From NCBI GenBank assembly GCA_009691445.1, contig SICL01000002.1, forward strand, positions 63 through 64,062: a DNA stretch of 64,000 nucleotides, given 5' to 3'. Of the stretch, positions 1 through 64,000 are shown piece after piece. This stretch comes from Candidatus Taenariivivens baikalensis. GTDB lineage: Bacteria > Omnitrophota > Omnitrophia > Omnitrophales > Aquincolibacteriaceae. The number at the start of each line of letters is the position of its first letter. Position 1 is the first letter of the stretch. The position numbers and the translations under genes were made by a program. The notes below the pieces were generated by a model. The model was not told the origin of the DNA. It was given only the letters and a program-made list of their open reading frames with translations, and ran no database searches.

Positions 1-424
1 TGATGCCAAAACGTTTTCCCGCATCCATATCAGAAATTTTATCGCCGATAAAACAAGTCTCCGTCTTATCAAATTCAAGCCCTGAAGTTGCTTCCAGGAA
101 AAGCCCAATTTCTGGCTTGCGGCATTTGCAGCCCGCGCTTTTTCCGTGGTGGCAGTAATGAGACGAACGGAAGCGAATCTTATTTTGGCGGAAGACCTCG
201 ATCATGTTCCGGTCGATTCTTTCGAGTTCGGACGCGGGATAAATCGAGTCTCCCACTCCGGCCTGATTTGAAATCACAATAATTTCGTATCCGGCATCCG
301 AAAGGCTCTTCAGACCATCCAGAGCACCCTCTTCAAAGCGAAAATCTTCCCAGCGTTTAATGTAATCCCCAATTGGATCCACATTAATAACACCGTCTCG
401 GTCCACAAAAATAATTTTTTCCAT
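1..424 (-). CDS. gmhB: D-glycero-D-manno-heptose 1,7-bisphosphate phosphatase (HAD family), C-terminus truncated at window start
   Basis: Reverse translation from ATG at complement(422-424) gives MEKIIFVDRDGVINVDPIGDYIKRWEDFRFEEGALDGLKSLSDAGYEIIVISNQAGV..., the classic GmhB/HAD-IIIA DxDGV motif and GmhB-like body. The frame stays open to position 1. Confidence 0.8.
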   Translation of the reverse strand, partial: MEKIIFVDRDGVINVDPIGDYIKRWEDFRFEEGALDGLKSLSDAGYEIIVISNQAGVGDSIYPASELERIDRNMIEVFRQNKIRFRSSHYCHHGKSAGCKCRKPEIGLFLEATSGLEFDKTETCFIGDKISDMDAGKRFGI

Positions 425-434
425 ATTCTTTGAT

Positions 435-493
435 GAGATTGCTTCGTCGGATGACCTCATCGCAATGACGTCATTGCGAGCAAGGCGATCTCG
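435..493. repeat. Intergenic palindromic repeat element, copy A. Perfect 20-bp palindrome TCGCAATGACGTCATTGCGA at 460-479, preceded by GAGATTGCTTCG.
   Basis: Read directly in sequence. It shares a GTCATTGCGAG core and GAGATTGC arm with copies at ~2456-2520, 3997-4110, 7697-7782 and 63100-63220. Confidence 0.6.
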
Positions 494-497
494 TTTT

Positions 498-1646
498 TTA
501 GTGAGGCTTATAAAATTTTTGAATATGATCACAGACCTGATTAACCTCTTCGAAGGTCATTTCCGGAAAAAGAGGCAGAGAAACGATTTCACGCGTGGTT
601 TGAAGGGTCGCGGGAAGATCCCAGGATTTTTTGCTTTGTTTCCGGTAAAAAGGTTGAAGATGAACCGGAGTTTTGTAGTGCACGAGTGTGGTCACACCCT
701 GCCGGCTGAGGTAATCTCGGAGCGTCTCGCGTTTTCCTTGAGGAATTCTTGCGACCATCAGGTGATAAGCTGACCCGGCATCAGAAACTTCTTCCGGGAA
801 AATCACGGGAGTATTTTTCAGATTTTTCCGGTAATGCTGTGCCAGCTCATAACGCTTGCGGTTAAAATCATCCAGATGCTTGAGTTTAATCTCTAGAACG
901 CAAGCTTGGAGTTCATCTAGTCGACTGGTCCATCCGAGTTCTGAATGATCCGCATGAAAACTAATATGGCCTAAGTTACGCAAAGTAAGGATTTTTTTTG
1001 CCAGGGTCGCGGAGTTTGTTACGACCATTCCTCCGTCGCCGTAAGCTCCAAGATTTTTTGTCGGATAAAAACTGAAACATCCAAAATCACCAAAGGTGCC
1101 GGCCTTTTTACCCTTCCAGGACGCACCGTGAGCCTGAGCGACGTCTTCGACAACTTTCAGTTTATGTTTGCGGGCAATTTTCATAATGGCCGTCATGTTG
1201 GCGGCTTGTCCGTATAAGTGAACCGGAAGAATAGCCTTAGTTTTTGGGGTGATAGCCTTTTCGATCAGATCGGGATTGATGCAAAATGTTTTCGGATCAA
1301 TATCCACAAAAACAGGTTCCGCACCGTGATGCATAAACCCAAATACAGAGGCCGTGTAAGTATAAGAAGGAACAATGACCTGATCCCCTTTTCCGATGCC
1401 GAGTGCACGGAAGGCTAGGATGAGAGCGTCGGTTCCCGATGCGACGCCAATCGCATGTTTGACGCCGAGATATTTCGCGAAAGACTTCTCAAAGGTCTGA
1501 ACTTTTGAACCAAGAACGAACTGGCCAGATTCAAGCACACCATTAATTTCCTGGCGGATCTCTTTTTCAAGAGAACGGAATTGGCGCTTGAGATCAAAAT
1601 AAGGAATTTGGGTGGAGGATTGATTCAGGGCCAGCGACTTGATCAT
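498..1646 (-). CDS. DegT/DnrJ/EryC1/StrS-family PLP-dependent sugar aminotransferase
   Basis: 382-aa ORF. Motifs GVASGTDAL, SFYPTKNLGAYGDGG and the overall DegT architecture are present. It is tightly spaced with the downstream GT2. Confidence 0.85.
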   Translation of the reverse strand: MIKSLALNQSSTQIPYFDLKRQFRSLEKEIRQEINGVLESGQFVLGSKVQTFEKSFAKYLGVKHAIGVASGTDALILAFRALGIGKGDQVIVPSYTYTASVFGFMHHGAEPVFVDIDPKTFCINPDLIEKAITPKTKAILPVHLYGQAANMTAIMKIARKHKLKVVEDVAQAHGASWKGKKAGTFGDFGCFSFYPTKNLGAYGDGGMVVTNSATLAKKILTLRNLGHISFHADHSELGWTSRLDELQACVLEIKLKHLDDFNRKRYELAQHYRKNLKNTPVIFPEEVSDAGSAYHLMVARIPQGKRETLRDYLSRQGVTTLVHYKTPVHLQPFYRKQSKKSWDLPATLQTTREIVSLPLFPEMTFEEVNQVCDHIQKFYKPH

Positions 1647-1649
1647 GGA

Positions 1650-2414
1650 TTATAATTTGACGAGACGCCGTTTCATTTCGCGGTACTTTGCGTAGCTAAA
1701 GAGCTGATAAAGACCGTGAAAGGCCGACATGAGAAATCCCATGAAGCCATGCTTCCATCCCTTTTTAAGGAAATAGTTTTTCAGGAACCGGTCTACGGTT
1801 TTTCTGAGTGAGTTAGCCAGTTTCACCTTGCGTCCGTCTTGAATCCACTTGTCCGCTTCGAGCGTGGTTTCCCGGTTAAATTTTGAAATCCAGTGTTCTA
1901 AACTCTGGCAAGAGTAGTGAAAAATGTCCCCTTTGAGATGTCCACAGGTTCCTTGATAAATTGCGCGCGGATGGACGCGGGCTTCTTCGTAACGAAACTG
2001 TCCTTTGCGAAACAGGCGAGTTTTGGCTGCCGGATAATAACCAGCTCCCTGAATCCATTCGTCGGCAATGAAAGTCCTGATAGGGATAGAGAAGCAAATA
2101 TGGGTGGTACTTCCGGTAATGGTTTGCGTAATTTCCCTGGCAAGTTCGGGAGTGATACGTTCATCGGCATCGAGACTCAAAACCCAGGGTTGGGTGGCCT
2201 GGTCATAGGCATAATTTCTCTGGCGGCCTTCGATATCCATCGCGCGTTGGAAGACTTTGCATCCGTACTGGTTTGCAATTTCACGGGTCTTATCGGTGCT
2301 CATATCGTCGAGGACAACAATTTCCTGGGCCCAACTTGCAGACTTCAAACAGTCTTCAATTCGCTTTTCTTCATTCTTGGCAATAATCACTACAGAGACA
2401 GGTGCTTTTTCCAT
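1650..2414 (-). CDS. Family 2 glycosyltransferase (LPS-core type, WaaE/KdtX-like)
   Basis: 254 aa. N-terminal VSVVIIAKNEEKRIEDCL...VVLDDMSTDKT motif is the GT2 DxD region. It is a paralog of the ORF at 11260-11997. Confidence 0.8.
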   Translation of the reverse strand: MEKAPVSVVIIAKNEEKRIEDCLKSASWAQEIVVLDDMSTDKTREIANQYGCKVFQRAMDIEGRQRNYAYDQATQPWVLSLDADERITPELAREITQTITGSTTHICFSIPIRTFIADEWIQGAGYYPAAKTRLFRKGQFRYEEARVHPRAIYQGTCGHLKGDIFHYSCQSLEHWISKFNRETTLEADKWIQDGRKVKLANSLRKTVDRFLKNYFLKKGWKHGFMGFLMSAFHGLYQLFSYAKYREMKRRLVKL

Positions 2415-2455
2415 AAATTCCTTGGTTGAAGAGGCTTAGAGCGTCTAGCAAAACG

Positions 2456-2520
2456 GTCATCGCAAGCTCCACAGGGCGCGACGATCTCGGGGATTGCTTC
2501 CGCGCTTCACTCGCAATGAC
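2456..2520. repeat. Intergenic palindromic repeat element, copy B (GTCATCGCAAG ... GATCTCGGGGATTGCTTCCG ... CTCGCAATGAC)
   Basis: Imperfect inverted repeat sharing core with copy A. It lies in the 149-bp gap between the GT2 and the sugar phosphotransferase. Confidence 0.5.
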
Positions 2521-2563
2521 AGGATTTTATTAGGTGCCGTAGTTTAATCGATTTTTCTGGATT

Positions 2564-3961
2564 TTAATAGGCATTTTTGAAGGCGAAGAGTGTCATGAAG
2601 AGGATTTCGATATCAAGGACGATCGACCAGTTCTCCATATAATAAAGATCATACTTAATGCGTTCTTCAATGGAGGTGTTGCCGCGATAGCCATTGACCT
2701 GGGCCCAGCCTGTAAGTCCTGATTTGATTTTATGACGGGCCATGTACCGCGGAATTTCGGTGCGAAACTGGTCAATAAAATGCGGACGTTCTGGGCGTGG
2801 TCCGACAAGACTCATATCGCCGTTTAAAACATTAAAGAGTTGCGGCAGTTCATCAATATTCCACCGGCGGAGAAAAGTTCCCATCGAAGTGCGCCGGGTA
2901 TCATCCTTTTTGGCCCAGACCGGCCCGGTTTCCTTTTCCGCATCCATTTTCATGGTGCGAAATTTGATGACTTTGAAAATTTTTTGATCTCTCCCCATTC
3001 TTTCCTGAAAATAAAAAATAGGACCTCCATCCTGAAGCTTAATCAACGCCGTGGTGATGATCCAGATGGGAGACGTGACGAGGAGCATGAAGGATGAAAC
3101 CAGCAGATCAAAAGTTCTCTTGATCACTCGATTCCAGGGGTCGTCCAGAGGCAATTCATTGAATCCAAGCAAGGGAACCGTACTCATATAGGTCACATCC
3201 ACATTCCGTGACATGAGTCCGTAAATGTCCGCACCGATTTTAAAATCAATAAAACGATCTTCGCAAAGAGCGACCAAATCTGCAATTTTTTCCCGGGAAA
3301 GAGTATGGTCCAGCAAAATAACTTCTTGAGGCTGGAGATCTTGAATAAAAGTTTCGCAATGAGGAATGGTTCCAAGAATAGGAATCTCATCCAAATGCTT
3401 TCCGAGATCTTCCACATCCTGAGTCAAAACTCCGATGACTTTTCGGCCGTAGTGTTTATTCGTGTGTGCCCACTCAATGATGTGGCGGGCATTTCGGTTG
3501 GAGCCAATCAGCAGGACGCGGCAGATATCCTTCTGTTGGAGTTTTCGCTGATATTCATACTGGATGAGAAGATAGCGGCCCAAACTCACATAAAGGATGG
3601 AAAAAACCCACAAGGTGATTAGGTAAATTCGGGAGTAAGTTAGCTCACGGTAAAAAAAAGTAACGGCCATTAAAATAATCACAGCAAATGTGACTGCCTT
3701 CACGACTTGAAAAATTTCTTCCACACGGCGTCTTTGATGTTTTTGGGAGTAGAGGCCATAGATGCGGAAAAACCATAAATAGACGGGAATAATGACAACA
3801 AGAGCTTGAAGATAGATTTTCAGGTCCGGGGGGGTTCCGTGGAGCGGAAGAATGCCAAGGTAAAACCGGAAATGATAGGTCGACACAAGGCTGGCGGCAA
3901 TGGCCAGAGAGTCCATCAAGAGACAGAGAAGTGAGAAAAGACGATGTTTATGAGACAACAT
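2564..3961 (-). CDS. Undecaprenyl-phosphate hexose-1-phosphate transferase (bacterial sugar transferase, WbaP/WcaJ-type initiating enzyme)
   Basis: 465 aa. N-terminal TM segments plus C-terminal Bac_transf domain ([17 protein letters not shown]..., [27 protein letters not shown]). Confidence 0.9.
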
Positions 3962-3996
3962 AAGTTTAATTGACCGTTAGCAAAATTTGAATGGTA

Positions 3997-4110
3997 GAGA
4001 TTGCTTACGGATCCCCGCCTCTGGCGGAGTCGCCAATCCCTTTGGACTGCTCTCAATGACTGTCATTGCGAGTCCTTCGTCTGTCATCCTGGGCAGAGCG
4101 AAGGATCTCA
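3997..4110. repeat. Intergenic palindromic repeat element, copy C (GAGATTGCTTACGG ... CAATGACTGTCATTGCGAG ... CGAAGGATCTC)
   Basis: Same core and arm motifs as copies A/B. It lies in the 146-bp gap upstream of the phosphotransferase. Confidence 0.5.
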
Positions 4111-5199
4111 GGATAAACTCCGCGAAGCCATCTCGTTTGTGACACACTCTTTGATTCGTTGTTTAAAGAATTCTTTGCTAAAGGATTCTACCTGAGATGG
4201 GATCTGGGTTCGATCAAAATTTTCACCTTCGAATTCCAGGATGGCTTTACGTAAAGCTTCTTTGGTTTGACCGGAGAAAAAAAGACCGGTTTTCACGCTT
4301 TCTAAAGCCCCGCCCTCTTTCAGAGCAATCACCGGAGTGCCGCAGGCCTGGGCCTCAAGCGGTACAATCCCGAAATCCTCATTGGTTGGGAAAATAAGCG
4401 CCTTAGCCTGCGAATAGATTTTAGAAAGCTCTTGATTAGAGACCGAGCCAAGAAATGAAATGCGGTCGGTCTTGCGCAGCTGCTTGTACCTTTTCTCCAT
4501 CGGGCCGGAACCCACGATTAAAAGTTTTCGATCAAGGGCATTAAAGGTCTCAATAACAAGATCAACTTTCTTATAAGGAACGAACGCTGAAACGACTAAA
4601 TAGAAATCGCCATCGTGAGGACCTGCTTGATAGGCATTCGTATCAAGCGGAGGATGAATGACCTTGGCTTCCCGTCCGTAGAAATTCTTAATACGGGAAC
4701 GCACGTTCTCTGAATTTGCAATAAACAAACTCACCTTTTTATTGGATTCCAGATCCCAGATTCGAAGCGGCCTAAGGAGGAGTTTGATGAACGGTTTGAT
4801 CCAAAAGGGAAAATTTCCGAAATAATCCTTTTCAAATCCCCAAAGATAACGCATCGGCGTGTGAATATACGAAACGTGAAAAGCCTTGGGTGGAATACGA
4901 ATCCCTTTGGCAACGCAGTGAGAGGATGAGAGCACGAGATCCGTGTCCGGGTCGATTTCAATTTTTTGGATCATGGCCGGGAGAATGGGAAGCAGCCAAC
5001 GGTAGAAACGTTTAATCCCAGGAACGCACTGGAGCGGACTTGCTTTAATTTTCATGCGCTGGAGCGGCGGGCTTAGTTTGTCACGGTCATAAAAGAGCGT
5101 ATGAATCACGGCATCGGGATAAAGCTCGGAGAAGGCTTCCAAAACTTTTTCACCGCCGCGCATGTGAAACAGCCAATCGTGGACGAGCGCGATTTTCAT
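4108..5199 (-). CDS. Family 4 glycosyltransferase (GT-B, retaining)
   Basis: 363 aa. C-terminal EX7E-type region (FPTNEDFGIVPLEAQACGTPVIA). 4-bp overlap with the next GT4. Confidence 0.85.
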   Translation of the reverse strand: MKIALVHDWLFHMRGGEKVLEAFSELYPDAVIHTLFYDRDKLSPPLQRMKIKASPLQCVPGIKRFYRWLLPILPAMIQKIEIDPDTDLVLSSSHCVAKGIRIPPKAFHVSYIHTPMRYLWGFEKDYFGNFPFWIKPFIKLLLRPLRIWDLESNKKVSLFIANSENVRSRIKNFYGREAKVIHPPLDTNAYQAGPHDGDFYLVVSAFVPYKKVDLVIETFNALDRKLLIVGSGPMEKRYKQLRKTDRISFLGSVSNQELSKIYSQAKALIFPTNEDFGIVPLEAQACGTPVIALKEGGALESVKTGLFFSGQTKEALRKAILEFEGENFDRTQIPSQVESFSKEFFKQRIKECVTNEMASRSLS

Positions 5200-6308
5200 G
5201 ACCGCCTCAAGACTTTCTCATAAACCGCAAAGGTTTGTTCTGCCGTCTTGTTCCAATGAAATCGGCGCACATTCTCTTTCCCCTTTTCGATGAGCTGTTG
5301 GCGGATAGTTTCTGATCCTTCAATTTCCATGAGAGCGTTCTGGAGCTGAACAGAGTTGGAGGATTCGATCAGATAAGCCCCCTCTCCCGCAACCTCCGGG
5401 ATCGAAGAGTTCCGGCACGCAATCACCGGAGTTTGGCTTGCCATGGCTTCCAGTAACGTAAGGCCAAAGCCTTCGTAAAGTGACGGATGAATCAGGGCCT
5501 TGGCCATTTGGTAGAAAATGGGCAGCTCTGAATACTCCACACGTTCAATGTGATGGAGAAGCCCGCGGGACTTAAGGGAATTTAGAAGCTGGGTCAACTC
5601 CGGGTCTTTAAGATCATCCTTCCCGACAAGAACCAGAGCTGCCTCGGTCTTTTTTTGATCCCGGAGATCTGTAAAGGTGCGGAGAAGCCAGGGAAGATTT
5701 TTGTGAAGTTTGAAGGACCCGACATAAAGAAAAAAAGAATCCGGAAGCCGGTATTTTTCTTTCAAATTTATTTTTTGATCATTGTCAACCAAAACGGAAA
5801 ATCGTTCATCAACACCCTCATAGGTCACGGTGATCTTTCGAGGGTCCGCTTGAAAATAGCGGATAAGATCAGATTGAGTATGTTCGGACACGGTTAAAAT
5901 ATGATCCGAATATTTCACGGCCCGTGCAAGCATCAGGCCGGCATAAAATTCCTGAGTTTTGGAAAGGAAAGATTTGCGGAAAACCCAGTGGATAATGTCA
6001 TGAATGGTTACCACTAATTTAGTTTTTCCTTTAAAAAATGGAATATTGTAATGCGGAGAATGCCAGAGCCGGCACTCAGAAACATTTTTTGAGTACTCCC
6101 ATTGCTCGTTCAGAGAATAGATGGGGGCGCGGAAAGGACGGTGCGCAGGAGCGGCTTGTGTGCAGGGACGCTCAGGAGATTCATACAAGGCGACTTGCAA
6201 GGATTGATCTTTGGCTGATTGAAGCACGCCCGGAAGAATCTGCCGCACATAAGTACCGATGCCTGTGTGCTGAATCATGCGAACATCAATGCCAATATCC
6301 CATTTCAT
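5196..6308 (-). CDS. Family 4 glycosyltransferase
   Basis: 370 aa. SLYEGFGLTLLEAMASQTPVIA motif. ATGA overlap with the upstream GT9 gene. Confidence 0.85.
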   Translation of the reverse strand: MKWDIGIDVRMIQHTGIGTYVRQILPGVLQSAKDQSLQVALYESPERPCTQAAPAHRPFRAPIYSLNEQWEYSKNVSECRLWHSPHYNIPFFKGKTKLVVTIHDIIHWVFRKSFLSKTQEFYAGLMLARAVKYSDHILTVSEHTQSDLIRYFQADPRKITVTYEGVDERFSVLVDNDQKINLKEKYRLPDSFFLYVGSFKLHKNLPWLLRTFTDLRDQKKTEAALVLVGKDDLKDPELTQLLNSLKSRGLLHHIERVEYSELPIFYQMAKALIHPSLYEGFGLTLLEAMASQTPVIACRNSSIPEVAGEGAYLIESSNSVQLQNALMEIEGSETIRQQLIEKGKENVRRFHWNKTAEQTFAVYEKVLRRS

Positions 6309-7480
6309 TTTTTTGCGCCTTGGTTTTGTTCGAGGAGCGCTTGCTCAACGGCTTTGTAAACTTCTTCCGGATCAATTTTGTTCATGCAATCATGATGGAT
6401 CAAAGGACACTCCCTTGATTCGCACGGAGAACACGGAACTGGATGCGTGAGGAGTGTCATGTGATTCGACCAGGGTTTCCAAATGTCCTGATTGTTTGCT
6501 CCGCTGAAAAGGATCACGAGCGGTAATCCCTGGAGCGCCGCCAGGTGGGAAGGACCTGAGTCCTGACCGATAAAGAGATCTGCGTGATTAAGTAAAACCG
6601 GAAGTTCTTCCAGGTTTGTCATTCCCCTCAAGTCGATCATTTCTGATGCTGGAAAGGAAGAAAAATCGGCCGAGGATTTTTCCGCCTGCGTTCCGATCAA
6701 AATTAATTTCCCCAATCGATGCTCCAGGATTTTTTTGATGAGAGAAGAAAAATGTTTATGAGGCCACTGTTTTGAAGGATACCCGGCTCCGGGATGAATC
6801 ACAATCCGTTTCATTCCGGGCTTAAAAAAAGCTGGAGGGATTTTCCCAAGAAGATCTTTTCTCTCTCCCCACGCATAAGAAAAAGAATGTCGATCTGTCG
6901 GGGCCTCGATACCCATGGATTTTAAAAGCTGGAAATTGACTTCCGTTTGATGGGCTTTGAAGTCATATCGAGGAGAATGTGTGAGCCAAAAGCTTCCCCC
7001 GGTGAGACCATAACCGACGCGGATCGGGATGAGAGCCTCTTTCATGAGCCAGATATTTCGAATGTCACCCCGAAAGTCAATGGCAAGATCATAGTGGTTT
7101 CTTCGCAGTTGATTTAGGATTTGTTTTGCTTCTCGCCACATCTCCCCGGAACCTGATTTCGAGAACCAATGATGGACAAAGGGAATGGTGCGGTGAATGC
7201 CGGTAATCTTTTGTCCAAGGCTGGCGCATTCGGCGGCGACTAGCAAATCAACCGTTGAGTCAGGAAAGGATTTTTTGACCAGGGATAGGGCGGGAGCTGT
7301 CAGAAGAAGATCTCCCAGCTGATCGTTACGAATCAGGAGGATATTTTTAATTTTTTTTGGATCAAACCTTCTCGGTTGAAAGAAGAGGCGTCCGTATATC
7401 AAAGATCCCGCAAGATCAAAAAGGAAAACACCCAGACGGCGATACCACGCCTTGTAGCGATACTGCGAAAACCATTTCAC
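6305..7480 (-). CDS. Family 9 glycosyltransferase (ADP-heptose:LPS heptosyltransferase-like)
   Basis: 391 aa. N-terminal ILLIRNDQLGDLLLTAPAL motif is typical of RfaC/RfaF heptosyltransferases. Co-occurs with gmhB in the window. Confidence 0.8.
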   Translation of the reverse strand: MKWFSQYRYKAWYRRLGVFLFDLAGSLIYGRLFFQPRRFDPKKIKNILLIRNDQLGDLLLTAPALSLVKKSFPDSTVDLLVAAECASLGQKITGIHRTIPFVHHWFSKSGSGEMWREAKQILNQLRRNHYDLAIDFRGDIRNIWLMKEALIPIRVGYGLTGGSFWLTHSPRYDFKAHQTEVNFQLLKSMGIEAPTDRHSFSYAWGERKDLLGKIPPAFFKPGMKRIVIHPGAGYPSKQWPHKHFSSLIKKILEHRLGKLILIGTQAEKSSADFSSFPASEMIDLRGMTNLEELPVLLNHADLFIGQDSGPSHLAALQGLPLVILFSGANNQDIWKPWSNHMTLLTHPVPCSPCESRECPLIHHDCMNKIDPEEVYKAVEQALLEQNQGAKK

Positions 7481-7516
7481 GAATCTTTCTCCCCCTTCGT
7501 TGGAGGAGGTATTCTA

Positions 7517-7675
7517 TCAGAAGAGCGTATAAATGAAAGGCGCGACCGGGGTGCTTTGGGTCAAGACGATCAGGATCCCTAGGAGCAGGAAAACGATTAC
7601 GATCGGGGTGAGCCACCACTTTTTACGGATTTTGAGGAAATCCCAGAATTCTTTCAGGATGGATAGTTTGCCCAT
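7517..7675 (-). CDS. Small single-TM protein, SxtK/DUF5989-like (carbamoyltransferase-associated)
   Basis: The ORF track gives 80 aa. The likely true start is MGKLSILKEFWDFLKIRKKWWLTPIVIVFLLLGILIVL... (about 52 aa). Size, the charged N-terminus followed by one TM helix, and position after an SxtJ-like gene and a carbamoyltransferase fit the sxtI-J-K arrangement. Confidence 0.55.
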   Translation of the reverse strand: MGKLSILKEFWDFLKIRKKWWLTPIVIVFLLLGILIVLTQSTPVAPFIYTLF

Positions 7676-7696
7676 ATTTTCTCTTCTCCTTATCAA

Positions 7697-7782
7697 GTCA
7701 TTGCGCGGGAACAAAGCGACCGAAGCAATCTCACAGTTTGAGATTGCCACGCCCGTCAAAAAGCAGACGGACTCGCAACGAC
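7697..7782. repeat. Intergenic palindromic repeat element, copy D (GTCATTGCGCGG ... CGAAGCAATCTC-acagttt-GAGATTGC hairpin ... ACTCGCAACGAC)
   Basis: Stem GCAATCTC/GAGATTGC with a 7-nt loop read directly. It shares motifs with copies A-C and E. Confidence 0.55.
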
Positions 7783-7795
7783 TAATACTATTTCG

Positions 7796-8212
7796 TTAAT
7801 ATTGAGTTTCGCAGCTTTTTTGAGGATCTTTCTTTGGCTTCGGGATCCAATAACTATCCGTGGGCTTTTTGAATTTAAAATCCAAAAACTCTTTCCCGGT
7901 TAAACGGGCAATCATAGCTATCGGTGTGATTCCTGAAAAGTAAAGTAGGCCCAGGACAGCAGGAGCAACGACTGCACCGAGAAGGAGGCCAAAGGCCATC
8001 CAGGCGATATAGATTTGTTTTAAAGATTTTGGAAGAAGCAGACCGAGTAAGACCAAAGGAACTCCGATGCCAAAGAAGACGGGAAAATGCGGTTTTCCAC
8101 GCCAAAGCATCAGGGCTCCAAGCGCCATAAAAATCCCACCGACCATCCAGCCGAAGGTTTTAAGTTCCTTCTCTCCGCTTTTAATCTGTTTGATTTCTTC
8201 AAGTAGTTTCAT
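7796..8212 (-). CDS. SxtJ-like membrane protein (carbamoyltransferase-associated)
   Basis: 138 aa with two to three hydrophobic segments. It sits immediately downstream of the carbamoyltransferase in the same orientation, as in sxtI-sxtJ-sxtK. Confidence 0.5.
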   Translation of the reverse strand: MKLLEEIKQIKSGEKELKTFGWMVGGIFMALGALMLWRGKPHFPVFFGIGVPLVLLGLLLPKSLKQIYIAWMAFGLLLGAVVAPAVLGLLYFSGITPIAMIARLTGKEFLDFKFKKPTDSYWIPKPKKDPQKSCETQY

Positions 8213-8214
8213 GA

Positions 8215-10032
8215 TTAATCCAGCACAAATTCTTTTTTCCAGTTCGTGTCTTTGTCCAAGGGCTTTTGCTCTTTTTTATCCAGGATATAATTTCCCAAGA
8301 CCAGATAATCCATATCCGTGCGCATAAAACATCGGAACGCATCTTCCGGAGAGCAAACCAGCGGTTCTCCGCGGACATTAAAAGACGTATTGATGATCGT
8401 GGCGCAGCCGTGGCGGTCACGAAGCTCCCGGATGGTTTCGTAGTAGGCCGGGCTTGTTTCATGCGAAACGGTTTGGACCCGGGCTGAATAATCCACATGA
8501 GTGACGGCAGGAATCGTGGAACGGATGGCGTTCAGTTTTTGAATTCCAAAAAGTTGTTCTTCCGTTTCTGTCATGGCGCGGCGGATATCTTTTTTTATGG
8601 GAGCGACCAGAAGCATGTAAGGGCTTTCATGGGTCAGTTCAAAATAATCCGCGCAGTTCTCTTCAAGAACGCTGGGTGCAAAGGGGCGAAAGCTTTCGCG
8701 GAATTTGATTTTGACATTCATCGTCTCCTGCATTTTGGGAGAGCGCGCATCACCGATGATTGAACGCGCTCCCAATGCGCGCGGCCCAAATTCCATGCGT
8801 CCATGAAACCAGCCAATGACTTTTTCTTCTGCGATAAGATCCGCCACCGTTTTCGGGAGTTCTTGTGCGGAGCACTTTTTGTAAGGGATTTTTTTTTCTT
8901 CCAGAAATATTTTGATCTCGTCATCTGTAAAAATTGGGCCGAGGTAGGAGCCTCGCATAAAATCCTTTTTGTTTTCTGGATGCCGCGGTTTATCGAGATA
9001 TTGATGCCAGGCATAAAGAGCTGCACCAAGGGCTCCTCCGGCGTCCCCGGCTGCGGGTTGAATCCAGACACTCTCAAAAGGGCCTTCGCGGAGAATGCGG
9101 CCGTTGGCAACACAATTCAGGGCGACTCCGCCGGAAAGACAGAGATTTTTCATCCCGGTTACTTTGTGAATGTGGCGTGAAATGCACAGCATTACTTCTT
9201 CGGTGACATCTTGGATGGATCGGGCAATATCCATATCCTTTTGGGTGATGAGAGACTCAGGTTTGCGCGGAGGTCCGCCAAAGAGACGGTGGAAGTGATG
9301 ATTCGTCATGGTCAGGCCTGCTGGGTAATTGAAATATTTTAAATTCAGATGAAACGAACCGTCCTCTTTTAAATCCAGCAGTTCATTCAAAATGAGATCC
9401 TTGTATTTTGGAATTCCGTACGGGGCAAGCCCCATTAATTTATATTCTCCGGAATTAACTCTAAATCCTGCGTAGTAGGTGAACGCTGAGTAAAGAAGCC
9501 CGAGCGAATGCGGAAAGCGGATTTCATTCAGGATTTCCATATGATTCCCCTGCCCGATCCCAAAACTGGTCGTGGCCCATTCCCCAACTCCGTCTGCGGT
9601 GATAAAGGCCGCGTTTTCATAGGGCGAGGCATAGAAGGCGGACGCGGCATGAGACTCATGATGTTCGGGGAAAATAATTTTTCCGGCAAACCCGAGTTTT
9701 TCTCCGATGATGTCCTTGATCCACAGCTTTTCCTTGAGCCAGACCGGCATGGCTTTGATGAAAGAGAAAAGTCCCGCGGGAGCGTAGCTTAGATAAGTTT
9801 CCAGAAGGCGTTCAAATTTAACAAAAGGTTTTTCGTAGAAGGCAACGATGTCGAGGTCTTTGGCTTGAATCCCCCCTTCCTTCAGGCAGTATTCAATCGC
9901 GCGTTCGGGAAAGGCTGCGTCATGTTTTTTCCGGGTAAAGCGTTCTTCCTGCGCCGCCGCAATAATTTTTCCGTCCACGACCAAACACGCAGCCGCGTCA
10001 TGATAAAAAGCTGAAATTCCAAGGATGTTCAT
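8215..10032 (-). CDS. Carbamoyltransferase, NodU/CmcH/SxtI family (O-carbamoylation of a sugar)
   Basis: 605 aa. The N-terminal MNILGISAFYHDAAACLVVDGKIIAAAQEERFTRKKHD is the hallmark Kae1/YgjD-like carbamoyltransferase N-domain. It has a C-terminal YrdC-like half. Confidence 0.9.
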   Translation of the reverse strand: MNILGISAFYHDAAACLVVDGKIIAAAQEERFTRKKHDAAFPERAIEYCLKEGGIQAKDLDIVAFYEKPFVKFERLLETYLSYAPAGLFSFIKAMPVWLKEKLWIKDIIGEKLGFAGKIIFPEHHESHAASAFYASPYENAAFITADGVGEWATTSFGIGQGNHMEILNEIRFPHSLGLLYSAFTYYAGFRVNSGEYKLMGLAPYGIPKYKDLILNELLDLKEDGSFHLNLKYFNYPAGLTMTNHHFHRLFGGPPRKPESLITQKDMDIARSIQDVTEEVMLCISRHIHKVTGMKNLCLSGGVALNCVANGRILREGPFESVWIQPAAGDAGGALGAALYAWHQYLDKPRHPENKKDFMRGSYLGPIFTDDEIKIFLEEKKIPYKKCSAQELPKTVADLIAEEKVIGWFHGRMEFGPRALGARSIIGDARSPKMQETMNVKIKFRESFRPFAPSVLEENCADYFELTHESPYMLLVAPIKKDIRRAMTETEEQLFGIQKLNAIRSTIPAVTHVDYSARVQTVSHETSPAYYETIRELRDRHGCATIINTSFNVRGEPLVCSPEDAFRCFMRTDMDYLVLGNYILDKKEQKPLDKDTNWKKEFVLD

Positions 10033-11288
10033 TAAGTTCTCTGATCTGTATGGGAGGGGCTATTTAAAAAAGATAGTCCCAGTCCAAGAAAAAAGTAAAA
10101 GGCAACAATCGTCACTGAATTGTGAAGAATGGTATCCACCAAGGCCATCAGCATGAAATTAAGAATTCCCCATCCCACATAAAACGAATCCGTCGAATAA
10201 GAAGCGCCTCTCAACACGTATTTAAGAAGCAAAGATAAAAAAGCTAAAAAAAAGAGTGCGCACGGGATCCCGGTTTCAGCGGCCATTTGAAGATAACCAT
10301 TATGCGCGTAATAGTTCTGAACTCTCCAGCTTTTGTTTCGGTCGTATTTCTGGTGAGCCACCGCGTATGTATTGATCCCTGTTCCTAGGAGCGGCTTGGC
10401 ACGAATCACGTCAAGGGCTCTCTCCCAGAGATCATGGCGTTCCACGAGAGATTGTTCCTTGCGTTCTTTGTCATAATGAATCTTCATGGAAGAAGGAAGC
10501 AGGAACAAACCCACCGCTGAAAAAAAAACGAGGAATCCCATAACCTTGAGTTGTCGCTTGAGAATGAGAAAGATGAACGTTCCCAGGAGAAATGCAAGCA
10601 TGGCTCCCCGACATCGAGTGACATAAAGCATGAATCCAGAAAGAAGCAGGATCACCAAAGCTACCAAGTTATAGGGGAATTTTTTTAAGAAGCGGATAAA
10701 TATTCCGACTAAAACGGGTATGACTAGAAGAAGGTAAGCCGCAAAAAGTCCGTACACTTTAAACGAACTAGTAACTCGAATTCCCGATTCGGAATCTTCT
10801 GCGGCGATGTGGCGAAGTAAGTCGGTATGAAACCCGTACTGATAAAGACCATTCAAAATAATGATTGTGTGCCAGGAGATCAGGACGATCAAAAAATGCC
10901 GGCGGTGTTTCGTGTCAGAAAGGCCATCGGCTGTGGCAAACATGATAAGTGTCCAGCGGATGATTTTGAAAATCCCCTGAACGCTTTGCTTCGGAAACTC
11001 GGACCAAAAAACGGAGGCTAGACTTAAAGCAAGGAAAATGCCCAGTGAAAATTTAAGTTCCCGAGGCATCGTCTTGAATGCGGAGCAGCCTTGCTTCTGA
11101 AAATACATGCGTGCCCCCCAAAAAAGGAGGGTCAAGACTGTGCCGATCGAAACAAGAGCAAGTGAAAAAGAAACCCCGGCCCAGAGCAGACAGAGGCTGA
11201 CTAAAAAGGCTTGGTCCAAAAATGAGAAAAGTTTTGAGGACTCGGGATTTTGACTGGCCTTAACCATTTTGTTTCCGATAAAGTTCAT
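10032..11288 (-). CDS. O-antigen ligase / Wzy_C-family polytopic membrane protein
   Basis: Multi-TM protein with the Wzy_C signature region (YYAHNGYLQMAAETGIP). Start uncertain: MNF at 11288 or MVK at 11267. The ORF-track start at 11357 would overlap the upstream GT2. Confidence 0.7.
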   Translation of the reverse strand: MNFIGNKMVKASQNPESSKLFSFLDQAFLVSLCLLWAGVSFSLALVSIGTVLTLLFWGARMYFQKQGCSAFKTMPRELKFSLGIFLALSLASVFWSEFPKQSVQGIFKIIRWTLIMFATADGLSDTKHRRHFLIVLISWHTIIILNGLYQYGFHTDLLRHIAAEDSESGIRVTSSFKVYGLFAAYLLLVIPVLVGIFIRFLKKFPYNLVALVILLLSGFMLYVTRCRGAMLAFLLGTFIFLILKRQLKVMGFLVFFSAVGLFLLPSSMKIHYDKERKEQSLVERHDLWERALDVIRAKPLLGTGINTYAVAHQKYDRNKSWRVQNYYAHNGYLQMAAETGIPCALFFLAFLSLLLKYVLRGASYSTDSFYVGWGILNFMLMALVDTILHNSVTIVAFYFFLGLGLSFLNSPSHTDQRT

Positions 11289-11997
11289 ATTTAGCAAACG
11301 TATAATAAGCTGATAAAAAGGCAAAAAGAAATCCCGCCCAGCTATCAAGGAATCCAAAGTCGATAATATAGCACCGGAGGAATCGAGCGATCGGACGAAG
11401 GATGAGATCGCTCAGTCTCCTGGGTCGATTCTGCAGTGTCATTGTCTGAATTTCAAGAGGAATATAGCGGTTCATTTTTTTTTGATATTCCTGGAGAGTT
11501 TGAGTGGTGTGATGTTCCATCCGATGGATGAGTTTTTCACAAGGTAAATCCGTCAAAAGTTGTTCGTGAACGGGTTGAGTGAAAGAGGCTTTCCCTCGCG
11601 GAAATAAACGGAGGGGGTAGTCGTTTTGGGATCCGCTAAAACGCAAGGGTTGATTGAAAAAATAATTGATGCGCCCGATGGCATAAACTTTTTCCGGTGA
11701 CTGGGAAGTGACGACTGCTTGGATTTCCCGGGCCAATGGTTCGGGAATCACTTCATCGGCGTCCAGGACAAGAATCCAAGGCTGAGAGGCTTTGGAAATT
11801 GCGAAATTTTTCTGAGAGGAAAAATCCTGGAAGGGATGATCAAAGACATGGGATGTGTACGTTCCTGCGATTCGGGATGTTTCATCCTCACTGGCGCTGT
11901 CCACGACAATAATTTCTTCCGCCCATCGGACGGACTCAAGTGAACGAACAATCCGGTGAGCCTCATTTTTGACAATCATCACCACGGAAAGAGTCAT
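11260..11997 (-). CDS. Family 2 glycosyltransferase (paralog of 1650-2414)
   Basis: Likely start MTLSVVMIVKNEAHRIVRSLESV...VVDSASEDETSRIA at 11997, giving an ATGA overlap with the upstream GT2. It has the GT2 DxD region and aligns motif-for-motif with the ORF at 1650-2414. Confidence 0.75.
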   Translation of the reverse strand: MTLSVVMIVKNEAHRIVRSLESVRWAEEIIVVDSASEDETSRIAGTYTSHVFDHPFQDFSSQKNFAISKASQPWILVLDADEVIPEPLAREIQAVVTSQSPEKVYAIGRINYFFNQPLRFSGSQNDYPLRLFPRGKASFTQPVHEQLLTDLPCEKLIHRMEHHTTQTLQEYQKKMNRYIPLEIQTMTLQNRPRRLSDLILRPIARFLRCYIIDFGFLDSWAGFLFAFLSAYYTFAKYELYRKQNG

Positions 11998-12857
11998 GAT
12001 TTTTTTTTGCCCACCATTTGCAGGGCAGCCCAGAATCCCATCCACATCGGATAGTTGCCTTTGATGAGTGCATAAAGGAGCCGGAAAGGCAGCCAAAAAA
12101 TGTGGGACGGCCAGAATCTCCAGGTGTGAAAATTTTTCCACATGAATAAAAAAGTATTTCGCTGGGCAATCTGCTGGATTTTCGAAGCACCAAAAGCTTT
12201 TTTAAAACTGGCCTGTCCCATATGATAAACCATACTTTGAGGTTCATAATAGAGGGAGTATCCGGCTTGTCTTGCCCGGTGACACAAGTCCACATCTTCC
12301 ATAATTCCGGGGAAAAAACGGTGGTCATATCCTCCAAGCCTTAAGAAAAACTCTCGGGAAAACGCTCCGAATCCGGAGGAATAAGTATCCGACGGAGTCA
12401 TCACTTCCCTTTCATAGCCCGGATAGCGTGCGTCACACCAGAACATTCCAAAACGATGAAAGGAACGGGTTCGTCCCGCCTCGACGGTTGTTCCGTCAAA
12501 ACTGAGAACGCGCGGCGCCACTAGAAATGTTTTTGGGTCCTCTTCAAATTTTCGGATTATCGGATCCACAAAATTCTTATCGACCCGGATGTCATTATTG
12601 AGAAGGATGGCAATGGGTTCCTGCATTTGCTCAAGATAACGATTGTAAGAACCGAGAACAAGATTTTCGGGAGCATGAACAATTTCAACCTGGGGAAATT
12701 CTCTCCGGACGTATTCCAATCCATCATCTTGGCTGAGATTATCCAAAAGAGTCACTTTAACAGAATATTTAGAGGACTGTGCCGCGCCAACAATGCTGGG
12801 GAGGCATCGGGGAAGCAGTGCCTCACCATTGTAATTAAGAACGACAATACGGATCAT
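11994..12857 (-). CDS. Family 2 glycosyltransferase (rhamnosyltransferase-like GT2)
   Basis: 287 aa. Starts MIRIVVLNYNGEALLPRCL and has the DVDLCHRARQAGY motif typical of WbbL-like GT2 enzymes. It is the first gene of the minus-strand block, facing a divergent promoter. Confidence 0.8.
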   Translation of the reverse strand: MIRIVVLNYNGEALLPRCLPSIVGAAQSSKYSVKVTLLDNLSQDDGLEYVRREFPQVEIVHAPENLVLGSYNRYLEQMQEPIAILLNNDIRVDKNFVDPIIRKFEEDPKTFLVAPRVLSFDGTTVEAGRTRSFHRFGMFWCDARYPGYEREVMTPSDTYSSGFGAFSREFFLRLGGYDHRFFPGIMEDVDLCHRARQAGYSLYYEPQSMVYHMGQASFKKAFGASKIQQIAQRNTFLFMWKNFHTWRFWPSHIFWLPFRLLYALIKGNYPMWMGFWAALQMVGKKKS

Positions 12858-12924
12858 GCTTCAGAAACTCTTGATCGTTAAGATCCTATGGACAAATAGG
12901 ATAAAGTAGAGATAATTCCGGTTA
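12858..12924. promoter_or_regulatory. Short divergent intergenic region between the minus-strand GT operon and the plus-strand MBOAT operon
   Basis: 67-bp gap between divergently transcribed genes. No motif verified. Confidence 0.3.
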
Positions 12925-14301
12925 ATGTTATTTAACAGCCTTGAATTTATTTATGGGTTTCTTCCGTTAACCCTGATCGCTTTTTACCTTGCCACGCATT
13001 ATCGCCTGCCAAAGCTGGCTAAAACCTTTTTACTTCTGGCATCTCTTTTTTTTTACGCCTATTGGAAGCTCACCTATTTTCTGTTAATGATGGTCAGCAT
13101 TATAGTGAACTATGTTTTCGCCGTCACCCTCGAAAAATATCGCTCAAAAAACGTACTCAAACTCAGTTTATGCTGGAATTTGGGGCTATTAGGCTATTTC
13201 AAGTACTTTAATTTTTTTATCGAAAATCTGAACCCCTTATTTTCCACGGCTCTGACCACTGTTCGGCTGGCGATTCCGCTTGGAATCTCATTTTATACAT
13301 TTCAGCAGATTACTTACCTAGTGGATGTCTATCAGGGGAAAATCAAAAGATTTCAATTAGGTGACTACGCTCTCTGTGTCACCTTTTTCCCGCATTTGAT
13401 TGCGGGACCCATTCTTCATTATGGACAAATTATGCCGCAGTTCAGCCGTTTACGCACTTACCGGGCTAATTACCGTCATTTATTTCTCGGGATTTTCTTT
13501 TTTGTGATCGGGCTTTTCCAAAAACTCGTGATTGCCGATTTCCTGAGTCCGATCGCAGACCGGGCTTTCATGAACGCGCATCTCTTGAATGTTCTTGAAG
13601 CTTGGGGAGGATTGTTTGCTTACTCCTTTCAGCTTTATTTTGATTTTGCCGGATATTCCAATATGGCGATTGGACTCGGTTGGCTCTTTAATATCCAGAT
13701 CATTCAGAATTTTAATTCCCCTTATCAGGCGGTATCTTTCATTGATTTTTGGAAACGATGGCATATGAGTCTTTCACAATTTTTGAAGGATTATGTTTAT
13801 ATTCCTCTGGGCGGTAACCGCCTGGGCGTTTCGAGAAAATATTTTAATATTTTATTGACGATGCTGATCGGCGGGTTTTGGCATGGAGCAGGATGGACAT
13901 TCCTTTTGTGGGGATTTTATCATGGGGTTCTTCTGGTGCTTAATCATTGGGCGGACGATTTAAAGATTAAATTCTCACTCATCGGGGGAAGAGTCATCAC
14001 TTTTATCATGATTTGTTACGGCTGGGTTTGGTTCCGGGCGTCTCACTTTTCGGAAGCGGTAGAAATGTCAAAAGCGCTCCTTGGATTCCACGGATTTGGG
14101 AAAGAAACCTATTTTTTGTGGAAACATGAGGTGGCGGTCTTAGCCATCCTTGGGGCTGCGGCACTCTTTATGCCCAACGCTCAAAAATGGAGTCAAAGAC
14201 TCTCACCGACACGAACGTGGTGTTTTCTTTTAGTGATTGTTTTTTTAATGGATCTGCTTTACTTGAACCGGGAAAGTTCCTTTTTGTACTTTCAATTCTG
14301 A
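12925..14301 (+). CDS. Membrane-bound O-acyltransferase (MBOAT), AlgI/DltB/PatA-like
   Basis: 458 aa and polytopic. Conserved MBOAT region FWKRWHMSLSQFLKDYVYIPLGGN...GGFWHGAGW with the catalytic His. Confidence 0.9.
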   Translation: MLFNSLEFIYGFLPLTLIAFYLATHYRLPKLAKTFLLLASLFFYAYWKLTYFLLMMVSIIVNYVFAVTLEKYRSKNVLKLSLCWNLGLLGYFKYFNFFIENLNPLFSTALTTVRLAIPLGISFYTFQQITYLVDVYQGKIKRFQLGDYALCVTFFPHLIAGPILHYGQIMPQFSRLRTYRANYRHLFLGIFFFVIGLFQKLVIADFLSPIADRAFMNAHLLNVLEAWGGLFAYSFQLYFDFAGYSNMAIGLGWLFNIQIIQNFNSPYQAVSFIDFWKRWHMSLSQFLKDYVYIPLGGNRLGVSRKYFNILLTMLIGGFWHGAGWTFLLWGFYHGVLLVLNHWADDLKIKFSLIGGRVITFIMICYGWVWFRASHFSEAVEMSKALLGFHGFGKETYFLWKHEVAVLAILGAAALFMPNAQKWSQRLSPTRTWCFLLVIVFLMDLLYLNRESSFLYFQF

Positions 14302-15449
14302 TGAAAAAAAACGCCGATCGCTCCTTCGTCTTGCTGTTTACTGCGCTGACTTTGGTGATCCCTGTGTTGATTATTGCTTTAAATTTCTTCCAGGACCCTC
14401 ATCATCGTTATCGGTCTAAAGTGCCCACCGAGCGGCTTGAAGAACTTGCCAAGTCTCCCGACAAAATCTTAACCGTTCCCGGTACTTACGATGATCGGAT
14501 TCTTCTCAAGAGGTTTATGGAAGTTTCACCCGCTCCCCGGATCCTCGTTTTGGGAGGAAGTATTGCGATGGATTTTCAGCAGGAGATGTTCACGGAAAGA
14601 CTGCTGAACGCCGGCGTAACGGCCGGAAGTATTCAGGATTTTGTTGCCATTTGGGCTTTGGCAGAAAAAAACCATTTTCATCCCCGGATGACAATCATGG
14701 TGCTCGCAGAATATAATTTGCATCCCCAATCATTTAACGAACGCTACTTATCCATTTATGAGGATTATCTTCGTTTTTCCCAAAAAGGGATTTCGCTGCG
14801 GGCGATGTTTTCGGAAAAAACCTCACAATTCAAAGATCTTCTTTCCCTTCAAACCACGCAATCCTCGCTGATGGGTTTATTCACTCATTCTAAAGAGCAG
14901 ACTCAGGATCTCGTATCGCGCTCAGGTTTTGATTTCGCGCTGCCTGCCCGGACATTGTCTTTTTCTATGCTTTATCCGAAAGATTATGAAGAGCGAACGC
15001 CCAAAGTGACCAATCCTCTTGGCGTAGCGCATGGTTTAGGGGAAGCTCAGGTTTTTGAAAAATGGAATGTTCAAGGCGGCGGTCTGCGATTTGAATTGCT
15101 TCGCCAATTAATCCGCCGGATTCAGGATCAAGGAAGCCGTGTTCTTATTCTGACAATGCCCTACCACCCCCAAGCTTATGCAGTGATTCGTGAAAATCCA
15201 AAAGCGTATGCGAATTTCAAGAACTATCTCCAGGCCATCCGGCTGATTGCGGCAGAATCCGGCGTTGATTTTTATAATCAGGCTGATTCAACGTCATTTT
15301 GGAAAGAAGATGAATTTACGGATGGGGTCCACCTAAAGACGGCCGTAATATACCGTTGGATTAAAGCAGCAGACCAGGAGTTTCAGCTAGGAATCGCGAA
15401 CGATGCGTTTGGGAAAGAACCGATTTATCCGAAGTCAGCTAAGCGTTGA
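14301..15449 (+). CDS. DltD/AlgJ-like SGNH-fold acyltransferase partner protein (N-terminal TM anchor)
   Basis: The start ATG overlaps the MBOAT stop (TGATG). It has an N-terminal hydrophobic anchor, a DGVH (DxxH) motif near the C-terminus, and sits right after an MBOAT, like AlgI-AlgJ, DltB-DltD and PatA-PatB. Confidence 0.6.
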   Translation: MKKNADRSFVLLFTALTLVIPVLIIALNFFQDPHHRYRSKVPTERLEELAKSPDKILTVPGTYDDRILLKRFMEVSPAPRILVLGGSIAMDFQQEMFTERLLNAGVTAGSIQDFVAIWALAEKNHFHPRMTIMVLAEYNLHPQSFNERYLSIYEDYLRFSQKGISLRAMFSEKTSQFKDLLSLQTTQSSLMGLFTHSKEQTQDLVSRSGFDFALPARTLSFSMLYPKDYEERTPKVTNPLGVAHGLGEAQVFEKWNVQGGGLRFELLRQLIRRIQDQGSRVLILTMPYHPQAYAVIRENPKAYANFKNYLQAIRLIAAESGVDFYNQADSTSFWKEDEFTDGVHLKTAVIYRWIKAADQEFQLGIANDAFGKEPIYPKSAKR

Positions 15450-16509
15450 GAGCGCGCTGATAAGCTTCGATGGTTTTGAGCGCTGTCTGCTTCCATAGAT
15501 AGTTAGCCCGGAGACGATTTTTAAGTTTTGGATTCGCGGTCTGACTAAATGCTGCGAGGGTTTTATCTTTGATGTCTTTTAAATTTTTTGGATCGACATA
15601 AAGGGCATCGTTTGAAAAGTATTCCCGGGCTGCACCTTCCTGGGTGATCACAATCTTGGCACCCGCCAACCCCGCCTCAAGAGCGGCAAGTCCTGGGGTT
15701 TCCAGCCAGCTTGCCAGAAGAAACGTATTGCAAGCGCCGTACGCCGACCGAAGAAGATCGCTGCCATGAGGAAGTCCCCCAAGAAAATGAATATTGGAGG
15801 AGGCCTCCTTGCGGCATTGGTCGTAATAACCTTGGTAATGGGAAACGCAATCACCGATAAAGAGAACTGTTTGAGTGATTCCTTTCAGGGCTCGGACCAT
15901 TCCGAGCTGGTTTTTACGCGGTTCAATTCGGCCCACGCAGAGGATAAAGTTTTTAAATCCGTATTTTTCCTCAAAGGCGTTTGGTGAAGCTTGAGCAAAG
16001 GATTCATCAACGGCATTCGGCACCACGAAAATTTTTGATTCTGGAATACAGAAAAAACGTTTCAACTGAGCCGCTTCACTTTGTGAATTGGGAAGCAAGA
16101 GATCGGAGATTCCCATCATCCGTTTTCGTTTGGAGGACACGAAAGGTGCAAAGACTTTGACGGCATAACGAAGTGAGGATAGCGCCTTTGATTGAAGATC
16201 CGGATAAGTGAACAATGAAGATTTCCAGCTGTACCAGCAAATGGTGGAAAGTACATTTTTGATCCCGGCTTTCGAAGCTGCTTCCATCATGGGGAGACAG
16301 TCTTTGACCGATCCAAACGTGTGAAGGATATCAAAATCTTTGAGTCTATCTTTCCAGGGATCGAACAGTTTGACCGCAATCCCCTCTTTTTCAAGATACT
16401 CTTTGGTTTTAAGCAGCTGGACTTCTCCCCCGCCTGGATTTTGGAAAGCAGTTGGATAGACGTAAAAGGCAATGCGCCAATCCTGGGGCTTTTTAAGCGG
16501 ACTCGTCAT
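15439..16509 (-). CDS. Family 4 glycosyltransferase
   Basis: 356 aa. GRIEPRKNQ and C-terminal LETPGLAALEAGLAGAKIV EX7E-like region. Confidence 0.8.
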   Translation of the reverse strand: MTSPLKKPQDWRIAFYVYPTAFQNPGGGEVQLLKTKEYLEKEGIAVKLFDPWKDRLKDFDILHTFGSVKDCLPMMEAASKAGIKNVLSTICWYSWKSSLFTYPDLQSKALSSLRYAVKVFAPFVSSKRKRMMGISDLLLPNSQSEAAQLKRFFCIPESKIFVVPNAVDESFAQASPNAFEEKYGFKNFILCVGRIEPRKNQLGMVRALKGITQTVLFIGDCVSHYQGYYDQCRKEASSNIHFLGGLPHGSDLLRSAYGACNTFLLASWLETPGLAALEAGLAGAKIVITQEGAAREYFSNDALYVDPKNLKDIKDKTLAAFSQTANPKLKNRLRANYLWKQTALKTIEAYQRALNA

Positions 16510-17621
16510 GAGAGGTACTTCAAAATTATTTTCAGGATTCGCTCGCTTGAGTGACCGTCTCCGTAAGGATTTTTGGACATGACCATCTTCTGATAGGCTT
16601 TCGGGTTGTCTAAAAGGCGTTTTGATTCGGAAGTGATTTTATTAAAGGATGTTCCGACCAGTTTAGCGACTCCGAGATGAATTCCTTCATTACGTTCCGA
16701 CACTTCCCGCATGACTAAAACAGGCTTGCCAAACGAAGGGGCTTCTTCCTGAATGCCGCCCGAATCGGTGAGGATCAAATAGGATCGGTCCATTAGGACC
16801 AGAAACTCCGTATAAGAAAGCGGCGGCAATAAATGGATGCGGGGGTTGTTTCCCAGTTTTTGAAAGACCACGTCTTTGATATTCGGATTAAGATGGACTG
16901 GATAAACAATTTCCGTGTCTGGATACCCTTCAGAAATTGCCTTCATGGCACGGCATATTTCCAGGATAGGTTTTCCGAAGTTTTCCCGGCGGTGAGCCGT
17001 GACAAGAATAATTCTCTTTGTGAAATCAATTCTCTTAAAAACCAGGGAATTAAAATGATGAAGTTTGGGACGGATTAATTTTAACGCATCCACAACCGTA
17101 TTTCCCGTCACAAAAATAGTCTGCGAAGAAACGCCTTCCTTTAAAAGATTTTTAGCAGCTTCCTGAGTGGGAGCGAAATGGTAATCAGCAATTCGGGAAA
17201 TAAGGACGCGGTTGATTTCCTCCGGATAAGGATGAAGCTTGTTGAAGCTTCGGAGTCCTGCTTCAACATGAGCCACGGGGATGCGATGGTAGAAACCTTG
17301 AAGGGCCGCTGCAAAAGCTGTGGTGGTATCCCCCTGGACTAAAATAAAACCCGGTTTTAACTTTCTAAGAATCGGGTCCAAACTTTCCAGAACTTTTTGG
17401 GTCAAGGATGAGAGCGTTTGCCCCTCGGTCATGATATTTAAGTCAAAATCCGGCCGGATTTTAAAGAGCTCCAAAACCTGATCGACCATTTGCCGGTGCT
17501 GGGCGGTGAGGCAGGTGTAAACTTTCAAGGCACGATTTCGTTGCGCGCTTAAAATGAGCGGAGCTAATTTAAGGGCTTCGGGACGCGTTCCGAAAACAAA
17601 GAGTATCTTTTTAGCCTTCAC
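16506..17621 (-). CDS. wecB: UDP-N-acetylglucosamine 2-epimerase (non-hydrolysing, WecB/MnaA type)
   Basis: 371 aa. Starts MKAKKILFVFGTRPEALKLAP, has DTTTAFAAALQGFYHRIPVAHVEAGLRS, and full-length similarity to WecB. Confidence 0.9.
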   Translation of the reverse strand: MKAKKILFVFGTRPEALKLAPLILSAQRNRALKVYTCLTAQHRQMVDQVLELFKIRPDFDLNIMTEGQTLSSLTQKVLESLDPILRKLKPGFILVQGDTTTAFAAALQGFYHRIPVAHVEAGLRSFNKLHPYPEEINRVLISRIADYHFAPTQEAAKNLLKEGVSSQTIFVTGNTVVDALKLIRPKLHHFNSLVFKRIDFTKRIILVTAHRRENFGKPILEICRAMKAISEGYPDTEIVYPVHLNPNIKDVVFQKLGNNPRIHLLPPLSYTEFLVLMDRSYLILTDSGGIQEEAPSFGKPVLVMREVSERNEGIHLGVAKLVGTSFNKITSESKRLLDNPKAYQKMVMSKNPYGDGHSSERILKIILKYLS

Positions 17622-19261
17622 GGGTTATCCCTCATGCGTTTGAAAAGATAGAAAGTCTCCTGATGAAATGCGGTGCGATAGCCCATTTCCTGGAGCTCGG
17701 ACAAAGTGGCTTCAAAGCCTTCATTTTCCCAATAGAGTTTATCGAGAATAACATAATCGGGCTGAAGTTGATGGACTTGCTTTAGCTTGGTAAGTGGACC
17801 GGAATATTCAAATTGGTAGACTTTAAAACGGTTTGCGAGTTGAGGGATAAAATTATTATGGGTTAATACGGAAGCGTTCTGCGGAATTTCCCGGAGTTTT
17901 CTTTTGACCATTTCCGTATGCGGCGTTGCATGAGCAAGGTCTTTCCAGATGAAAAAATATTCGGAAGGACCGGATCGGATGAGCCCGATGAAGATGAGAA
18001 GTCCTAAAAGCCAGCGTCTAAAAAGCGGATGGGAATGGCGCTGGATAAGCCCGCGAAATCCTTCGGTAGCAGAAATAAACAGAAAGGGCGCCATTCCTAT
18101 CGTGTAATGGTAACTTAACGAAAGCATCAGAGGATTCTGGCTGAGTATATTTTGAAACAGGATCGGAAAAGCAAGCATCAAAGTAGGGAAATGGAAAAGC
18201 GGCAAAAAAAGAAGCGGACTCAATAGTTTGAGGACATATTCCCACGCGTCCGCTCGTAAAAGGCTTTGAAGGATTCCCGAGAAGGGGTTGGAAGTGAATT
18301 GACGATAATTTTCCTGATAAAAATATTGTCCGTGATTAAAATGTGGCACGATCCACCGGATGCTTACTGCGAATAATGCGAGAGAAAAAAAGATAAGAAA
18401 AAACGAAAACCGTTTCCCCTTTTTTGCTGCCCAGGCATAAATCCCCATCATCAATGTAATTCCCGCCATATTTTCTTTGGCCATCCAGACGGGAATGAGG
18501 TACAGGATGGTTTGTGAAATTCTTTTCCTTTCGAGGGCAAAAAAGGACAGGAGCAAAAAAGGTTCAATGAGAACCTCGGGATGAAAGTCTTCATGCAGGG
18601 CGGAGCGTGTTGGAAGAAAGAAAAAGTAAATGACGGCAAGTAAAACGGCAAAGGTCTTATCCCCGGTTCGTTCAAAGGCCCAGGATCCAATCAAAAACAA
18701 ACAAGAGCCGGAAGCGATGGCTTGAAGGAGGAGCAGGCACTTAGGATCGCTCCAGAGGGCATAAAAAGGAACCACGGCGGCAAGGATTGGGCTGACATGA
18801 TCGCCGAGGAGACAAATGTCACCTTTGATGGATGAAAAAAGAAAATGTCCTTTCATCGTCGTCCAAACTGCCTGGGAAAAAATCCCCAAATCAAAAGCTC
18901 TTGTGGCCATCACCTCGTGACGGATAAAACCATTGAAGCTCATAAGAGACACGTAAAGAAAGAAGAGCGTCCCGAGAATCGCGCCTAGCGGAAGGGTATT
19001 TATCTTTTTCCATATTTGCGCGATTTGCAGCCCCCTAAATCTTTCAGAGAATTTCCAGCGAAGTAGGATCATTAAAATCGCAAAGCCACTGAGGCTGTAG
19101 CGCATCAGGTTTTCATAGTCGTTCTTTTTTCTAAGTTCGTGCATCAGCCCCATTTGAACGAGTGGAATGCCATTTGTCAGAAGAAAAAATGCAGTAATGA
19201 GAGCCGCAAAAAAAAGGCAAAAATCAAGTAGTGTGTGCTGCGATTTGAGGGGAACGGTCAT
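17618..19261 (-). CDS. DUF2079-family polytopic membrane protein (putative GT-C-like glycosyltransferase)
   Basis: 547 aa with more than 10 TM helices. Motifs RAFDLGIFSQAVW and GDHVSPILA match my recollection of DUF2079. The C-terminal domain is soluble. Confidence 0.55.
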   Translation of the reverse strand: MTVPLKSQHTLLDFCLFFAALITAFFLLTNGIPLVQMGLMHELRKKNDYENLMRYSLSGFAILMILLRWKFSERFRGLQIAQIWKKINTLPLGAILGTLFFLYVSLMSFNGFIRHEVMATRAFDLGIFSQAVWTTMKGHFLFSSIKGDICLLGDHVSPILAAVVPFYALWSDPKCLLLLQAIASGSCLFLIGSWAFERTGDKTFAVLLAVIYFFFLPTRSALHEDFHPEVLIEPFLLLSFFALERKRISQTILYLIPVWMAKENMAGITLMMGIYAWAAKKGKRFSFFLIFFSLALFAVSIRWIVPHFNHGQYFYQENYRQFTSNPFSGILQSLLRADAWEYVLKLLSPLLFLPLFHFPTLMLAFPILFQNILSQNPLMLSLSYHYTIGMAPFLFISATEGFRGLIQRHSHPLFRRWLLGLLIFIGLIRSGPSEYFFIWKDLAHATPHTEMVKRKLREIPQNASVLTHNNFIPQLANRFKVYQFEYSGPLTKLKQVHQLQPDYVILDKLYWENEGFEATLSELQEMGYRTAFHQETFYLFKRMRDNP

Positions 19262-19741
19262 ACGGACATACTAGTTTTTTTTACCGGAACAATTGTTAAA
19301 AAACTTTTTGTCATATCCATTATCAATGAGATCATAACATAGGATGCCACGATACCCATGAGGGGTTCAAGAGAAAAAACTGTGATTTTCCGTCAAATCC
19401 GCTTGAAAGCAGGACCTTTTTTGAGGTCATTGGGATACGCTGGCGGACTATCAGAATGGACGCATAATTTCCCTTTACTTCCCCAAACCATAAATGTAGT
19501 CTTCCCTGTCAAAGTTGTGCGGAATTTGAGATTGCTCATGGGCGCATTTTTATGTATATTCTTGCTGAACCTATGAGGAAATATCGGGTTCATTCGCATT
19601 CTAAATCCCGCAAAAAAAATTCAGGGATGACACCACACAAAACTCAGTGACCCAAAAGCATTTATAGCGGCTCATGAAATCCATCTGGAAATAATCCAAA
19701 GCTTGTGTCCCGTCTAAAAACTTGAAATACGGATGTGAAAA
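19262..19741. promoter_or_regulatory. 480-bp divergent intergenic region (probable promoters for the minus operon ending at 19261 and the plus CDP-sugar operon starting at 19742)
   Basis: Largest non-coding gap in the window. It is flanked by divergent operon starts, is AT-rich, and contains degenerate copies of the GAGATTGC/GTCATTG repeat motifs (around 19420 and 19526). Confidence 0.45.
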
Positions 19742-20518
19742 ATGAAAGTAGTCATATTGGCAGGGGGCCGGGGTTCTAGGATCAGTGAAGAAACGGAAGT
19801 TCTGCCTAAACCCATGATTGAAATCGGCGGGAAGCCCATGATATGGCACATCATGAAATTGTATTCTTTTTATGGCTACAATGAATTTATTGTCTGCCTG
19901 GGATATCGAGGTTACATGCTGAAAGAATATTTTTCTCATTATTTTATGCATATGAGTGATGTGACTATCGATTTATCCAGGAATGAAACGAAAATTCACA
20001 CCACCACCTCGGAACCGTGGAAAATCACGCTCGTGGACACAGGTTTGGAGACAATGACAGGAAGTCGAATCAAACGCGTACAGAAGTATGTCGGAAATCA
20101 CCCGTTCCTTTTGACTTATGGCGATGGCTTGTCGGATGTCAATATTAAAAAGTTAGTCCAATTTCACAAAAAAAATAAAGGCCTCGCGACATTAACCGCG
20201 ATACAGACTGCGGGGAGATTTGGCATCGTAAGCATTGACCAGGGCTCTAAGGTTTCTTCTTTCCTGGAAAAACCTACGGGAGGTGACCGCTGGATTAACG
20301 GGGGCTTCTTTGTGCTTGAACCTGAAATTTTTGATTTTATAAAAAACAATGATACGGTGGTTTGGGAAAGTGAGCCTTTAGAGAATCTAGCAAAAAAAGG
20401 TAAATTGCGTGCCTATAAACACCCCGGATTTTGGGGCTGCATGGATACTTTGCGCGATAAAATAAATTTTGAGCGAATTTGGCAATCAGGAAACATTCCC
20501 TGGAAAGTGTGGCAATAG
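19742..20518 (+). CDS. rfbF: Glucose-1-phosphate cytidylyltransferase
   Basis: 258 aa. Starts MKVVILAGGRGSRISEETEVLPKPMIEIGGKPMIWHIMK and shows RfbF/DdhA-type similarity end to end. Confidence 0.92.
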   Translation: MKVVILAGGRGSRISEETEVLPKPMIEIGGKPMIWHIMKLYSFYGYNEFIVCLGYRGYMLKEYFSHYFMHMSDVTIDLSRNETKIHTTTSEPWKITLVDTGLETMTGSRIKRVQKYVGNHPFLLTYGDGLSDVNIKKLVQFHKKNKGLATLTAIQTAGRFGIVSIDQGSKVSSFLEKPTGGDRWINGGFFVLEPEIFDFIKNNDTVVWESEPLENLAKKGKLRAYKHPGFWGCMDTLRDKINFERIWQSGNIPWKVWQ

Positions 20519-20523
20519 TATCT

Positions 20524-21513
20524 ATGGATAAAAAATTCTGGAAGAATAAAAAAGTGCTCGTCACTGGTTTCGAAGGTTTCCTCGGTTCGAATTTGACTGG
20601 AAAGCTTATTTCTTTAGGAGCTGCTGTTTGGGGTCTCGATATAAAAGTGAGACGGAAAGAAACAATTCTTACTCCCAATGATTACAAGAGAATAAAAGTC
20701 ATTAAGGGAGATGTGGCTAATAGCCCACTCCTTAAAAAAATCATCCGAAAAAATAAGATACAAATTGTTTTTCATTTAGCCGCCGAAGCTCTGGTGGGCA
20801 AAGGTTATGATGCTCCCCTAAAAGCATTTAAATCCAATATCGCCGGAACCTGGAGCGTCCTTGAAGCTTGCCGTCTCGCGGAGAACTTGGAAGCGATCAT
20901 CGTTGCCTCAAGTGATAAGGCTTATGGGGCACACAAAAACTTACCCTACAAAGAAAATTTTTCGCTGAACGGATGTTATCCTTATGATGTTTCAAAAAGC
21001 TGTACTGATTTGCTGACGAACACGTATTTTCACACCTATGGGCTTCCGGTATCCATCACCCGTTGCGGGAATATATTTGGGCCCGGAGATTTTAATTTTA
21101 GCCGTCTTGTCCCCGATGCCGTCAGGTGCTTAATACGAAATAAAACATTGAAGATACGAAGCGATGGGACTTTTGTTCGTGATTATGTTTATGTTGAGGA
21201 CATCGTCGCGGGTTACATGAGGATTGCGGAACTTCTTAAGAAGAAAAATCTTTCGGGCGAAGCATTCAACTTCAGTTATGAAAAGCCCCTATCGGTAGTC
21301 CATTTATTAGAAGAGATCGATAAGCTTCATTTCTCCTCGCAGAAGTTAAACCGTCAAATCCTTAACAAGGCCAGGTATGAGATAAAAGAACAGTATCTTT
21401 CCGCGGCAAAAGCCAGACGTGTTTTGGGTTGGAAACCCGAATTCACTTTACGTAGCGGGCTGAAGAAAACAATCGCCTGGTTCTATCACAATAAAAAACT
21501 CCAACCGCAATAG
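20524..21513 (+). CDS. rfbG: CDP-glucose 4,6-dehydratase
   Basis: The start MDKKFWKNKKVLVTGFEGFLGSNL at 20524 is chosen to avoid overlap. It has the SDR Rossmann motif and YxxxK, matches RfbG/DdhB-type sequence, and follows rfbF. Confidence 0.85.
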   Translation: MDKKFWKNKKVLVTGFEGFLGSNLTGKLISLGAAVWGLDIKVRRKETILTPNDYKRIKVIKGDVANSPLLKKIIRKNKIQIVFHLAAEALVGKGYDAPLKAFKSNIAGTWSVLEACRLAENLEAIIVASSDKAYGAHKNLPYKENFSLNGCYPYDVSKSCTDLLTNTYFHTYGLPVSITRCGNIFGPGDFNFSRLVPDAVRCLIRNKTLKIRSDGTFVRDYVYVEDIVAGYMRIAELLKKKNLSGEAFNFSYEKPLSVVHLLEEIDKLHFSSQKLNRQILNKARYEIKEQYLSAAKARRVLGWKPEFTLRSGLKKTIAWFYHNKKLQPQ

Positions 21514-21514
21514 G

Positions 21515-22585
21515 ATGAATCTCTCAATGCGAAATCAAATTATTTGCGAGGACCTGGAGTTTATCGCAAAAGCGCCTATCCCCTGGAAAGATTTGGAGGG
21601 GAAGAATATACTTATCACTGGCGCAACTGGCTTCCTCCCCGCATATATGATCGAACTGCTATTATTTCTGAACGATAATTTTTTTCAAAAAAAAGTGCAA
21701 ATATTTGCATTAGCACGCAACAAAATGAAAGTTCTTGATCGATTCCAGAATTATGGGAAAAGACCCGACCTTAATTTTTTAATTCAAGATGTCTGCCTGC
21801 CCATCATCGACGAAGGAACAAGGTTTGATTTTGTGATTCACGCCGCAAGCCTAGCGAGTCCCAAGTTTTATGGCGTTGATCCCGTCGGGACTATTTTGGC
21901 CAACACCGTTGGGACAGCAAATCTTTTGGCTTTGGCTGAGAAACACAAGAGTGAGGCTTTTTTATTTTTCAGCAGCGCTGAAGTCTACGGAGATATAAGC
22001 TCCGATCGAATGCCCATCCGGGAGGATTGCTTTGGTCCTCTGGATCCCCTGCTTATTCGTTCCTGTTATGCTGAAGGTAAGCGGGCCGGAGAAAATATGT
22101 GTATTTCATGGAGCCAGCAATATGGACTCCCCGTGAAAATCATCCGCCCTTTTCATACTTATGGTCCTGGTATGAGTCTTGACGACGGAAGGGTTTTTGC
22201 CGATTTTGTTTCTGATATCGTCCACGGAAGGAATATCCAAATGACGAGCGATGGAAGTGCCGTACGAGCGTTTTGTTATCTCGCTGACGCAGTTGTGGGC
22301 TTTTTCATGGTTCTTCTAAAAGGAAGTCCTGCCCAGGCTTATAATATCGGAAACGATTTGTGTAAAACCAGCATTGTGGAACTTGCCGAGTTGCTGATCG
22401 GTATTTTTCCTGAAAAGCGTTTGAAGGTTGTTCCCAGTAAAGCTGTGAATTCTCCGGGATACATCAAGAGCAAAATTTCCGTAAGCGTTCCTGATACCTG
22501 CAAAATCAGGGCATTAGGGTGGAGCCCCTCATACTCATTAAAAGAAGGTTTTGCACGAACAATCAGGAGCTTTTCGGGTGAATAA
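21515..22585 (+). CDS. NAD(P)-dependent epimerase/dehydratase-family protein (extended SDR; CDP-sugar reductase/epimerase candidate)
   Basis: 356 aa. ILITGATGFLPAYMIE Rossmann motif and a YAEGKRAGE catalytic region. It sits between rfbG and rfbH, as in CDP-dideoxyhexose loci. Exact specificity not assignable. Confidence 0.6.
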   Translation: MNLSMRNQIICEDLEFIAKAPIPWKDLEGKNILITGATGFLPAYMIELLLFLNDNFFQKKVQIFALARNKMKVLDRFQNYGKRPDLNFLIQDVCLPIIDEGTRFDFVIHAASLASPKFYGVDPVGTILANTVGTANLLALAEKHKSEAFLFFSSAEVYGDISSDRMPIREDCFGPLDPLLIRSCYAEGKRAGENMCISWSQQYGLPVKIIRPFHTYGPGMSLDDGRVFADFVSDIVHGRNIQMTSDGSAVRAFCYLADAVVGFFMVLLKGSPAQAYNIGNDLCKTSIVELAELLIGIFPEKRLKVVPSKAVNSPGYIKSKISVSVPDTCKIRALGWSPSYSLKEGFARTIRSFSGE

Positions 22586-23504
22586 ACTGTCGCAGATTGA
22601 GAGTGCCTACCGAGCGGGGTCTCTTCCTAAAAAAACGTACATTAAAAAGATGCATGAACGCCATCTTCTTCTTTGGGAGCATTCGGAGTTCCTCCAGAAT
22701 AAAAATATTGAATCCATCATCATGGACCATCAACGCATCGTCGTCAGGACAAAAAGCGGGGTGCGCTTGATCTGCGATCCTCAAGACAAGCGGCACATGT
22801 TCATGGAGATTTTAAACTTCAATGACTATGAAGCCGCTGAACTCAAAATGATGAAACTCCTTTTGAAGAAAAACAGCATCATCCTTGATATTGGTGCCAA
22901 TGTTGGTTGGTATTCTATCCATCTTGCAAGGCAAGTTCCCCAAGGCAAGATCTTCGCTTTTGAACCCATTCCGCGAACTTATGATTTTTTAACAGAAAAT
23001 ATCGCATTAAACGGTCTGACCAATATCAAAACCTATAAGATTGGATTTTCCGACAAAGCCGGTTTTTTCAATTTTTACTATAATCGCGATTACCCAACCG
23101 CGACTTCGCTGAAAGATATTATGCAAGGAAATGATGTCGCTTTGGTAAAATGCCGCGTGGAAAGGCTGGATGATTTTTTAAAAAAACACCGTATTAAGCA
23201 TTTCGATTTCATTAAGTGTGACGTCGAAGGCGCCGAAAAGTTCGTGATCGAGGGTGGCTCACAAGCCATTGCGGAAAACAAGCCGATTATTTTTTTAGAA
23301 TTGCTCCGGAAGTGGTCTGCTAAGTTTAATTACCATCCCAATGACGTGATCAACGCTCTTGCCCACATCGGCTATGCCTGCTGCGAGATCGCTGAAACCA
23401 GGCTCCAACAGATCGAAAAAATCACCGATGCCACTGAATCGACCAATTTTTATTTTCTCCACAAAACCCACCACGCCAGTTTATTGAGAAAGTTCGCTCG
23501 ATAG
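22551..23504 (+). CDS. FkbM-family SAM-dependent methyltransferase
   Basis: LDIGANVGWYS and FAFEPIPRTYDFLTENIALNG motifs are typical of FkbM methyltransferases. The start is ambiguous: ATG 22551 (35-nt overlap), GTG 22578 or ATG 22650. Confidence 0.75.
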   Translation: MHEQSGAFRVNKLSQIESAYRAGSLPKKTYIKKMHERHLLLWEHSEFLQNKNIESIIMDHQRIVVRTKSGVRLICDPQDKRHMFMEILNFNDYEAAELKMMKLLLKKNSIILDIGANVGWYSIHLARQVPQGKIFAFEPIPRTYDFLTENIALNGLTNIKTYKIGFSDKAGFFNFYYNRDYPTATSLKDIMQGNDVALVKCRVERLDDFLKKHRIKHFDFIKCDVEGAEKFVIEGGSQAIAENKPIIFLELLRKWSAKFNYHPNDVINALAHIGYACCEIAETRLQQIEKITDATESTNFYFLHKTHHASLLRKFAR

Positions 23505-23506
23505 TT

Positions 23507-24889
23507 ATGGAAAAAGAAATCAGAAAAAAAATTCACTTACTAGTGAGATCTCTGATCAAGCGCCGACTTGCTAAACAGCGGTTTGTGCCTGGCACCTCCC
23601 CCGTCCATTATTCCGGGAGGGTTTATGATGAAAAAGAGGTGATAAATCTAGTCGACGCTTCATTGGATTTCTGGCTCACAGCGGGACGATTCGCCGAAGA
23701 ATTCGAACGAAAACTGGCGAAGTTTATCGGTGTACGCTTTTGCCTTCTGACCAACTCCGGATCCTCAGCAAATCTTTTGGCGCTATCCGCGCTTACTTCC
23801 CCTCTATTAAAAGAGAGACGGCTGAAACCCGGGGATGAGGTCATTACCACCGCGTGCGGTTTTCCCACCACACTCAATCCAATGCTACAAAACAATTTGA
23901 TCCCGGTTTTCGTTGATATAGACCTTAAAACCTACAATATTGATGCGAAAAAGATTGAGCGCGCGATAAGTAAAAAAACAAAAGCCATTTTTTTAGCGCA
24001 TACACTCGGCAATCCGGCCAACCTTCTGCTGATCAAAAAAATGGCGGAAAAATATCATTTGTGGGTGATTGAGGATAATTGTGACGCTTTGGGCGCTCAA
24101 TACTCGGGAAAACATACGGGCTCTTTCGGAGACATTGCCACGTTCAGCTTTTATCCTGCGCATCATATTACCATGGGGGAAGGTGGCGCCGTTGTGACCG
24201 ACAATCCTCAGTTGCGCAGGATCCTGCTTTCTTTCAGGGATTGGGGGCGGGATTGTTTTTGTGATCCGGGGAAGGACAATACCTGCGGAAGGAGATTTGG
24301 TCAAAAATTCGCCAAGCTACCCTTCGGATATGATCACAAATACGTCTATTCGCATATCGGCTATAACCTCAAGGCGACCGACATGCAAGCTTCGATCGGT
24401 GTCGCACAAATGGATAAGCTTCCCTCGTTCATAAAAATGCGACGCGAAAACTTTCAACGCCTCCGTGACCACCTTGACAAATACCGCCGTTTTTTCCATT
24501 TTGTTGAAGCGGCAGCTCATTCGCAGCCGAGTTGGTTTGGATTCCCCCTCTTAATCAAGAAATCAGCTCCTTTTTCCAGAGGAGAGATTGTTTCCTACTT
24601 GGAACAGCGAAAGATCGCCACGCGCATGCTTTTTGGCGGAAATTTAACGAAACAGCCCGCGTACAAGGATTCTAAATACCGCATTGCCGGCAGCTTGAAG
24701 AATACGGATTTAGTGATGAACGATTTGTTTTGGATAGGCGTCTATCCAGGCTTAGATTCCGATCAACTTTCCTATGTCCTTAGCGCTTTTGATGATTTTC
24801 TCAAGCAGTGCACTCAAAAGAAAAAAGACATCCATCGAGTGCCTGCCACTTCATCCAGTTGTCCTTGCGGGGAGGCCATAGGCCAATGA
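23507..24889 (+). CDS. rfbH: CDP-6-deoxy-D-xylo-4-hexulose 3-dehydrase (E1, PMP-dependent; RfbH/DdhC/AscC family)
   Basis: 460 aa in the DegT fold. The position that is the PLP lysine in DegT aminotransferases is His (YSHIGYNLKATD). It has the RfbH-specific DWGRDCFCDPGKDNTCGRRFG motif. Confidence 0.85.
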   Translation: MEKEIRKKIHLLVRSLIKRRLAKQRFVPGTSPVHYSGRVYDEKEVINLVDASLDFWLTAGRFAEEFERKLAKFIGVRFCLLTNSGSSANLLALSALTSPLLKERRLKPGDEVITTACGFPTTLNPMLQNNLIPVFVDIDLKTYNIDAKKIERAISKKTKAIFLAHTLGNPANLLLIKKMAEKYHLWVIEDNCDALGAQYSGKHTGSFGDIATFSFYPAHHITMGEGGAVVTDNPQLRRILLSFRDWGRDCFCDPGKDNTCGRRFGQKFAKLPFGYDHKYVYSHIGYNLKATDMQASIGVAQMDKLPSFIKMRRENFQRLRDHLDKYRRFFHFVEAAAHSQPSWFGFPLLIKKSAPFSRGEIVSYLEQRKIATRMLFGGNLTKQPAYKDSKYRIAGSLKNTDLVMNDLFWIGVYPGLDSDQLSYVLSAFDDFLKQCTQKKKDIHRVPATSSSCPCGEAIGQ

Positions 24890-25812
24890 ATCTCATCAGC
24901 GTGATTACCCCGTGCTACAACGAAGAAAAAAATGTTGAGGATCTTTATCTTCAAGTCAAAGCAGTGTTTCAGGGCCTCAAATATCAGTACGAGCATATTT
25001 TTATTGATAATGCTTCCACGGATGGGACCATCACCATCTTGAAACGACTTGCACAAGCCGATAATAATCTGAAGATCATTATCAACTCTAAAAATTTCGG
25101 ATGGGTACGCTCACCTTTTTATGGAATGCTGCAGGGGCACGGGGCTGCTGTGGTTTTATTAGCGTCGGATCTGCAAGATCCGCCGGGGCTCATCATCGAA
25201 TTCATAAAAAAGTGGGAAGAGGGTTATAAAATAGTCCTTGGAGTTAAAACCAAAAGTAAAGAACCCGCCCTGATTTACAAGGCAAGAAGTTTGTACTATG
25301 GGCTCTACAATAAACTCTCTGAAAATGAGATTGTGCGGCACAGTACGGGTTTTGGACTGTACGATAAGACCATCATAGAAATCTTCCGGCAGTTAAAGGA
25401 ACCCTACCCATTTCTAAAGAGCTTGATCCCTGAAATAGGTTTCAAGAAGGCAACGGTTGAATATATACAGGAAAAAAGGGAAAAAGGCATTTCATCGAGT
25501 AGTCTTTATCGACTCTATGACGTTGCAATTCATGGAATCATTAGCGATTCCAGGGTGCTTATCCGAGGCGCAACGCTGTTTGGATTTCTTGCGTCTGCCC
25601 TCAGTCTTTTAATCGCTATTGCGTATTTGATTTTAAAAATAACTTTGTGGGAAAGATTTCAATTGGGTATCGCCTCGGTGGCAATAGGCGTTTTCTTTTT
25701 CGCGTCCGTGCAGCTTTTTTTCATTGGAATCATTGGTGAATATGTCGGAGCAATCTATACGCATGTCAAAGACAGACCGCTTGTTATCGAAAAGGAAAGA
25801 ATAAATTTTTAG
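24886..25812 (+). CDS. Polyprenyl-phosphate glycosyltransferase (GT2, GtrB/ArnC/Dpm1-like, C-terminal TM pair)
   Basis: The start MNLISVITPCYNEEKNVEDL overlaps the rfbH stop (ATGA). It has the GT2 core plus two C-terminal TM helices, as in bactoprenol glucosyltransferase GtrB and ArnC. Confidence 0.8.
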   Translation: MNLISVITPCYNEEKNVEDLYLQVKAVFQGLKYQYEHIFIDNASTDGTITILKRLAQADNNLKIIINSKNFGWVRSPFYGMLQGHGAAVVLLASDLQDPPGLIIEFIKKWEEGYKIVLGVKTKSKEPALIYKARSLYYGLYNKLSENEIVRHSTGFGLYDKTIIEIFRQLKEPYPFLKSLIPEIGFKKATVEYIQEKREKGISSSSLYRLYDVAIHGIISDSRVLIRGATLFGFLASALSLLIAIAYLILKITLWERFQLGIASVAIGVFFFASVQLFFIGIIGEYVGAIYTHVKDRPLVIEKERINF

Positions 25813-25894
25813 CTGCCATCCAGCAAGAGTTGCATGAAACGGATCTGTCAGCCGGTTCGTAGGACACTTTCCAGAAAGTCGAGAAAATATTCAG

Positions 25895-26701
25895 ATGAAG
25901 AAAACGGACGATTTTGCCTTCCAGTTGAGGGAAATCATATTACGCCAATCGAAGCGAGCGAATGCGGGTCATATTGGCAGCTCCCTTTCAATCGCCGACT
26001 TGATCGCTGTACTTTATAGCGAAGTTCTTGGTCCCATTGGGCCTCGTCGCGAGCCTGATCGAGATCGTTTTGTGTTATCCAAGGGGCACGCGGCTCTCGC
26101 GCTCTATGGGGCACTCTATCTGAAGGGAGTTTTTGATCAATCCATTCTTGATACTTATTGCGCTGACGGTTCTCTTTTGGGAGTTCATCCTGAGCATGCT
26201 CTCGACGGAGTGGATTTTTGTACGGGTTCCCTTGGCATGGGATTTTCATTCGCGGTAGGGGCAGCGCTGGCCGCCAAGCTGTCAGGATCCAAACGGCGGA
26301 TTTTTGTTCTTCTCAGCGATGCTGAATGCAACGAAGGTGTGGTCTGGGAGGCCGCCCTTTTTGCCGCACATCACCGTCTTTCTAATCTGGTCGCAATATT
26401 GGATCTCAATGGCCAGCAAGCATTGGGTTATACCCGGGATGTCCTGGATCTCACCTCAATTTCTAAAAAATGGCAAGCCTTCGGATGGATCGCACGCGAT
26501 CTGGATGGACACGATCGAACTGAGATCGCCCGGGCGATTTCAGAACACAACTTTGCGTTAGGATCCCCTGCAATATTAATCGCAAAAACAATCTTCGGTA
26601 AAGGGGTTTCCTTCATGGAAAACCGTATTCCGTGGCATTACTTGTCGCTCAATGACGAACAGTACGCTGTTGCTTTGCGTGACATAGGCGTAGAGCCATG
26701 A
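25895..26701 (+). CDS. Transketolase, N-terminal (TPP-binding) subunit of a split transketolase
   Basis: 268 aa. Motifs GHIGSSLSIADL and GHAALALYGALYLKG. 4-bp overlap with the C-terminal subunit gene. Confidence 0.85.
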   Translation: MKKTDDFAFQLREIILRQSKRANAGHIGSSLSIADLIAVLYSEVLGPIGPRREPDRDRFVLSKGHAALALYGALYLKGVFDQSILDTYCADGSLLGVHPEHALDGVDFCTGSLGMGFSFAVGAALAAKLSGSKRRIFVLLSDAECNEGVVWEAALFAAHHRLSNLVAILDLNGQQALGYTRDVLDLTSISKKWQAFGWIARDLDGHDRTEIARAISEHNFALGSPAILIAKTIFGKGVSFMENRIPWHYLSLNDEQYAVALRDIGVEP

Positions 26702-27624
26702 GAAACGCATTTGCAAGCACGATACTGGATATTGCCCAGATGGAACCACGCGTCCTTCTCCTGACGGGAGATCTTGGATTCATGGTCCTGGAACCCTTTC
26801 AAAAACGTTATCCCGAGAGGTTTATTAATGTTGGCGTTTCTGAACAAAATCTTTTGGGTTTGGCGACTGGCTTGGCGGAGGCGGGTTGGATTCCTTACGT
26901 CTATTCGATTGCAAATTTTATAGCGCTTCGTCCGTACGAATTTATTCGCAACGGTCCGGTATTGCATCGTTTACCGGTTCGAATCGTTGGAATCGGAGAT
27001 GGATTTGATTACGGACATGCCGGCCCGACCCATTTGAGCATTGATGATGTGGGCGTGCTTCGAACGCTTCCGGGTATGGAGATCATTGCGCCGGCCACGC
27101 CCGGTCAAGCGCGTGAGGCATTGCTCAAGACTTATGCCTCGCAGGGTCCGATCTATTATCGTCTCGGGAAATCCGCGGGAGGAACATTGCCTCCGGTCGA
27201 ATTTCATTCAGGGAAAGTTGAATGGCTCCGCAACGGCAAAGATGTTGTTTTGCTGACCATGGGAGGTATTGCTGCCGAGGCTTTGAGCGCCGCTGCACAG
27301 CTGGAAGCCCTCGGAATTTCTGCGGCTGTTATCGCTGTCGCTCACATATCCCCGACTCCCCAAAATGCTCTTTTTGAGGTCTTGAAAAAATTTCCTCTGG
27401 CCGCCACGATTGAAGCTCATTCTGTTCAAGGCGGATTGGGCTCGATGGTTGCCGAAGTGATCGCTGAGGGACAAATGGTCTGCCGCCTGTTGCGCTTTGG
27501 CGTTAGGAAGCCGTTTGACGGTAGATCCGGTTCCCTTAAGTGGTTACTTCGCGAACATGGCCTGGATGCTGCATCTGTATCGAGCACTCTCCATAAAATG
27601 ATTAGAAATATTGGGGAACAATGA
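26698..27624 (+). CDS. Transketolase, C-terminal (pyrimidine-binding/transketolase C) subunit
   Basis: 308 aa. EQNLLGLATGLAEAGWIPYV plus a C-terminal transketolase-C domain. Overlaps the next gene start. Confidence 0.85.
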   Translation: MRNAFASTILDIAQMEPRVLLLTGDLGFMVLEPFQKRYPERFINVGVSEQNLLGLATGLAEAGWIPYVYSIANFIALRPYEFIRNGPVLHRLPVRIVGIGDGFDYGHAGPTHLSIDDVGVLRTLPGMEIIAPATPGQAREALLKTYASQGPIYYRLGKSAGGTLPPVEFHSGKVEWLRNGKDVVLLTMGGIAAEALSAAAQLEALGISAAVIAVAHISPTPQNALFEVLKKFPLAATIEAHSVQGGLGSMVAEVIAEGQMVCRLLRFGVRKPFDGRSGSLKWLLREHGLDAASVSSTLHKMIRNIGEQ

Positions 27625-29096
27625 AAACGATACTTTTTTATCTTTACCAGTATGTCAAGTTTGGCCCCTTGACAACCTATTTCCTCATGGCTGTAAGCAG
27701 TATCTTATTAGGAAAATATTTCTTGAAATTCAAATGGCCCTTTTCATCTCGAACGACTTTTTTCATGATCCTTGTGCTGGGGCTTGCGCTTCGGATCGGG
27801 TGGGTCTTTTATTCCGCGCACACGCCCATGAGCCATTGGAACGCTGAGCACATGCTTGAGAACGATAGGATCAATGTCCATGCCATAGAGTTAGTGGAAA
27901 AGAATCGCTGGTTTCTTGAGCCGGACGGACGCCCATCGGGACGCCGTCCGATTGGTTATCCACTTTTTTTAGCTGTTTTTTATAAGATCTTCGGGGTCCA
28001 TATCGGAGTTGCATGGGCAGTAAACCTTGGGCTTTTTTCCATTTCACTTTTTTTCCTGTACAAGCTGGCGGAGAAGATCTTTGGCGGCTCAGTAGCCTTG
28101 ATCACGGTTTTCTTATTTTCCATCTACCCCATGTCCATCTACAGCATTAAGCTCCTCACCGATGAGCATCTTTTCATTCCATTTTGGTATGGAGGGCTTT
28201 TTCTTCTTTTTGAGATCCTTCATGATCGCAAAGTCCGATGGGACTGGATTTGGCTTGGACTTATATTCGGTTATACAGCCATGATACGCACTCATGCGAT
28301 CTTTATGCCGCTGGTTGTTGGTATTGCTTTTTGGCTTTTAAAGCGTCCGTGGAGAGAAATAATCGGAAAGATCATCCTTGTGGCTATCGTCATGCAGGTT
28401 ATCAATCTGCCTTGGATAGTCCGAAATTACATCGCTTGGAAAGTTCCCATTCTTTATATCGCTTCGGGGGCTGGTGTTTACGCTCAAGTGAATTCAACAG
28501 CCAAACCCGAAGGGAATGGTCATGTTCCTGAAAAGGGTGACCCGGGTTATTCTCCGGAACTCGATCAGGCGATCGCCTCAGGCAATGAGGGTCTCATCCA
28601 TAAGATTTCAAACCGTGAGATGAAACGCTGGATATTGGAACACCCACAAGAGTTTTGGGTCATGGGTGTCAGCCGATTGCTTTATTTTATGAATTTCAAT
28701 CGCCAAGGGGGTGTCTGGGCCCTATGGCATCAATATTACCCCGGATCCTTCGATCCCAAACGCCCTTTGCCACCCAAGCTTCAGAAAATTCTGGAAGAAT
28801 ATGCGTTAGCCTTCTATTACATCGTTTTCTTTTCCTGGCTTTTCGCTATCGGTATTTTAATCAGTCGATGGCAAACATTAACACCCCTGACAAAAAATTG
28901 CCTGCTTGTTCTTGGAAGTTGTTTTTTGTTCTGGTTTGCCGAGCACATAATCATCTATCCGGACCGGAAGTATCGTTTTCCATTGGAACCTCTGATGCTG
29001 ATCACCACCGCTTTTTTCTTCTACAATCTTCATACGCCTAAATGGATCACCCCGCTACTGGCTTATTTAGCCCGGCTTAAAAAGACTAAATGCTGA
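27621..29096 (+). CDS. GT-C superfamily membrane glycosyltransferase (ArnT/PMT-like, GT39/GT83-type)
   Basis: 491 aa with about 11 TM helices. ArnT-like N-terminal loop (RRPIGYPLFLAVFYKIFG) and C-terminal hydrophilic region. It sits downstream of the GtrB-like gene. Confidence 0.7.
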   Translation: MKTILFYLYQYVKFGPLTTYFLMAVSSILLGKYFLKFKWPFSSRTTFFMILVLGLALRIGWVFYSAHTPMSHWNAEHMLENDRINVHAIELVEKNRWFLEPDGRPSGRRPIGYPLFLAVFYKIFGVHIGVAWAVNLGLFSISLFFLYKLAEKIFGGSVALITVFLFSIYPMSIYSIKLLTDEHLFIPFWYGGLFLLFEILHDRKVRWDWIWLGLIFGYTAMIRTHAIFMPLVVGIAFWLLKRPWREIIGKIILVAIVMQVINLPWIVRNYIAWKVPILYIASGAGVYAQVNSTAKPEGNGHVPEKGDPGYSPELDQAIASGNEGLIHKISNREMKRWILEHPQEFWVMGVSRLLYFMNFNRQGGVWALWHQYYPGSFDPKRPLPPKLQKILEEYALAFYYIVFFSWLFAIGILISRWQTLTPLTKNCLLVLGSCFLFWFAEHIIIYPDRKYRFPLEPLMLITTAFFFYNLHTPKWITPLLAYLARLKKTKC

Positions 29097-29149
29097 GAAT
29101 CTCAAAATACGCCCGTGTTGTCTTAATGGCCTCTTAAAAATAAACAAGT
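29097..29149. terminator. Convergent intergenic region between the plus GT-C gene and the minus GT-C gene (probable bidirectional termination zone)
   Basis: 53-bp AT-rich gap between convergent stops. No strong hairpin verified by eye. Confidence 0.3.
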
Positions 29150-31069
29150 TCAAACAATATGAAAAATGTAAAAGGTTTTTCCGGCCTTAGCAATAGATTT
29201 CATTTCTTTAAATTGTGAAAGGGGAAAGTTGCGCTGTGCGATCATGGCATCAATATCAAGCGCATAATATCCAGGCTGGGGCTGGAGCCAGTCCTCTTCA
29301 CCCATTGCCTCCCACTGAAGGTGATGAAAGGTATAGGCTTCTGGGTTGATAAATTTTGAAGCAATCTTGATCCGGGACACCTGATGTTCCGAGGCCCAAA
29401 GCGCCAGGTGCTTGTTGTCCTGGCCCCAATTCAGATTGGAGTCCGTAGTCAGTCTGGCCCCGTCCTCGACCTCTTTGACTCCTTCATTGAAGTAGGAAAG
29501 GTGATGGGGAAGATTGCTGAGAGACTGATGGACAAAGTGGATCAGTATAAATACCCCCACCCCTGCCGTTGCTTTCTGGAGAAAGATAGATTTTAGGGAA
29601 GCGACCCATTTCCCGACATAGCCTGCGATGACAAAAATAAAGGGGTAGATGGGAAGGATGTGACGGAGGCCAATTTTAACGTGACTGGCAAGGCTTGAGA
29701 CCGCTAAGAAAAATAAGGGCGGCCACAGAAGCATAAGCTTCACCTTCCAGGAGTATCCCTTCTCTTTCAGGAATAAAAACATTCCCATCCCGAAACAAAA
29801 AAGTGTTGTCCATGGAGTCTTAATTAAAAGAAGCCCTAAAAAGTATTTCCAATCACAGGTGATGAATGATCCGGAAACGCACATTTGGTGATTCATTTGT
29901 GTATTGGGGACTCCAATATGGAGCGATTCAAGGTAATGTTGGAAAGGCTTAAGCCGCAATAAAGTTGAGGGAAAGTCACGGTATGAGAAGATGAGGACCC
30001 AAGAAGCCACGACACACAATAAGGCAAAACATTGCGCAAAAAATAACGGTTTCGGCCCAGCCCGCAGAATCAGCCCCATGAGAAGGACAAAGATAAACAC
30101 ATTCCAGCCTGTAAACACCAAAGCCAATAGCCCCATCCCCTTTTTTGCAATCAAAAGGATCGAAACAAATGAGACCATAAAACCTGCGGCAGACAAAGCG
30201 ATTAAGAGCCACCGGGAAAGGTTCTTCTTTAGCAAAAACAGGATCAGGGCAGAACTAGTGACTGGAACCAAAAAACACAGGATGGACTTTTGCCCTAAGG
30301 ACAGGACGAAGAGAATTCCCGCAAGAAGCAACAGACCCGTCTCCGCATTTTTTGAGAGGTGGCAGGCATCGGATTCTTGTTTTCCATGGAACGGCTGCAG
30401 GATAAAGAGAAAAAGCAGGGTAGGAAGAACCAGAAGGCCGCTCATTTTTGAAAGCAAAGTCAGCCCCGTGAAGAAACCCGCAAGGAGCACATCGGGAATC
30501 CGCAATGTGATAAAAAATCGGTTCGTAAAATAGAGGGCGATGAAAAAGAAAGCGGCAATTCCGAGGTCTGTGGTAAAAAGACTTCCATGGGCGATCATAT
30601 TGGGGCAAAAGGCGATGAGAGTCAGTGAGAGCAATCCCCCGCCCCAACCAAAAAGTTCCTTGGACCATTTGAAAACAAAGAATGCCAGGAGAAGGGTGAC
30701 GAGGATAATAGGAATCCTTGAAAGAAAGAGAATCTGGTACGGATCGTTTCCCATGAGATAAAGAAATTTAAGTCCGGTCTTGGACACATCGATTTCATTC
30801 GAGTTTGGAAGATAGACAGGATTCTGGATGGGAAAACGGGGCTGAATCCATAAAAGGGGCAATGCCCCGAGCTGTGGCATAAGCGGCGGATGGGCTGTAC
30901 GGCTCCGGTAATCCGCATATCGGATTCCTGCGTAGCCCGTGGTGTAATAAAAAGGTTCATCCGAAGTTTGCCCGTTGTTCCATGCGAAATAGACGCATTG
31001 AACCGCAAGGACGCTCAAAAGTAATGCCGGAAAAATAAATTTTAAGGGTGCCGATAAAGAGCGGGGCAT
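29150..31069 (-). CDS. GT-C superfamily membrane glycosyltransferase (PMT/ArnT-like) with a large C-terminal periplasmic domain
   Basis: The likely start is MPRSLSAPLKFIFPALLL at 31069 (the ORF-track start at 31159 overlaps the upstream gene). It has a DE motif in the first loop (TSDEPFYYTTGYA), multiple TM helices, and an ~200-aa soluble C-terminal domain. Confidence 0.7.
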   Translation of the reverse strand: MPRSLSAPLKFIFPALLLSVLAVQCVYFAWNNGQTSDEPFYYTTGYAGIRYADYRSRTAHPPLMPQLGALPLLWIQPRFPIQNPVYLPNSNEIDVSKTGLKFLYLMGNDPYQILFLSRIPIILVTLLLAFFVFKWSKELFGWGGGLLSLTLIAFCPNMIAHGSLFTTDLGIAAFFFIALYFTNRFFITLRIPDVLLAGFFTGLTLLSKMSGLLVLPTLLFLFILQPFHGKQESDACHLSKNAETGLLLLAGILFVLSLGQKSILCFLVPVTSSALILFLLKKNLSRWLLIALSAAGFMVSFVSILLIAKKGMGLLALVFTGWNVFIFVLLMGLILRAGPKPLFFAQCFALLCVVASWVLIFSYRDFPSTLLRLKPFQHYLESLHIGVPNTQMNHQMCVSGSFITCDWKYFLGLLLIKTPWTTLFCFGMGMFLFLKEKGYSWKVKLMLLWPPLFFLAVSSLASHVKIGLRHILPIYPFIFVIAGYVGKWVASLKSIFLQKATAGVGVFILIHFVHQSLSNLPHHLSYFNEGVKEVEDGARLTTDSNLNWGQDNKHLALWASEHQVSRIKIASKFINPEAYTFHHLQWEAMGEEDWLQPQPGYYALDIDAMIAQRNFPLSQFKEMKSIAKAGKTFYIFHIV

Positions 31070-31073
31070 AAAT

Positions 31074-32147
31074 TCAGGATGACGGATCAAGGGGCTTAAG
31101 CATGACGGTTCGAAATATTTTTTGGGGGGCCTTCGAGGACCAGTGGGAGTCATCCGCATAATAGATATCCTTTTCCCCGCGGGCTAGCTCGGCAAGAAGA
31201 ATTTCTTTTGTGTCGATGAATGTGTAGGATTTTTTCAAAGTGCGTAGAGTTTCAAAAAAATGACTGTGCGGATAGGGGTTATGAAGGATGAAATCGCTGT
31301 AAAGGTTATATTTATCCACCACGGGCATAAAATAAAGTCGGATCCCCTTTTGATTTAATTTTTCCGCTAACGCGTTCAGGTTTCTATTCGCTTTTTGGAT
31401 TGAGGTTTCACTTTCCCCCGCCAAGTGCTCAATATCTTCGTAAGCAAAAATGAGTTTCCTTCCGTTTTTTACTGTAAAAAAAGGTCGGCTTAGCTCGCGC
31501 GTGTAAACTTTCGAAAAGAAAGCGTCGTCTTTAATCATGTATAAAAAATGGTAGAGAAGAAATTTTAAATTCCCGATATTCAGAAAAGAAATCTCAGGCG
31601 GTCGGTTGGTGTATTTCAGTTTTTGATAAGTCTTCAGAATATCTCCAAGAGGAAGGTGTTGGTCCATATCGACCGGTTTAGAAAGAAAGTCAGCGGCGTG
31701 GTGCTCAATGATTTCTAAAATAATGGCTTTGGGATGCACCTGATCCAGATAGCCGCTGTTGGCGAGAATAACAAGGGTATCAAAAAAATGTTTTCCGGGA
31801 AGCTTCTGAACATTCAGGACGGTTTTACTGTGAATCGTTGCAATCCAGTCTTGGTAATATTGATCGGTCTTGCCGTTGCTATTCGAAAATGAATCCCCAA
31901 TCGTTAGAATATCAATGGGCTCGTGCTGGTATTGATAATTTTCAAGATGTTTCCGCTGTAAACCGTACCCGGGTTTTGACGGGTAGCTTGATCCGGCAAT
32001 ATAACCGATCCGGGTATAATCGCCGCTGCGTGGGCCGTCGATTAAAAGTTCTTTTGTGTATTTTTCCCAAATCAAAAAATTGAGCGCAACAAAGCTCAAA
32101 AAAAATCCCAGTACACTCAATGTCCAGAACTTGTGAGTTTTCATCAA
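31074..32147 (-). CDS. AlgJ/AlgX-like SGNH-hydrolase-fold O-acyltransferase partner (signal-anchored)
   Basis: 357 aa with an N-terminal TM. Block I GDSF (TIGDSFSNSNG) and C-terminal DDSHW (DxxH) motifs. It lies directly downstream of an MBOAT. Confidence 0.7.
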   Translation of the reverse strand: MMKTHKFWTLSVLGFFLSFVALNFLIWEKYTKELLIDGPRSGDYTRIGYIAGSSYPSKPGYGLQRKHLENYQYQHEPIDILTIGDSFSNSNGKTDQYYQDWIATIHSKTVLNVQKLPGKHFFDTLVILANSGYLDQVHPKAIILEIIEHHAADFLSKPVDMDQHLPLGDILKTYQKLKYTNRPPEISFLNIGNLKFLLYHFLYMIKDDAFFSKVYTRELSRPFFTVKNGRKLIFAYEDIEHLAGESETSIQKANRNLNALAEKLNQKGIRLYFMPVVDKYNLYSDFILHNPYPHSHFFETLRTLKKSYTFIDTKEILLAELARGEKDIYYADDSHWSSKAPQKIFRTVMLKPLDPSS

Positions 32148-32151
32148 GGGC

Positions 32152-33567
32152 CTAAAAGTTGAAATAAATGAATTCGCTGACTTTGGTAATGCTGATGATT
32201 CCTGCGCAAGCGAGAAACGTACACAGAGCCGCTGTTTTCCAACTAGGTTGAAACGTTGAACGCATTAGGGAGGAATTTTTTAATATCAAAACTGCTGCGG
32301 TGAGACCCAATACGGTGGGGATTTGTGTTCTAAAATCCGCGGAAATTCCAAAGCCGTTACAGCCGGCCATTCCCCGAAGGATATGGACAGCATCTTCCCA
32401 GGTTTTTGCCCGAAAAAAAACCCAAGCTGCATTGACAAAGTTAAAGGTAAGAAACCACGCAAGGAAGCGATTCATTTTGATTCCAAATCCGCCCCAGATC
32501 CGGTGAATGACCATGGCCAATCCGTGAAGTGCTCCCCAAAAGACAAAGGTCCAGCTTGCCCCGTGCCAGAGTCCGCCCAGCAAAAAGGTGACCATTAGAT
32601 TGACCACTGTCCGCCATTCTCCGTGCTGATTTCCTCCCAAAGGAATATAAATATAATCGCGCAGGAATCGGGAAAGTGTGATGTGCCAACGGCGCCAGAA
32701 ATCCTGGATAGTCGTAGCCTGGTAGGGCGAGTCAAAGTTAATGGGAAGCTGGATATTAAACAGAAGCGCAGAACCAATCGCCATATCGATATAGCCGCTG
32801 AAGTCAAAATAGAGTTGAAGGCTGTAGGAGAGCGAAATCATCCAGGCTTCGCCAAAAGTGAGAAGGCTCGAATGATCAAATCCCTGATTAGCCCAGACGG
32901 CCACGGTATCTGCAATCAAAACCTTTTTACAAAGACCAATCGAAAAAATAAACAGACCTGCAGAAATATTTTTATAATTGAGAACTTTATTTTTAATTCG
33001 ATCAAACTGGGGCATTAAATCTTTATGATGAAGGATCGGGCCTGCAATCAAGTGCGGAAAAAAAGTAACAAAAAGTCCGTAATTGAGAAAATCGTACTCC
33101 TGGCACTCTTCCCGGTAACTATCGACCAAAAAAGCGATTTGAGTAAAGGTAAAAAAACTGATTCCGAGAGGTAAAGCAATGTGAAGAAGTGGTAGATTCA
33201 AGCCCGCAGCCCATCGGATATTGGAGATGAAAAAATCCGTGTACTTATAATAACCCAGGAGAAGCAAATTGGCGGTTACGCCAAAACACAAAATACCCTT
33301 GCGGGATGTTCGCCTCGGCCGTATCGGGATTCCCTCCGACGATTTCTTCCCTGATTTAATGAGAGCCGTTCCTACCGCATAGTTAAAGACAATGGAGATT
33401 AAAATAAGGGGCAAATAGGCGGCGTTCCAATAAGCATAAAAAAATAACGAACATAAAACCAGCCAGGCTTTCGCGGCTTGAAGCAGACGTTTGTGGGTTA
33501 GAAAAAAATAAATGCCAAACGATGCAGGGAGGGAAAAAAAGATATAGACATAGGAATTAAATAGCAC
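32152..33567 (-). CDS. Membrane-bound O-acyltransferase (MBOAT), AlgI-like, second copy
   Basis: 471 aa. FWRRWHITLSRFLRDYIYIPLGGN...GGLWHGASW. It is a paralog of the ORF at 12925-14301 (shared MLFNS... N-terminus). Confidence 0.9.
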   Translation of the reverse strand: MLFNSYVYIFFSLPASFGIYFFLTHKRLLQAAKAWLVLCSLFFYAYWNAAYLPLILISIVFNYAVGTALIKSGKKSSEGIPIRPRRTSRKGILCFGVTANLLLLGYYKYTDFFISNIRWAAGLNLPLLHIALPLGISFFTFTQIAFLVDSYREECQEYDFLNYGLFVTFFPHLIAGPILHHKDLMPQFDRIKNKVLNYKNISAGLFIFSIGLCKKVLIADTVAVWANQGFDHSSLLTFGEAWMISLSYSLQLYFDFSGYIDMAIGSALLFNIQLPINFDSPYQATTIQDFWRRWHITLSRFLRDYIYIPLGGNQHGEWRTVVNLMVTFLLGGLWHGASWTFVFWGALHGLAMVIHRIWGGFGIKMNRFLAWFLTFNFVNAAWVFFRAKTWEDAVHILRGMAGCNGFGISADFRTQIPTVLGLTAAVLILKNSSLMRSTFQPSWKTAALCTFLACAGIISITKVSEFIYFNF

Positions 33568-33576
33568 TTTTTATCC

Positions 33577-34326
33577 TTATCCAGAGGCGGTCGTGTCCAG
33601 CTTGCGTGTCATCACCTTCTGAGTCAGCTGAAGGATCCAGATGAGATTTGCAGAAAGGGCGTAAAAAATAAGAAGAAGATTAAAGACCCCCGCCATCGCG
33701 ATCGAGAAACCTTTGCAGACCAGATAGCTTGAAGAAATGACCAGAAGAAAATCAGGAAAGTTCAGAAGTTTATGCCAAGCCATGAATATGGTTTTGGGAA
33801 ATGACGGAGATATTTTTGATTTAGCCGGATTTGCCTCTGAAGGGTGCCGTGTCCCTTCTTTTTTAAGAAGGCTGTACCGGATAACATCTTCGCACATGGG
33901 AAGAATCATGAGCATGAGAAATCCGTAGGCTCCCGTGATTCCCCAGTGGGGTTTGTCCAAACAAATGCCTAAAGCAAGAAACGTCAGCGGTTGGATCATA
34001 AAGTTAACGATTGTATCGAAATAAAACCCGGTTGCAGAAGCCTTGCCGGTATAACGTGCAATTTCGCCGTCGACATGATCTAAAAGATACCAAACATTAA
34101 GTAAGCCGATCCCCCCCCCAAGTTTTTTATCAAAAGCAAAAATCCATGCGGATAAAAGTCCGGCCATAAGTGACACCAGTGTGACTTGGTTTGGGGTAAT
34201 TCTCAGAGGAAGAAAAAGCCAGGTTAGATAAATAGAAAAGCGCCGCATGACTTGCCGGCCGTACCAGGTATCAACCGCTTTGCGAGGTGCTTGAAGCTGC
34301 TCACGCAATTCCCGGATAGAACTCAT
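33577..34326 (-). CDS. CDP-alcohol phosphatidyltransferase-family membrane protein
   Basis: 249 aa, polytopic. Motif DHVDGEIARYTGKASATGFYFDTIVN is approximately D-x2-D-G-x2-A-R-x8-G-x3-D-x3-(D/N). The last Asp is replaced by Asn. Confidence 0.6.
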   Translation of the reverse strand: MSSIRELREQLQAPRKAVDTWYGRQVMRRFSIYLTWLFLPLRITPNQVTLVSLMAGLLSAWIFAFDKKLGGGIGLLNVWYLLDHVDGEIARYTGKASATGFYFDTIVNFMIQPLTFLALGICLDKPHWGITGAYGFLMLMILPMCEDVIRYSLLKKEGTRHPSEANPAKSKISPSFPKTIFMAWHKLLNFPDFLLVISSSYLVCKGFSIAMAGVFNLLLIFYALSANLIWILQLTQKVMTRKLDTTASG

Positions 34327-35111
34327 GACTTCGTTCCTGCCAAGATGACGAATTTCATGTCGATGTAGCAGTCTTTGTTTTCAATGACCATGTTGTAATC
34401 TCGCTTGCCCTGCTCATCGAGGTCGATATGCATCTGGAAAATTTCATTCTTAACTTTTGCCGGAAGCCCGCTACTATCAAGCCAATTCCGAATGCTGGAG
34501 TGACGAGCCCAATAAATCTTCTTCTGGATTTTTTTGAACCCCGCTTTTTTCATGAGGTTAGTCAGATCCTCTTCCATAAAAGTGATCCGGTCTTCCTTCA
34601 GTTTAAACATTTCGGTGTAGAAAGTTTTTACGTGTTTTGTGGGAGGGACGCCTTCAGAGAAAACCATAATCCCATCTTTTTTGAGAACGCGGTAGCATTC
34701 TTTCATTGCGGCCTGGGTATGATCGATGATGTGGTGGAAGACCATCCGGGCAGTGATTTTATTAAACGTCTGATCCTTAAATTTCAGATCGTGCGCGTAC
34801 ATGCGCATCCAGGAAATATTTTTAAAAGCCGGATTTTCCGCGCGCTTCAGCATTTCTTCCGAAATATCCACACCAACGACATTTTTAACAAAGGGCGAAA
34901 CGGTGTGGGCAATGATTCCCGTCCCTGTACCGATGTCGAGGGCGTGGTCACTCTCATGAAACTGCCCGATGTTCAGAAAAGTATGCAGATAATCACCCTT
35001 GCTGGCCCACTCAAGATTATTGTATTTCTTGGCGCGTGTTGCCCAAAATTCAATCTCATCATTCGGTTTGGTTTTGGATTTTGCTTGTACGGCCTTGGAT
35101 TTAATTTTCAA
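34323..35111 (-). CDS. Class I SAM-dependent methyltransferase
   Basis: 262 aa. Motif I LDIGTGTGIIA and the post-I acidic residue VDISEEM. ATGA-type overlap with the downstream gene. Confidence 0.8.
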   Translation of the reverse strand: MKIKSKAVQAKSKTKPNDEIEFWATRAKKYNNLEWASKGDYLHTFLNIGQFHESDHALDIGTGTGIIAHTVSPFVKNVVGVDISEEMLKRAENPAFKNISWMRMYAHDLKFKDQTFNKITARMVFHHIIDHTQAAMKECYRVLKKDGIMVFSEGVPPTKHVKTFYTEMFKLKEDRITFMEEDLTNLMKKAGFKKIQKKIYWARHSSIRNWLDSSGLPAKVKNEIFQMHIDLDEQGKRDYNMVIENKDCYIDMKFVILAGTKS

Positions 35112-36600
35112 GAAGTTCCTCCTGTGGTGGCGGCGGTTTAGGAATAAATTTATTTTTAAAGACCTTAAGCAAATCCAGTTCTTTATTGAGTTTGATCAAG
35201 AAGGGCGAATAGATAAGTAAGAAAATACCAAATTGAAGCAAAACTTTCCACAGGTTTTGTTCTGAACCCGGGATCAGACGGTCAAGAGCAAACAGGAGTC
35301 CGGTCAAAAGAACAAATTTGATAAAAAGAAGAGCAAAATGTCCGATCGTTTCCCGACGGTTGAAAATGTAGGATGAAGCAATCCAGTAAGTGGTGGCGAA
35401 TTCAACAAATTGGACGATTGTCGTCGCAATCGAGACTCCGATAATGCCGGTATGTCCTTTAATGGCCAGGTAATTGGAAACGAAAGCCAGGCCGCACGCG
35501 ACAAGCATAATCGGTACCATGAACGCTTGTTTGCGGATGACGGCCATAAAATAATTGAAAGGATTAATCAGGGCAAGAAAGTAAGAGCCCAGGATCAGTG
35601 CTTTCATCGGGGCAATGCTCTCTAAAAAATCAGGAAGAATGATGCGGGAAAAATACGGCGCAAAGAACCAGACGCCCGCAATTAAAAGAGGCATGAGATC
35701 GGAAAACGCGAGTGAGGACTTCATGAGATATCCCTTAAGGGCATCGGCTTTTTCAGTCTCTCCGTACCGTTCATGAAAATTGGGCATCAGCACAACCCCG
35801 ACGGCAGTGGGAATGGTTCCGATATAGGTATAAGCCAGAATCGCGAGACTGTAGATGCCCAGTTCGCGAAGTCCCAAGAATTTTGCGATCATGATTTTAT
35901 CAATGCTCAGGAATAAGGTCCCAAGAAACCCGGTGATCATAAGCGGGAATCCATAACAAACCATTCCCCAAAGAATTTTCCAGTTCAAATCAAAGCGGAA
36001 ATGAAAGGAATAGTAGCAGCGGATACAGATAATATTGAAAACAAAACTCAAGCACATCGCCAACATAAAACCATACATGCGAAATTTATAAGACAAGATC
36101 GCGACGAGGATGCCATTTACAATCGATGAGAGAACCATTTGTTTTCCTGCAAGGGTAAACAGCTTATAACCCCGCAAAAAAGCGATACTCAGATTACTGA
36201 TACGCTGCAGGATAACCAGGCCCCCGATAAACAATAATCCGTAAAACATGACTTCGGAAAGCCGGGACTGGTAGACAAGCGCATAAACCAGCGCGCCTAA
36301 ACTAATCAGGGCCGCCGTAAGCAGGGAGAAACTAAAAATAATATTCTTCATTTGGTCGGCGGTCTTGAGATCCCCTTTTCCCCGGTAGTACGGGACTTCT
36401 CGGGAGATGGATTCGGAGACGCCGAAGGTGGAATAAGAGGAATAATTCAGAATCACTTGAAGAAGAGACCAGGCGCCCATTTGAGTCGGTCCCAGAAAGC
36501 GGCGGGTCAAAAGGCCCGCGATAAGCGTGATTAGCTGGGTGACAATGGAAAGCGCCAAGTAAATGCTCGCATCTTTAATGATTTCGTTTTTCTTGGTCAT
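35101..36600 (-). CDS. wzx: Wzx-type oligosaccharide flippase (polysaccharide biosynthesis protein, MOP superfamily)
   Basis: 499 aa with about 12-14 TM helices. The N-terminal region is typical of PST-family flippases. Confidence 0.75.
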   Translation of the reverse strand: MTKKNEIIKDASIYLALSIVTQLITLIAGLLTRRFLGPTQMGAWSLLQVILNYSSYSTFGVSESISREVPYYRGKGDLKTADQMKNIIFSFSLLTAALISLGALVYALVYQSRLSEVMFYGLLFIGGLVILQRISNLSIAFLRGYKLFTLAGKQMVLSSIVNGILVAILSYKFRMYGFMLAMCLSFVFNIICIRCYYSFHFRFDLNWKILWGMVCYGFPLMITGFLGTLFLSIDKIMIAKFLGLRELGIYSLAILAYTYIGTIPTAVGVVLMPNFHERYGETEKADALKGYLMKSSLAFSDLMPLLIAGVWFFAPYFSRIILPDFLESIAPMKALILGSYFLALINPFNYFMAVIRKQAFMVPIMLVACGLAFVSNYLAIKGHTGIIGVSIATTIVQFVEFATTYWIASSYIFNRRETIGHFALLFIKFVLLTGLLFALDRLIPGSEQNLWKVLLQFGIFLLIYSPFLIKLNKELDLLKVFKNKFIPKPPPPQEELLEN

Positions 36601-38501
36601 ATGATTGAGGCGAGCTCGCGGGGTGTTATTTTTAGGGACTTTTGGATAAAATTCGCAACCCGACCTGCTTGATCCGTACCCGATTTTCCAAGAAAGAATT
36701 CTATTTCTTCAGAAGGCAGGTTTTTCCAGGGGATTGTGTCTTTTTCATAAGGTTTGAGGCGGTTCAAGGCCTGCTTGATTTCGTTTTCATTTCTTGCGAC
36801 CTGAATGAAGTTTCTCTTTTCAAAATCAGAGATCCTCTCCCGGTTTTTATCCGATAAATCCATAAAAATAACGGGAAGCTGGCAGAGAACAGCTTCAATG
36901 ATGGTGGTGGACCAGGAAGAAAGAATCATTGCATCACACTGATGGATCAGGGTGATAATTTCTGATTTTGGATCGCTGACCACCCTGATTTTATTTTCAA
37001 TCTCATATTCTTTAAATAAACGCTTCCATGTTCCAAGGCCCATTGTATTGTGGGGCTTAAAGATGACTTCAAGTTCCCCTTTGAATTCCCTCAGAATCTT
37101 GAAAAAACTACGGGCGGCGGGTTCAACAATTTGTTGAAAGCTATCATCATGAATGCCGAGGTATCCGTGATGATCCGGAGTTTGTGGCGTAATGTAGGTA
37201 TTAGCGCAATAGAGAAGCTTTATTTTTGAAGAAAAGGATTTTTTAAGACGTTTTTTAAATTCCCGGATTAATTCATCATAGCGCGGTGTTCCGGTTACAA
37301 CGATTCCCTTGGGATTCCATCCTCGGCGAACATAAAAATCTTTTTCATATTGGGATTGAACGAGCGTGGAGGATTGGTGAAAGACCTGGCAATCCGTCGG
37401 TACTGCGAAATTAACGGCGAGATTGGCGTGCGACAGGCAATAGACCGGGATTTTCTTTCGTTTGGCAAAGGCGCCCAGGAATCCTCCCCGGAGAGCGTAA
37501 TCATCTTCAGTGAGAATTGCCTTTACCTTTGTCGCTTGAAAAACTTTTTCATATTCTTCGTATCGTTTGCCCAGTTGTTTCAGAAATGGATAAAAAGACG
37601 GAAGGACTAAATCAAGAATGAAAGGACTGAGGTTATCCTCCTTATAATGAAAGAATCCTGCGTCCGATGCAGACCGAAGGCCTGCAGATAGTTCCTGAAA
37701 AGCGGCGGAAGAGTCGTATTCAGCCGGAGTAACACCGTGAGATCGATAAGAGTCCGAAGTCATATAAGGAATGCGATTTTTTTGCGACCAGGAAAAAAGA
37801 TTGGCATTAAACGCACTGTCGTAAATACCCGTCGAAATGCCTTGTGACGAAAGAACCTGGAGAAGACGGCCTAAATGACGCAAAGAACCAATCGCCAGAA
37901 TATCCACATGTTTTGGAGGATGGAAAAAAGAAGCGTGAATTTTTGAAATCTGATTTTTGAATTTGGCGGAAAGTTCCGGTGGCACCGGATGGCCTCCTGA
38001 TTCTCCGGAGTTTATTGAGCTGGAATCAAGTTCAACCATTGGGAGAGCGGACTCTTTTGCTTTTTGCTGAAGCAAATAGTTGAGATAACTATTGCCGGAA
38101 AAATCAGGGTAAGTTTTAAAAAAAGGTTTAAACGTAATGACCGCGGCTGGAGATGCGCATTTCAAAATTATTTCTGAAAATAATAAATTTTTGACCGCCT
38201 GGCACAGTAAGTGTGAAAAGAAAAGATAGACGGTAGAGGCAAGATCAATGGTTTTAAAAACCGATCGCTCCCGGCAAAACTCAATCCATTTCGCCGCACG
38301 GCCGCAGCCCCAGGCATTGATTTCAGCCCACTGAGATTTTAAGGCGAAGTCATCAACCTTCCGGAAATTAATTTTTTGATTTCCCAAATAAGAATATATC
38401 TGGGGATTGTCACAAAAAATAAGAATATCACTGAGGCAGGGATAAGCCTCAGCCAATTTTTTATGCTGAATTTCATTGGATAATACGGCAACAGCCTTCA
38501 T
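36597..38501 (-). CDS. Large GT-B-like transferase, possibly TagF/Glyphos_transf-like polyol-phosphate (CDP-glycerol/ribitol) transferase
   Basis: 634 aa. The C-terminal half has KIKLLYCANTY...HHG and CDAMILSSWSTTIIEA. I judge these similar to TagF LYAPTFRD and SDxLITDYSS blocks. Function not firmly assignable. Confidence 0.4.
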   Translation of the reverse strand: MKAVAVLSNEIQHKKLAEAYPCLSDILIFCDNPQIYSYLGNQKINFRKVDDFALKSQWAEINAWGCGRAAKWIEFCRERSVFKTIDLASTVYLFFSHLLCQAVKNLLFSEIILKCASPAAVITFKPFFKTYPDFSGNSYLNYLLQQKAKESALPMVELDSSSINSGESGGHPVPPELSAKFKNQISKIHASFFHPPKHVDILAIGSLRHLGRLLQVLSSQGISTGIYDSAFNANLFSWSQKNRIPYMTSDSYRSHGVTPAEYDSSAAFQELSAGLRSASDAGFFHYKEDNLSPFILDLVLPSFYPFLKQLGKRYEEYEKVFQATKVKAILTEDDYALRGGFLGAFAKRKKIPVYCLSHANLAVNFAVPTDCQVFHQSSTLVQSQYEKDFYVRRGWNPKGIVVTGTPRYDELIREFKKRLKKSFSSKIKLLYCANTYITPQTPDHHGYLGIHDDSFQQIVEPAARSFFKILREFKGELEVIFKPHNTMGLGTWKRLFKEYEIENKIRVVSDPKSEIITLIHQCDAMILSSWSTTIIEAVLCQLPVIFMDLSDKNRERISDFEKRNFIQVARNENEIKQALNRLKPYEKDTIPWKNLPSEEIEFFLGKSGTDQAGRVANFIQKSLKITPRELASII

Positions 38502-38520
38502 AAGTCCTTAAAGATCAAGC

Positions 38521-39297
38521 TCAGGCGGGATGGGTTAATTTTTCAAAATAAGTTTTAAAAAGGCGGTCCTGCGGCATTTGAGAGCGAATGAGTTCAAGAT
38601 CCTGCGGCGTATCCACGCTGACCGTGGCGTGCGGAATGTGAACGGCTTTAATTTTGTATCCCTTTTCTAAAATTCTCAGGTATTCATTGAACTCAATGGT
38701 TTCAAGCTTCCCTTTCGTCCACGCCGCGTATTGCAGCAAAAAAGATTTACGGAATGGAACCAGATGGCAGACCTTGAGTAAAGGCGGATTCGGTGTCCGT
38801 GCATCCGAAGGAATATCTGAACGGGAAAAATACATCACTTCATCTTTTTCATTCAATACGGTTTTGATGACAGAGGTGATTCCCCGCTCAGCAAAAGGAG
38901 TCACTAAAAGAGCGACCGAGAGATCAGGATTTTGATAGAGCGCCGTAACCGCGGCATCAATATGTTCGGGATCGAGAAGGGCTTCATCCCCTTGAACATT
39001 GACAATGATATCCGCTTCGATTCCAGCAGCTGCTTCCGCAATTCGATCGGTGCCGGTTTGATGCCGGCTGTTTGTCATGATGGCCTTGCCGCCAAACTTT
39101 TGAACGGTTTCGAGAATCTCAGCACTGTCCGTTGCCACATAGACATCATGGAGAGTTTTAGCCATTTGACTTCTTCGAAGCACATGAACAATCATGGGAA
39201 GGCCGCAAATATCCGCCAAAGGTTTTTTTGGAAGGCGCGATGATTCGAGCCGGGCCGGAATAATGGCAACCGTTCTGGGAGTGGCGTGATTACTCAT
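38521..39297 (-). CDS. kdsB: 3-deoxy-manno-octulosonate cytidylyltransferase-like (CMP-Kdo synthetase family)
   Basis: 258 aa. VAIIPARLESSRLPKKPLADICGLPMIVHVL, NVQGDEALL and SVDTPQDLE align closely with E. coli KdsB blocks. This is a better fit than NeuA. Confidence 0.8.
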   Translation of the reverse strand: MSNHATPRTVAIIPARLESSRLPKKPLADICGLPMIVHVLRRSQMAKTLHDVYVATDSAEILETVQKFGGKAIMTNSRHQTGTDRIAEAAAGIEADIIVNVQGDEALLDPEHIDAAVTALYQNPDLSVALLVTPFAERGITSVIKTVLNEKDEVMYFSRSDIPSDARTPNPPLLKVCHLVPFRKSFLLQYAAWTKGKLETIEFNEYLRILEKGYKIKAVHIPHATVSVDTPQDLELIRSQMPQDRLFKTYFEKLTHPA

Positions 39298-40070
39298 TGA
39301 AATTTTTTAAAAGCCTGGTGAACGGTGCTGTATTCCCGGTAAAGGAGATTGGCATCCACTCCGTACGTGATAAATTTCAACCCTAAATTCAGAAGTTTTT
39401 TAATATCGTTTTGAGAATGGGCCACAAATCCTCCGGCGCATTTTCCCACAGCAGACACCTTCGCAATTCCCTGTTTTAAAGGTTTCATGACATCGGCGTG
39501 ATAGATGTCGCCCGGATGACCAAAAACGGCGGAGAGGTCATAGGCGCCGAAGTAAACGATATCTAAGTCTTCGATTTCGAGAATCTCGTCCAGGTTTTCA
39601 AATCCTTCTTTTGACTCAATAATAATGGAGCGGACAATATTTTGATTCGAATGCTTTACATAGTCGCCTGCATTTGTGCCGTTAAAAGAGCCTGCTTTGG
39701 TAAAGGGTGTGAATCCCCGCGTGCCTTTCGGAGAAAATTGGGTAGTGCGAATAAACTCCTTCACATCATTTGCATTCTGCATGTGAGGAACCATCAATCC
39801 TTCAGCCCCTTGATCGAGGGCTTGTTGAATCATCCAGGGCTCAGGGACCGGGAGGCGGACAATCGGTGCGCAGCCGTAGGCCTGACAGTGGCTGACATAG
39901 TCCGAAATCCGGTGAAGTTCAAAGGGGCCGTGTTCGAAGTCAATGATGACGAAATCAAGACCGGATTGCGCAATCGCATCAGTCACAAGCGAAGCGCCTA
40001 AGGTATTCCAGGTCCCCAGGATAGGATTTTTTTTCTGAATTTTATTTTTAAGCGTGAAGGGCATGTTCAT
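39294..40070 (-). CDS. HpcH/HpaI-family class II (metal-dependent) 2-keto-3-deoxy-acid aldolase
   Basis: 258 aa. ILGTWNTLGASLVTDAIAQSGLDFVIIDFEHGP is the family signature. Confidence 0.75.
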   Translation of the reverse strand: MNMPFTLKNKIQKKNPILGTWNTLGASLVTDAIAQSGLDFVIIDFEHGPFELHRISDYVSHCQAYGCAPIVRLPVPEPWMIQQALDQGAEGLMVPHMQNANDVKEFIRTTQFSPKGTRGFTPFTKAGSFNGTNAGDYVKHSNQNIVRSIIIESKEGFENLDEILEIEDLDIVYFGAYDLSAVFGHPGDIYHADVMKPLKQGIAKVSAVGKCAGGFVAHSQNDIKKLLNLGLKFITYGVDANLLYREYSTVHQAFKKFQ

Positions 40071-40836
40071 TTTCTACCTTGAGCTGGTTAAAGGATTCAA
40101 TGATGTGACAAGGCAGGTCTTTAAAATCCTCTCGGGTTCCGAGTCCGGTCAAGACACCGATATTACAGATGAGCCCCGCGTTTTCCCCCATCAGAATATC
40201 CACCGGATGATCCCCGATGACGGCCGTCTTTTCCCGGCGTGCCTTTGTTTTTACAAGAAGCCTTTCTACGGCTTCAGGTTCGGGTTTTGAATTCTGAATC
40301 TGATCGCCTCCCAGGACAGAGTGAAAATAGGGAGAAAGGCCAAACTGATTCAGAGTTTCCTGGGCGCGATTAGTCCGATCGCTTGTCGCAATGGAAAGCA
40401 GGATTCCGGCATCGTGAGCTTTCCTGACAAAATTTTCCACGCCCGGAAGTAATCGAACGAAATCACGGATGTGAGAAAGCGTTTTCTCATCCACTTCACG
40501 AAAAAGAGTTTCGATCTCCTGGACTGATGCCGCGGCGCCCATCTCCTTGAGTGTCTGAATGACGACTTGAACGATAAAACTCCGCGGTTTAATCCCGACC
40601 GGCCCTTCCCTTTTCATTTTGCCTGTGGATTCATCAATTCCCATGGCTTCAATCAAACGGGTGGAACGTTGTGAATCCGAGGTGTCCTTAAAGTATTTCT
40701 GAACAAGCAACTCGGTTCGCATGCGGATCATCGCGGTCCAGTAAAAATGGACATCAATGAGGGTTCCGTCTTTATCAAAAATAATAAGTTCCGGATCCTC
40801 CAGAAGAGTCTGGCCGGTGTCAAGCTTTAACGCTTT
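40048..40836 (-). CDS. HAD-superfamily hydrolase (phosphatase, HAD-IA-like)
   Basis: The start MKALKLDT... is chosen at 40836 to avoid overlap. Motif I IIFDKDGTLID and a C-terminal GDHPVDI motif. Confidence 0.75.
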   Translation of the reverse strand, partial: KALKLDTGQTLLEDPELIIFDKDGTLIDVHFYWTAMIRMRTELLVQKYFKDTSDSQRSTRLIEAMGIDESTGKMKREGPVGIKPRSFIVQVVIQTLKEMGAAASVQEIETLFREVDEKTLSHIRDFVRLLPGVENFVRKAHDAGILLSIATSDRTNRAQETLNQFGLSPYFHSVLGGDQIQNSKPEPEAVERLLVKTKARREKTAVIGDHPVDILMGENAGLICNIGVLTGLGTREDFKDLPCHIIESFNQLKVENEHALHA

Positions 40837-41833
40837 CATAAAATCCTTCGTGCACCAGTTCTTTTCCGATTTCCACGGCAGAGCGTATATTTTCGGCATT
40901 CGTATCAAAATCCGGTTTAATAAGGAATTCATTCACAATCTTCCGTGCATGAGTTCCTACAGAAATTCCGTTATAACGAACCCCGCACATCCGGGCAAGC
41001 TTAGAGGTTTGATTATTGGTTCCTCCGGAAACGAGGATTTTAAGGCTCTTGAAATTTTTCCGGATAATATCCGTCGTCGCAATGGCCTGAAGCGTGGTAT
41101 TAAAATCGTCTTTTCCCCCGCTCATTGGAACCCCGTCGGCCTGAATAATGGTTCTGTCTTTGGCAATGGATAAGGCTTCCTTGATACGCTGCGTCAGGCT
41201 GTGTGTGGATAAGTAAGCTCGGTCGAGGCACATCGAGATGAAGTTATTCGGTTGAATCTCATTCACCGTTTTCCATTCCTCAATAATTTGGTCATTGGAC
41301 GGGACGGCGGCATGAAGTTCAATATTTTCCGCGCCGGCTTCAAGGCATTCGGGAAGAATTTTTTTGAGCGACTTATCATCATGTTCGTAACGGATGGCAT
41401 CAATTTTTTTCGGACAGGCTTCTTCACAAGCGCCGCATCCGATACAAAGATCCCGGATGATCACCAGATTGAGCGGAATCGCATCCGTCGGGCAAACCGG
41501 AATACATTTATCGCATTTAATGCAGGTATCAATGATGTAAGCTTTGCGGACATGATGATCGCCCGGCATCCCGACGCTGACGGTGATAAAAGGCCGGTTA
41601 GGGATTTCAATATTCAGTTTTTTGGACCATTCGTACGCGGTATTGATTCCCGAAACACAGGATTGAACAATATGCGGCTTGGCAGAAACATCAAAACCGT
41701 TGGCACCGGCAAGCGTATAAACAACCGCAAGCTTGCGGACTTCCTCGGCGTTTTCGTTCCCCGCTCCGCAGACCAGTTTAAAATAACGGTTTTCATCCAA
41801 AAGCTTTCTCATTTCCTCGAAACGCGCATTCAT
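40820..41833 (-). CDS. 4Fe-4S dicluster-domain protein of unknown function
   Basis: 337 aa. Central CIKCDKCIPVCP and CIGCGACEEACP ferredoxin motifs, flanked by an N-domain (KLVCGAGNE) and a C-domain (KILVSGGTNN) that look like split halves of a barrel. Confidence 0.5.
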   Translation of the reverse strand: MNARFEEMRKLLDENRYFKLVCGAGNENAEEVRKLAVVYTLAGANGFDVSAKPHIVQSCVSGINTAYEWSKKLNIEIPNRPFITVSVGMPGDHHVRKAYIIDTCIKCDKCIPVCPTDAIPLNLVIIRDLCIGCGACEEACPKKIDAIRYEHDDKSLKKILPECLEAGAENIELHAAVPSNDQIIEEWKTVNEIQPNNFISMCLDRAYLSTHSLTQRIKEALSIAKDRTIIQADGVPMSGGKDDFNTTLQAIATTDIIRKNFKSLKILVSGGTNNQTSKLARMCGVRYNGISVGTHARKIVNEFLIKPDFDTNAENIRSAVEIGKELVHEGFYESVKA

Positions 41834-41834
41834 T

Positions 41835-43481
41835 TCATTTCTCCTTCAGTTTTTGAGAATTATTTTTAGAAAATTCCGGGGAATAAATGGAACTTTGAGT
41901 GACCGAGTAAGTGGTCGGAGTGACGCTGATGATCGATGGGGCCAGCGGAATTTTTTTATAAAGATTTAAAATATGTTCCATCTCTTTGTGGCGAGGGTCC
42001 TGGTAATCATAGCCATCAAATCCGGCCAAAAGAATCCGGGATGCTCCGCTGCTGATCCCAAGTGCAAACACGTAAGCGGCAACCAGCATGAGAGGGATCA
42101 CGCAGTCATTTTCCTCGGCTAGAAAAGTATTTTCACTCGTTCCCATTCCATAATCAAAAACTTTCAAATTTTTAAATTTATGTTTTACAATTTCAGGCAC
42201 GGCGTTCATGGGTGCGATGATCGGACGGTTTAATGATTGGTATTTATCGGAATCCATGAGTAATCGGGTTTTGTGGCAGGTGGCATAAGCCGTAATATGT
42301 TCAGGAGCAATATACGGATTAATGTTCAGAGAAACCACTACCGGGTCATTTTCTTTGATCAAGCGGACAACATCCTCTTTATATCTTTCCAGCTGCGGCC
42401 CTGATCCCAGAATAAGTAAGTCACGGTTTTGAGCCCATCCGGATGCGGACCACGAACCTTTCAGAGGCTGATGAAGATTATTCAGGGCTTTTTCCAGATC
42501 CTTATCTTTAAAAGAAGTGGCGCCGCTGTTTTTTAAAGATTCCAATGCCGCAAGAATCTTTTCCGGCTGGTAATCAGGTTTTGAAAGAATCTCCTGAATG
42601 TAAGTCGGGTGGATTCCGTATTTGCCGGAAAGATAATAAAGCAGATTATTTCCCCAGCCGTAGCGTTTTTTCATTTTTTCAAAATCGTCGATCACCAGGG
42701 AGAAAAGGGCGTCGGGATAAAAGGTTTGAATGCCCCGGCTCGTGAGTTCCAGGATAAGAAGTTCGGTGCAGGCATTCCCCGCTCCGCGTCCCATGCCAAG
42801 GATGGTGCCGTCAATCCACGCAGCCCCTGTTTCGATGGCCGTTAAAGAGTTCTCAAGTGCGTTGCCCATATTATCGTGAGTGTGAATCCCCACCGGTCCG
42901 TCCCAATTTTTTTGAATGGTCTGGATGATTTCCCGTGTTTGTTTGGGATCAAGACTTCCCAAACTGTCCGCAATATAAAAGACATCAATCATGTTTTGAT
43001 TTTTTATCCATCCGGAATATTCGCGGAGCTGATGAGGGGGGATATGCGAAATATGCATTAAATTTAAACCGATCGCATAACCCAATTTTTTTAAAGCGCT
43101 CATCAAAGCGGCACATTCTGTCAGCTGATTCGGATTGACGGCAATTCGCACAAGTTCGACGCGGGAATTTACCGCGGGCTGGAATACAAGATCAACCGCT
43201 TGTTCAATCCCCCCGGGGTATTGAAGAAATTCTTTGGCATTGATCATGACCCCAAGCTTCAGGTCTTCCGGGACATCGAGAGTGGAAATAAAATAATCCG
43301 TCGTGTAGGCAAATGGCCCCAGGAAACCTTCCTGAGGAAGTGAACGAAAACCCAATTCAACCGTCCGAATACCCGCGGTATGAACGGCCTGAAGGTAGCG
43401 GGACACAAGATCCGCAGGAAAATCCCACTGATTGTAGTAGCCGCCGTCGCGGAGCGTGCAATCAAGAATTCTTAAATCCAT
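41835..43481 (-). CDS. Fusion protein: N-terminal DRE-TIM metallolyase (HMGL-like aldolase/synthase) domain plus C-terminal MptE/DUF115-like domain
   Basis: N-terminal LDCTLRDGGYYNQWDF...TVELGFR is the DRE-TIM signature. The C-terminal ~230 aa (LILGSGPQLE...ILLAGFDGY) resembles Maf/DUF115 (MptE-like) domains. Start either MDL at 43481 or MIQ at 43526. Confidence 0.55.
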   Translation of the reverse strand: MDLRILDCTLRDGGYYNQWDFPADLVSRYLQAVHTAGIRTVELGFRSLPQEGFLGPFAYTTDYFISTLDVPEDLKLGVMINAKEFLQYPGGIEQAVDLVFQPAVNSRVELVRIAVNPNQLTECAALMSALKKLGYAIGLNLMHISHIPPHQLREYSGWIKNQNMIDVFYIADSLGSLDPKQTREIIQTIQKNWDGPVGIHTHDNMGNALENSLTAIETGAAWIDGTILGMGRGAGNACTELLILELTSRGIQTFYPDALFSLVIDDFEKMKKRYGWGNNLLYYLSGKYGIHPTYIQEILSKPDYQPEKILAALESLKNSGATSFKDKDLEKALNNLHQPLKGSWSASGWAQNRDLLILGSGPQLERYKEDVVRLIKENDPVVVSLNINPYIAPEHITAYATCHKTRLLMDSDKYQSLNRPIIAPMNAVPEIVKHKFKNLKVFDYGMGTSENTFLAEENDCVIPLMLVAAYVFALGISSGASRILLAGFDGYDYQDPRHKEMEHILNLYKKIPLAPSIISVTPTTYSVTQSSIYSPEFSKNNSQKLKEK

Positions 43482-43482
43482 T

Positions 43483-44532
43483 TCAGATTTCACGCGAACC
43501 TCTGCTAATCTTTGCGTTTGGATCACTGGTTAAGTAGTTATTTTCATAATCTTCTGCCATTTGTTCCAGAATTTTACGGTAAAAATCCGAAACTTGGTAT
43601 TCCTGATATCGGTTATCAACGATTTTGCGCTGTTGTACCCAGTAAGTTGACGGAAGGATTCGCGGGATATTCATGTTTTTGAACATCGTGGCTGTTCGGG
43701 ATGTTTCACAGATTCCTAATTTTTTTTGTACAGTTGTCCAGTCATCGTTTGGGGTTACGACAAATCTTTCAAAAGGGATGATCATCACCTTGTTTTGGAA
43801 TGAGGGCCGTTGAGTATAAAATTCCTTAGCTTGATGAAGAAGATGATGCGTCACAAGAATTGCTTGTTCAAAGGGATTGGCCGCTAAATAATCATCGGCA
43901 ATTTCAAGGGCAAACCAAGGTATTATTTTATCTTTTACTAATAAAACCTGCTGAAATTCTCTAGGATCATTACCGAGGCGTTTATTCCAGTTGCCTTTAG
44001 TCCAGTTTTCCACAAGCCAAAATGGATGTCTGATCGGTACAACCATGAGTTTAAGACGATGATGGAAGGTGTCAAACATAAGCTCAGAGATTCCGAAAAG
44101 ATAATGGGTCATCAGCACTAAAATGGGTTTTTCTAATTTTATTTTATCAACAATAGCTTCTCCTTCTGTTTTGTCTTCGAGCCTCAAACGATATTTTTCC
44201 TCCTGAAGATTTGCTTGTATGCTGCTTAGGTCAGAAGCTCTAAGGTTAATGTGTCTTCCTATCATAAGGTGGTAAAGATCCATATCAGCATAGGTTTTGA
44301 GGAATGTCGCTGCCACAGATCGATTCATGAATCCGTAATGGTCCGCCATGCACAAGTAGTCATAATTATAATTTGCGATCCATGCCTCACATCGATCCAA
44401 GCTGCTGATAAGTGGTGCTAGCAGGGATTTTCCGGAGCCTGAAAATCCATCAATAACAACAATATCCTCGGCAAGTTGCAGAGGGCGAATCAAGACTGCT
44501 TCACTTAGGGGATTTGAAATCTTGGGACTCAT
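43483..44532 (-). CDS. P-loop NTPase-fold protein (Walker A GFSGSGKS; kinase- or sulfotransferase-like)
   Basis: 349 aa. VVIDGFSGSGKSLLAPL Walker A resembles APS-kinase/zeta-type kinases. No further family assignment possible. Confidence 0.4.
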   Translation of the reverse strand: MSPKISNPLSEAVLIRPLQLAEDIVVIDGFSGSGKSLLAPLISSLDRCEAWIANYNYDYLCMADHYGFMNRSVAATFLKTYADMDLYHLMIGRHINLRASDLSSIQANLQEEKYRLRLEDKTEGEAIVDKIKLEKPILVLMTHYLFGISELMFDTFHHRLKLMVVPIRHPFWLVENWTKGNWNKRLGNDPREFQQVLLVKDKIIPWFALEIADDYLAANPFEQAILVTHHLLHQAKEFYTQRPSFQNKVMIIPFERFVVTPNDDWTTVQKKLGICETSRTATMFKNMNIPRILPSTYWVQQRKIVDNRYQEYQVSDFYRKILEQMAEDYENNYLTSDPNAKISRGSREI

Positions 44533-44533
44533 G

Positions 44534-45352
44534 TTAACTTTTTTGTAGTGTTGACAGATTTTTTGATGGATTCAATTTAAATTTTTCCCATTGAGCCAAG
44601 TCAAATCCTGATTCGATCAAGGATTGGCGGGATTTTTCCAGACCGTCTCCGATAAAGTTAAATAGATGGGCCGTGGCCACGGCATCGACTCGTGGATCTT
44701 TTAACCCCTGGGCAAGGTGATGATAGTTACCGGCACCGCCCGCAAGGATCACCGGAATGGTTAGAGTCTCCGGGATTTGATCCAATAAGCCTAAGTCGTA
44801 ACCCTGTCCTGTTCCATCCCGATGAATCGAATTCAAATAAAGTTCGCCAATAGGATAGTTTGATATTTTTTGGAGCCAGGTACTCAGGGAATCATTGACC
44901 GGCTTACTTCCATTTTCGACCATGATTCGGTATCCGGACTCATGGAGGGAAGCATCAACGGAGGCAATAATGCATTGCTGTCCAAATTCTACAGCCAGTT
45001 GGTTGAGAAGGATGGGGTTTTCAAAGATCGGAGTGTTGATAACGATCTTATCTGCGCCAGACCGGAGAAGTTGTTTAGCTTGCTCAACGGAGCGGATTCC
45101 TCCCCCTGCGGCTATCGGCATAAAGCAACCCTCCGTGAGCGACTTGAGATGTTCACAAAAAAGATCAAATTGGCGAGCGTCTCGTGAAACATCAAGGACG
45201 ATCAATTCATCGATCGAAAATGCCACTCGATAAAAGTTATAATTCTTTTGCAGCCACCGTAGATCACCCACGCGCTGCAGACGAAAATTACGGCTTAACA
45301 TGAATGAGCCGTGATCAAATAAGAGTGTAAAAATAACACGTTTTTTAAGCAT
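44534..45352 (-). CDS. HisF-like cyclase subunit of a glycan-modifying imidazole-glycerol-phosphate-synthase-like complex (WbuY/PseudoHisF type)
   Basis: The start MLKKRVIFTLLFDHG is chosen at 45352. IAAGGGIRSVEQAKQLLRSGADKIVINT is a HisF-type (beta/alpha)8 phosphate-binding motif. It sits next to a HisH-like gene and a WbpG-like amidotransferase. Confidence 0.8.
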   Translation of the reverse strand: MLKKRVIFTLLFDHGSFMLSRNFRLQRVGDLRWLQKNYNFYRVAFSIDELIVLDVSRDARQFDLFCEHLKSLTEGCFMPIAAGGGIRSVEQAKQLLRSGADKIVINTPIFENPILLNQLAVEFGQQCIIASVDASLHESGYRIMVENGSKPVNDSLSTWLQKISNYPIGELYLNSIHRDGTGQGYDLGLLDQIPETLTIPVILAGGAGNYHHLAQGLKDPRVDAVATAHLFNFIGDGLEKSRQSLIESGFDLAQWEKFKLNPSKNLSTLQKS

Positions 45353-45354
45353 GG

Positions 45355-45981
45355 TTAAATCTCTAGAAAATTTCCTAATAAAATCAAACCGTTCGTTTGG
45401 CTTTTTTCCGGATGAAATTGAGTGCCGCATATATTGTTCACCTCAAATGCAGCGAGGAACTCAGTGCCATAGTTGCAAGTCCCCCAATTCCCTTTCAGTT
45501 CTGCGCCAAGCATGCGATAGGAGTGAACAAAGTAAAAATCAGCGGCAGGAGGCAATGAGCGAAATAATCCTGAGCATTTGGCAAAATGAACCGTATTGAA
45601 TCCCACATGAGGGATTTTATTTCGGTTGAGTTCTTGCGGTGAAAATTTATCAACGGCATTCGAAATCAATCCAAGGCCTTTCGTCTTACCATCTTCTGAA
45701 CCGGAAGCACCCAAAAGCTGCATGCCTAGACAGATTCCTAATATTTTTGCACCGCGAACTTTAACAGCCTCTAAAATCGCCTGTTCAAGACGCGTGCGTC
45801 TCAAGGTTTCCATTGCTTTTCTAAAGGAGCCTACGCCCGGTAAAATTAAGAAATTCGCCTCGCGAACTTGATCAGGATCGCTGCTTAAGAGGGATTGTCT
45901 TCCCAAGTAGCGGACCGCACTCTGAACTGACCAAAGATTGCCCATTCCATAATCGATCGTAACAATCTTTTTTTGTGACAT
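45355..45981 (-). CDS. HisH-like class I glutamine amidotransferase subunit
   Basis: 208 aa. IVTIDYGMGNLWSVQSA...ILPGVGSF plus the catalytic Cys region GICLGMQLL. Confidence 0.85.
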   Translation of the reverse strand: MSQKKIVTIDYGMGNLWSVQSAVRYLGRQSLLSSDPDQVREANFLILPGVGSFRKAMETLRRTRLEQAILEAVKVRGAKILGICLGMQLLGASGSEDGKTKGLGLISNAVDKFSPQELNRNKIPHVGFNTVHFAKCSGLFRSLPPAADFYFVHSYRMLGAELKGNWGTCNYGTEFLAAFEVNNICGTQFHPEKSQTNGLILLGNFLEI

Positions 45982-47126
45982 TAGAGGGTTGTAAAAACCG
46001 GGATCCAGCGCCCATTTTCTTTTTTAAATAAATTTTTATTTGCCCATTGATCGAGCACAGCATCAAATTCATTTTGAGTCATCTGATAATAATCCAGATA
46101 GGTTTCAATGAATTCTTCAGGATAATGTCCATCATAAAGACGAACGAGATTGATTGCTTGGTCACGAGTCATCGCGCCGCGACGGATTTCGATTCCTGCA
46201 TCTTGGGTGGCTCTTCCAAAACCAAATTTAAGATACATCATATAAGTGTGAAGGGCATATAAAGCCTGATCATTCTGGGCAAAATTTGTAAACGTGCCGG
46301 TATTATTTTCAGTAGCCTCCTGCAAACCACAATGTTCTTTCGCCGTCAAATAGTTCTGATAAGGGTCCCAGGATTCAAAATAAGACCAGTGGGTGATTTT
46401 TAGATCCTTGCCTTTCAGTTCCCGGTCGGATGGGAATGAAAAGAAGTACAATTCAGCGTCGCTTAGGCCGCACGAGTTAAGTATCCTTTCATGGCCGCCC
46501 TCGAGATAAATCCTTTTCATGTAAGCAATGTCATAAACGGGATGATTTTTCGATTCCGAAGATCCGCCATATTCCACCTCACCATCCTCTCCATAAAACA
46601 GAAGCGGGATATTTAGATTCACCGCGAGACGGACGACGGCGGCTTGCACCGCCACTAACCAGCCATAATAGGGGAATCCTTTCTCGATAAATCCCTGACG
46701 ATTCAGGATGCGCATAACTTTTGGATTGGGATTGATCTGAATATGGTTATGCCCGCTCTCGATATAATTTCGAAGATTTTTATTCCCCAAATCGAGCGAC
46801 AAAGCAGGGGTCACAGTAATTGCCAAAGGATTCATTCCATGGTTATGCTTGAGCTGATATGAAACATAAGAGCCATCTTTTCCTCCGCTGACAGGGACGA
46901 CACAATCAAAAGTTCCTGATGAAGATTTGTACTGATTGAGGATTTCAGTCAGCTCATTTCTCCGCGAATCCCAATTAAGATTCCTTTTTTCCTCCATCCA
47001 TTGGCAGGCATTGCACCATCCCCTGTCATCAAAGGTAATGCGCGGACGGGTTGACATGTTGAGACAGTTTTTGCACCAAAAAACTTTACTGCTGGAATGA
47101 GTCATAAACTTTTCCTGATTAAGCAT
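45981..47126 (-). CDS. N-acetyl sugar amidotransferase (WbpG/PseA/LegA-like, PP-loop ATP pyrophosphatase)
   Basis: 381 aa. N-terminal CKNCLNMSTRPRITFDDRGWCNACQW zinc-ribbon and PP-loop VPVSGGKDGS. This is the hallmark of acetamidino-forming amidotransferases. Confidence 0.85.
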   Translation of the reverse strand: MLNQEKFMTHSSSKVFWCKNCLNMSTRPRITFDDRGWCNACQWMEEKRNLNWDSRRNELTEILNQYKSSSGTFDCVVPVSGGKDGSYVSYQLKHNHGMNPLAITVTPALSLDLGNKNLRNYIESGHNHIQINPNPKVMRILNRQGFIEKGFPYYGWLVAVQAAVVRLAVNLNIPLLFYGEDGEVEYGGSSESKNHPVYDIAYMKRIYLEGGHERILNSCGLSDAELYFFSFPSDRELKGKDLKITHWSYFESWDPYQNYLTAKEHCGLQEATENNTGTFTNFAQNDQALYALHTYMMYLKFGFGRATQDAGIEIRRGAMTRDQAINLVRLYDGHYPEEFIETYLDYYQMTQNEFDAVLDQWANKNLFKKENGRWIPVFTTL

Positions 47127-47147
47127 AATTTTAAAAGAGGTTCAGTG

Positions 47148-47966
47148 TTACCAAACCGTTAATCCCCCATCAACAATAAGGTTGTGCCCTGTGACATAAC
47201 TTGAGGCACCGGAAGCAAGATAGATAAGAGCACCCACCATTTCTTGAGGATGAGCCATTCGCCCTAGAGGAACACGGTCGGAATATTTCTTTTGAAACGT
47301 TTTATTTTGCCCGCTAAAGACTCCTCCAGGTGTAAGCGTATTGACGCGAATTTTATGAGGAGCCAAGTGGGTTGACAAATATTTTGTTAGAGCAATCACG
47401 CCGCCCTTTGAGGCAGAGTACACGGCGGGATTGTTAATCTCTTGATTGAGATAAAACGACCCTTGATAGGTTCGCGGATCATGTGACGAAAGGCCATAAA
47501 TGGACGCCGTTTGTATAATTGAGCCGCCTTTTTCTTGCTTTATCATTTGGCTACTGACGGCCTGCGCGACGAGGAACATTGCATCCAGATTGATCGCCAT
47601 AATTTCCCGCCATGTTTCTAGAGAGTAGCGTTCAAATTTCTCAAAAAACGCATGGGCGTCTTTTGATTTTCCGGCGGCATTATTATGGAGGATGTGAACG
47701 GTTTTAAAGGTTTTAAGGATTTGTCGGAGCATTTCGTTTACATTTTGCGGTTGTGTAATGTCGCAGCCCACGCCTAAAGCTTTTATTTTATATTTTTGAT
47801 TCAATTTTTTTGCTAGAGAAACCGCCTCTTTTTCGCGGATATCCACAATCGCCACATGAGATCCGCGGGCAGCCAAGGCTTCACAGAAATGCTTCCCTAA
47901 GATCCCGCAGCCGCCAGTGACAATGGAAGTTTTCCCTTGAAGGCTAAACAGGTCCTTAAAACTCAT
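47148..47966 (-). CDS. Short-chain dehydrogenase/reductase (PtmA-like)
   Basis: The start MSFKDLFSLQGKTSIVTGGCGILG is chosen at 47966. It has the classic SDR TGxxxGxG and YxxxK. Its position matches ptmA of the Campylobacter legionaminic acid locus. Confidence 0.75.
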   Translation of the reverse strand: MSFKDLFSLQGKTSIVTGGCGILGKHFCEALAARGSHVAIVDIREKEAVSLAKKLNQKYKIKALGVGCDITQPQNVNEMLRQILKTFKTVHILHNNAAGKSKDAHAFFEKFERYSLETWREIMAINLDAMFLVAQAVSSQMIKQEKGGSIIQTASIYGLSSHDPRTYQGSFYLNQEINNPAVYSASKGGVIALTKYLSTHLAPHKIRVNTLTPGGVFSGQNKTFQKKYSDRVPLGRMAHPQEMVGALIYLASGASSYVTGHNLIVDGGLTVW

Positions 47967-48690
47967 GGTAATTCCCCTGGTTTTGATGCTGACGATCCAT
48001 GAGAAGTTTGACCACTTCAAAATCCAGATCATGATCAATATCCACGGAACGCTCAGGCGGCATTTCGTAAAGCAATGTGTCGGAATAAAAAATAGCAGGA
48101 TTTTCAATAAAGCGATTCCGTTTCCAGACATAAATTGACGCATTCATGTCGTAACATGCTGGTGAATCTTGCCGGCGGACAACCGGTGTCGGAGTATTTT
48201 TGGAAAGACGGACAAAGCCCTCCGAATTATTTTCTACCAGATTAAAATAGGGCGAATGCCGGGATCGTGCCGCAGTGATGACGTTAGAAACTTTGCGCGA
48301 GTCAAAGAGCCGAACCGCATGATGGATATCCTGAATCGTCCTCAAAGGGGATGTGGCATCCAGATCAACGATCGTTTCGTAAGCATACTTCTTGATTTTT
48401 TCAATTTCAAGTACCGCGTGCCGGATTGCAGGAAGTTTGGATGCCGTATCAGTCGCCATTTCTTCGGGACGCTTCAGGAAGTAATCCGCTCCCCATTCGC
48501 GGCTAACCTTGAGAATATCATCTGAATCACTACTGACAACAACGGCATCAAAAAGTTTTGAATCTTTAGCTTGTTGAAGTGTGTGAGCGATCAAGGGTTT
48601 CCCTTGAATCAGCATAATGTTTTTATTTTTGAGGCCTTTGGAACCGCCTCGTGCACAGATCGTGCAAATTCGCTTTATCGGTGTATCCAC
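47956..48690 (-). CDS. CMP-nonulosonate (acylneuraminate/legionaminate) cytidylyltransferase, NeuA/LegF/PtmB family
   Basis: 244 aa. ICARGGSKGLKNKN is the NeuA-family signature. Confidence 0.85.
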   Translation of the reverse strand: MDTPIKRICTICARGGSKGLKNKNIMLIQGKPLIAHTLQQAKDSKLFDAVVVSSDSDDILKVSREWGADYFLKRPEEMATDTASKLPAIRHAVLEIEKIKKYAYETIVDLDATSPLRTIQDIHHAVRLFDSRKVSNVITAARSRHSPYFNLVENNSEGFVRLSKNTPTPVVRRQDSPACYDMNASIYVWKRNRFIENPAIFYSDTLLYEMPPERSVDIDHDLDFEVVKLLMDRQHQNQGNYHEF

Positions 48691-49586
48691 TTGAAGTCCT
48701 TTGCTGCTTCTTCAGCCGCTTCAATCATTTTTACGACATCTATTCCCTCTTCAAAAGAGCATAGCGATTCTGTGTTTCCGGAGAGCACGGCTTCGTGCTG
48801 CCGAAGATAGGTGTGATTTTTATCCATGGGATACTGCTCAATCTGATCATCGGTCTCAAGTGTATTCTGGACTAAATCGGCTTTGAACGTCTGATTGTCT
48901 GTTTGGATGATAATCTCACGCCGGGATTTTCTATCCAGGTAGTTCATTTGTAAAGAGACCAAAGGACATCGCCTTGTTTTTAGCAGGAGAGAATAAGCAT
49001 CGTCACTATCTAGGGTGTTATCGCTGAAGCGCCCTCCGACTGCCGTTAAAGCCTGCCAACCCCCAAGAAGCCAGTTCAAATAGTCCAGTTCATGACTTAA
49101 ATCCCGAAGGACACCCCCGCCGCCTGCTCGGGTTGCGGAGTATCCCAATCGCCCATCAGGCCTCCAGGTGGAAATATGTTTTCCGACGTAGGCTTGAACT
49201 TGAATAATATTTTTAGAGGCGGCAAGGATCATCTTGAGTTTTTGAAGAATGGGATGAAAGCGCAGGTTATAGGCTGTATAAATATAAGTGATCGAATGCT
49301 TTGGGATTGTCACCCTATTGGCAAAAAGGGGCTTTTCGATTAAAACCTTTCCCCTAAAGGACGTATCCGCTAAGGTTTTGAATGAATCAAAATGAGAGCG
49401 GGTATCATTTGCGATCACGACATAATCCGGATTAAAATTCTTGAGACACTCACCGAGCGAAGTAAATAAAGAATCATCATCAGAGTGGTGACGACTGATC
49501 ACTGCGACGTGACAGCCAAGTTCTTTAAGGCAGTTTGCATGACGCACTCCAATGGATCCGTATCCAACCACAGCGGCTTTGATCAT
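48675..49586 (-). CDS. Gfo/Idh/MocA-family NAD(P) oxidoreductase (PtmF-like)
   Basis: 303 aa. N-terminal Rossmann AVVGYGSIGVRH and a Gfo/Idh/MocA C-terminal domain. Confidence 0.75.
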   Translation of the reverse strand: MIKAAVVGYGSIGVRHANCLKELGCHVAVISRHHSDDDSLFTSLGECLKNFNPDYVVIANDTRSHFDSFKTLADTSFRGKVLIEKPLFANRVTIPKHSITYIYTAYNLRFHPILQKLKMILAASKNIIQVQAYVGKHISTWRPDGRLGYSATRAGGGGVLRDLSHELDYLNWLLGGWQALTAVGGRFSDNTLDSDDAYSLLLKTRRCPLVSLQMNYLDRKSRREIIIQTDNQTFKADLVQNTLETDDQIEQYPMDKNHTYLRQHEAVLSGNTESLCSFEEGIDVVKMIEAAEEAAKDFKWIHR

Positions 49587-49589
49587 CGA

Positions 49590-50663
49590 TTAATCTTTGA
49601 CGGAGGGTGCGGGTGCTTTAAAGATTTCCGCAAACTCACCATTCGCACGGACGAGATCCTCAACGCGGCCGACATCAAGCCAATATTCGCGCAGTGGAAA
49701 TGCCGCTGTTTCTTTTTTGTTTTGGATTAAGATTTCAAACAAATTTGGCATATCGAAATACTCGTTTTGAGGAATCAAAGAAATAGCGTCTGGTTCAAAG
49801 GCGTAAATTCCGGCATTGACAAAAAATTTGTGAATAGGTTTTTCGTCGATAGCTTGAATCCGTTGACGGTCGAGCTGAACGACTCCAAAGGGAACCTGGA
49901 AGTCATATTCCCGGACGCACATGGTGCCGAGGGCTTCATGTTCCCTGTGGAATTGGAGAAGCTGCCGAAAATTAATTTTTGTCAACAAATCACCATTCAT
50001 GACAATAAAGGTTTGTTTCGGGGTTTCAGGAAGCAGCGCAAGAGCACCGGCAGTTCCCCGGCGTTCATGTTCATGGAGATAAGTGATATCGGCTCCCCAC
50101 TTGCTACCATTTCCAAAATAATGACGAACCATTTCATCCTTATAATGAACTGAAATAAAAAAACGATGAAACCCCTGTTCAATAAAATTTTGCAGAATGG
50201 TTTCTAAAATAGGCTTGTTTCCCACCGACAAAAGGGGTTTTGGGCAATCATCGGTGAGAGGCCGCAGGCGAGTTCCAAGTCCCCCCGCCATTAAAATGAT
50301 CCAATTGTGGACGGGATCGACTTTTAATAATTCATCAATGATTTTCACATCAATAATCTGGCCTTCAGAGTTAAGAATTGGAAGTTGATGAATTTCACGC
50401 TTTTGCATTGTTTCCCGCGCTAAAATTGGATCATCGCTCATCGCAAGAACGGCCGGGTTATGTCGCATAATTGACTCAACGGGTGCGGAAAGAGGAACTC
50501 CCTTAAGCATGCCCCGGCGAACATCCCCATCCGTGACCGTGCCGCAGAGTTTATTCATGGCATCCACGACAAAAGCGATCTGAATGGAGCCGGCGTCAAT
50601 TTTAGCGATAGCATCGGCAATGGATGCCCCGCTAGCAACAAGTGCTTTCTTCCAGTCCGGCAT
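49590..50663 (-). CDS. CBS-domain plus nucleotidyltransferase fusion (PtmE-like sugar-1-phosphate guanylyl/nucleotidyltransferase)
   Basis: The start MPDWKKAL is chosen at 50663. It has an N-terminal CBS pair, then ILMAGGLGTRLRPLTDDCPKPLL NTP-transferase motifs. The architecture matches PtmE of the GDP-GlcNAc-based legionaminic acid pathway. Confidence 0.75.
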   Translation of the reverse strand: MPDWKKALVASGASIADAIAKIDAGSIQIAFVVDAMNKLCGTVTDGDVRRGMLKGVPLSAPVESIMRHNPAVLAMSDDPILARETMQKREIHQLPILNSEGQIIDVKIIDELLKVDPVHNWIILMAGGLGTRLRPLTDDCPKPLLSVGNKPILETILQNFIEQGFHRFFISVHYKDEMVRHYFGNGSKWGADITYLHEHERRGTAGALALLPETPKQTFIVMNGDLLTKINFRQLLQFHREHEALGTMCVREYDFQVPFGVVQLDRQRIQAIDEKPIHKFFVNAGIYAFEPDAISLIPQNEYFDMPNLFEILIQNKKETAAFPLREYWLDVGRVEDLVRANGEFAEIFKAPAPSVKD

Positions 50664-51292
50664 TAAGCAGTCCTCTTCATTAAATTTTGTGATGCTGATG
50701 AAGCAATGTTGCGAAGGATCGTTGAACCTGCTTTGATAAGGGTGTTGGGGCCGATGTGCCTTTCCTGAATGATCACAGAACCGCTTCCGATGAGCGAGTT
50801 TTCCCCAACAATGACTCCACCGCATAAAGTAACCCCAGGTGCAATATGAACATGAGGCCCAATCTTGCAATCATGATCGATCGAGGATCGGGTATTAATA
50901 ATGGAATTTTCCCGAATAATGGTTCCAGGCTGAACAACGGTTCCGGCCATGATCTGTACCCCCTCACCTATTTGGACATCCGAAGCAATCACGGAAGAAG
51001 GATGGACAACGGAAGCAAAGTTATAACCCAAGGATTTAAAATAAGTAAAAATTCTTTTGCGATGGTCGCTGACCCTAATGGTGCCAAGCCCATTGACTAA
51101 ACGAATTTTTGAATTTGTAAATTCAAGAACGGCGTTATCATCACCCAGGACACTTAATCCTGAAATTTTTTCACCGGCTTTATGTGAAGGGTCAGTGATC
51201 CCAATTATTCTTTCTTTGCGTAGTTTTAACGTCTCAATCAAGACCCTCGCATGCCCCCCACCCCCAAGAATGATAATCGGTGGTTGTTTCAT
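50663..51292 (-). CDS. PglD/NeuD-family hexapeptide-repeat sugar N-acetyltransferase (LegH-like)
   Basis: The start MKQPPIIILGGGGHARVLIE is chosen at 51292. It has an N-terminal Rossmann-like segment plus a left-handed beta-helix (IGEGVQIMAGTVV...GENSLIGSGSVI). Confidence 0.8.
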   Translation of the reverse strand: MKQPPIIILGGGGHARVLIETLKLRKERIIGITDPSHKAGEKISGLSVLGDDNAVLEFTNSKIRLVNGLGTIRVSDHRKRIFTYFKSLGYNFASVVHPSSVIASDVQIGEGVQIMAGTVVQPGTIIRENSIINTRSSIDHDCKIGPHVHIAPGVTLCGGVIVGENSLIGSGSVIIQERHIGPNTLIKAGSTILRNIASSASQNLMKRTA

Positions 51293-52362
51293 AAAGTCAC
51301 CAAGTCGTCTTTGCAAAAGTTTTTGAGAGAAGGACGTCCCAGGAGTTCCCAATATTTATAGGGACTGAGACCCAAGCCGGGTCTTTTGATCGCAAGATTA
51401 GATGATGAAAACAAATCCCCTTTTTTAATCGAGGAGGATGCCACAATGCTTTTTCGGATGGCCGATATGTTTTTAGTTTCACACAAAGAGGGTTTTTTTT
51501 GACCGTCGCCTAGGGCGTATTCAACAGCGCGTATTCCATCGATCATTTGTTTGAGTTCATTAGGTTCAAGAGAAGCAAAGTGATCCGGTCCGGAAAGTCT
51601 TCGATCCAGTGTAAAGTGTTTCTCAATAATGGTTGTTCCCAGAGCGGCTGCGGCGATGGGCACTGCACCTCCCAAGGAATGATCGGACAGTCCGGTGGAA
51701 AGGCTAAAGATTTTTTGCAAAGTCATCATGGCACGTAAATTAATGGCGTGATAAGGAGCTGGATACTCCGTGGTGCATTGAAGCAAAGTCACTTTTTCTT
51801 TCAGAAGCCCCTTTCCTTCCCGAGAATCGTAATAAGATTTAAACTTTCGTTCTGATGGGTCTTCCTTGGCTGAAGAAAGAAATCCAAAGGCTAGCACCGA
51901 GAGTGCTTTTTTAATTTCCTGAAGGGTTGACATTCCCGTTGATAAAATAATAGGCAACTTTTTTCGGGCGACGTGAAGTAAGAACGGAGCGTTTGTAATT
52001 TCTCCTGATGAGATTTTAAAACGCTTAACCCCAAGTTCATATAAAAAGTCTGCACTGGCCTCATCAAAAGGCGTTGAGAGAAATTCGATTTTTTGCTTTG
52101 TGCATTCCCGGAATAAAGCTTGATGACTTCGATCCGTTAACTCCAGGCGCTTAATCATATTCCATTGCGATGAACCCCTAGTCTGTTTCATTTGGTACGA
52201 TGCTTTGGGGGTTGTTTTGGTCAGAAGCGTCTCAGCTCGGAAAGTTTGAAACTTGACCGCGTCTGCGCCCGATGATTTTGCGCAACGCACCATTTCAAGG
52301 GCTCTTTCCACATTCCCATTATGATTGACGCCGGCCTCGGCAATAACATATACGTGTTTCAT
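51289..52362 (-). CDS. Nonulosonic acid synthase (NeuB/LegI/PseI family) with C-terminal SAF domain
   Basis: 357 aa. Starts MKHVYVIAEAGVNHNGNVERALEMV, has the SGADAVKFQTF motif, and ends in an antifreeze-like domain. Confidence 0.9.
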   Translation of the reverse strand: MKHVYVIAEAGVNHNGNVERALEMVRCAKSSGADAVKFQTFRAETLLTKTTPKASYQMKQTRGSSQWNMIKRLELTDRSHQALFRECTKQKIEFLSTPFDEASADFLYELGVKRFKISSGEITNAPFLLHVARKKLPIILSTGMSTLQEIKKALSVLAFGFLSSAKEDPSERKFKSYYDSREGKGLLKEKVTLLQCTTEYPAPYHAINLRAMMTLQKIFSLSTGLSDHSLGGAVPIAAAALGTTIIEKHFTLDRRLSGPDHFASLEPNELKQMIDGIRAVEYALGDGQKKPSLCETKNISAIRKSIVASSSIKKGDLFSSSNLAIKRPGLGLSPYKYWELLGRPSLKNFCKDDLVTL

Positions 52363-53027
52363 CGGGTCTCACGAAGAATCATAAACGCTTCAGCTGCTTT
52401 AACACCGCATTCGGATCCTCGAAGCAGCGCGAGCGCTTTCATTGTATCGGCAGAACGAGGAAACGGATGTTTTCCCCATTCACTTTGATACGTTTTCATG
52501 GCGTTTATTTTTTTTTGCAGGAACGAGGTGATATTGATATATAAATTAGGAACAAATGATTTTTGAGTCGGATCAAGCTTGAAACCTGTTTCAGAAAGGG
52601 TTTCATAGGTATAGATGTTTTTAACCGAAGGAGCACGAAACCATTTTGCTGCAGTCAGCACCGCGTCAAATGCAGCCCGGTGATCACTATGAGCGTCTCC
52701 CGGGAAAGGAACAAATAAGGTATCCGGTTTGATTTCATTGATAACTTTTTTGATTTTAAAGATCAAATCTGATTTTGGAATCTGATCGAGGGAACAAGGA
52801 GAGAATCCGAGATCCCAGGATGAATTAAATCGATAGAATTTTTCGATGGCTTTAATTTCTTTCTCCCGTCGTGAGATTGAAGAAACGGAATAGCCTGAAC
52901 GCGGACTCATTTGTGTAACGCGAATCCAATGGATTCTTTTTCCTTCTGCCCGAAGCCGAAAAAGAGTTCCTCCGCAGCCAAGAGTTTCATCATCGGGATG
53001 AGGAGCGATAACTACAATATTTTTCAT
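52359..53027 (-). CDS. PIG-L/LmbE-family N-deacetylase
   Basis: The start MKNIVVIAPHPDDETLGCGGT is chosen at 53027. AHPDDE is the family zinc-binding signature. Confidence 0.8.
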   Translation of the reverse strand: MKNIVVIAPHPDDETLGCGGTLFRLRAEGKRIHWIRVTQMSPRSGYSVSSISRREKEIKAIEKFYRFNSSWDLGFSPCSLDQIPKSDLIFKIKKVINEIKPDTLFVPFPGDAHSDHRAAFDAVLTAAKWFRAPSVKNIYTYETLSETGFKLDPTQKSFVPNLYINITSFLQKKINAMKTYQSEWGKHPFPRSADTMKALALLRGSECGVKAAEAFMILRETR

Positions 53028-53923
53028 AGATACTCTCCCGCTTTCGGGCATTGAGGAATGTCGTGGCTGAGGATTTGCAGAGCGGATGCGCCGCCGCATT
53101 TTATGGTGAAATGCTTTTTGGAAGCATTAAGAATTTTACCGGGCTCGCAATTATCCTTTAAATTTGTAACTACTTGAGATCTCCAGACAGCAAATTTCTT
53201 TCCGTTGTATCGGCACACAGCTCCAGGATAAGGTTTGGCCAGTGCTCGGATGAGATTGTAAATCGTTTCGGCGGACATTCTCCAATCAATTGCACCGTCC
53301 CCTTCCGATCGTTTTCTCCAAGTATTTCCGTGATCAGCAGGTTGTTTCCCACGTTTAAATTCCCCAGAAGCGAGTGCTAAGCTAAAAGTGGGTATTTGCT
53401 GTTTTGCAATTTTAAGGAGACGCTGATAGAGATCATGCGCATAATCGGTCTTTGAGATTTTTACATTTTTTTGGTCAAGAATATCCCCTGTGTCCGCTTT
53501 CTCATCCATGAAAAAGAAAGTCGATGCGGTTTGTTTTAAGCCGAGGGCTAAAGCCCAGATAATCGGATGCCGTCCTCGATTATAGGGTAGTTTGGCAGGA
53601 TGGTATCCAATGACCCCCAGGCGCGGAATTTCCAAAATTGTTTTTTGCAGCAACCACGACCATCCGAAACAATAAATCACATCAGGGCATATTTCATGAA
53701 GCCATTTCACAAGATTTTCTTCGTTGTGCTGGTCTGCAAGGAAATAAGGGATTTTATGGCGGGCTGCAACGGGCTGAAGTGAAGTGAAATCGCTGTTAAA
53801 ACTGGATGCTTTACGTGTGACAACTCCGGCCACATGATAATGCTTATTTTTTTGCTTCAGAAGATCTCGGAGGCATGACTCGCTGAATTGGACACAACCC
53901 ATAAAAACTATCTTCATCGGCAA
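53024..53923 (-). CDS. Formyltransferase (Fmt/ArnA-N-like, N10-formyl-THF-dependent sugar N-formyltransferase candidate)
   Basis: 299 aa. The formyl_trans_N fold with GVIGYHPAKLPYNRGRHP (HxSLLPxxRG-like catalytic region). Confidence 0.75.
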   Translation of the reverse strand: MPMKIVFMGCVQFSESCLRDLLKQKNKHYHVAGVVTRKASSFNSDFTSLQPVAARHKIPYFLADQHNEENLVKWLHEICPDVIYCFGWSWLLQKTILEIPRLGVIGYHPAKLPYNRGRHPIIWALALGLKQTASTFFFMDEKADTGDILDQKNVKISKTDYAHDLYQRLLKIAKQQIPTFSLALASGEFKRGKQPADHGNTWRKRSEGDGAIDWRMSAETIYNLIRALAKPYPGAVCRYNGKKFAVWRSQVVTNLKDNCEPGKILNASKKHFTIKCGGASALQILSHDIPQCPKAGEYL

Positions 53924-55077
53924 CCTGCCGGAACGTAAAATTTTTTCTTGAGCAAATCCGCACCAAGAGGAAAATATTTTATTTCCTTTTTAATCATCAT
54001 GGATGCCCGGCCCTTGCCGTAAAGGAAATCGGGTTTTACTTTTTTTGATCGTATTAAACCCGATTGAATCGATTGTTTAATTTTTCCTGAATTTTCAGGG
54101 CAATCGATGACCGTTTTAGCGCGCAATCTTCCTTTTTGCCGGTCACCGATATTGATAGAGATTTTCCCCATAAAAGGCGCTTCAATAATTCCGCTGGATG
54201 AATTTCCAACCAGAAGAGTGGCGTGGTGCATCAGGCTTAAGTAGATTTCTTGACCAAGCGACGTGAAAGCAAAAGTACGAGATTTTTTTTCCACATACTC
54301 ATCTATCAATTGATTAATCGAAAGGCCCAGGGGGTCTGTATTGCTTTTAGTAATAATAATGGTCCCTCGCCGAAAATGATTTAGGGCTTTAAAGAGTTCC
54401 TGGGCGGAACGTAACGACTTCTTCCCTTCCAAAGTGACGGGATGATAAGTGACGAGAAAAAGAGGGCTGTGGATTTTTATTTTCAGACAACTTTCAAGTT
54501 CCTGGAGAGTAAGCGCTTTCGTCTTCTTGATGTGGTCAAGTCCCGGAGCCCCATAATTAAATACCCGGTTGGGTTCCTCACCCATTTGGATGATGTGTTT
54601 TCGATAAGTTTCCGAGGCGGCAAAATGAAGATGAGCCATTTTTGTGATCGAATGGCGAATGGCTTCATCGATAAGCCCCTCGGTGGATTCTCCCCCGTGA
54701 ATATGGGCGATGGGGATACGGGCAATCATTGCCGCTTGAGCCGCTGCAAATATTTCATAGCGGTCCCCTAAAATAACGAGCAGATCCGGATTTAATTTTT
54801 TGAGTCCTTTCGCGAAGGAATCCACTCCAATGCCCAGGGATTTACTGACAGCTTCAGGGGAATCGGTTGCTAAGGGCATCCTGGCCTTGTAGGCGATTGA
54901 AAAGCCATCTTTTTCAATCTTTTCAACCGTGCGACCAAATTGTTTTAAGAGATGCGCGGCACCCGCGATCACCTGGAGTTTCAAAGAAGAGTCATTCTGG
55001 ATTTCTTTCATAATCCAATAGAGATGTCCATAATCAGCGCGTGATCCCGTGACGACGCAAATCTTTCTCTTTTTCAT
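53914..55077 (-). CDS. UDP/GDP-N-acetylglucosamine 2-epimerase, hydrolysing (NeuC/LegG family)
   Basis: 387 aa. Starts ICVVTGSRADYGHL, has HIHGGE, and matches NeuC throughout. Confidence 0.85.
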   Translation of the reverse strand: MKKRKICVVTGSRADYGHLYWIMKEIQNDSSLKLQVIAGAAHLLKQFGRTVEKIEKDGFSIAYKARMPLATDSPEAVSKSLGIGVDSFAKGLKKLNPDLLVILGDRYEIFAAAQAAMIARIPIAHIHGGESTEGLIDEAIRHSITKMAHLHFAASETYRKHIIQMGEEPNRVFNYGAPGLDHIKKTKALTLQELESCLKIKIHSPLFLVTYHPVTLEGKKSLRSAQELFKALNHFRRGTIIITKSNTDPLGLSINQLIDEYVEKKSRTFAFTSLGQEIYLSLMHHATLLVGNSSSGIIEAPFMGKISINIGDRQKGRLRAKTVIDCPENSGKIKQSIQSGLIRSKKVKPDFLYGKGRASMMIKKEIKYFPLGADLLKKKFYVPAGCR

Positions 55078-56249
55078 AGAAGAACACCGCTTGGGATATT
55101 AATAAGACGTGTTTCAATATCTTCGGCTGTCGATAAATCCATTCTCGGACATTCCGAGTACATGGGAAGGCGGTGCATGAGTGTCCAGCACGGACGTGTA
55201 CTCATTCCATTTTGATTTGTGATTTCAAGCAGCGGATTGCGCATTGACGCTTGATCGGCATCAAGAAGAAGTGCATTGAGCCAGTAATTGCTTTGAGATT
55301 CCTTAGGTTCGGTAAAAAAATGGATTCCGGATAAGCCTTCAAAAGCTTTTTGATAGCGTCCTGCAAGCTCTCGTTTATTTTTTAGAAAAAGAGGTATTTG
55401 TTCGAGCTGGGCACAACCAAGGGCTGCATTGATATTAGGAAGGCGGTAATTAAAACCTATTTCATCATGGGCGAAAAAATAGCCGTGAGGAATCCGAGCC
55501 GTTGTGGTGATATGTTTCAATTTTTGTGCGAGTTTTTCATTGTTTGTCAGAATGGCCCCGCCGCCTCCGGTGGTGATGATTTTGTTTCCATTAAAACTTA
55601 AAATCGTCAGATCGCCCCAGCTTCCGGTGTGCTTTCCCTGGTAATAAGAGCCAAGGGATTCTGCGGCATCTTCGATAAAAATAAGATTGTATTTTTTACA
55701 GAGCGTCTGAATGAGATCCGCCCGAAAGGGATGACCGAAGATATGAACACCGATTAAAGCTTTGATCGGATTTCCAGTCTTACGATTAACAAGCTGGCCA
55801 TTCTTAATCTGAGCAATAGTTTCAAGATACTGATCGAGTTTTTCCGGATCAACACCCAGGGTTTTTTGTTCCGAGTCAATCAAATGAGGAATGGCTCCCA
55901 AATAGCTTACCGCATTCGCTGTGGCGACAAAGGTGAGGGTGGGAATCAAGACTTCGTCGTTTGGAGCAATTCCCGAAATTTTGAGTGCCGCATGGAGTGC
56001 CGCCGTTCCATTAACAACTGCCACGGCCTTTTTTATTCCCGTAAATTGGACAAGATCATTTTCAAACCGATCTACATAAGTTCCAACCGATGAAACCCAC
56101 CCCGTGTCCAAACATTCTTTTACGTAATCCCACTCCTTGCCCGCAAAATGGGGTGCGTGAAGAGGGACGGGTAAAGATGATTCAGGAATACAACTTTTGA
56201 TTTTACGAAAAACCATTTCAAGATCTAATTCGATTTTAAGTTTTGTCAT
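55074..56249 (-). CDS. DegT-family aminotransferase (LegC/PglE-like, NDP-4-keto-6-deoxy-sugar 4-aminotransferase)
   Basis: 391 aa. AVAVVNGTAALHAAL, FNGNKIITTGGGG and DegT fold. Confidence 0.85.
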   Translation of the reverse strand: MTKLKIELDLEMVFRKIKSCIPESSLPVPLHAPHFAGKEWDYVKECLDTGWVSSVGTYVDRFENDLVQFTGIKKAVAVVNGTAALHAALKISGIAPNDEVLIPTLTFVATANAVSYLGAIPHLIDSEQKTLGVDPEKLDQYLETIAQIKNGQLVNRKTGNPIKALIGVHIFGHPFRADLIQTLCKKYNLIFIEDAAESLGSYYQGKHTGSWGDLTILSFNGNKIITTGGGGAILTNNEKLAQKLKHITTTARIPHGYFFAHDEIGFNYRLPNINAALGCAQLEQIPLFLKNKRELAGRYQKAFEGLSGIHFFTEPKESQSNYWLNALLLDADQASMRNPLLEITNQNGMSTRPCWTLMHRLPMYSECPRMDLSTAEDIETRLINIPSGVLL

Positions 56250-56252
56250 GAG

Positions 56253-57263
56253 TTAAAGATTGTAAAGATACGATTTGTATTGAGCTAAATTATTCCGATC
56301 AGAAAACCAATGAATGGTTTCCTGAAGCCCTTGAATTAAACCTTCTTTGCCTTCCGATTGCGGTTTCCACCCGGTCAAACGCTGTACCTTCGTCGCGTCT
56401 GCACAAAGACGTTTCACCTCACTTTTTAAGGGGCGCAAACGTTCGGCATCATTTTCCAGTTCAAGGGGCGTATGCATAAGTTCTGAAATAAGTTGCGCAA
56501 GATCCCCGATAGAAATTTCAAAGCCGGTCCCCAGATTCAAAATTTCACCGGTTGTGGCAGGCGATTCTGCGGCTGCTATAAACCCACGAACGGTATCCAA
56601 GACGAAATTAAAATCACGCGTAGGATGAAGGGCCCCGAGTTTGATTTTCTGTTTCCCATTTGCAAGCTGGGTAATGATCGTGGGGATTACTGCCCTCGCA
56701 GATTGCCGGGGGCCATAGGTATTGAAGGGTCTTACGATGGTGACAGGTAGATCAAAGGATTCATGAAATGACATGGCAATCTGATCTGCGCCTATTTTTG
56801 TGGCGGCATACGGTGATTGTCCATGCAAAGGATGTTTTTCCGTGATGGGAACCGTTTGCGCGCTTCCGTAAACCTCGCTTGTTGAGGTGTGGATGAATTT
56901 TTTAATACCCATGTCTCGCGCAGCCTGCAGTAAGTTGAGTGTTCCCTTGATGTTGGTGTCCACATAGGCATCGGGAGAATGATAGGAAAATGGAATTCCG
57001 ATAAGGGCGGCTAAATGGAAGATATAGTCACAGCCGTGAAGCGCTGTCCTTACTCCGTGAGGATCTCGAATGTCCCCCATAAAGATTTCGATTTTGTCTT
57101 GAATTTCCGGCTCTAAATGGTCTAACCAGCCCCAACTATTGAACGAGTTATAAAAAACGAAGGCACGGATATCACATCCGGAACGGACTAATGCTTCTGT
57201 TAAATGGGACCCGATAAAGCCGTCCGCACCGGTCACCAGTATTTTTGAATTTTTGAGATTCAA
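56253..57263 (-). CDS. NAD-dependent NDP-sugar 4,6-dehydratase/epimerase (LegB-like extended SDR)
   Basis: 336 aa. VTGADGFIGSHL, YAATK, and dTDP-glucose-4,6-dehydratase-like layout. It is the first biosynthetic step gene, adjacent to the aminotransferase. Confidence 0.75.
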   Translation of the reverse strand: MNLKNSKILVTGADGFIGSHLTEALVRSGCDIRAFVFYNSFNSWGWLDHLEPEIQDKIEIFMGDIRDPHGVRTALHGCDYIFHLAALIGIPFSYHSPDAYVDTNIKGTLNLLQAARDMGIKKFIHTSTSEVYGSAQTVPITEKHPLHGQSPYAATKIGADQIAMSFHESFDLPVTIVRPFNTYGPRQSARAVIPTIITQLANGKQKIKLGALHPTRDFNFVLDTVRGFIAAAESPATTGEILNLGTGFEISIGDLAQLISELMHTPLELENDAERLRPLKSEVKRLCADATKVQRLTGWKPQSEGKEGLIQGLQETIHWFSDRNNLAQYKSYLYNL

Positions 57264-57278
57264 GAAACCCTCCCGGAC

Positions 57279-57512
57279 TTAATCTTCGTCATGGATCCAT
57301 CGCCGGGCTTTGTTGTAAGCAATCCCGACTTTATTTTCCAATTTGGGTGAAAGGATACGTAAAAGTTCTTTTCCCATAATGCGGTATTGTTTTCCCACTT
57401 TAGCGGAGCGAATCAGGCCTTTTTTAATCATGCGCGCAAGTGTGCTGGTACTGACTTTGAGGATTTCTTCAGTTTCGGCTAAGGTATATACTTCGTTTTC
57501 TCTAATTTCCAT
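57279..57512 (-). CDS. Helix-turn-helix DNA-binding protein, excisionase/MerR-like (HTH_17) family
   Basis: The start MEIRENEVYTLAETEEILKVSTSTLARMIKKGLIRSAKVGKQYRI is about 77 aa. This is a classic excisionase-family HTH. Confidence 0.7.
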   Translation of the reverse strand: MEIRENEVYTLAETEEILKVSTSTLARMIKKGLIRSAKVGKQYRIMGKELLRILSPKLENKVGIAYNKARRWIHDED

Positions 57513-57617
57513 AGGTGCTCCATGTGGTAAGGTGCCACATAGTACCATTAGCCCTATTTAAGTGTCAATACCTGTCAAAATATAACATCAAGAGAGAGCA
57601 GGTAAATAGCCGTCCCA

Positions 57618-59756
57618 TTAATTCGAAAGGGTGTAGCGGACAAAGTCGTCGTGGGAGGCGTCTTTGGAGTCGGTGAAGTTGGACTCAGTGGAAATGATCT
57701 TCCGGAACAGGCTTTCAACATTGCTCACTCGAGTCACAATCTTACTCAATGCATTGGCATGAATTCCGTAGCGCAAGAATTGATCGCGGCGAACCGCTAG
57801 TTGGTCCTCCGTAAAAAGAAAGTCATAGCGGATCGTATGATCGCGCATAAACCGCGAAAGCGGGGTTCCCTCCGGGCTTTTCATCCAGCCCACGATATCT
57901 ACATTGCATTCAAGGCTTTTCGGCGTCAAATCCCCTTCATGATTAAGAACGCCTTTTAGTTTCATTTTGACAAACTGATTGAGAAGGTTGATCTCTTCTT
58001 CCGTTTCCTTCCATTTTTCCCGGGAAAGTTTTTCATGTGCGATCTGAATACAGATTTGCATGAGGTAATCCGCCCAGGCGTCGGCAGCAAAAGCAAGACT
58101 CATGGCCTTGTATTTATAAATAACATTGCCGCCAATTTCCCCATGATACAGCGCTTTGTAGTTAGCATCCTTTTCGTAGAAATGCAGCATTTCCTCGGCG
58201 GAGTTCCAAAGCTCTCCTTTGGTCTCAGTAATAAAACCTTCAAAAATTTTCTTTACGTCTCCTGGAGCTGAGTCCATCGCGCCGTAAACACGTAGGATAA
58301 AATCAAAAAGTTTGATATCAAACGACGCCGCATAACGAAAAAATTCATTAAAAGGACGGCTATTGTGCAGCACTTCCACCATCATGGCGAGCCCTCGGAT
58401 CCAGAGGTAGTCCTCAAAGGACATGTCTTTATTGGCGATTCCCACTTCTTCATAATCAAAAATTCTTTTGCCACCATACTCGCCAAAGTTGAGGGGAACA
58501 ATGCGGTACTTGCCCTTGATTTGAAATTCATTTCTGTACTCAGGCTCCTGAAAAGGGGTTCCGTGCAGAAGCATTAAGGAGTATGTACAGACCATGCTGA
58601 CTCCCGCTTCAAGGATATTTTGAACACCGCGTGTAAAAGTCTCCTTCGTTTCTCCCGGCAATCCCACGATTAGTTCGCCCTTGGTTGATCGCCCGCGTTC
58701 CGTCAGGGTTTTATTCACCGCCACATAGTGATCGAGTTTGATATTGGCACGCTTGATATTTTCAAGAACTTGCGGATCCATAGACTGGACCGACATGTTG
58801 ACGGAGAAAGTATTTCCCAGCATTTGAGTGATTTCAATGACATGCTCTTTTTTATTCTTTCCTGTGGTTGCCATGATTTGAAGAGGCCATCCATACTGAG
58901 TCTGAGCGGTTAAAAGTTCCTGGCAAATTTCTTTATCGCGGACATACATGCCAAAATTCGTATCGGCGATGTGGAGGTTTTTAATGCCGTGCTTTTTCAT
59001 GTAAGGCCCGACATAACGGATTTCATCGCGGATTCTTTCAAACGAAAACATGTTGATATGATTGAAGTATTGATTCCCGGTATGGCAGAACGTGCAGGCA
59101 AAAGGACATCCGCGATTGGTTTCCAAAAACGGTGTCAGCCTTCCGTCAAAAAAATGATCCAAAAGCCCAGAAAGGTACGGTGACGGTATATCGTCCAGTG
59201 ACTTCAATCGTTCGGGAGGCATTCCTTTAAGGAGCAGGGGCTCGGAACTGTTACGACTTTCAGGGACAATAAAGACGCAGCCATCGACGGGTTTTTCAAA
59301 TACCTTTTTCCGGTTCCCGCGGCTTTCAAGGATCCTTCCGACTAGGTTAGAAAAAGCAATCTCCCCTTCAAGTTCTACAAAAACATCGGTATTGGGATAC
59401 TGAAGCATGAATCCAAGTTGTAATTCGCTCCGGTGCGGGAAATTAGTCCCTCCCATGGAGGTAATGACATCGGGGTTTGCTTGCTTGGCAATGCCGGCGA
59501 CATGCTCAGAAAGGCGGCTGTTCCAGGAGTAATTACTTAAGGCGATAACATCCGGCGGATTATTTTGAATGGCTTCAATGACTGATGCAGGGTATTTGAA
59601 TAGCGAGACTTCAATATCTTCTCCGTAGATTTTCTTTGCATAAGCCGCAATAAATCCAATATTAATGGGAATGGTATCAGAAACTAAAACAAGCGTGTCG
59701 TGCGTCAGATCACACAGATAGATTTTTAATTTATCCTTTAAAGCCTTTTGTATCAT
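57618..59756 (-). CDS. B12-binding radical SAM enzyme (class B radical SAM, methyltransferase-like) with an ~260-aa C-terminal extension
   Basis: 712 aa. N-terminal cobalamin-binding Rossmann-like domain (DVIALSNYSWNS...). CPFACTFC radical SAM cysteine triad at roughly residues 217-224. Confidence 0.8.
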   Translation of the reverse strand: MIQKALKDKLKIYLCDLTHDTLVLVSDTIPINIGFIAAYAKKIYGEDIEVSLFKYPASVIEAIQNNPPDVIALSNYSWNSRLSEHVAGIAKQANPDVITSMGGTNFPHRSELQLGFMLQYPNTDVFVELEGEIAFSNLVGRILESRGNRKKVFEKPVDGCVFIVPESRNSSEPLLLKGMPPERLKSLDDIPSPYLSGLLDHFFDGRLTPFLETNRGCPFACTFCHTGNQYFNHINMFSFERIRDEIRYVGPYMKKHGIKNLHIADTNFGMYVRDKEICQELLTAQTQYGWPLQIMATTGKNKKEHVIEITQMLGNTFSVNMSVQSMDPQVLENIKRANIKLDHYVAVNKTLTERGRSTKGELIVGLPGETKETFTRGVQNILEAGVSMVCTYSLMLLHGTPFQEPEYRNEFQIKGKYRIVPLNFGEYGGKRIFDYEEVGIANKDMSFEDYLWIRGLAMMVEVLHNSRPFNEFFRYAASFDIKLFDFILRVYGAMDSAPGDVKKIFEGFITETKGELWNSAEEMLHFYEKDANYKALYHGEIGGNVIYKYKAMSLAFAADAWADYLMQICIQIAHEKLSREKWKETEEEINLLNQFVKMKLKGVLNHEGDLTPKSLECNVDIVGWMKSPEGTPLSRFMRDHTIRYDFLFTEDQLAVRRDQFLRYGIHANALSKIVTRVSNVESLFRKIISTESNFTDSKDASHDDFVRYTLSN

Positions 59757-59877
59757 GGGGTTTAGCTGCCTTTTCTCATGCTAAGATTAGGAATTAATTA
59801 AATGTTTGTCAAGACCGATTTGACCGCAGAGTTCGTTATGATCGCAATGTTATCAATGAAGTTCAATATTGCATGGG

Positions 59878-60822
59878 TCATGATTGAGTTTTGAGATACC
59901 AATCAATGGTATTCTTAAGGCCATCCGCGAGTGCTGTTTTTGCTTTGAAGCCAAAAAAATGTTCTGCGCGTGAAATATCAACACATCTCCGCGGCTGCCC
60001 ATTAGGCTTGGAATCGTCCCATTCGATATCGCCTTGAAATCCTGTCATTTTAACAATCATTTCTGTGACTTGACGGATTGAAATTTCCTGGCCGGTTCCC
60101 AGGTTTACGGGTTCTTTTCCGTTATAGTGAAGCAAGCCAAGGACAATTCCTTCAGCCGCATCCTCAGCATAAAAAAATTCACGTGTGGGTGAACCATCGC
60201 CCCAGCAGATAATTTTGTTATCTCCTTGTTTTTTAGCCTGGATGCATTTTCGAATAATTGCAGGAATGACATGCGAAGTATGAGGATCAAAATTATCCCT
60301 AGGTCCATACATATTCACCGGCATCAAATAAATACTGTTCAGACCGTATTGTTCCCGGTAAGTTTGAGCTTGAACGAGTAAAAGTTTTTTGGCAATCCCG
60401 TAGGGGGCATTTGTTTCTTCTGGATAGCCATTCCAGAGATCTTCTTCCTTGAAAGGAACCGGGCAGAATTTCGGATAGGAGCATATGGTTCCAAGGATCA
60501 AGAGTTTTTCTACCGGCACATGGCGGCAGGATTCGATCAGTTGAGATCCCATCATCAGATTTTCATAAAGAAATTTTCCGGGATTGACCTGATTGGCTCC
60601 GATACCTCCGACACTCCCTGCGGCATGAATGATATAGTCAGGACGCTGATCTTTAAGGAGGCGAACAACCGCTTCTTTTTCGATTAGATTGTAGTCTTTG
60701 CTGCGGGGTACAAAGATTTTTTTCGCGCCTTTTTCTCGAAGCTTTTCCACAATAAAGCTTCCCAAAAAACCAGCCCCACCCGTCACTACAATCACTTTAT
60801 CTTTTAAATCTGGGGCACTCAT
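59878..60822 (-). CDS. fcl: GDP-L-fucose synthase-like NDP-4-keto-6-deoxyhexose 3,5-epimerase/4-reductase (Fcl/WcaG family)
   Basis: The start [25 protein letters not shown] is chosen at 60822. It has Fcl-type motifs ([27 protein letters not shown]). Confidence 0.8.
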
Positions 60823-60832
60823 CGGGACATCC

Positions 60833-61792
60833 TTAGCGTGAGCGAAGTTTTTTGACCTGCTCTTCAATCCAGGGATAGGTGATCGCAATGCCGTTCTTAA
60901 GCTTAAATTGCGCCTGCCATCCGGTTCGATAAATTTTTTCATTACTAAAATTGCGGGAAAGAACACCCACGGGACCGTCGACAAATTTTTTCTTTATTTT
61001 TTTCTTGGCTATTTCAGCAACGATGTCGACCAAGTCGCTCACCGTCAGATATTCAGGATTTCCAATATTAGCGGGCCCTTCCACCTGGGATTGCATTAAG
61101 CGATAGATTCCGTCCACCATGTCATCGACGTAGGTGTAGGATCGAACCGCCGTGCCGTCACCCCAAATTTCAATGGCTCCCCCGTTTTCCGCTTCAGCAA
61201 CTTTCCGGCAGATAGCGGCCGGGGCTTTCTCGCGTCCTCCGTGCCAGGTCCCTTCGGGGCCATAACAATTCTGAAAGCGAGCAATCCGGATCACCATACC
61301 GTGCTTCCGTCCAAAAGCCAAAGCCATTCGTTCCGCATAAAGTTTTTCCCAACCGTACTCATTATCTGGAAGTGCGGGATAAGCATCCTCTTCCTTAAGC
61401 TCGGGAGCACCCGGTTTCATGTCGCGGTAGACGCAGGCCGAAGAAGAAAAAAAATAACGTTTAATTTTTTTTTCCGCAGCGCCAGCTGTCATATTGCTAT
61501 TGATCAAAGCATTATGACGCATGATATCGCATTCCGCCGAATGAATGAAACCCATCCCGCCCATATCGGCTGCTAAATTAAAAACTTCGTCAAATCCTTG
61601 AGGATCAGATAAAGCTTTCCGACACTGTTCCATGTCCCGCAAATCAAAGATCTGGAAATCATCGGCTTGGGTGGGAGAATATTCTGGACTTTTGATATCG
61701 ACTCCGCGAACCCAATAGCCTTCACGCTTCAGACGTTTGACCAAGTGATGGGCGATGAATCCCCCGGCACCGGTTACAAGCGCGCGTCTCAT
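60833..61792 (-). CDS. GDP-mannose 3,5-epimerase-like (GME family) extended SDR
   Basis: 319 aa. [19 protein letters not shown] and [28 protein letters not shown] correspond to my recollection of plant GME blocks ([46 protein letters not shown]). It is not Gmd-like. Confidence 0.7.
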
Positions 61793-61891
61793 GTTTCTTT
61801 AGCCTTTTTGATCTTGGTTATCCAAAAAAAAATGCTGAGCACAACATGACTTATCATCGGTCTCTTGGCTGAATTCTAAAGGGAATCCCAT

Positions 61892-62629
61892 TCAAGACAA
61901 AGGGGCGGCTAATTCAGCCTGAGAAGAGGCAAGTTGATGCGGATAGAAATTAGCAAAGCGGACATAATCATTTTTAAGGAAGTTCTTTACATACGAAAAA
62001 TTCAAATCGCGGATATCGGTCCATCGTTCTTTGCGGAACATAGCCGGACTTTTATTCAGGATTTCACAATTTTCTCCAAAATGTTTCACATAGTCGTCTT
62101 TATGCAAAAGAAACTGAGATTTTTTCAGGTAGACGGCATTATGAAACCGGCCGAAGAGCTTTGCGCGTCGATCCACCAGGGCCACATCTTCAAGATCTTT
62201 GAGAATCTTTATTCTACGGAAAACCCCTTCAATGATTTTGCGGAAAGGATAAAGCCAAAAGGGTATGTCTAGTTGAACCGACAGCTCGCTCAGTGTCGTT
62301 TTAGAGTCCGGATTTTCATAATATCGGAGCATTGTTTTTGTTTTAATGACATGGTGAATGCTGGGAAGCCATTCGGGGTGAGGTCTCAAATGGTGGTTAA
62401 TGAATGTCGCCGGGGCGCGGTATTCGCAGATGTAGGTTTGTCCAAATGTAATCCCGAAAACATTCCAGGTTTGATGGCATTTGTAATAACGGAGGCCCTT
62501 TTTAAGGACCTCAATCGATGCGGTCAGAGATTTATGGAGAAAAATATAGTGCTCGGCATCAAGGTAGACTGCTACCGCAATTGCAAGCGGCATGTCCATT
62601 TCATAACAAATCTTAAAATGGTATTTCAT
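61892..62629 (-). CDS. Rieske-oxygenase catalytic (mononuclear non-heme Fe) domain protein, encoded separately from its Rieske domain
   Basis: 245 aa. N-terminal YLDAEHYIFLH matches the DxxHxxxxH 2-His iron motif of Rieske oxygenase alpha-subunit catalytic domains. The start overlaps the Rieske ORF stop by ATGA. Confidence 0.5.
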   Translation of the reverse strand: MKYHFKICYEMDMPLAIAVAVYLDAEHYIFLHKSLTASIEVLKKGLRYYKCHQTWNVFGITFGQTYICEYRAPATFINHHLRPHPEWLPSIHHVIKTKTMLRYYENPDSKTTLSELSVQLDIPFWLYPFRKIIEGVFRRIKILKDLEDVALVDRRAKLFGRFHNAVYLKKSQFLLHKDDYVKHFGENCEILNKSPAMFRKERWTDIRDLNFSYVKNFLKNDYVRFANFYPHQLASSQAELAAPLS

Positions 62630-63069
62630 AGAAACTTAGGCACATCAATGACAAGCTCATTTTGTATAATCTCGCAGGGAAATTCCCGGAATTTATAGTG
62701 GGGAGTTTTGTACTGATCCATTTTTCCTGCGGCGAGAGGCTGTATCCAGATTTTTTCATTGGGGTTTTCAAGAAGTGACAAACTGGTTTTGGAGTATCGA
62801 TAACCATGCCAGGGGCAAACAAGAGCATTCGTTTTTGAACAAAGCCAGCCTTGAGACAAAGGGCCGCCCATATGGGGGCAGACATCATGAAATGCCCGCC
62901 ACGTCTTTCCGTCATGAAGGATAACAACTGTAAGATCAAGGCTAATTTTCTTTGAGTTGACCTGATCTTCCTTGAGTGCACTTAGAGGTACAGCGATACA
63001 ACATTTTTTTTCTTCGGCGAGCTGTTGATACATGGATTTATTGTATCGCAGGCGCCCACGCAGGGTCAA
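62626..63069 (-). CDS. Rieske [2Fe-2S] domain protein
   Basis: CPHMGGPLSQG ... CPWHGYRY (CxH-x16-CxxH). The start may be the internal Met (MYQQLAEEKK) at 63033. Confidence 0.8.
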   Translation of the reverse strand: MTLRGRLRYNKSMYQQLAEEKKCCIAVPLSALKEDQVNSKKISLDLTVVILHDGKTWRAFHDVCPHMGGPLSQGWLCSKTNALVCPWHGYRYSKTSLSLLENPNEKIWIQPLAAGKMDQYKTPHYKFREFPCEIIQNELVIDVPKFL

Positions 63070-63099
63070 TCAGGATGATGGTGTCGGGTGCCTACTCGG

Positions 63100-63220
63100 A
63101 CCACTCGGTACAGTCATTGCGAGTCCCGCGCCTTGGCGGAGACGCGGCAATCCCTGGGCACAACCCGATATTGCTCTCGCTGCGGCTCGCACCAACGGTT
63201 GAGAGTTTTCTCGCAATACC
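63100..63220. repeat. Intergenic palindromic repeat element, copy E (GTCATTGCGAG ... GCGGCAATCCC ... TCTCGCAATACC)
   Basis: Same core motif as copies A-D. It lies in the 197-bp gap between the Rieske gene and the terminal membrane-protein gene. Confidence 0.5.
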
Positions 63221-63266
63221 AAGCGTATGAAGTTTTGGTAGGACCAATGATGTCGGGATGTTGGAG

Positions 63267-64000
63267 TTACTTCAGGCGGTAGACTGTATAAACATATTGA
63301 GATTCCCGGATATTTTGGGAGCGGATCTCGGTTAAGAATTCCGTTTTGGCGCTATTTTTCAACAGGTTGTCAAGAAACGGGTATAAATTGGATCCTCCTT
63401 TGGATGATGCAGGGATGATTTCATTTCGTAAAATATGAGTCACACCCTGTTGCTTGAGCAAAGTAATCAGCGTTGCTTCATTCCAGTCGGGACGATTCCG
63501 GTAGATGCGGTAAAACATCCAGGCATCGATTAAGCGGGGCTTGAAATAGAGATGATGAACTTCATTGGCATTAAAGATGACAGCATGAGCAGGAAGATGC
63601 TGATTGATCCATTCAGCAGCTGGATAGGCTCGGTCATAATGCCGCAAGAACACCTCTCGACTTTCATGCTTGATTAAATAAATGAGTTGGGCTCGGTAGT
63701 GTCGAATACCCAAGGCCAAATAGCCGAAAAGAGCGAGCAGACATACCACGCTGATTGGGTGCAAAATTTTAGAATTAAACCTTTCTCTTAGATCATTGAA
63801 TCCATACACGCAGCTTAAAAGCATTAGGGGGAAAATGGACAAAAGAAACCGAATGTCCTGGGCGGATAAAAACCACAGTGCCGTTACAACGAAGCTGATA
63901 AAAAAATAGGGACGTGCTTTTGGATTTTTGAATGCCCCCCAGGCGGCACAAGGAACAAGTAAGGTATAGAGGGGTCCAATCCAATGGTATTGATTGAATG
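63267..64000 (-). CDS. Polytopic membrane protein with C-terminal soluble domain (GT-C-like candidate), N-terminus beyond window end
   Basis: The ORF-track entry starts at a TTG. Manual translation shows the frame stays open through position 64000 (...FISFVVTALWFLSAQDIRFLLSIFPLMLLSCVYG...), so the gene begins outside the window. It has hydrophobic helices followed by a soluble tail. Confidence 0.5.
   Translation of the reverse strand, partial: FNQYHWIGPLYTLLVPCAAWGAFKNPKARPYFFISFVVTALWFLSAQDIRFLLSIFPLMLLSCVYGFNDLRERFNSKILHPISVVCLLALFGYLALGIRHYRAQLIYLIKHESREVFLRHYDRAYPAAEWINQHLPAHAVIFNANEVHHLYFKPRLIDAWMFYRIYRNRPDWNEATLITLLKQQGVTHILRNEIIPASSKGGSNLYPFLDNLLKNSAKTEFLTEIRSQNIRESQYVYTVYRLK

Follow-up and report, generated by a model that had tools for sequence, protein, structure and literature searches.

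The window analysed here, a stretch of 64 kb, hosts a family of short repeats within a cell-surface glycan cluster. When the whole window is searched for the core GTCATTGCGAG/CTCGCAATGAC with at most one mismatch there are eight matches, compared with 0.97 expected, and none of 100 shuffles reaches eight. All of these lie in five intergenic gaps (435-492, 2456-2520, 3997-4135, 7697-7782 and 63113-63218; sites A to E), where the flanking genes are co-directional on the minus strand. Four of the five sites fall inside one 8-kb part of the glycan cluster. A covariance model, R1, trained on units from unrelated genomes, identifies seven units at E<=0.012 and two marginal ones, all at the five sites and nowhere else in the window. 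A preliminary description had already placed copies at these sites, and the family is real. Its further statement that the copies occupy non-coding gaps is right for the five gaps, except that one unit (C-fwd) runs over the end of the GT4 gene 4108-5199(-), covering its stop codon and final 8 codons. The octamer GAGATTGC occurs six times in the window against 2.96 expected, and 11 of 100 shuffles do as well. The 'degenerate versions' once proposed at 19262-19741 amount to one chance GAGATTGC and one noise-level R1 match (E=7.9).

The repeat is an oriented unit, GTCATTGCGAG-variable-GCAATCTC, and not a single palindrome per site. Two inverted units are found at each of the five sites, tail-to-tail at sites B, D and E, head-to-head and abutting at A and C. 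A unit runs from YGTC through an outer stem of 5 bp (ATTGC/GCAAT), an internal loop rich in purines (GAG opposite CGAA, CGTG or CGCG) and an inner stem-loop, which is variable, covaries and is often a DNA mini-hairpin of the form GCGNAGC, to a final CTC. Besides ATTGC, the outer stem can be ATTCT, ATCCT, ATCGC, ATGCT and others. The perfect 20-bp palindrome reported for copy A (TCGCAATGAC|GTCATTGCGA at 460-479) is present, and arises because A-fwd abuts A-rev head-to-head; the 8-bp stem reported for copy D (GCAATCTC/GAGATTGC at 7725-7732 and 7740-7747) is likewise there. In total the window holds ten or eleven units, all gene-less ('orphan'), as listed in Table 1. Some of these (B-fwd, C-rev and E-rev) are degenerate and may be inactive.

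Table 1. Repeat units in the 64-kb window, with covariance model scores and predicted DNA folds.
Unit	Position	Strand	Layout	R1 bits	R1 E-value	Remarks
A-rev	435-469	-	GTCATTGCGAT-GAGGTCATCCGACGAA-GCAATCTC (minus-strand reading)	36.4	4e-7	Outer stem ATTGC/GCAAT perfect; recovered by DNA fold
A-fwd, minimal	470-492	+	GTCATTGCGAG-CAAG-GCGATCTC	22.6	0.0014	
B-fwd, degenerate	2456-2488	+	GTCATCGCAAG...CGATCTC	13	0.38 (marginal)	4-bp outer stem; position and orientation as expected of the partner of B-rev
B-rev	2490-2520	-	GTCATTGCGAG-TGAAGCGCGGAA-GCAATCCC	29.5	2.5e-5	Perfect outer stem
C-rev, long	3997-4060	-	GTCATTGAGAG...(CCGCC-AGA-GGCGG inner hairpin)...GCAATCTC	9.4	3.1	Weak score due to 45-nt inner insert; head 1 mismatch, tail exact; fold z=-1.6
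C-fwd	4062-4135	+	GTCATTGCGAG...GCCATCTC	18.9	0.012	Contains nested second unit
Nested unit	4083-4109	+	GTCATCCTGGGCAGAGCGAAGGATCTC			Other outer-stem type, ATCCT/AGGAT; from stem-complement scan
D-fwd	7697-7732	+	GTCATTGCGCG-GGAACAAAGCGACCGAA-GCAATCTC	27.1	1e-4	Minimum-energy DNA fold equals centroid, outer stem included
D-rev	7740-7782	-	GTCGTTGCGAG-TCCGTCTGCTTTTTGACGGGCGTG-GCAATCTC	27.2	1e-4	7 nt from D-fwd; inner stem of 7 pairs in DNA fold, z=-1.9
E-fwd	63113-63153	+	GTCATTGCGAG-TCCCGCGCCTTGGCGGAGACGCG-GCAATCCC	29.4	2.6e-5	DNA fold -9.7 kcal/mol, z=-1.9
E-rev, decayed	63166-63218	-	Head GTATTGCGAG (C lost), tail GCAATATC		No match	Motif match with 1 mismatch, identified by sequence reading; 12 nt from E-fwd; head pairs with tail in DNA fold, z=-1.6

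Within the window, no inner sequence is common to any two units. The preliminary description counted a failure to align beyond the core against a family, and in the window the copies do fail in this way. However, alignment is the wrong test, because conservation of sequence is confined to the ends, and the inner hairpin varies but keeps its structure. In an alignment of 60 units, 86.5% of cells are paired compared with 75.1% in shuffles, none of 500 shuffles reaches the observed value, and double changes occur at all five inner pairs. When heads are defined independently of tails, a head's own complement plus a C follows in 98 of 206 cases with a non-ATTGC head; with permuted stems the count averages 17 and never exceeds 30. 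The inner regions are also more stable than shuffled ones (p=2e-11). The structure of the unit is under selection. For the window units, DNA fold prediction gives unremarkable energies (z from +1.1 to -1.9), under a nearest-neighbour model that leaves sheared G·A pairs and mini-hairpins unscored.

Units of the window type are present in more than 20 bacterial phyla. Eighty metagenomic loci, retrieved by protein alone, carry a gene of ~95 amino acids encoding a GIY-YIG domain only, which is bracketed by units. With a limit of 200 nt from the gene, a unit lies upstream in 58 of 70 cases and downstream in 64 of 72, with both sides occupied in 50. The usual layout is unit(+), gene, unit(-), the last 4-16 nt past the stop codon, and there are 7.7 units per kb close to the gene against 1.07 per kb beyond 300 nt. 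The ATCCT outer-stem type of the nested unit in site C also flanks ssn in one further locus (L081) and in metagenome loci. The bracketed proteins are 44-52% identical, full-length and gapless (E=2e-26 and 2e-32), to a 94-aa Neisseria SsnA orthologue that itself has NTS repeats on its flanks.

Ssn cuts single-stranded DNA a few nucleotides upstream of GTC and binds the ssDNA hairpins known as SRM or NTS (Chenal et al. 2025, PMC11893778). The GTC 5' of the stem is critical for cutting and the C 3' of it for binding, while the loop is dispensable and can be extended (PMC11893778), which matches the natural variability of the inner part of our units. Hairpins picked by the stem and GAG alone have G (84%), T (85%) and C (82%) as the three upstream nucleotides, and C (86%) as the first downstream nucleotide. 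Since the same unit brackets an SsnA-like GIY-YIG gene, we interpret the repeats as 'GAG-type' Ssn-related motifs (SRM) of the NTS family of Chenal et al. 2025, and put the probability of this reading at about three in four. Of the roles suggested in the preliminary description, a protein-binding site is the best supported. In Neisseria, changing the stem sequence while keeping the hairpin abolishes enzyme activity (PMC11893778), and we assume that the specificity of the GAG-type Ssn must have co-diverged from that of the Neisseria enzyme.

By homology, the mechanism would be as follows. Once the DNA is single-stranded, a unit would fold to a hairpin, and an Ssn-family GIY-YIG protein of ~95 amino acids would bind the folded forward strand only. 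Binding would need the C that immediately follows the stem, and cutting the GTC that immediately precedes it, with the break a few nucleotides further upstream. The enzyme would act on neither duplex DNA nor RNA nor the reverse strand. An inverted pair would provide one cleavable site on each DNA strand, so that ssDNA copies of the region, whether they enter by transformation or conjugation or form as intermediates of replication and repair, may be cut into short pieces and recombination limited or reshaped. The cognate Ssn of this organism is putative, as no ssn gene or remnant is found in the 64-kb window.

The preliminary description also proposed that the hairpins act at the RNA level, being transcribed in polycistronic mRNAs where they stabilize upstream segments, attenuate or terminate. 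The sites do lie between co-directional operon genes and would be transcribed, and covariation alone is unable to distinguish RNA from ssDNA. However, none of 13 terminator-like sites, itself a chance number, coincides with a unit, there are no U-tracts, and no Rfam match is found at the units even at E<=1. The motif is strongly directional, yet both orientations occur at every site, and of the units around ssn, those upstream are in the sense and those downstream in the antisense orientation. The loops take the form of GNA mini-hairpins containing tandem G·A pairs, a DNA-type fold that is much weaker in RNA: the melting temperature is 76.5 C for d(GCGAAGC) and 39 C for the related RNA octamer r(GCGAAAGC) (PMC13037366). 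Of 435 units, 105 contain GC(G/A)NAGC when read on the forward strand, and 4 when read as the reverse complement. SsnA shows no binding to RNA (PMC11893778). The forward-strand mini-hairpins and the two orientations at every site argue that the units act as DNA rather than RNA, and we consider an RNA-level role improbable.

In two syntenic relatives (L202 and L203), gene order matches that of the window and the corresponding junctions carry no units, the gaps in L202 being just 0-45 nt. The units at four gene junctions are therefore lineage-specific gains. This raises the possibility that the hairpin pairs are non-autonomous, MITE-like elements derived from a hairpin-ssn-hairpin transposon, with the GIY-YIG protein mobilizing ssDNA in the manner of IS200/IS605. 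On this view the copies in the window would be traces of insertion and not sites that serve the host, although this partly overlaps with the SRM reading, in which the hairpins may likewise have been left behind by a selfish element of this kind. The unit(+)-gene-unit(-) arrangement resembles terminal inverted repeats; gene-less pairs are predominantly tail-to-tail (93, compared with 24 head-to-head and 34 tandem); units are nested at 4083-4109 and in two other genomes (L035 and L076); near-identical ends occur in many phyla and on viral contigs; and the authors of PMC11893778 raised the same idea. Against this, strand transfer is not known for a stand-alone GIY-YIG domain, the lack of common inner sequence in the window is unlike recent copy-and-paste, and one cut site per strand per pair leaves the excision of a defined segment unexplained. 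The units have no target-site duplications, though IS200/IS605 elements make none either. The subterminal hairpins of the latter are also recognized strand-specifically as ssDNA and cleaved outside the hairpin, but their ends lie on the same strand and are unlike each other, whereas ours are inverted copies. The enzyme families also differ, and transposition of our units is only putative. We regard mobility as a tentative alternative. The units are not classical MITEs, as the copies share only their ends and have no duplicated targets.

An association with glycan genes is not general. Elsewhere the units are found in housekeeping contexts, and among 140 genes next to units in other genomes there are only 2 glycosyltransferases. 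The suggestion that copies mark recombination junctions finds a partial echo: Neisseria NTS motifs modulate recombination of incoming DNA, and site A is the junction of a DegT gene that one syntenic relative lacks, a single case. This gene, and the likely action of the hairpins as folded single strands with strand selectivity between genes, recall integron attC sites, which also vary in sequence while conserving structure. However, the R/L core sites (RYYYAAC and GTTRRRY), the extrahelical-base signature and an integrase association are missing; the units bracket ssn and not cassette arrays, the genes flanking the window sites are orthologous and colinear with those of relatives, and the contexts elsewhere are housekeeping ones. 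A role in marking gene cassettes is the least probable reading of all.

The description of a multi-copy, extragenic, palindromic hairpin family was right in kind, although its comparison to REP elements was not. Like REP/BIME repeats serviced by RAYT (TnpA_REP), a Y1 HUH transposase similar to that of IS200/IS605, the units are short, extragenic, imperfect palindromes in inverted pairs, form clustered mosaic arrays in some genomes (L007, L096 and L074), and probably share ssDNA recognition by a small nuclease encoded between two copies. However, the consistently bracketed gene encodes GIY-YIG rather than Y1, the 5' signature is YGTC rather than GTAG, and REPs are species-specific whereas the window-type unit is almost identical across phyla. 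A RAYT origin is very unlikely.

The d(GCGNAGC) mini-hairpins described by Hirao and colleagues (reviewed in PMC13037366), e.g. at the phage G4 origin, match the inner loop exactly in about one unit in four, only on the forward strand, and are there just the apical part of a larger recognition element that is specific to a protein. The closest known system is the Neisseria NTS, CGTCATTCCCGCGMAVGCGGGAATCYRG, a subset of dRS3 (Chenal et al., Nat Commun 2025, PMC11893778). Both are oriented hairpins whose stem comes directly after YGTC and directly before C, both are 20-50 nt, intergenic and multi-copy with a variable loop, and both occur as inverted copies on either side of a ~94-aa single-domain GIY-YIG gene. 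The Neisseria repeats cluster locally around surface-structure genes, much as four of the five window sites do in the glycan cluster. The nuclease gene that is flanked there is absent from the window. The NTS stem is one continuous 8 bp, whereas in the GAG-type a purine loop, GAG//CGAA, separates an outer stem of 5 bp from an inner helix that varies. The outer stem reads ATTGC (or one of its variants) rather than ATTCCC, and the tail CTC rather than the CYRG of NTS/SRM. The published degenerate SRM search string matches none of the GAG-type units. The hairpin family and Ssn were already known; what is new here is the bipartite GAG-type structural variant.

The repeats in the five intergenic gaps that were named in the preliminary description are real, and are of the general kind that it saw. 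If up to one mismatch is allowed, the core GTCATTGCGAG and its complement together have eight matches in the window where 0.97 are expected, a count that none of 100 dinucleotide-preserving shuffles attains, and all eight matches lie in those gaps. The octamer GAGATTGC is not significant by itself in the window (6 matches, 2.96 expected), and the 'degenerate copies' suspected at 19262-19741 dissolve into one chance octamer, with a best model match of E=7.9. What recurs is an oriented unit rather than a single palindrome at each site. Read as sequence, this unit is GTCATTGCGAG, a variable stretch of 4-55 nt and then GCAATCTC. Every one of the five gaps (sites A to E in the table) hosts two units, inverted relative to each other, which gives 10 or 11 intergenic copies and none inside a gene. 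At site A the head-to-head junction produces a perfect palindrome of 20 bp.

Hairpin units and neighbouring features of the window; scores are against R1, a covariance model of the unit built from unrelated genomes
Feature	Position (strand)	Arrangement	R1 score (bits)	Remark
Site A	435-492	head-to-head, abutting
A-rev			36.4
A-fwd			22.6
Palindrome of site A	460-479
Site B	2456-2520	tail-to-tail
B-rev			29.5
B-fwd			13.0	marginal
Site C	3997-4135	head-to-head, abutting
C-fwd			18.9	3′ part at 4108-4135
C-rev			9.4	marginal
ATCCT-type unit	4083-4109			nested in C-fwd
Site D	7697-7782	tail-to-tail
D-rev			27.2
D-fwd			27.1
Site E	63113-63218	tail-to-tail
E-fwd			29.4
E-rev				decayed; no R1 match
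DegT-type aminotransferase gene	498-1646 (-)
GT4 gene	4108-5199 (-)
HTH_17 ORF	57283-57513 (-)

The units of the window are alike at the head and tail only, and every inner sequence is different. GTC is kept at the 5′ side of the hairpin in eight of them; C-rev, D-fwd and D-rev deviate from the consensus head only past GTC, B-fwd also begins with GTC, and E-rev is without the C. Directly 3′ of the palindrome a C is found in 10 of 11 units (GCAAT-C or equivalent), the decayed E-rev having an A instead (GCAATATC). A generic inverted-repeat finder does not rank the units in its top 25 because the arms are short and interrupted. Units can also be nested or stacked on the truncated heads of other units, as in C-fwd, at 5022-5070 of the locus L035 and in four further loci (L076, L122, L127 and L134). 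Examples are GTCATTGCGAG..GTCATTGCGAG...GCAATCTC and an ATCCT-type unit within an ATTGC-type unit. This nesting suggests repeated insertion into or beside existing hairpins. The 3′ part of C-fwd encodes the last eight codons (..EMASRSLS) and the stop of the GT4 gene, and the C-termini of the homologues are not conserved at this stretch, where an insertion may have remodelled the tail.

Both helices of the unit covary. The fold that we propose has an outer stem of 5 bp (ATTGC/GCAAT), an internal loop (5′ GA, 3′ G-N-R), an inner helix whose first pair would be formed by the G of GAG and a conserved C, and an apical loop. In an alignment (A3) of 60 units whose loci had been collected without use of the motif, 86.5% of cells are paired under this structure, compared with 75.1% in shuffles. 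Double-sided changes are seen at all five inner pairs, the observed covariation is reached by none of 500 shuffles, and sliding the partners by 1-3 columns reduces pairing to 21-54%. The outer stem in A3 was chosen for complementarity, and a separate test therefore used heads defined blind to the tails. Here 98 of 206 heads other than ATTGC are followed by their own exact complement and a C, whereas in 1000 trials with permuted stems the mean is 17 and the maximum 30. The covarying types of outer stem are ATTCT, ATGCT, ATCGC, ATCCT, ATTCC, ATGTT, ACCCT and ACTGC. When window units are folded as DNA with nearest-neighbour parameters the energies are unimpressive (z from +1.1 to -1.9), thus the case for structure rests on covariation, not on energy.

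The flanks are conserved as well. In hairpins defined by stem and GAG only, G (84%), T (85%) and C (82%) directly precede the stem, the stem is followed by C (86%), T (67%) and C (69%), and a pyrimidine directly precedes GTC in 92% of units. The inner part frequently carries GC(G/A)NAGC, which is a DNA mini-hairpin motif, and does so in a strand-asymmetric manner: 105 of 435 distinct units have it on the forward strand and only 4 as the reverse complement. The melting temperature of d(GCGAAGC) is 76.5 °C, compared with 39 °C for the related RNA octamer r(GCGAAAGC) (PMC13037366).

These observations bear on the earlier suggestion that the repeats act at the RNA level, as stabilisers or attenuators, which we disfavour. 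Each site holds both unit orientations, the loops are DNA-specific, and the Neisseria nuclease SsnA, which we compare below, does not bind RNA. A terminator and promoter scan places no terminator-like site on any unit, its site count being at chance level, and Rfam returns no match at the gathering threshold in the window and none at E<=1 in 1-8400. Intrinsic terminators, with their G+C-rich stem and T/U run, were rejected on the same scan. Integron attC sites were also rejected; the units end in YGTCATTGCGAG and GCAATCTC, and no RYYYAAC...GTTRRRY cores are seen on reading.

The unit is spread across many bacterial phyla. A scan of one genome per species with the pattern GTCATTGCGAG-N(4-34)-GCAATCTC gave at least 120 loci, a raw count that is not above chance (by our arithmetic about 130 are expected in 596 Gb at equal base frequencies). 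That said, many of the listed matches have an inverted partner immediately beside them, R1 detects 228 units (E<=0.01) across 711 kb of motif loci from other genomes, and the unconstrained inner regions of units in motif-retrieved loci are more stable than shuffles (p=2e-11), which together show that the matches are real. The listed loci come from the Chloroflexota, Planctomycetota, Nitrospirota, Patescibacteria, Bacillota (Oscillospiraceae, Sporomusa), Bacteroidota (including cultured Flavobacterium, Chryseobacterium and Mucilaginibacter), Alpha-, Gamma- and Deltaproteobacteria, Campylobacterales, Omnitrophota, Atribacteria, Zixibacteria, Armatimonadota, Gemmatimonadales, Latescibacterota and others. 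Flavobacterium defluvii DSM 17963, Sporomusa malonica DSM 5090 and Litorivivens lipolytica CECT 8654 are cultured strains among these carriers. The exact pattern is also present in viral contigs of IMG/VR among the matches listed (L205-L284), and these contigs may represent genuine phages or else the host DNA that flanks predicted prophages.

Some genomes carry dense tandem or alternating arrays that look like BIME or NIME mosaics (L007 1368-1960, L096 1535-2277, L074 371-2204 and L167 1805-2200). The Chloroflexus array has a period of about 50 nt; that of L167 has a period of 93 nt, with two unit types alternating on opposite strands just downstream of a gene for a small GIY-YIG nuclease (ssn). 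One Anaerolineales MAG has two contigs whose first 110 nt or so are near-identical and hold a unit pair (L004 76-118 and L012 75-117), and the repeats probably break assemblies at such pairs.

A small GIY-YIG gene lies in 4 of the 120 motif loci listed. Inverted units bracket it exactly in L035 and L033, and in L081 the bracketing units have the outer stems ATTCT and ATCCT. For a search in the reverse direction, three of these proteins were aligned and used as the query. This brought up 80 metagenomic loci, in which a unit lies within 200 nt upstream of the gene in 58 of 70 cases and downstream in 64 of 72, with both sides occupied in 50 loci. The commonest layout is a forward unit, 30-60 nt, the gene, 4-16 nt and a reverse unit, and unit density is 7.7 per kb beside the gene versus 1.07 per kb more than 300 nt away. 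The bracketed proteins have a single domain and about 90-97 aa. They match Pfam PF01541 only, NCBIfam has no specific family for them, and among solved structures their best sequence match is a UPF0213 protein (E=1.8e-5). Full-length, gap-free alignments to the Neisseria SsnA orthologue give 52% identity for the L081 protein (E=2e-32) and 44% for that of L035 (E=2e-26), at which both count as homologues under the criterion of PMC11893778. The N. gonorrhoeae orthologue has 94 aa, the residues Y6, Y17 and E64 as in PMC11893778, and NTS repeats on its flanks; as the alignment is free of gaps, these three residues are aligned in the bracketed proteins. Its gene (L325 589-873) is without annotation in NZ_CP119140.1, an almost unannotated 2.17-Mb N. 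gonorrhoeae chromosome entered as a plasmid in PLSDB. Neisseria is absent from the best 120 matches when the protein of the NTS-like locus L167 is the query. The 64-kb window itself holds no ssn gene or remnant, so every window unit is an orphan copy. Weak tblastn matches to SsnA in the window, including one of E=0.42 beside site E, are noise.

SsnA binds its hairpin as ssDNA only, cuts it a few nucleotides upstream, and is inactive on dsDNA, RNA and the reverse strand. Cleavage depends most on the three bases that precede the palindrome, and binding on the C that immediately follows it (PMC11893778). The conserved flanks of our units are exactly these positions. By homology, the units would fold as hairpins on ssDNA, and a cognate Ssn would bind the folded unit and cut a few nucleotides 5′ of GTC. 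The forward-strand-specific mini-hairpin loops fit binding and cleavage of ssDNA and of the forward strand only, and give this indirect support. We infer that the inverted pairing would offer one cleavable site per DNA strand, so that either strand of the region could be cut wherever it is single-stranded. For the Ssn-related reading as a whole we estimate a probability of about three in four.

A reading of the pairs as MITE-like or otherwise mobile overlaps with this explanation. The unit pairs end like the unit-ssn-unit elements, and these ends may correspond to the terminal inverted repeats of an autonomous element, but Ssn is no known transposase. The similarity along the whole length expected between MITE copies fails, as head and tail alone are common to the window units, and in 208 tail-to-tail pairs the lengths of flanking direct repeats equal those of a permuted control, i.e. 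there is no target-site duplication. We regard this reading as doubtful. The REP/BIME-RAYT systems were rejected on other grounds, since the bracketed gene encodes a GIY-YIG nuclease and not a Y1 HUH transposase, and the 5′ signature is YGTC, not GTAG. The window copies share their ends only, no target-site duplication is found, and neither simple copy-and-paste nor pure site selection explains the gains of units. The main open upside is that hairpin-ssn-hairpin may be a new kind of ssDNA-based mobile element. In its strongest form, GAG-type hairpins and the nuclease of about 95 aa would be a self-propagating ssDNA element across many phyla and viral contigs, and the window pairs its non-autonomous progeny in four glycan-operon junctions that are empty in relatives. 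We think this unlikely; if true, it would in effect be a new insertion-sequence class driven by a GIY-YIG enzyme.

The units of the window were gained in this lineage. In the syntenic relatives L202 and L203, the carbamoyltransferase is about 77% identical to that of the window, an enzyme too conserved for a taxonomic placement of the organism, and the shared genes keep the order of the window (carbamoyltransferase, SxtJ, DUF5989, GT9, GT4, GT4, Bac_transf); in L203 DUF5989 is a small unannotated ORF and the contig stops within Bac_transf, and in L202 GT2 and HAD are also present. The corresponding junctions of both relatives are free of units, the gaps of L202 being 0-45 nt long, hence the inference of gain. 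The contig L001, at 99.96% identity and free of indels, belongs to the same population and is uninformative on presence or absence. L202 lacks the DegT-type aminotransferase gene, and its GT2 and HAD phosphatase genes abut each other directly; in the window, pair A lies at the downstream junction of this extra gene. A separate 77-aa HTH_17 ORF (excisionase-type helix-turn-helix) sits in an apparent 354-nt intergenic gap between epimerase and radical-SAM/B12 genes.

Four of the five sites are in the first 8 kb of the window, where 4 of 4 gaps have units versus 1 of 8 elsewhere (Fisher p=0.01, from a rough gap list). The window shows a lineage-specific gain of sites within a surface-glycan cluster, but the link with glycan genes does not generalise: in other genomes only 2 of 140 unit neighbours are glycosyltransferases, a share at background level, and the neighbours are diverse housekeeping genes.

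These results account for a recurrent repeat of metagenome-assembled genomes from many phyla, and extend the Ssn/NTS discovery of 2025 to a structurally distinct class of hairpin. The natural modularity of the unit, with constant flanks and outer stem and a free inner insert, is that which has been engineered in vitro, and it nominates new enzyme-and-site pairs for ssDNA tools. Translated units yield recurrent spurious peptides (CHCEERSDEAIS, SLRGA..SNL, e.g. SLRGAKRRSNL, ..RNDK and VIASEAKQS), which show up either as separate ORFs or as extra N-termini on real genes, e.g. the ssn ORF in L033 and L081. Such peptides are found in the ORF lists of L007, L013, L020, L033, L081, L096 and L167, an annotation artefact that is worth masking.

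Literature searches with the repeat sequence itself gave coincidental primer matches only, those on COG2827/UPF0213/YhbQ and on GIY-YIG with inverted repeats gave nothing relevant, and no follow-up papers to PMC11893778 were found. That work (Chenal et al., Nat Commun 2025) describes the Neisseria NTS, CGTCATTCCCGCGMAVGCGGGAATCYRG, and related SRMs in other bacteria as oriented hairpin repeats on the flanks of ssnA, the gene for a single-domain GIY-YIG protein of 94 aa. The NTS loop is dispensable and extendable, 81% of the genomes that have over 200 SRMs encode an SsnA homologue, and in N. meningitidis the SsnA/NTS system lowers transformation by NTS-containing DNA (PMC11893778). The published SRM string, HGTCWYN(0-2)YYVSBRHN(0-5)WNVSBRGN(0-2)RNCYNB, has no match in the window. 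It matches the NTS but not canonical ATTGC, ATTCT or ATCCT units, and has any match in just 2 of the 80 ssn loci; surveys that use it probably undercount such sites. The string serves as a tool for searching and is not the concept itself, and the window units are therefore a bipartite-stem variant, SRMs in concept but outside the published operational definition. Some of the 80 ssn loci have units with continuous, NTS-like stems, e.g. GTCGTTCCCGCGCAAGCGGGAACC in L167, and Novosphingobium units have yet another stem, GTC-GCCCCGTG...CACGGGGC, so the family is a continuum with constant flanks and a varying stem. The clustering of units in the first 8 kb resembles that of the NTS in Neisseria, which lie near surface-antigen genes, just as the unit sites of the window lie within a surface-glycan cluster. 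The element in the window is an orphan cluster of Ssn-related hairpins, of a widespread bipartite variant that the published motif misses.

Follow-up and report, generated by a model that had tools for sequence, protein, structure and literature searches.

Few ThDP enzymes attack ketones to give chiral tertiary alcohols, and those that do are wanted as biocatalysts. YerE and the YerE-like ThDP lyases of yersiniose, erwiniose and caryophyllose are single-chain enzymes of the decarboxylase/acetolactate-synthase type that use 2-oxo-acid donors. They are encoded in cell-surface glycan loci, and the addition that we propose below, at C-4 of CDP-4-keto-3,6-dideoxy-D-glucose, is of the same type as theirs; the enzyme described here, the function of which is predicted, differs in being of the transketolase (TK) type, with two subunits and with the TK histidines for a dihydroxyethyl unit. 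In the YerE pathway RfbF, RfbG and E1 act beforehand and a reductase afterwards, and a 2025 review credits the branching of cell-envelope sugars to the YerE family, giving TK-type examples only as proposals from 13 Streptomyces clusters (PMC12247030). In the miharamycin and amipurimycin pathways, split TKs are the proposed though unproven agents of hydroxyacetyl transfer onto a keto sugar (PMC12247030), and the 13 Streptomyces biosynthetic gene clusters are those with such split TKs (Krug et al, 2024, as cited in PMC12247030). Like the enzyme described here these are two-subunit TKs of sugar-tailoring clusters; compared by description rather than by sequence, they are reported from Streptomyces secondary-metabolite clusters only, whereas the clade to which our enzyme belongs is found in envelope-glycan operons.

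Split TKs lend themselves to recruitment for new substrates, as in Rif15, QncN/L, DesAB, SqwGH and the apulose-4-phosphate TK; to our knowledge none of these acts on nucleotide sugars. Their contexts are also different, being polyketide/NRPS clusters, steroid side-chain cleavage and sulfosugar catabolism. No TK is known to us to use a ketone or a nucleotide sugar as its acceptor, and literature searches found no characterised TK in an O-antigen, CDP-glucose or polyprenyl context. On the glycan side, the Gtr (GtrA/GtrB/GtrC), ArnC/ArnT and PgfS/PgfM systems have a GT2 with C-terminal transmembrane (TM) helices and a GT-C enzyme in one operon, as does the locus described here. The known three-component systems move common sugars such as Glc, Ara4N and GlcNAc, whereas the donor in this locus would be a CDP-activated, TK-modified dideoxyhexose. 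The locus lies in a 64,000-nucleotide stretch of contig SICL01000002.1 of Candidatus Taenariivivens baikalensis (Omnitrophota), referred to below as the window.

A split transketolase-like enzyme within a glycan operon

The first-pass annotation of the window had described a pair of split TK genes embedded in a glycan operon. Two adjacent plus-strand ORFs do carry TK-type domains (Table 1), with PF00456, PF02779 and PF02780 all above the Pfam gathering cut-offs, and as judged from these domains the pair is a two-subunit split enzyme of the transketolase superfamily. Only TK-type domains were matched, the TPP_enzyme N, M and C domains of the decarboxylase type being absent from both chains in the Pfam search. 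The nearest solved structure is the split TK of Carboxydothermus hydrogenoformans (6yak/6yaj), matched with 230 and 196 bits (E 2e-67 and 5e-57) at about 42% identity. Against the TK equivalog NF004559, which has a cut-off of 488 bits, the N subunit scored 246.5 bits and the C subunit 152 bits, and against TIGR00232 (cut-off 682 bits) the scores were 132 and 27.5 bits. For the N subunit TK is a far better match than DXS; the C subunit scored 118 bits against the DXS profile TIGR00204, and DXS structures rank second after TK among its structure matches.

The two TK genes are joined by an ATGA overlap. A second such overlap, at 27621-27624, joins the C-subunit gene to the PMT_2/GT-C gene, and a third joins rfbH to the GT2 gene at the probable start of the latter. 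The 2-kb bin at the TK pair has a GC content of 49.8%, compared with about 44.5% nearby. The GC3 of the TK genes (0.476) is equal to that of their neighbours, so that the surplus GC falls in the first and second codon positions and comes from the composition of the proteins; recent horizontal acquisition of the pair was rejected on the same grounds. A promoter and terminator scan of 19000-29400 was uninformative, with counts no higher than the shuffled expectation.

Table 1. Features of the operon and its surroundings, with positions in the window
Feature	Position	Strand	Evidence and remarks
RfbF, glucose-1-phosphate cytidylyltransferase (makes CDP-glucose)	19742..20518	+	TIGR02623 equivalog 400.9 bits, cut-off 300
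CDP-glucose 4,6-dehydratase-like extended SDR	20479..21513	+	Probable start ATG 20524; TIGR02622 221 bits, cut-off 278
Second extended SDR, UDP-glucuronate-decarboxylase-like	21515..22585	+	PDB 2b69/4gll UXS1 146 bits, E 1e-41
FkbM-family SAM methyltransferase	22551..23504	+	Methyltransf_21 4.7e-19; TIGR01444 110 bits, cut-off 37.7
RfbH/E1, CDP-6-deoxy-L-threo-D-glycero-4-hexulose 3-dehydrase (C-3 deoxygenation)	23507..24889	+	NF011936 equivalog 712 bits, cut-off 423
GtrB/ArnC/PgfS-type GT2, polyprenyl-phosphate sugar transferase	24808..25812	+	Glycos_transf_2; probable start ATG 24886
TK-like N subunit (ThDP diphosphate-binding PP domain)	25895-26701	+	268 aa; Pfam Transketolase_N PF00456 7.7e-39
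TK-like C subunit (Pyr and TKC domains)	26698-27624	+	308 aa; PF02779 Transket_pyr 1.7e-28; PF02780 Transketolase_C 1.3e-18
GT-C fold glycosyltransferase (PMT_2/ArnT-like)	27621..29096	+	PMT_2 1.8e-13; at least 7 predicted TM; coupled to TK C subunit
Second PMT_2/GT-C membrane protein, convergent	29150..31159	-	PMT_2 6.9e-11; 11 predicted TM
AlgX-like SGNH protein and MBOAT O-acyltransferase pair	31074..33567	-	ALGX 3.9e-8; MBOAT 1.5e-38

The glycan context is equally real, with RfbF and RfbH above their equivalog cut-offs and accompanied by a GtrB/ArnC-type GT2 and a PMT_2/GT-C protein. RfbF is 54% and 46% identical to the RfbF proteins of two other loci, L153 and L088 respectively, both of which adjoin related TK pairs. 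The best NCBIfam match of the dehydratase-like SDR, TIGR02622, is below its cut-off; the protein matches the CDP-glucose 4,6-dehydratase structures 1wvg and 1rkx with 132-134 bits and has the active-site motif SSDKAYG, of the Asp-Lys type. In RfbH a histidine replaces the PLP lysine (SFYPAHH), and Cys192, Cys250, Cys252 and Cys260 have the spacing of the E1 [2Fe-2S] cluster, C-X57-C-X1-C-X7-C. Set beside the supply genes of a YerE-type locus, the window has RfbF and E1 above cut-offs, the dehydratase below its cut-off with the SSDKAYG motif, and no match to an E3-type family among the ORFs scanned. The Pfam scan covered window ORFs of at least 120 aa, minus a few small ones that overlap larger genes, together with one ORF of 116 aa; in these there was no E3-, GtrA flippase- or pentose-phosphate-type match, and no FNR or 2Fe-2S reductase of the size of E3 was found. 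The first-pass annotation had taken the absence of E3 as a sign that the 4-keto-3,6-dideoxy intermediate is diverted, which is mistaken. E1 depends on the E3 reductase for making the 4-keto-3,6-dideoxy sugar, and E3 does not consume that sugar, so that the absence of E3 means only that the electron donor is encoded elsewhere. The small Rieske protein encoded at 62626-63069 is one candidate for the E1 electron donor.

There was also no equivalog match in the window to a terminal CDP-4-keto-3,6-dideoxyhexose 4-reductase of the RfbS/RfbJ type, the only spare SDR being the UXS-like one. This second SDR keeps SSAEVYG, YAEGK and the Arg of 'VRAF', and is a candidate ketoreductase for a branched sugar, with an uncertain role; it and the SDR that is conserved in related TK modules share only about 24% identity. 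As it resembles UDP-glucuronate decarboxylase, it may alternatively belong to a different, keto-pentose route. The GT2 scores 175 bits against PgfS and 106 bits against ArnC, each below cut-off, and has the two C-terminal TM helices and the IGEYVGAIY motif that mark the GtrB/ArnC type. It is 42-43% identical to the GT2 proteins adjoining the TK pairs of L088 and L153. Unlike in the Gtr systems, no GtrA-like flippase was found, the GtrA_DPMS_TM domain being absent from all the window ORFs scanned; L153 is Gtr-like in this respect, with GtrA between the SDR and the GT2.

The substrate pocket is remodelled throughout the clade

The substrate channel sits at the subunit interface. The N subunit retains His26, His65, His98, Asp142, Asn172 and His248 and the C subunit retains Arg2, Glu49 and His112, equivalent to Arg358, Glu411 and His473 of E. 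coli TK. The Asp and Asn of the ThDP/Mg motif (Asp142 and Asn172) and the cofactor-activating Glu (Glu49) are thus present. Catalytic and cofactor residues are invariant across the clade (n=72), as are all four donor-contacting histidines of the TK type, including the equivalents of E. coli His66 and His100, which we take to bind the C1 hydroxyl of the donor.

Elsewhere in the pocket the residues differ. The GDG of E. coli (Gly154-Asp155-Gly156) is SDA in the N subunit (Ser141-Asp142-Ala143), in which Gln174, Ala176 and Tyr249 are specific to the clade, while in the C subunit Met29, Gly100, Ala108 and Lys158 are found in place of E. coli Ser385, His461, Asp469 and Arg520. We take Arg358, Ser385, His461 and Arg520 of E. 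coli (Arg359, Ser386, His469 and Arg528 of the yeast enzyme) to be the phosphate-binding residues of TK, and Asp469 (yeast Asp477) to be the aspartate that binds the C2 hydroxyl of the acceptor. Only Arg358 of the four phosphate-binding residues is kept in the TK pair, the other three being replaced here and clade-wide, and the C2-hydroxyl-binding Asp has become Ala in the C subunit. Among the 72 clade members S-D-A takes the place of GDG in 72/72 (with Ala in 68/72), the His461 position is Gly in 72/72 and the Arg520 position is Lys in 71/72. The Asp469 position is more variable (Asn in 34, Ala in 29, Asp in 3), being other than Asp in 69 of the 72. The split TK of C. hydrogenoformans, an active TK (PMC7661550), shares the two-chain architecture and all the ThDP and catalytic residues with the window enzyme but keeps GDG and the equivalents of Ser385, His461, Asp469 and Arg520, where the window enzyme has SDA, Met, Gly, Ala and Lys. 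Judged by its pocket, the TK pair is not a pentose-phosphate transketolase, and the loss of phosphate-binding residues would weaken the use of the customary ketose-phosphate donors as well.

Linkage to nucleotide-sugar genes in other bacteria

The pocket signature marks out a clade that is present in about 10 phyla (82 loci), namely Omnitrophota, Cyanobacteria/Melainabacteria, Chloroflexota, Acidobacteriota, Verrucomicrobiota, Actinomycetota, Gemmatimonadota, Bacillota and others. By tblastn-based counts of neighbours over these loci, the TK pair occurs with a conserved extended SDR in 62/82 and with a GT2 in 72/82 (37 long and 35 short). A GT2 and/or a nucleotide-sugar SDR lies within 8 kb of the TK at 81/85 loci with Gly at the His461 position, as against 0/20 of the canonical split TKs (Fisher p = 7e-18, with the loci taken as independent and phylogeny ignored). 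The canonical split TKs sit among housekeeping genes. ORF calling in the related loci was crude and the clade tree is a neighbour-joining tree only.

The conserved partners of the clade TK are the extended SDR and the GT2, not CDP-3,6-dideoxy genes. Homologues of RfbF or RfbH are found in at most 3 of the 82 loci, so that the acceptor of most clade members would not be a CDP-3,6-dideoxy sugar. The GT2 and SDRs of the window share only 24-31% identity with their counterparts in the conserved modules, whose own identity to the module representative is 50-67%, and the window has none of the methyltransferase, DUF4915 or sulfotransferase-like genes of these modules. Membership of a conserved 'type B' module (TKN-TKC-GT2-MT-MT-SDR) was rejected, the partner genes being non-orthologous or missing. 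A metagenome scan for the rfbH-GT2-TK-GT-C arrangement in closer relatives gave none above 67% identity.

This type of enzyme adjoins rfbF and a 4,6-dehydratase gene in three other loci, in two of which the N subunit is fused to an SDR. In Paenibacillus cellulosilyticus the order is rfbF-rfbG-C-methyltransferase-[SDR::TKN]-TKC-O-methyltransferase-GTs and in L088 it is MT-RfbF-RfbG-[SDR::TKN]-TKC-GT2; in L153, where the subunit is not fused, it is RfbF-dehydratase-sulfotransferase-like-kinase-like-TKN-TKC-SDR-GtrA-GT2. The TK pair of P. cellulosilyticus has the accessions WP_110042955.1 and WP_110042956.1. A further locus, L110, has the arrangement 4,6-dehydratase-TKN-TKC-aminotransferase. At least 10 Paenibacillus lineages carry the SDR::TKN fusion, as do distant metagenome sequences, and SDRs of this type are also joined to NDP-hexose C-methyltransferases, a further class of enzyme that forms C-branches on 4-keto sugars. 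Carriers of the TK genes include P. cellulosilyticus KACC 14175, Conexibacter stalactiti KCTC 39840 and Spirulina sp. CCY15215, and OZ241917.1 and OY969117.1 are examples of complete carrier genomes. A search of annotated plasmids yielded the Paenibacillus locus and no clade member above 40% identity. The Streptomyces plasmid matches were in an NRPS context or unannotated, and in S. parvulus an aminotransferase gene adjoins the TK.

Proposed function

From its sequence and surroundings we put the probability at roughly 0.5 that the TK pair is a carboligase, YerE-like in its reaction and non-homologous to YerE, that attaches a C2 ketol unit at C-4 of a CDP-4-keto-3,6-dideoxyhexose. It would be an alpha2beta2 ThDP enzyme recruited from sugar-phosphate metabolism to the tailoring of nucleotide sugars. 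RfbF, the 4,6-dehydratase-like SDR and E1/RfbH would provide CDP-4-keto-3,6-dideoxy-D-glucose, using an electron donor encoded outside the window. The TK-like enzyme would then load a dihydroxyethyl ('ketol') unit from hydroxypyruvate or a ketose onto ThDP and transfer it to the carbonyl at C-4, so that a 4-C-(hydroxyacetyl) branch with a tertiary alcohol is formed in the same type of reaction as that of the unrelated YerE in yersiniose synthesis. As the E1 product has no C-3 hydroxyl it would not serve as a TK donor, which leaves it the role of acceptor only. The SDR may reduce the ketone of the side chain and the FkbM methyltransferase may cap a hydroxyl, after which the GtrB-type GT2 would load the finished sugar onto polyprenyl phosphate and, once flipped, the sugar would be transferred to the envelope glycan by the coupled GT-C enzyme. 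We infer which acceptor and donor are used, where the attack takes place and all the downstream steps; we know of no sugar with such a branch from these organisms. Transfer of a ketol unit onto a keto sugar had already been suggested in the first-pass annotation and is the best-backed reading, being supported by the pocket, the linkage, the CDP-hexose contexts in which rfbF and a 4,6-dehydratase recur, the SDR::TKN fusions, the chemistry, the operon structure and precedent. Against it stand the composition of the window, which is without orthologues of the SDR, GT2 and methyltransferases seen with the clade elsewhere, the rarity of RfbF and RfbH beside clade TKs and the expected weaker binding of ketose-phosphate donors.

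A change of donor would alter the branch. If pyruvate were used, as by DXS and YerE, an acetyl or 1-hydroxyethyl branch would be formed and the product would be yersiniose, with YerE replaced. The E1 product is the very substrate of YerE (PMC12247030) and the C subunit scores nearly alike for DXS and TK. An acetyl donor nevertheless seems unlikely, given the invariance of the four donor-contacting histidines and an N subunit that is far closer to TK than to DXS. Two-component TKs of secondary metabolism are known for non-canonical C2 transfers, such as those of Rif15 (rifamycin L) and QncN/L (glycolyl-ACP), and aminotransferases adjoin the TK in some related loci (L110 and S. parvulus), so a C2 acyl unit might instead be placed on O or N of the sugar or carrier, with no C-C branch. 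We consider this quite unlikely, as the recurrent partners are a 4,6-dehydratase, which makes keto sugars, and the fused SDR, and a lipoyl/E2-like or ACP partner is absent both from the window and from the conserved TK modules. The reaction might also run the other way, with C2 removed from a nucleotide- or polyprenyl-phosphate-linked keto sugar or with rearrangement of such a sugar, leaving a chain-shortened or rearranged product, since TK reactions are reversible, TK-like desmolases cleave alpha-hydroxyketones and most clade loci have no obvious dedicated keto-sugar maker. Cleavage of this kind would lead to ring opening in pyranose 4-keto sugars, and the E1 product of the window lacks the alpha-hydroxyl needed for donor-type cleavage, making it very unlikely.

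The pocket also speaks against more conventional roles. The first-pass annotation had also entertained the supply of a phospho-sugar precursor. This idea is disfavoured by the replacement, throughout the clade, of the C2-hydroxyl-binding Asp and of all but one of the four phosphate-binding residues. A GT9 heptosyltransferase-like gene in the island, and one related TK (P0137) that adjoins HldE- and GmhA-like heptose genes, would suit the provision of sedoheptulose-7-phosphate for heptose, or else of pentose phosphate. Sugar-phosphate isomerase and kinase genes are, however, absent from the operon and the N subunit is fused to a nucleotide-sugar SDR in other loci, so that we give such a role very little weight. 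In some bacteria and archaea the housekeeping TK is itself a split one (PMC7661550). That the window pair is an ordinary pentose-phosphate TK, present in a glycan island by chance, is nonetheless hardly credible, in view of the failure of both chains to reach the TK equivalog cut-offs, the altered pocket and the contrast in glycan synteny with the canonical split TKs. Cyanobacteria such as Spirulina (L008) also carry members of the clade, and in cyanobacteria the Calvin cycle requires a canonical TK. A syntenic link to pentose-phosphate genes in relatives, which the first-pass annotation had named as a mark of the housekeeping enzyme, was looked for and not seen, and its view of the TK pair as part of a sugar pathway is borne out by the altered pocket and the conserved SDR and GT2 linkage.

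Extending the carboligase reading to the whole clade is more tentative, at somewhat less than even odds. The clade would then be a phylum-spanning and previously unrecognised family of TK-type ThDP carboligases that furnish nucleotide-activated 4-keto sugars, destined for envelope glycans, with tertiary-alcohol branches derived from glycolaldehyde, recognisable from a signature of S-D-A, Gly at the His461 position, Lys at the Arg520 position and 'WHY'. If true, the YerE reaction would have been solved twice, by non-homologous enzymes, and the products would be branched sugars that are so far chemically undescribed and that in many lineages would be delivered via polyprenyl-phosphate carriers. 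The analysis delineates a large and sharply bounded group of TKs in which the pocket has been remodelled and which are linked to nucleotide-sugar operons across many phyla, and undiscovered branched sugars would be predicted in the envelopes of poorly studied bacteria. The natural SDR::TK fusions adjoin rfbF and rfbG in culturable Paenibacillus, and as the substrate there, CDP-4-keto-6-deoxyglucose, is easy to make, keto-sugar branching by a TK is directly testable. 'Transketolase' annotations with the signature should not count as pentose-phosphate capacity in metabolic reconstructions of MAGs.

Membrane proteins near the transketolase modules

The large membrane proteins found near TK modules gave mixed results with Pfam (n=10). 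PMT_2 was matched in 2/10, one of them weakly and below the cut-off, others matched DUF6056, DUF6077 or MurJ, and five were without a match, so that a general partnership with GT-C enzymes is not established. In the Melainabacteria loci L013 and L022 the MBOATs occur with a large polytopic membrane protein that is GT-C-like by eye alone. The MBOAT of the window clusters with the MBOATs adjoining TK modules in these two loci and in L004 and L051.

A split transketolase in a glycan operon

The first-pass annotation had described a two-subunit transketolase lying in a glycan operon, and both genes were found as forward-strand ORFs with exactly the boundaries it had proposed, each carrying transketolase domains recognised by Pfam. 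The N-subunit gene (TKN) overlaps the C-subunit gene (TKC) in an ATGA and TKC overlaps the following GT-C gene in the same way. Upstream of TKN are six genes on the same strand, among them rfbH (E1), whose stop is overlapped via ATGA by the likely GT2 start (ATG 24886). The entire 64-kb window is a glycan-biosynthesis island, and no family match to a pentose-phosphate enzyme, an E3-type reductase (E3 being the partner of E1) or a GtrA flippase was seen among the window ORFs scanned against Pfam.

Table. The transketolase operon and further genes of the window
Feature	Position	Strand	Evidence or content
RfbF	upstream of TKN	+	equivalog, 401 bits (cut-off 300)
CDP-glucose 4,6-dehydratase-like SDR	upstream of TKN	+	221 bits, below cut-off of 278; SSDKAYG; PDB 1wvg/1rkx matches
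Second SDR, UDP-glucuronate-decarboxylase-like	upstream of TKN	+	146 bits to PDB 2b69
FkbM methyltransferase	upstream of TKN	+	
RfbH/E1	upstream of TKN	+	712 bits (cut-off 423); SFYPAHH; cysteines C-X57-C-X1-C-X7-C
GT2, GtrB/ArnC/PgfS type	upstream of TKN	+	two C-terminal TM helices; type assigned because of IGEYVGAIY
TKN	25895-26701	+	268 aa; Pfam Transketolase_N, E 7.7e-39
TKC	26698-27624	+	308 aa; Pfam Transket_pyr 1.7e-28, Transketolase_C 1.3e-18
PMT_2/GT-C polytopic protein	27621-29096	+	directly 3' of TKC
Carbamoyltransferase	7796-10032	-	Carbam_trans_N/C, then small SxtJ-like protein; GT9, GT4 and Wzy_C adjoin
Cytidylyltransferase gene run	38521-45981	-	CTP_transf_3 cytidylyltransferase, HpcH/HpaI aldolase, HAD phosphatase, LdpA-like 4Fe-4S protein, 563-aa HMGL-like protein, ORF without family match, HisF/HisH-like cyclase-amidotransferase pair
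Nonulosonic-acid (legionaminic/pseudaminic-like) set	47148-57263	-	NeuB, PIG-L deacetylase, formyltransferase, UDP-GlcNAc 2-epimerase-type hydrolase, DegT aminotransferase, 4,6-dehydratase-type SDR, CBS-NTP-transferase, PglD-like acetyltransferase, CMP-sugar synthetase-like, GFO/IDH/MocA, classical SDR
B12-binding radical SAM protein	57618-59756	-	
Rieske [2Fe-2S] protein	62626-63069	-	147 aa; edge of glycan island

Active site

The nearest solved structure is that of the split transketolase of Carboxydothermus hydrogenoformans (PDB 6yak/6yaj; 230 and 196 bits), which has been reconstituted and is active (PMC7661550). Neither window subunit comes close to the NCBIfam equivalog cut-offs for transketolase. 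Alignment of the window enzyme to the C. hydrogenoformans protein and to E. coli TktA, whose numbering is used here, shows that it retains D155 and N185, which are ligands of the cofactor, as well as the activating E411, the catalytic H26, H66, H100, H261 and H473, and R358. In contrast to the C. hydrogenoformans enzyme, which keeps all the canonical residues, the window enzyme has Met for S385, Gly for H461 and Lys for R520, three residues that bind the substrate phosphate in the yeast and E. coli transketolase structures, and Ala for D469, the aspartate that reads the C2 hydroxyl of the acceptor in the same structures. The G-D-G of the cofactor motif has become S-D-A.

Relatives of the window N subunit at ~60-65% identity number in the thousands, with the SDAECNEG and WHY motifs common to all. 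When one genome was scanned per species, 576 loci emerged; the best 80 of these were retained and belong to Cyanobacteria and Melainabacteria, Chloroflexota, Acidobacteriota, Verrucomicrobiota, Actinomycetota (Solirubrobacterales), Omnitrophota, Gemmatimonadota, Deltaproteobacteria and others. Across 72 concatenated N and C sequences of the clade the signature is nearly invariant: S141, Q174, A176 and Y249 are each present in 72/72 and A143 in 68/72, with Gly at the H461 position in all 72 and Lys at the R520 position in 71. The D469 position is Asn in 34 and Ala in 29 of the same sequences and Asp in just three. In a neighbour-joining tree a long branch lies between the clade and the C. hydrogenoformans enzyme, and the window protein clusters with one Methylacidiphilum and one Riflebacteria locus. 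Its subunits are ordinary clade members, at about 60% (N) and 50% (C) identity; no closer relative with the window's operon was found, the top identities of 67-77% being on short contigs.

Genomic context of the clade

Neighbouring genes were clustered de novo and the counts corrected with tblastn, ORF calling in the loci being crude. Two operon types recur, TKN-TKC-short GT2-DUF4915/TIGR03032-sulfotransferase-like-SDR and TKN-TKC-GtrB-type GT2-Zn-ribbon methyltransferase-methyltransferase(s)-SDR; neither (loci L007-L086, L089-L105) has a nucleotidyltransferase of its own. In 82 loci, many of them incomplete, an extended SDR of the nucleotide-sugar type is conserved in 62 and a GT2 in 72 (37 long, 35 short), with RfbF or RfbH homologues in at most three. 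The conserved partners of the family are an SDR and a GT2, not the CDP-3,6-dideoxy genes, and NCBIfam has no name for any of the module partner families. In three Spirulina/cyanobacterial loci (L008, L010 and L014) TKC lies upstream and the GT2, DUF4915, sulfotransferase-like, coiled-coil and SDR genes stand between it and TKN, so that the module is rearranged; a lipoprotein-like gene and membrane proteins follow TKN.

A natural control came from some 55 metagenome loci, which carry split transketolases 42-47% identical to the window protein with the canonical signature (GDG, ...HG, R-S-H-D-H-R), and their neighbours, read by eye, are housekeeping genes (L25/Ctc, thymidylate kinase, PlsY, hibernation factor). 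A GT2 and/or extended SDR lies within 8 kb in 81/85 loci with Gly at the H461 position and in 0/20 with the canonical His (Fisher p = 7e-18, in a test that ignores the shared ancestry of loci). Synteny with pentose-phosphate genes in relatives, which the first-pass annotation had named as grounds for doubt, is thus not borne out. A third signature, GDGLQHS in the N subunit and R-S-Y-T-H-R in the C subunit (H461 to Tyr, D469 to Thr), occurs in loci L127, L128 and L164 with no glycan partners nearby and may mark another neofunctionalised group. A DegT aminotransferase-TKN-TKC arrangement on Streptomyces parvulus pSPA1 (27218-30371), in an NRPS cluster with ArgB/ArgC-like and RimK-like genes, is a split transketolase in a non-sugar context.

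The window GT2 and SDRs share no more than 24-31% identity with their module counterparts, and the window lacks the module methyltransferases, DUF4915 and sulfotransferase-like genes; it therefore combines a clade transketolase with a different sugar pathway, that of a CDP-3,6-dideoxyhexose. In four further loci, too, a clade-type transketolase lies in a CDP-hexose or 4,6-dehydratase context. A Paenibacillus cellulosilyticus megaplasmid carries GT, GT2-MT, rfbF, rfbG, an NDP-hexose C-methyltransferase, an SDR::TK-N fusion (635 aa), TK-C, a TylF-type O-methyltransferase and more GTs. Locus L088 has a methyltransferase, RfbF, a CDP-glucose 4,6-dehydratase (VITSDKCYEN), an SDR::TK-N fusion (591 aa), TK-C and a GT2; L153 has RfbF, a dehydratase-like SDR, sulfotransferase-like and APH-like kinase genes, TKN, TKC, SDR, GtrA and GT2; and L110 has a 4,6-dehydratase, TKN, TKC, a DegT aminotransferase and a methyltransferase. 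Identity to the window proteins is 46% for RfbF and 43% for GT2 in L088, where the GT2 C-terminal motif is shared, and 54% and 43% in L153. All four have Gly at the H461 position; the D469 position is Gln in Paenibacillus and L088 and Leu in L153 and L110, and the R520 position is still Arg in L153 but Lys in the other three.

The transketolase part of the L088 fusion is 49% identical to the window N subunit and its SDR part 35% identical to the module SDR. Such fusions were seen in at least 10 lineages of Paenibacillus and in remote metagenome sequences. Extended SDRs of this kind are also joined to NDP-hexose C-methyltransferases, another enzyme class that branches 4-keto sugars; the proteins concerned (P0144-P0177) form a family of ~700-750 aa with a PF08484 domain and parallel the SDR::TK-N fusion. 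On a JGI 3300056388 contig a PhyH dioxygenase::TK-N fusion (P0137), followed by TK-C, comes right after HldE-like, GmhA-like and SDR genes and resembles a heptose-nucleotide counterpart of the SDR::TK theme.

Proposed reaction

Judged from sequence and genomic context, on which the functional statements rest, the window transketolase is probably (about 85%) an enzyme of a nucleotide-sugar pathway. Ketol transfer to a keto sugar, the central idea of the first-pass annotation, is the best-supported reading. Every transketolase histidine that contacts the donor C1-OH is retained in the clade; Gly for H461 with a smaller or neutral residue for D469 would enlarge the acceptor pocket, and R358 and K520 would be left available for a diphosphate. 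RfbF, the dehydratase and E1 would provide CDP-4-keto-3,6-dideoxyhexose, and we infer that a C2 unit is added at its C-4. Attack on the carbonyl by the dihydroxyethyl carbanion bound to ThDP would give a tertiary alcohol bearing a hydroxyacetyl group, a yersiniose-like branch with one extra hydroxyl. Lacking a hydroxyl at C-3, the product of E1 can act as acceptor only and not as transketolase donor, which favours this reading. Once tailored, the sugar would be attached to polyprenyl phosphate by the GtrB-type GT2 and passed to an acceptor in the envelope by the GT-C enzyme of the translationally coupled gene. A further argument is that enzymes acting on hydroxyl or keto groups are repeatedly found next to the transketolase: methyltransferases, proteins resembling sulfotransferases and kinases, an aminotransferase, and SDRs that look like ketoreductases and are related to GDP-4-keto-6-deoxymannose reductases. 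The earlier suggestion that absence of E3 diverts the 4-keto intermediate was mistaken, as E3 is required with E1 to form that 3,6-dideoxy-4-keto intermediate. It is conceivable that the Rieske protein serves as electron carrier to E1 in the absence of E3.

A pyruvate or acetyl donor, giving true yersiniose, is unlikely. Somewhat less likely again is a role like that of Rif15 or QncN/L, in which the enzyme would make a glycolyl unit to acylate O or N. Operation in the cleavage direction seems improbable. Supply of a sugar phosphate, the alternative in the first-pass annotation, is disfavoured slightly more, the phosphate site having been lost. Least credible is a housekeeping role: the clade is present in cyanobacteria such as Spirulina sp. 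CCY15215, and the cyanobacterial Calvin cycle requires a canonical transketolase.

We know of no transketolase shown so far to accept a ketone. Sugar branching by transketolase exists as an untested idea for Streptomyces natural products only; the split enzymes invoked, without proof, for the branched sugars in miharamycin and amipurimycin are a precedent for the present reading, while branching of envelope sugars is currently credited to YerE-like enzymes (PMC12247030). The literature searched contained no account of a sharply delimited transketolase clade that spans many phyla, sits in envelope-glycan operons and has both SDR fusions and a diagnostic active-site signature.

Other glycan genes in the window

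Besides the nonulosonic-acid set, the window contains an unusual cytidylyltransferase gene run that may serve to make an uncommon activated acid sugar or substituent, and a carbamoyltransferase that suggests an O-carbamoylated glycan. The window also has a B12-binding radical SAM protein; a B12-radical-SAM family recurs close to transketolase modules in several related loci (L029, L036, L046, L062, L070 and L078), and radical SAM genes also lie beside a split transketolase in C. fetus (PMC5013579), which hints at an additional C-modification step.

What the first reader, a model, noticed from the sequence alone, without database searches (positions are those of the whole stretch)
38521..44532. 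KdsB-like CMP-ulosonate synthetase embedded in a non-canonical aldolase / HAD / Fe-S / DRE-TIM / P-loop module: candidate for an undescribed ulosonic-acid (Kdo-like) sugar pathway
The classical Kdo pathway is KdsD (A5P isomerase), KdsA (PEP-dependent Kdo8P synthase), KdsC (HAD phosphatase) and KdsB. Here the KdsB-like gene at 38521-39297 is translationally coupled to an HpcH/HpaI-type class II pyruvate aldolase. That family condenses pyruvate, not PEP, with aldehydes to give 2-keto-3-deoxy acids. Downstream lie a HAD phosphatase, a 4Fe-4S dicluster protein, a DRE-TIM (HMGL-like) fusion protein and a Walker-A kinase-like protein. No KdsA or KdsD homolog is in the window. This gene set is what one would expect for making a 2-keto-3-deoxy-ulosonic acid by a pyruvate-aldolase route (possibly with a kinase/phosphatase cycle and a redox tailoring step) and activating it as a CMP-sugar. 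The adjacent TagF-like and Wzx genes would then incorporate or export it. I do not recognise this arrangement as a described pathway.
Basis: partly seen in the sequence, partly recalled or inferred. Interest (0 to 1): 0.78.

Follow-up and report, generated by a model that had tools for sequence, protein, structure and literature searches.

The report
Conserved module for unknown CMP-sugar acid
Five neighbouring genes, found together in many aquatic bacteria, probably build and CMP-activate an acidic sugar related to Kdo by an undescribed route based on pyruvate aldolases, which would add a new building block to bacterial cell-surface glycans.

Summary
The window comes from a Candidatus Omnitrophota MAG and is one long minus-strand glycan operon.

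The KdsB-like cytidylyltransferase (38521-39297) is not the activating enzyme of the adjacent, complete legionaminic-acid pathway.

The KdsB-like gene is the last gene of a five-gene module: DRE-TIM aldolase fused to an MptE/Maf-fold domain, an LdpA-like Fe-S protein, a HAD-IA phosphatase, an HpcH/HpaI aldolase, then the KdsB-like enzyme.
- 19 of 22 metagenome contigs with enough flanking sequence carry all five families, mostly in the same order.
- A simpler cassette (fusion aldolase, KdsB-like enzyme, HAD) occurs in Marinobacter, Pseudomonas, Halomonas, Shewanella, Pelagibacteraceae and two Bacillaceae genomes.

Module cytidylyltransferases keep the catalytic and CTP-binding residues. They carry fixed substitutions in the sugar-binding domain and form a group apart from four solved KdsB/KpsU sequences.

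The "P-loop kinase" is an accessory, divergent sulfotransferase-like protein, not a core member.

Best reading: an undescribed, pyruvate-aldolase-based route to a CMP-activated ulosonic acid other than Kdo. The product is unknown. No description was found in the open-access literature searched.

The parts
38521..39297 (-). KdsB-like (PRK13368-type) cytidylyltransferase. Last gene of the module and proposed CMP-ulosonate synthetase.
   Evidence: CTP_transf_3 E 7e-47. kdsB equivalog 161.2 vs cutoff 155.2, PRK13368 255.7 vs 255. Best PDB match is E. coli KpsU 1gq9. It is 51-65% identical to 34 module-linked homologs and 37-39% to solved KdsB/KpsU. Sugar-domain substitutions are fixed in the module group. 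NCBI name MSR76814.
39294..40070 (-). HpcH/HpaI-type class II pyruvate aldolase, translationally coupled (ATGA) to the cytidylyltransferase.
   Evidence: PF03328 E 2e-31. HpaI 177 bits, GarL 153 bits. D44-x-E46-H47, R72, E152 and D178 are at least 95% conserved in 46 module homologs. The overlap was read directly. Present in 49 of 80 LdpA-anchored loci.
40048..40839 (-). HAD-IA phosphatase (phosphoglycolate-phosphatase/PpaX-like, not KdsC-like). The ORF could extend to 40932.
   Evidence: PF00702/PF13419 E 1e-25. NCBIfam PpaX and PGP matches lie below their cutoffs. HAD-IIIA scores 34 bits vs cutoff 44.6. A 263-aa gene call also exists in public data. Present in 59 of 80 loci.
40820..41833 (-). 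LdpA-like protein with two CxxCxxCxxxCP motifs inserted in a larger conserved domain. Proposed redox tailoring enzyme.
   Evidence: Fer4 families, LdpA_C, weak DUF561. NCBIfam LdpA 135 bits vs cutoff 450. Alignment A4 shows both cluster motifs and many invariant non-cluster residues. Natural fusions with the DRE-TIM protein exist: P0097, P0122 and L127. Only the ferredoxin part matches any solved structure.
41835..43526 (-). Two-domain protein. The N-terminal part is a DRE-TIM (HMGL-like) metal-dependent aldolase domain. The C-terminal part (residues about 352-563, window 41838-42473) has an MptE/Maf/sialyltransferase-like fold. The NCBI start is at 43493.
43483..44532 (-).
   Evidence: No Pfam hit on its own. 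The family has 1,491 cluster representatives. Of 42 members, 22 hit Sulfotransfer_3 and 8 hit Sulfotransfer_1. The profile matches the CurM/OLS sulfotransferases and TPST1 at the VRHP and FE..V..P motifs, E 0.001-0.006. It accompanies the module only in L096 and L127.
36597..38501 (-). 634-aa GT-B-like 'surface carbohydrate biosynthesis' protein, 19 bp downstream of the cytidylyltransferase. Candidate transferase for the module's product.
   Evidence: Weak Glycos_transf_1, Epimerase_2 and Glyphos_transf hits. TIGR04396 40 bits. No PDB sequence match. 17 of 27 module loci have a 470-650 aa protein directly after the cytidylyltransferase; nine of these are the c11 family, whose representative scores 464 bits on TIGR04326. 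hhalign to the window protein gives probability 86-88%.
35101..36600 (-). Wzx-type flippase immediately downstream.
   Evidence: Polysacc_synt E 1e-12.
47956..48690 (-). Context, not part of the module: PseF/LegF-type cytidylyltransferase of the adjacent legionaminic-acid pathway.
   Evidence: CTP_transf_3 E 7e-22. PseF 131 bits; KdsB families at most 51 bits. Only 19% identical to the KdsB-like protein. NCBI MSR76824 'acylneuraminate cytidylyltransferase family protein'.

Best explanation
The five genes at 38521-43526 form one biosynthetic module. It makes a 2-keto-3-deoxy (ulosonic) sugar acid that is not Kdo and activates it as a CMP-sugar for insertion into a surface glycan.

Proposed steps:
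1. **Carbon-carbon bond formation (inferred).** A metal-dependent pyruvate aldolase joins pyruvate to an aldehyde, probably a phosphorylated aldose. This gives a 4-hydroxy-2-oxo acid. The DRE-TIM domain is the main candidate, because it alone is present in the minimal three-gene cassette.
2. **Tailoring (inferred; weakest step).** In the five-gene variant, the HpcH/HpaI aldolase and the LdpA-like Fe-S protein either make or tailor an unusual aldehyde acceptor, or modify the product by redox chemistry.
3. **Fused C-terminal domain (unresolved).** The MptE/Maf-fold domain either phosphorylates the acceptor, which would be a consecutive step to the aldolase, or transfers the finished CMP-sugar.
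4. **Dephosphorylation (inferred).** The HAD-IA phosphatase removes the phosphate. This parallels KdsC, NANP and Kdn-9-P phosphatase.
5. **Activation (inferred).** The KdsB-like enzyme couples the acid to CMP using CTP. Family and catalytic residues are shown; the substrate is inferred.
6. **Incorporation (inferred).** The GT-B-like protein at 36597-38501 transfers the sugar, and Wzx flips the product.

The sulfotransferase-like protein is an optional decoration enzyme.
For: **A conserved unit**
- LdpA-anchored metagenome loci: 19 of 22 with adequate flanks carry the HMGL-fusion, HAD, HpcH and CTP_transf_3 families within 6 kb. About 30 have the same order as the window.
- Natural fusions of the HMGL protein with the LdpA-like protein exist.
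- The HpcH stop and the cytidylyltransferase start overlap as ATGA.

**A self-standing core cassette**
- Fusion aldolase, then KdsB-like enzyme (51 of 80 loci by tblastn; a CTP_transf_3 cluster in 71 loci), then a roughly 220-aa HAD (58 of 80).
- It occurs in glycan loci of many phyla, including Brenneria next to four ORFs with the sizes and cluster membership of rmlB/A/D/C (not family-searched), and two Bacillaceae, a family not expected to make LPS.

**Independence from the NeuB pathway**
- NeuB lies within 10 kb in only 10 of 80 and 7 of 80 loci.
- The window's legionaminic-acid pathway has its own PseF-like cytidylyltransferase.

**Catalytic competence**
- Invariant R26-D27 and H215-x-H217 in the DRE-TIM domain.
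- DxEH, R72, E152 and D178 in HpcH.
- R10, K19, Q96-G-D-E, R155, R204 and D225 (KpsU numbering) in the cytidylyltransferase.

**A substrate other than Kdo**
- Residues invariant in four solved KdsB/KpsU sequences are replaced consistently in the module enzymes: H172A, G174H, Y176V, L200N, Q202Y, G223S.
- The three-gene-cassette enzymes replace them differently.
- The changes lie largely in the C-terminal domain, which binds Kdo according to PMC3149649.

**Pathway logic**
- Aldolase or synthase, HAD phosphatase and CTP_transf_3 enzyme is the pattern of the Kdo, Neu5Ac and Kdn pathways (established knowledge).
Against: - No product, substrate or activity is known for any of the five proteins.
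- The cytidylyltransferase passes NCBI's kdsB equivalog cutoff and is 37-39% identical to true CMP-Kdo synthetases, so Kdo itself is not excluded.
- I could not assign the functional role of the substituted pocket residues from a residue-level structural description.
- Two aldolases plus an Fe-S protein is more machinery than a simple pyruvate-plus-aldose condensation needs, and I cannot give them specific reactions.
- DRE-TIM enzymes also catalyse Claisen condensations with acetyl-CoA. The product could therefore be a branched hydroxy-acid rather than a sugar acid.
- The fold of the non-ferredoxin part of the LdpA-like protein was not determined.
- The literature search covered open-access text only.
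Confidence: 0.5

Rival explanations
1. The KdsB-like enzyme is a genuine CMP-Kdo synthetase, a KpsU-like paralog dedicated to a polysaccharide. The module either supplies Kdo by a KdsA-independent pyruvate-aldolase route or simply accompanies a Kdo-containing polysaccharide.
For: It passes the TIGR00466 kdsB cutoff (161.2 vs 155.2) and PRK05450.1-5. The best solved match is the capsule-specific E. coli KpsU, and like KpsU it lacks the insertion seen in LPS-type KdsB. All catalytic residues are conserved. The window carries LPS-type genes, a GT9 heptosyltransferase and an O-antigen ligase, so the organism probably makes Kdo.
Against: Module enzymes form a group at 51-65% identity to the window enzyme. 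They are more distant from KdsB/KpsU (37-39%) than those two are from each other (47%). Seven positions invariant in the solved enzymes are replaced consistently. The related cassette occurs in two Bacillaceae genomes. A Kdo supply route would not need two aldolases and an Fe-S protein. No arabinose-5-phosphate isomerase is present in the window.
Confidence: 0.2
2. The module makes a small 2-oxo or 2-hydroxy acid (glycerate-, lactate- or malate-like, or a branched acid from a Claisen-type DRE-TIM reaction). This is nucleotide-activated and attached as a phosphodiester or other non-glycosidic substituent. The logic would resemble the CDP-threonine route proposed for the C. difficile type A and P. 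aeruginosa b-type flagellin glycans.
For: That system combines a cytidylyltransferase, a HAD protein, a methyltransferase and a TagF-like phosphotransferase (PMC11833859). The window has a HAD, a weakly TagF-like GT-B, a methyltransferase and a CDP-alcohol phosphatidyltransferase downstream. Related loci carry 2-hydroxyacid dehydrogenases and GAPDH-like or YdiJ-like enzymes next to the module. DRE-TIM enzymes include acetyl-CoA-dependent synthases.
Against: The cytidylyltransferase is of the KdsB type, whose characterised members form CMP-ulosonates rather than CDP-alcohols (established knowledge). The CDP-alcohol transferase and the methyltransferase do not travel with the module: 0 of 160 loci for the former and one weak partial hit for the latter. 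The Glyphos_transf hit is marginal (E 7e-4). The closest DRE-TIM relatives are pyruvate aldolases, not acyl-CoA synthases.
Confidence: 0.12
3. The KdsB-like enzyme activates the legionaminic-acid derivative made by the upstream genes, and the other four genes only decorate that nonulosonic acid.
For: The module lies directly downstream of a full LegB/LegC/NeuC/NeuB/PtmE/PtmF/PtmA set and the WbuX/HisH/WbuZ trio, in the same operon-like run. Both CMP-Kdo and CMP-nonulosonate synthetases belong to CTP_transf_3.
Against: A separate PseF-like cytidylyltransferase sits in the canonical PtmB position at 47956-48690. The module occurs without NeuB in about 90% of related loci. The KdsB-like protein scores only 47 bits on PseF.
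Confidence: 0.03

Closest known systems
Kdo pathway (KdsD, KdsA, KdsC, KdsB) and the capsule paralog KpsU
   Same: The last step uses a homologous cytidylyltransferase of the KdsB/KpsU type (37-39% identity, catalytic residues kept). A HAD phosphatase precedes activation. The product is presumably a 2-keto-3-deoxy acid used in a surface glycan.
   Different: There is no KdsA (a PEP-dependent DAHP-synthase-fold enzyme) and no KdsD. The bond-forming enzymes are pyruvate-type class II aldolases of two unrelated folds. The HAD is type IA, not the IIIA KdsC type. An Fe-S protein and an MptE/Maf-fold domain have no counterpart. Sugar-domain residues of the cytidylyltransferase are changed.
Nonulosonic acid pathways (Neu5Ac, legionaminic, pseudaminic acid, Kdn: NeuB-type synthase, HAD phosphatase in some, NeuA/LegF/PseF)
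   Same: The order of chemistry is the same: condensation with a three-carbon keto-acid unit, optional dephosphorylation, CMP activation and transfer by a dedicated transferase. The fold of the fused C-terminal domain is that of Maf and GT42 sialyltransferases, which use CMP-nonulosonates.
   Different: No NeuB-type synthase belongs to the module. The cytidylyltransferase is of the KdsB branch, not the NeuA/PseF branch. The module is usually found without NeuB.
DmpG/BphI 4-hydroxy-2-oxovalerate aldolases and HpaI/GarL/RhmA 2-keto-3-deoxy-acid aldolases
   Same: Same folds and conserved metal and pyruvate-binding residues. These enzymes reversibly join pyruvate to aldehydes to give 4-hydroxy-2-oxo acids.
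   Different: The known enzymes are catabolic. DmpG works with an acetaldehyde dehydrogenase partner that is absent here. Both window proteins score far below the equivalog cutoffs (93 vs 286; 178 vs 369). Both sit in a biosynthetic glycan operon.
BVU_2661 of Bacteroides vulgatus (PDB 3dxi, 'putative aldolase', structural genomics)
   Same: It is the closest solved structure to the DRE-TIM domain (33% identity, Foldseek E 5e-23). It is likely a member of the same fusion family.
   Different: Only its N-terminal domain was solved, and no function has been assigned.
CDP-threonine route of C. difficile CD0240-0244 and P. aeruginosa PA1088-1091
   Same: A compact cassette combining a cytidylyltransferase, a HAD-family protein and a large transferase that decorates a surface glycan with an unusual acidic group.
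   Different: The enzyme families differ. The paper describes no aldolases or Fe-S protein, and it proposes a phosphodiester-linked amino acid. No sequence comparison was made here.

Membership tests
KdsB / CMP-Kdo synthetase (TIGR00466, PF02348) | Sequence reaches the curated equivalog score | tested here: met
   TIGR00466 161.2 vs cutoff 155.2, a narrow pass. PRK13368 255.7 vs 255. PRK05450.1-1 equivalog 184.5 vs 281, not reached.
KdsB / CMP-Kdo synthetase (TIGR00466, PF02348) | CTP- and metal-binding catalytic residues | tested here: met
   R10, S13, R15, K19, Q96-G-D98-E99, R155, R204 and D225 (KpsU numbering) are conserved in 94-100% of module enzymes.
KdsB / CMP-Kdo synthetase (TIGR00466, PF02348) | Residues of the Kdo-binding domain that are invariant in solved enzymes | tested here: not met
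   H172A, G174H, Y176V, L200N, Q202Y and G223S are fixed in 83-100% of module enzymes. The domain assignment comes from PMC3149649. The role of each residue was not verified.
KdsB / CMP-Kdo synthetase (TIGR00466, PF02348) | Activity with Kdo and CTP | not testable with these tools
   Needs an enzyme assay.
Canonical Kdo pathway | KdsA (DAHP_synth_1) and KdsD (SIS plus CBS) present | tested here: not met
   No ORF in the 64-kb window hits these families. The rest of the genome could not be examined.
Canonical Kdo pathway | KdsC-type HAD-IIIA phosphatase | tested here: not met
   The HAD matches IA subfamilies. HAD-IIIA TIGR01662 scores 34.2 vs cutoff 44.6.
HpcH/HpaI class II pyruvate aldolases (PF03328) | Family match and catalytic His/Arg plus metal-binding Glu/Asp | tested here: met
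   PF03328 109.7 bits vs 25. D44-x-E46-H47, R72, E152 and D178 are at least 95% conserved in 46 homologs. Correspondence to HpaI H45/R70/E149/D175 is from memory. No specific equivalog is reached (HpaI 178 vs 369).
DRE-TIM metallolyases / 4-hydroxy-2-oxovalerate aldolase (PF00682, TIGR03217) | Fold, R-D motif and HxH metal site | tested here: met
   PF00682 101.8 bits. Foldseek matches 3dxi, 1nvm, 4lrs and 4jn6. R26, D27, H215 and H217 are invariant in 20 homologs.
DRE-TIM metallolyases / 4-hydroxy-2-oxovalerate aldolase (PF00682, TIGR03217) | Equivalog score and a DmpF-type dehydrogenase partner | tested here: not met
   TIGR03217 93.4 vs 286. No acetaldehyde dehydrogenase gene was found in the window or in the conserved neighbourhood.
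MptE / Maf (DUF115, PF01973) fold | Structural similarity and the G-x-G-P-S loop | tested here: met
LdpA (NF045992) | Equivalog score; cyanobacterial clock context | tested here: not met
   135.5 bits vs cutoff 450. The context is a glycan operon. It shares the architecture only.
PAPS-type sulfotransferases (PF13469 / PF00685), for 43483-44532 | Family match and the 5'-PSB and 3'-PB motifs | tested here: inconclusive
   The window protein itself has no hit. 22 of 42 relatives hit PF13469 (best E 7e-5) and 8 hit PF00685. The profile hits CurM/OLS sulfotransferases and TPST1 at E 0.001-0.006. GxGKS and VRHP motifs are present. No structure model was made.
Legionaminic acid pathway (LegB, C, H, G, I, F) | The KdsB-like gene is needed as its cytidylyltransferase | tested here: not met
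   A separate PseF-like enzyme lies at 47956-48690. The module occurs mostly without NeuB.

The most novel reading that the evidence does not exclude
The module and its three-gene core cassette encode a previously unrecognised family of pathways that make one or more new CMP-activated ulosonic acids from pyruvate with class II aldolases instead of KdsA/NeuB-type PEP-dependent synthases. The five-gene variant adds an Fe-S-dependent tailoring step. If so, bacterial surfaces across many phyla, including abundant marine groups such as Pelagibacteraceae and cultured Marinobacter, Pseudomonas, Halomonas, Shewanella and Bacillaceae, carry an acidic sugar class that current glycan analysis and annotation miss, because the activating enzyme is labelled as CMP-Kdo synthetase.
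Probability: 0.4. Interest if true: 0.85.

Novelty: new variant of a known kind. Interest (0 to 1): 0.7.

Why it matters
All characterised 2-keto-3-deoxy sugar acids of bacterial surfaces (Kdo, sialic, legionaminic and pseudaminic acids, Kdn) are made by PEP-dependent KdsA/NeuB-type synthases. A second, aldolase-based route with its own branch of cytidylyltransferases would have three consequences.
- It would add a new monosaccharide, or a family of them, to bacterial glycobiology.
- It would correct a systematic mis-annotation. These enzymes are named CMP-Kdo synthetase, even in Bacillaceae, a family not expected to make LPS.
- It would give function to several large uncharacterised families: the roughly 540-aa "aldolase catalytic domain-containing protein" with more than 6,900 homologs, non-cyanobacterial LdpA-like proteins, and the TIGR04326/TIGR04396 proteins.

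The three-gene cassette occurs in easily grown bacteria, so the hypothesis can be tested directly.

Tried and rejected
**Hypotheses rejected**
- **PA1089/PA1090 of P. aeruginosa as homologs of the aldolase and cytidylyltransferase pair.** This was a recollection of mine. PMC11833859 shows they are homologs of CD0241/CD0242, part of the CDP-threonine model. I kept the system only as an analogy.
- **The KdsB-like enzyme as the LegF of the upstream pathway.** Rejected after finding the PseF-like ORF at 47956-48690.

**Searches that added nothing**
- A distant DNA search of E. coli genomes with the Brenneria cassette gave no match, so no link to an O-antigen of known structure.
- Nine literature searches found no description of the gene set: PA1089/PA1090; aldolase, cytidylyltransferase and flagellin; ulosonic acid and KdsB; solved KdsB structures; DUF115 and aldolase; HpcH and 4Fe-4S; "aldolase catalytic domain-containing protein"; the KdsB mechanism paper; Kdo aldolase.
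- Two leads were read and found irrelevant: a cyanophage paper and a Leptospira rfb paper.
- Residue-level roles of KdsB pocket residues could not be obtained from the two open-access KdsB papers read.
- PDB sequence searches gave nothing for the GT-B protein and matched only the ferredoxin part of the LdpA-like protein.
- Attempts to extend beyond the window to look for kdsA returned contigs that add no new sequence.
- The promoter and terminator scan of 34000-49000 did not exceed the shuffled expectation, so it gives no information on internal transcription units.

**Method note**
- The word-index homolog search suggested the P-loop protein was nearly an orphan, with 5 hits. The exhaustive search showed a family of about 1,500 clusters.

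Full report
**What is in the window.** Every gene from about 29150 to 60984 lies on the minus strand with short gaps or overlaps. The sequence comes from a Candidatus Omnitrophica/Omnitrophota MAG, on a 130-kb contig. The whole 64 kb is a surface-glycan region. It holds glycosyltransferases, a GT9 heptosyltransferase, an O-antigen ligase, a carbamoyltransferase, MBOAT proteins and a Wzx flippase.

All are present at the stated coordinates, and their domain assignments are correct.
- 38521-39297: CTP_transf_3. It reaches the NCBIfam cutoffs for kdsB (161.2 vs 155.2) and PRK13368 (255.7 vs 255), and scores only 47 bits on PseF.
- 39294-40070: HpcH_HpaI. Its best matches are HpaI, GarL and RhmA.
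- 40048-40932: a HAD-IA hydrolase.
- 40820-41833: an LdpA-like protein with two ferredoxin-type cluster motifs.
- 41835-43526: an HMGL-like DRE-TIM domain followed by about 210 residues with no Pfam hit.
- 43483-44532: no family, but a GxGKS motif.

The HpcH stop and the cytidylyltransferase start overlap as ATGA. No ORF in the window matches KdsA or KdsD.

**The obvious rival, and why it fails.** Upstream lies a complete legionaminic-acid-type pathway:
- LegB (56253-57263) and LegC (55074-56249)
- NeuC (53914-55077)
- a formyltransferase and a PIG-L-like deacetylase
- NeuB (51289-52362)
- a NeuD/PglD-type acetyltransferase (50663-51352)
- PtmE-, PtmF- and PtmA-like genes
- the WbuX/HisH/WbuZ amidotransferase trio

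A CTP_transf_3 gene downstream of such a set would normally be its CMP-nonulosonate synthetase. However, an ORF at 47956-48690, partly hidden by an over-long SDR ORF, is a PseF-like cytidylyltransferase (131 bits). It sits in the position that PtmB occupies in the Campylobacter locus (that comparison is from memory). NCBI calls it an "acylneuraminate cytidylyltransferase family protein". It is 19% identical to the KdsB-like protein. The legionaminic-acid pathway is therefore complete without the KdsB-like gene.

**The gene set is a conserved module.** The DRE-TIM fusion has more than 6,900 homologs of about 540 aa. A few of them are fused to an LdpA-like Fe-S domain.

A scan of one genome per species returned 80 loci. 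In these:
- A KdsB-like gene was found by tblastn in 51, immediately downstream of the fusion gene in nearly all. A CTP_transf_3 cluster is present in 71.
- A HAD of about 220 aa is present in 58.
- Carriers include Marinobacter, Pseudomonas, Halomonas, Shewanella, Idiomarina, Psychrobacter, Pelagibacteraceae, Methylobacillus, Magnetospirillum and a cyanobacterium.
- In Brenneria the cassette follows four ORFs with the sizes and cluster membership of rmlB/A/D/C (not family-searched).
- Two Bacillaceae genomes also carry it. Bacillaceae are not expected to make LPS (my knowledge, not tested).
- The Methylobacillus cytidylyltransferase scores 273 bits on PRK13368. That NCBI subfamily therefore appears to describe the cassette-linked enzymes.

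The full window arrangement appeared in Omnitrophota, Elusimicrobia and Nitrosomonadales genomes (L005, L007, L010, L014). In these the cytidylyltransferase is 58-63% identical to the window's.

A metagenome scan anchored only on the LdpA-like protein gave 80 further loci. Of the 22 with at least 2.5 kb upstream and 3 kb downstream, 19 carry the fusion aldolase, HAD, HpcH and a CTP_transf_3 gene within 6 kb. About 30 contigs show the exact window order, and about a dozen show permuted orders. One contig has the aldolase and the Fe-S protein fused (L127). NeuB is nearby in only 10 of 80 and 7 of 80 loci.

**What each part looks like.**
- **DRE-TIM domain.** The model is confident (pLDDT 89). 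Its best structural matches are an uncharacterised Bacteroides "putative aldolase" (3dxi, 33% identity) and the DmpG/BphI-type pyruvate aldolases. The R-D pair and the HxH metal site are invariant.
- **HpcH.** It keeps DxEH, R72, E152 and D178 across 46 module homologs.
- **Cytidylyltransferase.** It keeps every CTP and metal residue. However, it differs at positions invariant in four solved KdsB/KpsU sequences: H172A, G174H, Y176V, L200N, Q202Y, G223S. Each change is fixed in 83-100% of 35 module enzymes (34 homologs plus the window's), and the three-gene-cassette enzymes carry a different set. These positions lie largely in the C-terminal domain, which binds Kdo (PMC3149649). The window enzyme is 37-39% identical to KdsB/KpsU, and those two share 47%.
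- **Downstream protein.** In 17 of 27 module loci the cytidylyltransferase is followed directly by a 470-650-aa protein. The commonest family is represented by a protein scoring 464 bits on TIGR04326, an uncharacterised "surface carbohydrate biosynthesis protein". It is distantly related (hhalign probability 86-88%) to the window's 634-aa GT-B-like protein, which itself weakly matches TIGR04396.

**The P-loop protein.** It is absent from all 80 genome loci and present in two metagenome loci, so it is not part of the core.
- An exhaustive profile search found 1,491 cluster representatives.
- Of 42 sampled members, 22 hit Sulfotransfer_3 and 8 hit Sulfotransfer_1.
- The family profile matches the CurM and olefin-synthase sulfotransferase domains and TPST1 at two diagnostic motifs.

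It is best described as a divergent sulfotransferase-family protein, not a kinase. This assignment is probable but not proven.

**Interpretation.** An aldolase or synthase, a HAD phosphatase and a CTP_transf_3 enzyme together form the signature of the Kdo, sialic acid and Kdn pathways. Here the PEP-dependent synthase is replaced by pyruvate-type class II aldolases.

I therefore propose that the core cassette makes and CMP-activates a 2-keto-3-deoxy sugar acid. In the five-gene variant, HpcH and the Fe-S protein either provide an unusual acceptor or tailor the product. That would match the variant's distinct cytidylyltransferase pocket.

What is shown: family membership, conserved catalytic residues, conserved gene linkage, natural fusions, and independence from NeuB.

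What is inferred: the nature of the substrate, the order of steps, the role of the MptE-fold domain, the role of the Fe-S protein, and the identity of the transferase.

Neighbouring genes in some related loci point to 2-oxo and 2-hydroxy acid chemistry. They include GAPDH/E4P-dehydrogenase-like, PGDH-like and YdiJ-like dehydrogenases and second copies of HpcH. This keeps a non-sugar acid substituent as a live alternative.

**Comparison with what is known, and novelty.** The system works like the Kdo and nonulosonate pathways. It fails the membership tests for the canonical Kdo pathway: no KdsA or KdsD, a HAD of a different type, and altered sugar-domain residues. It is not part of the legionaminic-acid pathway.

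I found no description of the module or the cassette in the open-access literature. Public annotation calls its parts "3-deoxy-manno-octulosonate cytidylyltransferase", "hypothetical protein", "HAD family hydrolase", "4Fe-4S dicluster domain-containing protein" and "aldolase".

I rate it a new variant of a known kind, CMP-ulosonic-acid biosynthesis, with moderate confidence in the mechanism (0.5) and high confidence that the conserved module is real.

**Limits.**
- The rest of the genome could not be inspected for kdsA or kdsB.
- The LdpA-like fold was not modelled.
- Subscription-only literature was not searched.

Noticed in passing
window 44534-57263 (-): A complete legionaminic-acid-type pathway: LegB, LegC, NeuC, NeuB, NeuD/PglD-type acetyltransferase, PtmE/F/A-like genes and a PseF-like cytidylyltransferase. 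It also carries a formyltransferase, a PIG-L-like deacetylase and the WbuX/HisH/WbuZ amidotransferase trio. This suggests an N-formyl and/or acetamidino-modified nonulosonic acid in an Omnitrophota bacterium.
   Followed up: partly
window 57618-59756 (-): A 712-aa B12-binding radical SAM protein of the KedN5 C-methyltransferase type (212 bits, below cutoff) sits inside the glycan operon. A B12-radical-SAM protein also lies near the module in L088.
   Followed up: no
window 25895-27624 (+); L002 747-1673: Split transketolase-like subunits lie among the glycan genes. A homolog of the sulfotransferase-like protein (P0002) also sits next to a transketolase subunit and a Bac_transf gene in three short contigs.
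   Followed up: no
window 7796-10032 (-): A carbamoyltransferase is followed by SxtJ-like and DUF5989 small proteins, a trio known from saxitoxin clusters. Here it lies in an O-antigen-type region next to an O-antigen ligase.
   Followed up: no
window 29150-35111 (-): Downstream of Wzx lie a class I methyltransferase, a CDP-alcohol phosphatidyltransferase, an MBOAT with an AlgX-like SGNH protein, and a PMT_2 glycosyltransferase. The CDP-alcohol transferase, MBOAT, AlgX-like and PMT_2 genes were not found in any of the 160 related loci; the methyltransferase gave one weak partial hit.
   Followed up: partly
L143 4297-8378, L158 4186-8267, L096 5473-8382: Some module loci carry, directly upstream, a GAPDH/erythrose-4-P-dehydrogenase-like gene, a PGDH-like 2-hydroxyacid dehydrogenase, a second HAD, a PseF-like 228-aa cytidylyltransferase and a second HpcH. 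L096 instead has a 969-aa YdiJ-like FAD/Fe-S dehydrogenase. This hints at a second linked pathway built on 2-oxo and 2-hydroxy acids.
   Followed up: partly
P0097, P0122; L127 8399-11056: Natural fusions of about 885 aa join the DRE-TIM/MptE-fold protein to the LdpA-like Fe-S protein. This links the two functionally.
   Followed up: partly
window 43483-44532 (-): The word-index protein search returned 5 homologs, while the exhaustive HMM search returned 1,491 cluster representatives. An apparent orphan was an artefact of the search method.
   Followed up: yes
L001 1-20996: A distant homolog of the sulfotransferase-like protein (P0004) lies in another glycan locus. That locus has a PtmE/F/A-like triad, two CTP_transf_3 genes (one fused to a cupin), a DHQ-synthase-like gene and 2-hydroxyacid dehydrogenases.
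   Followed up: no
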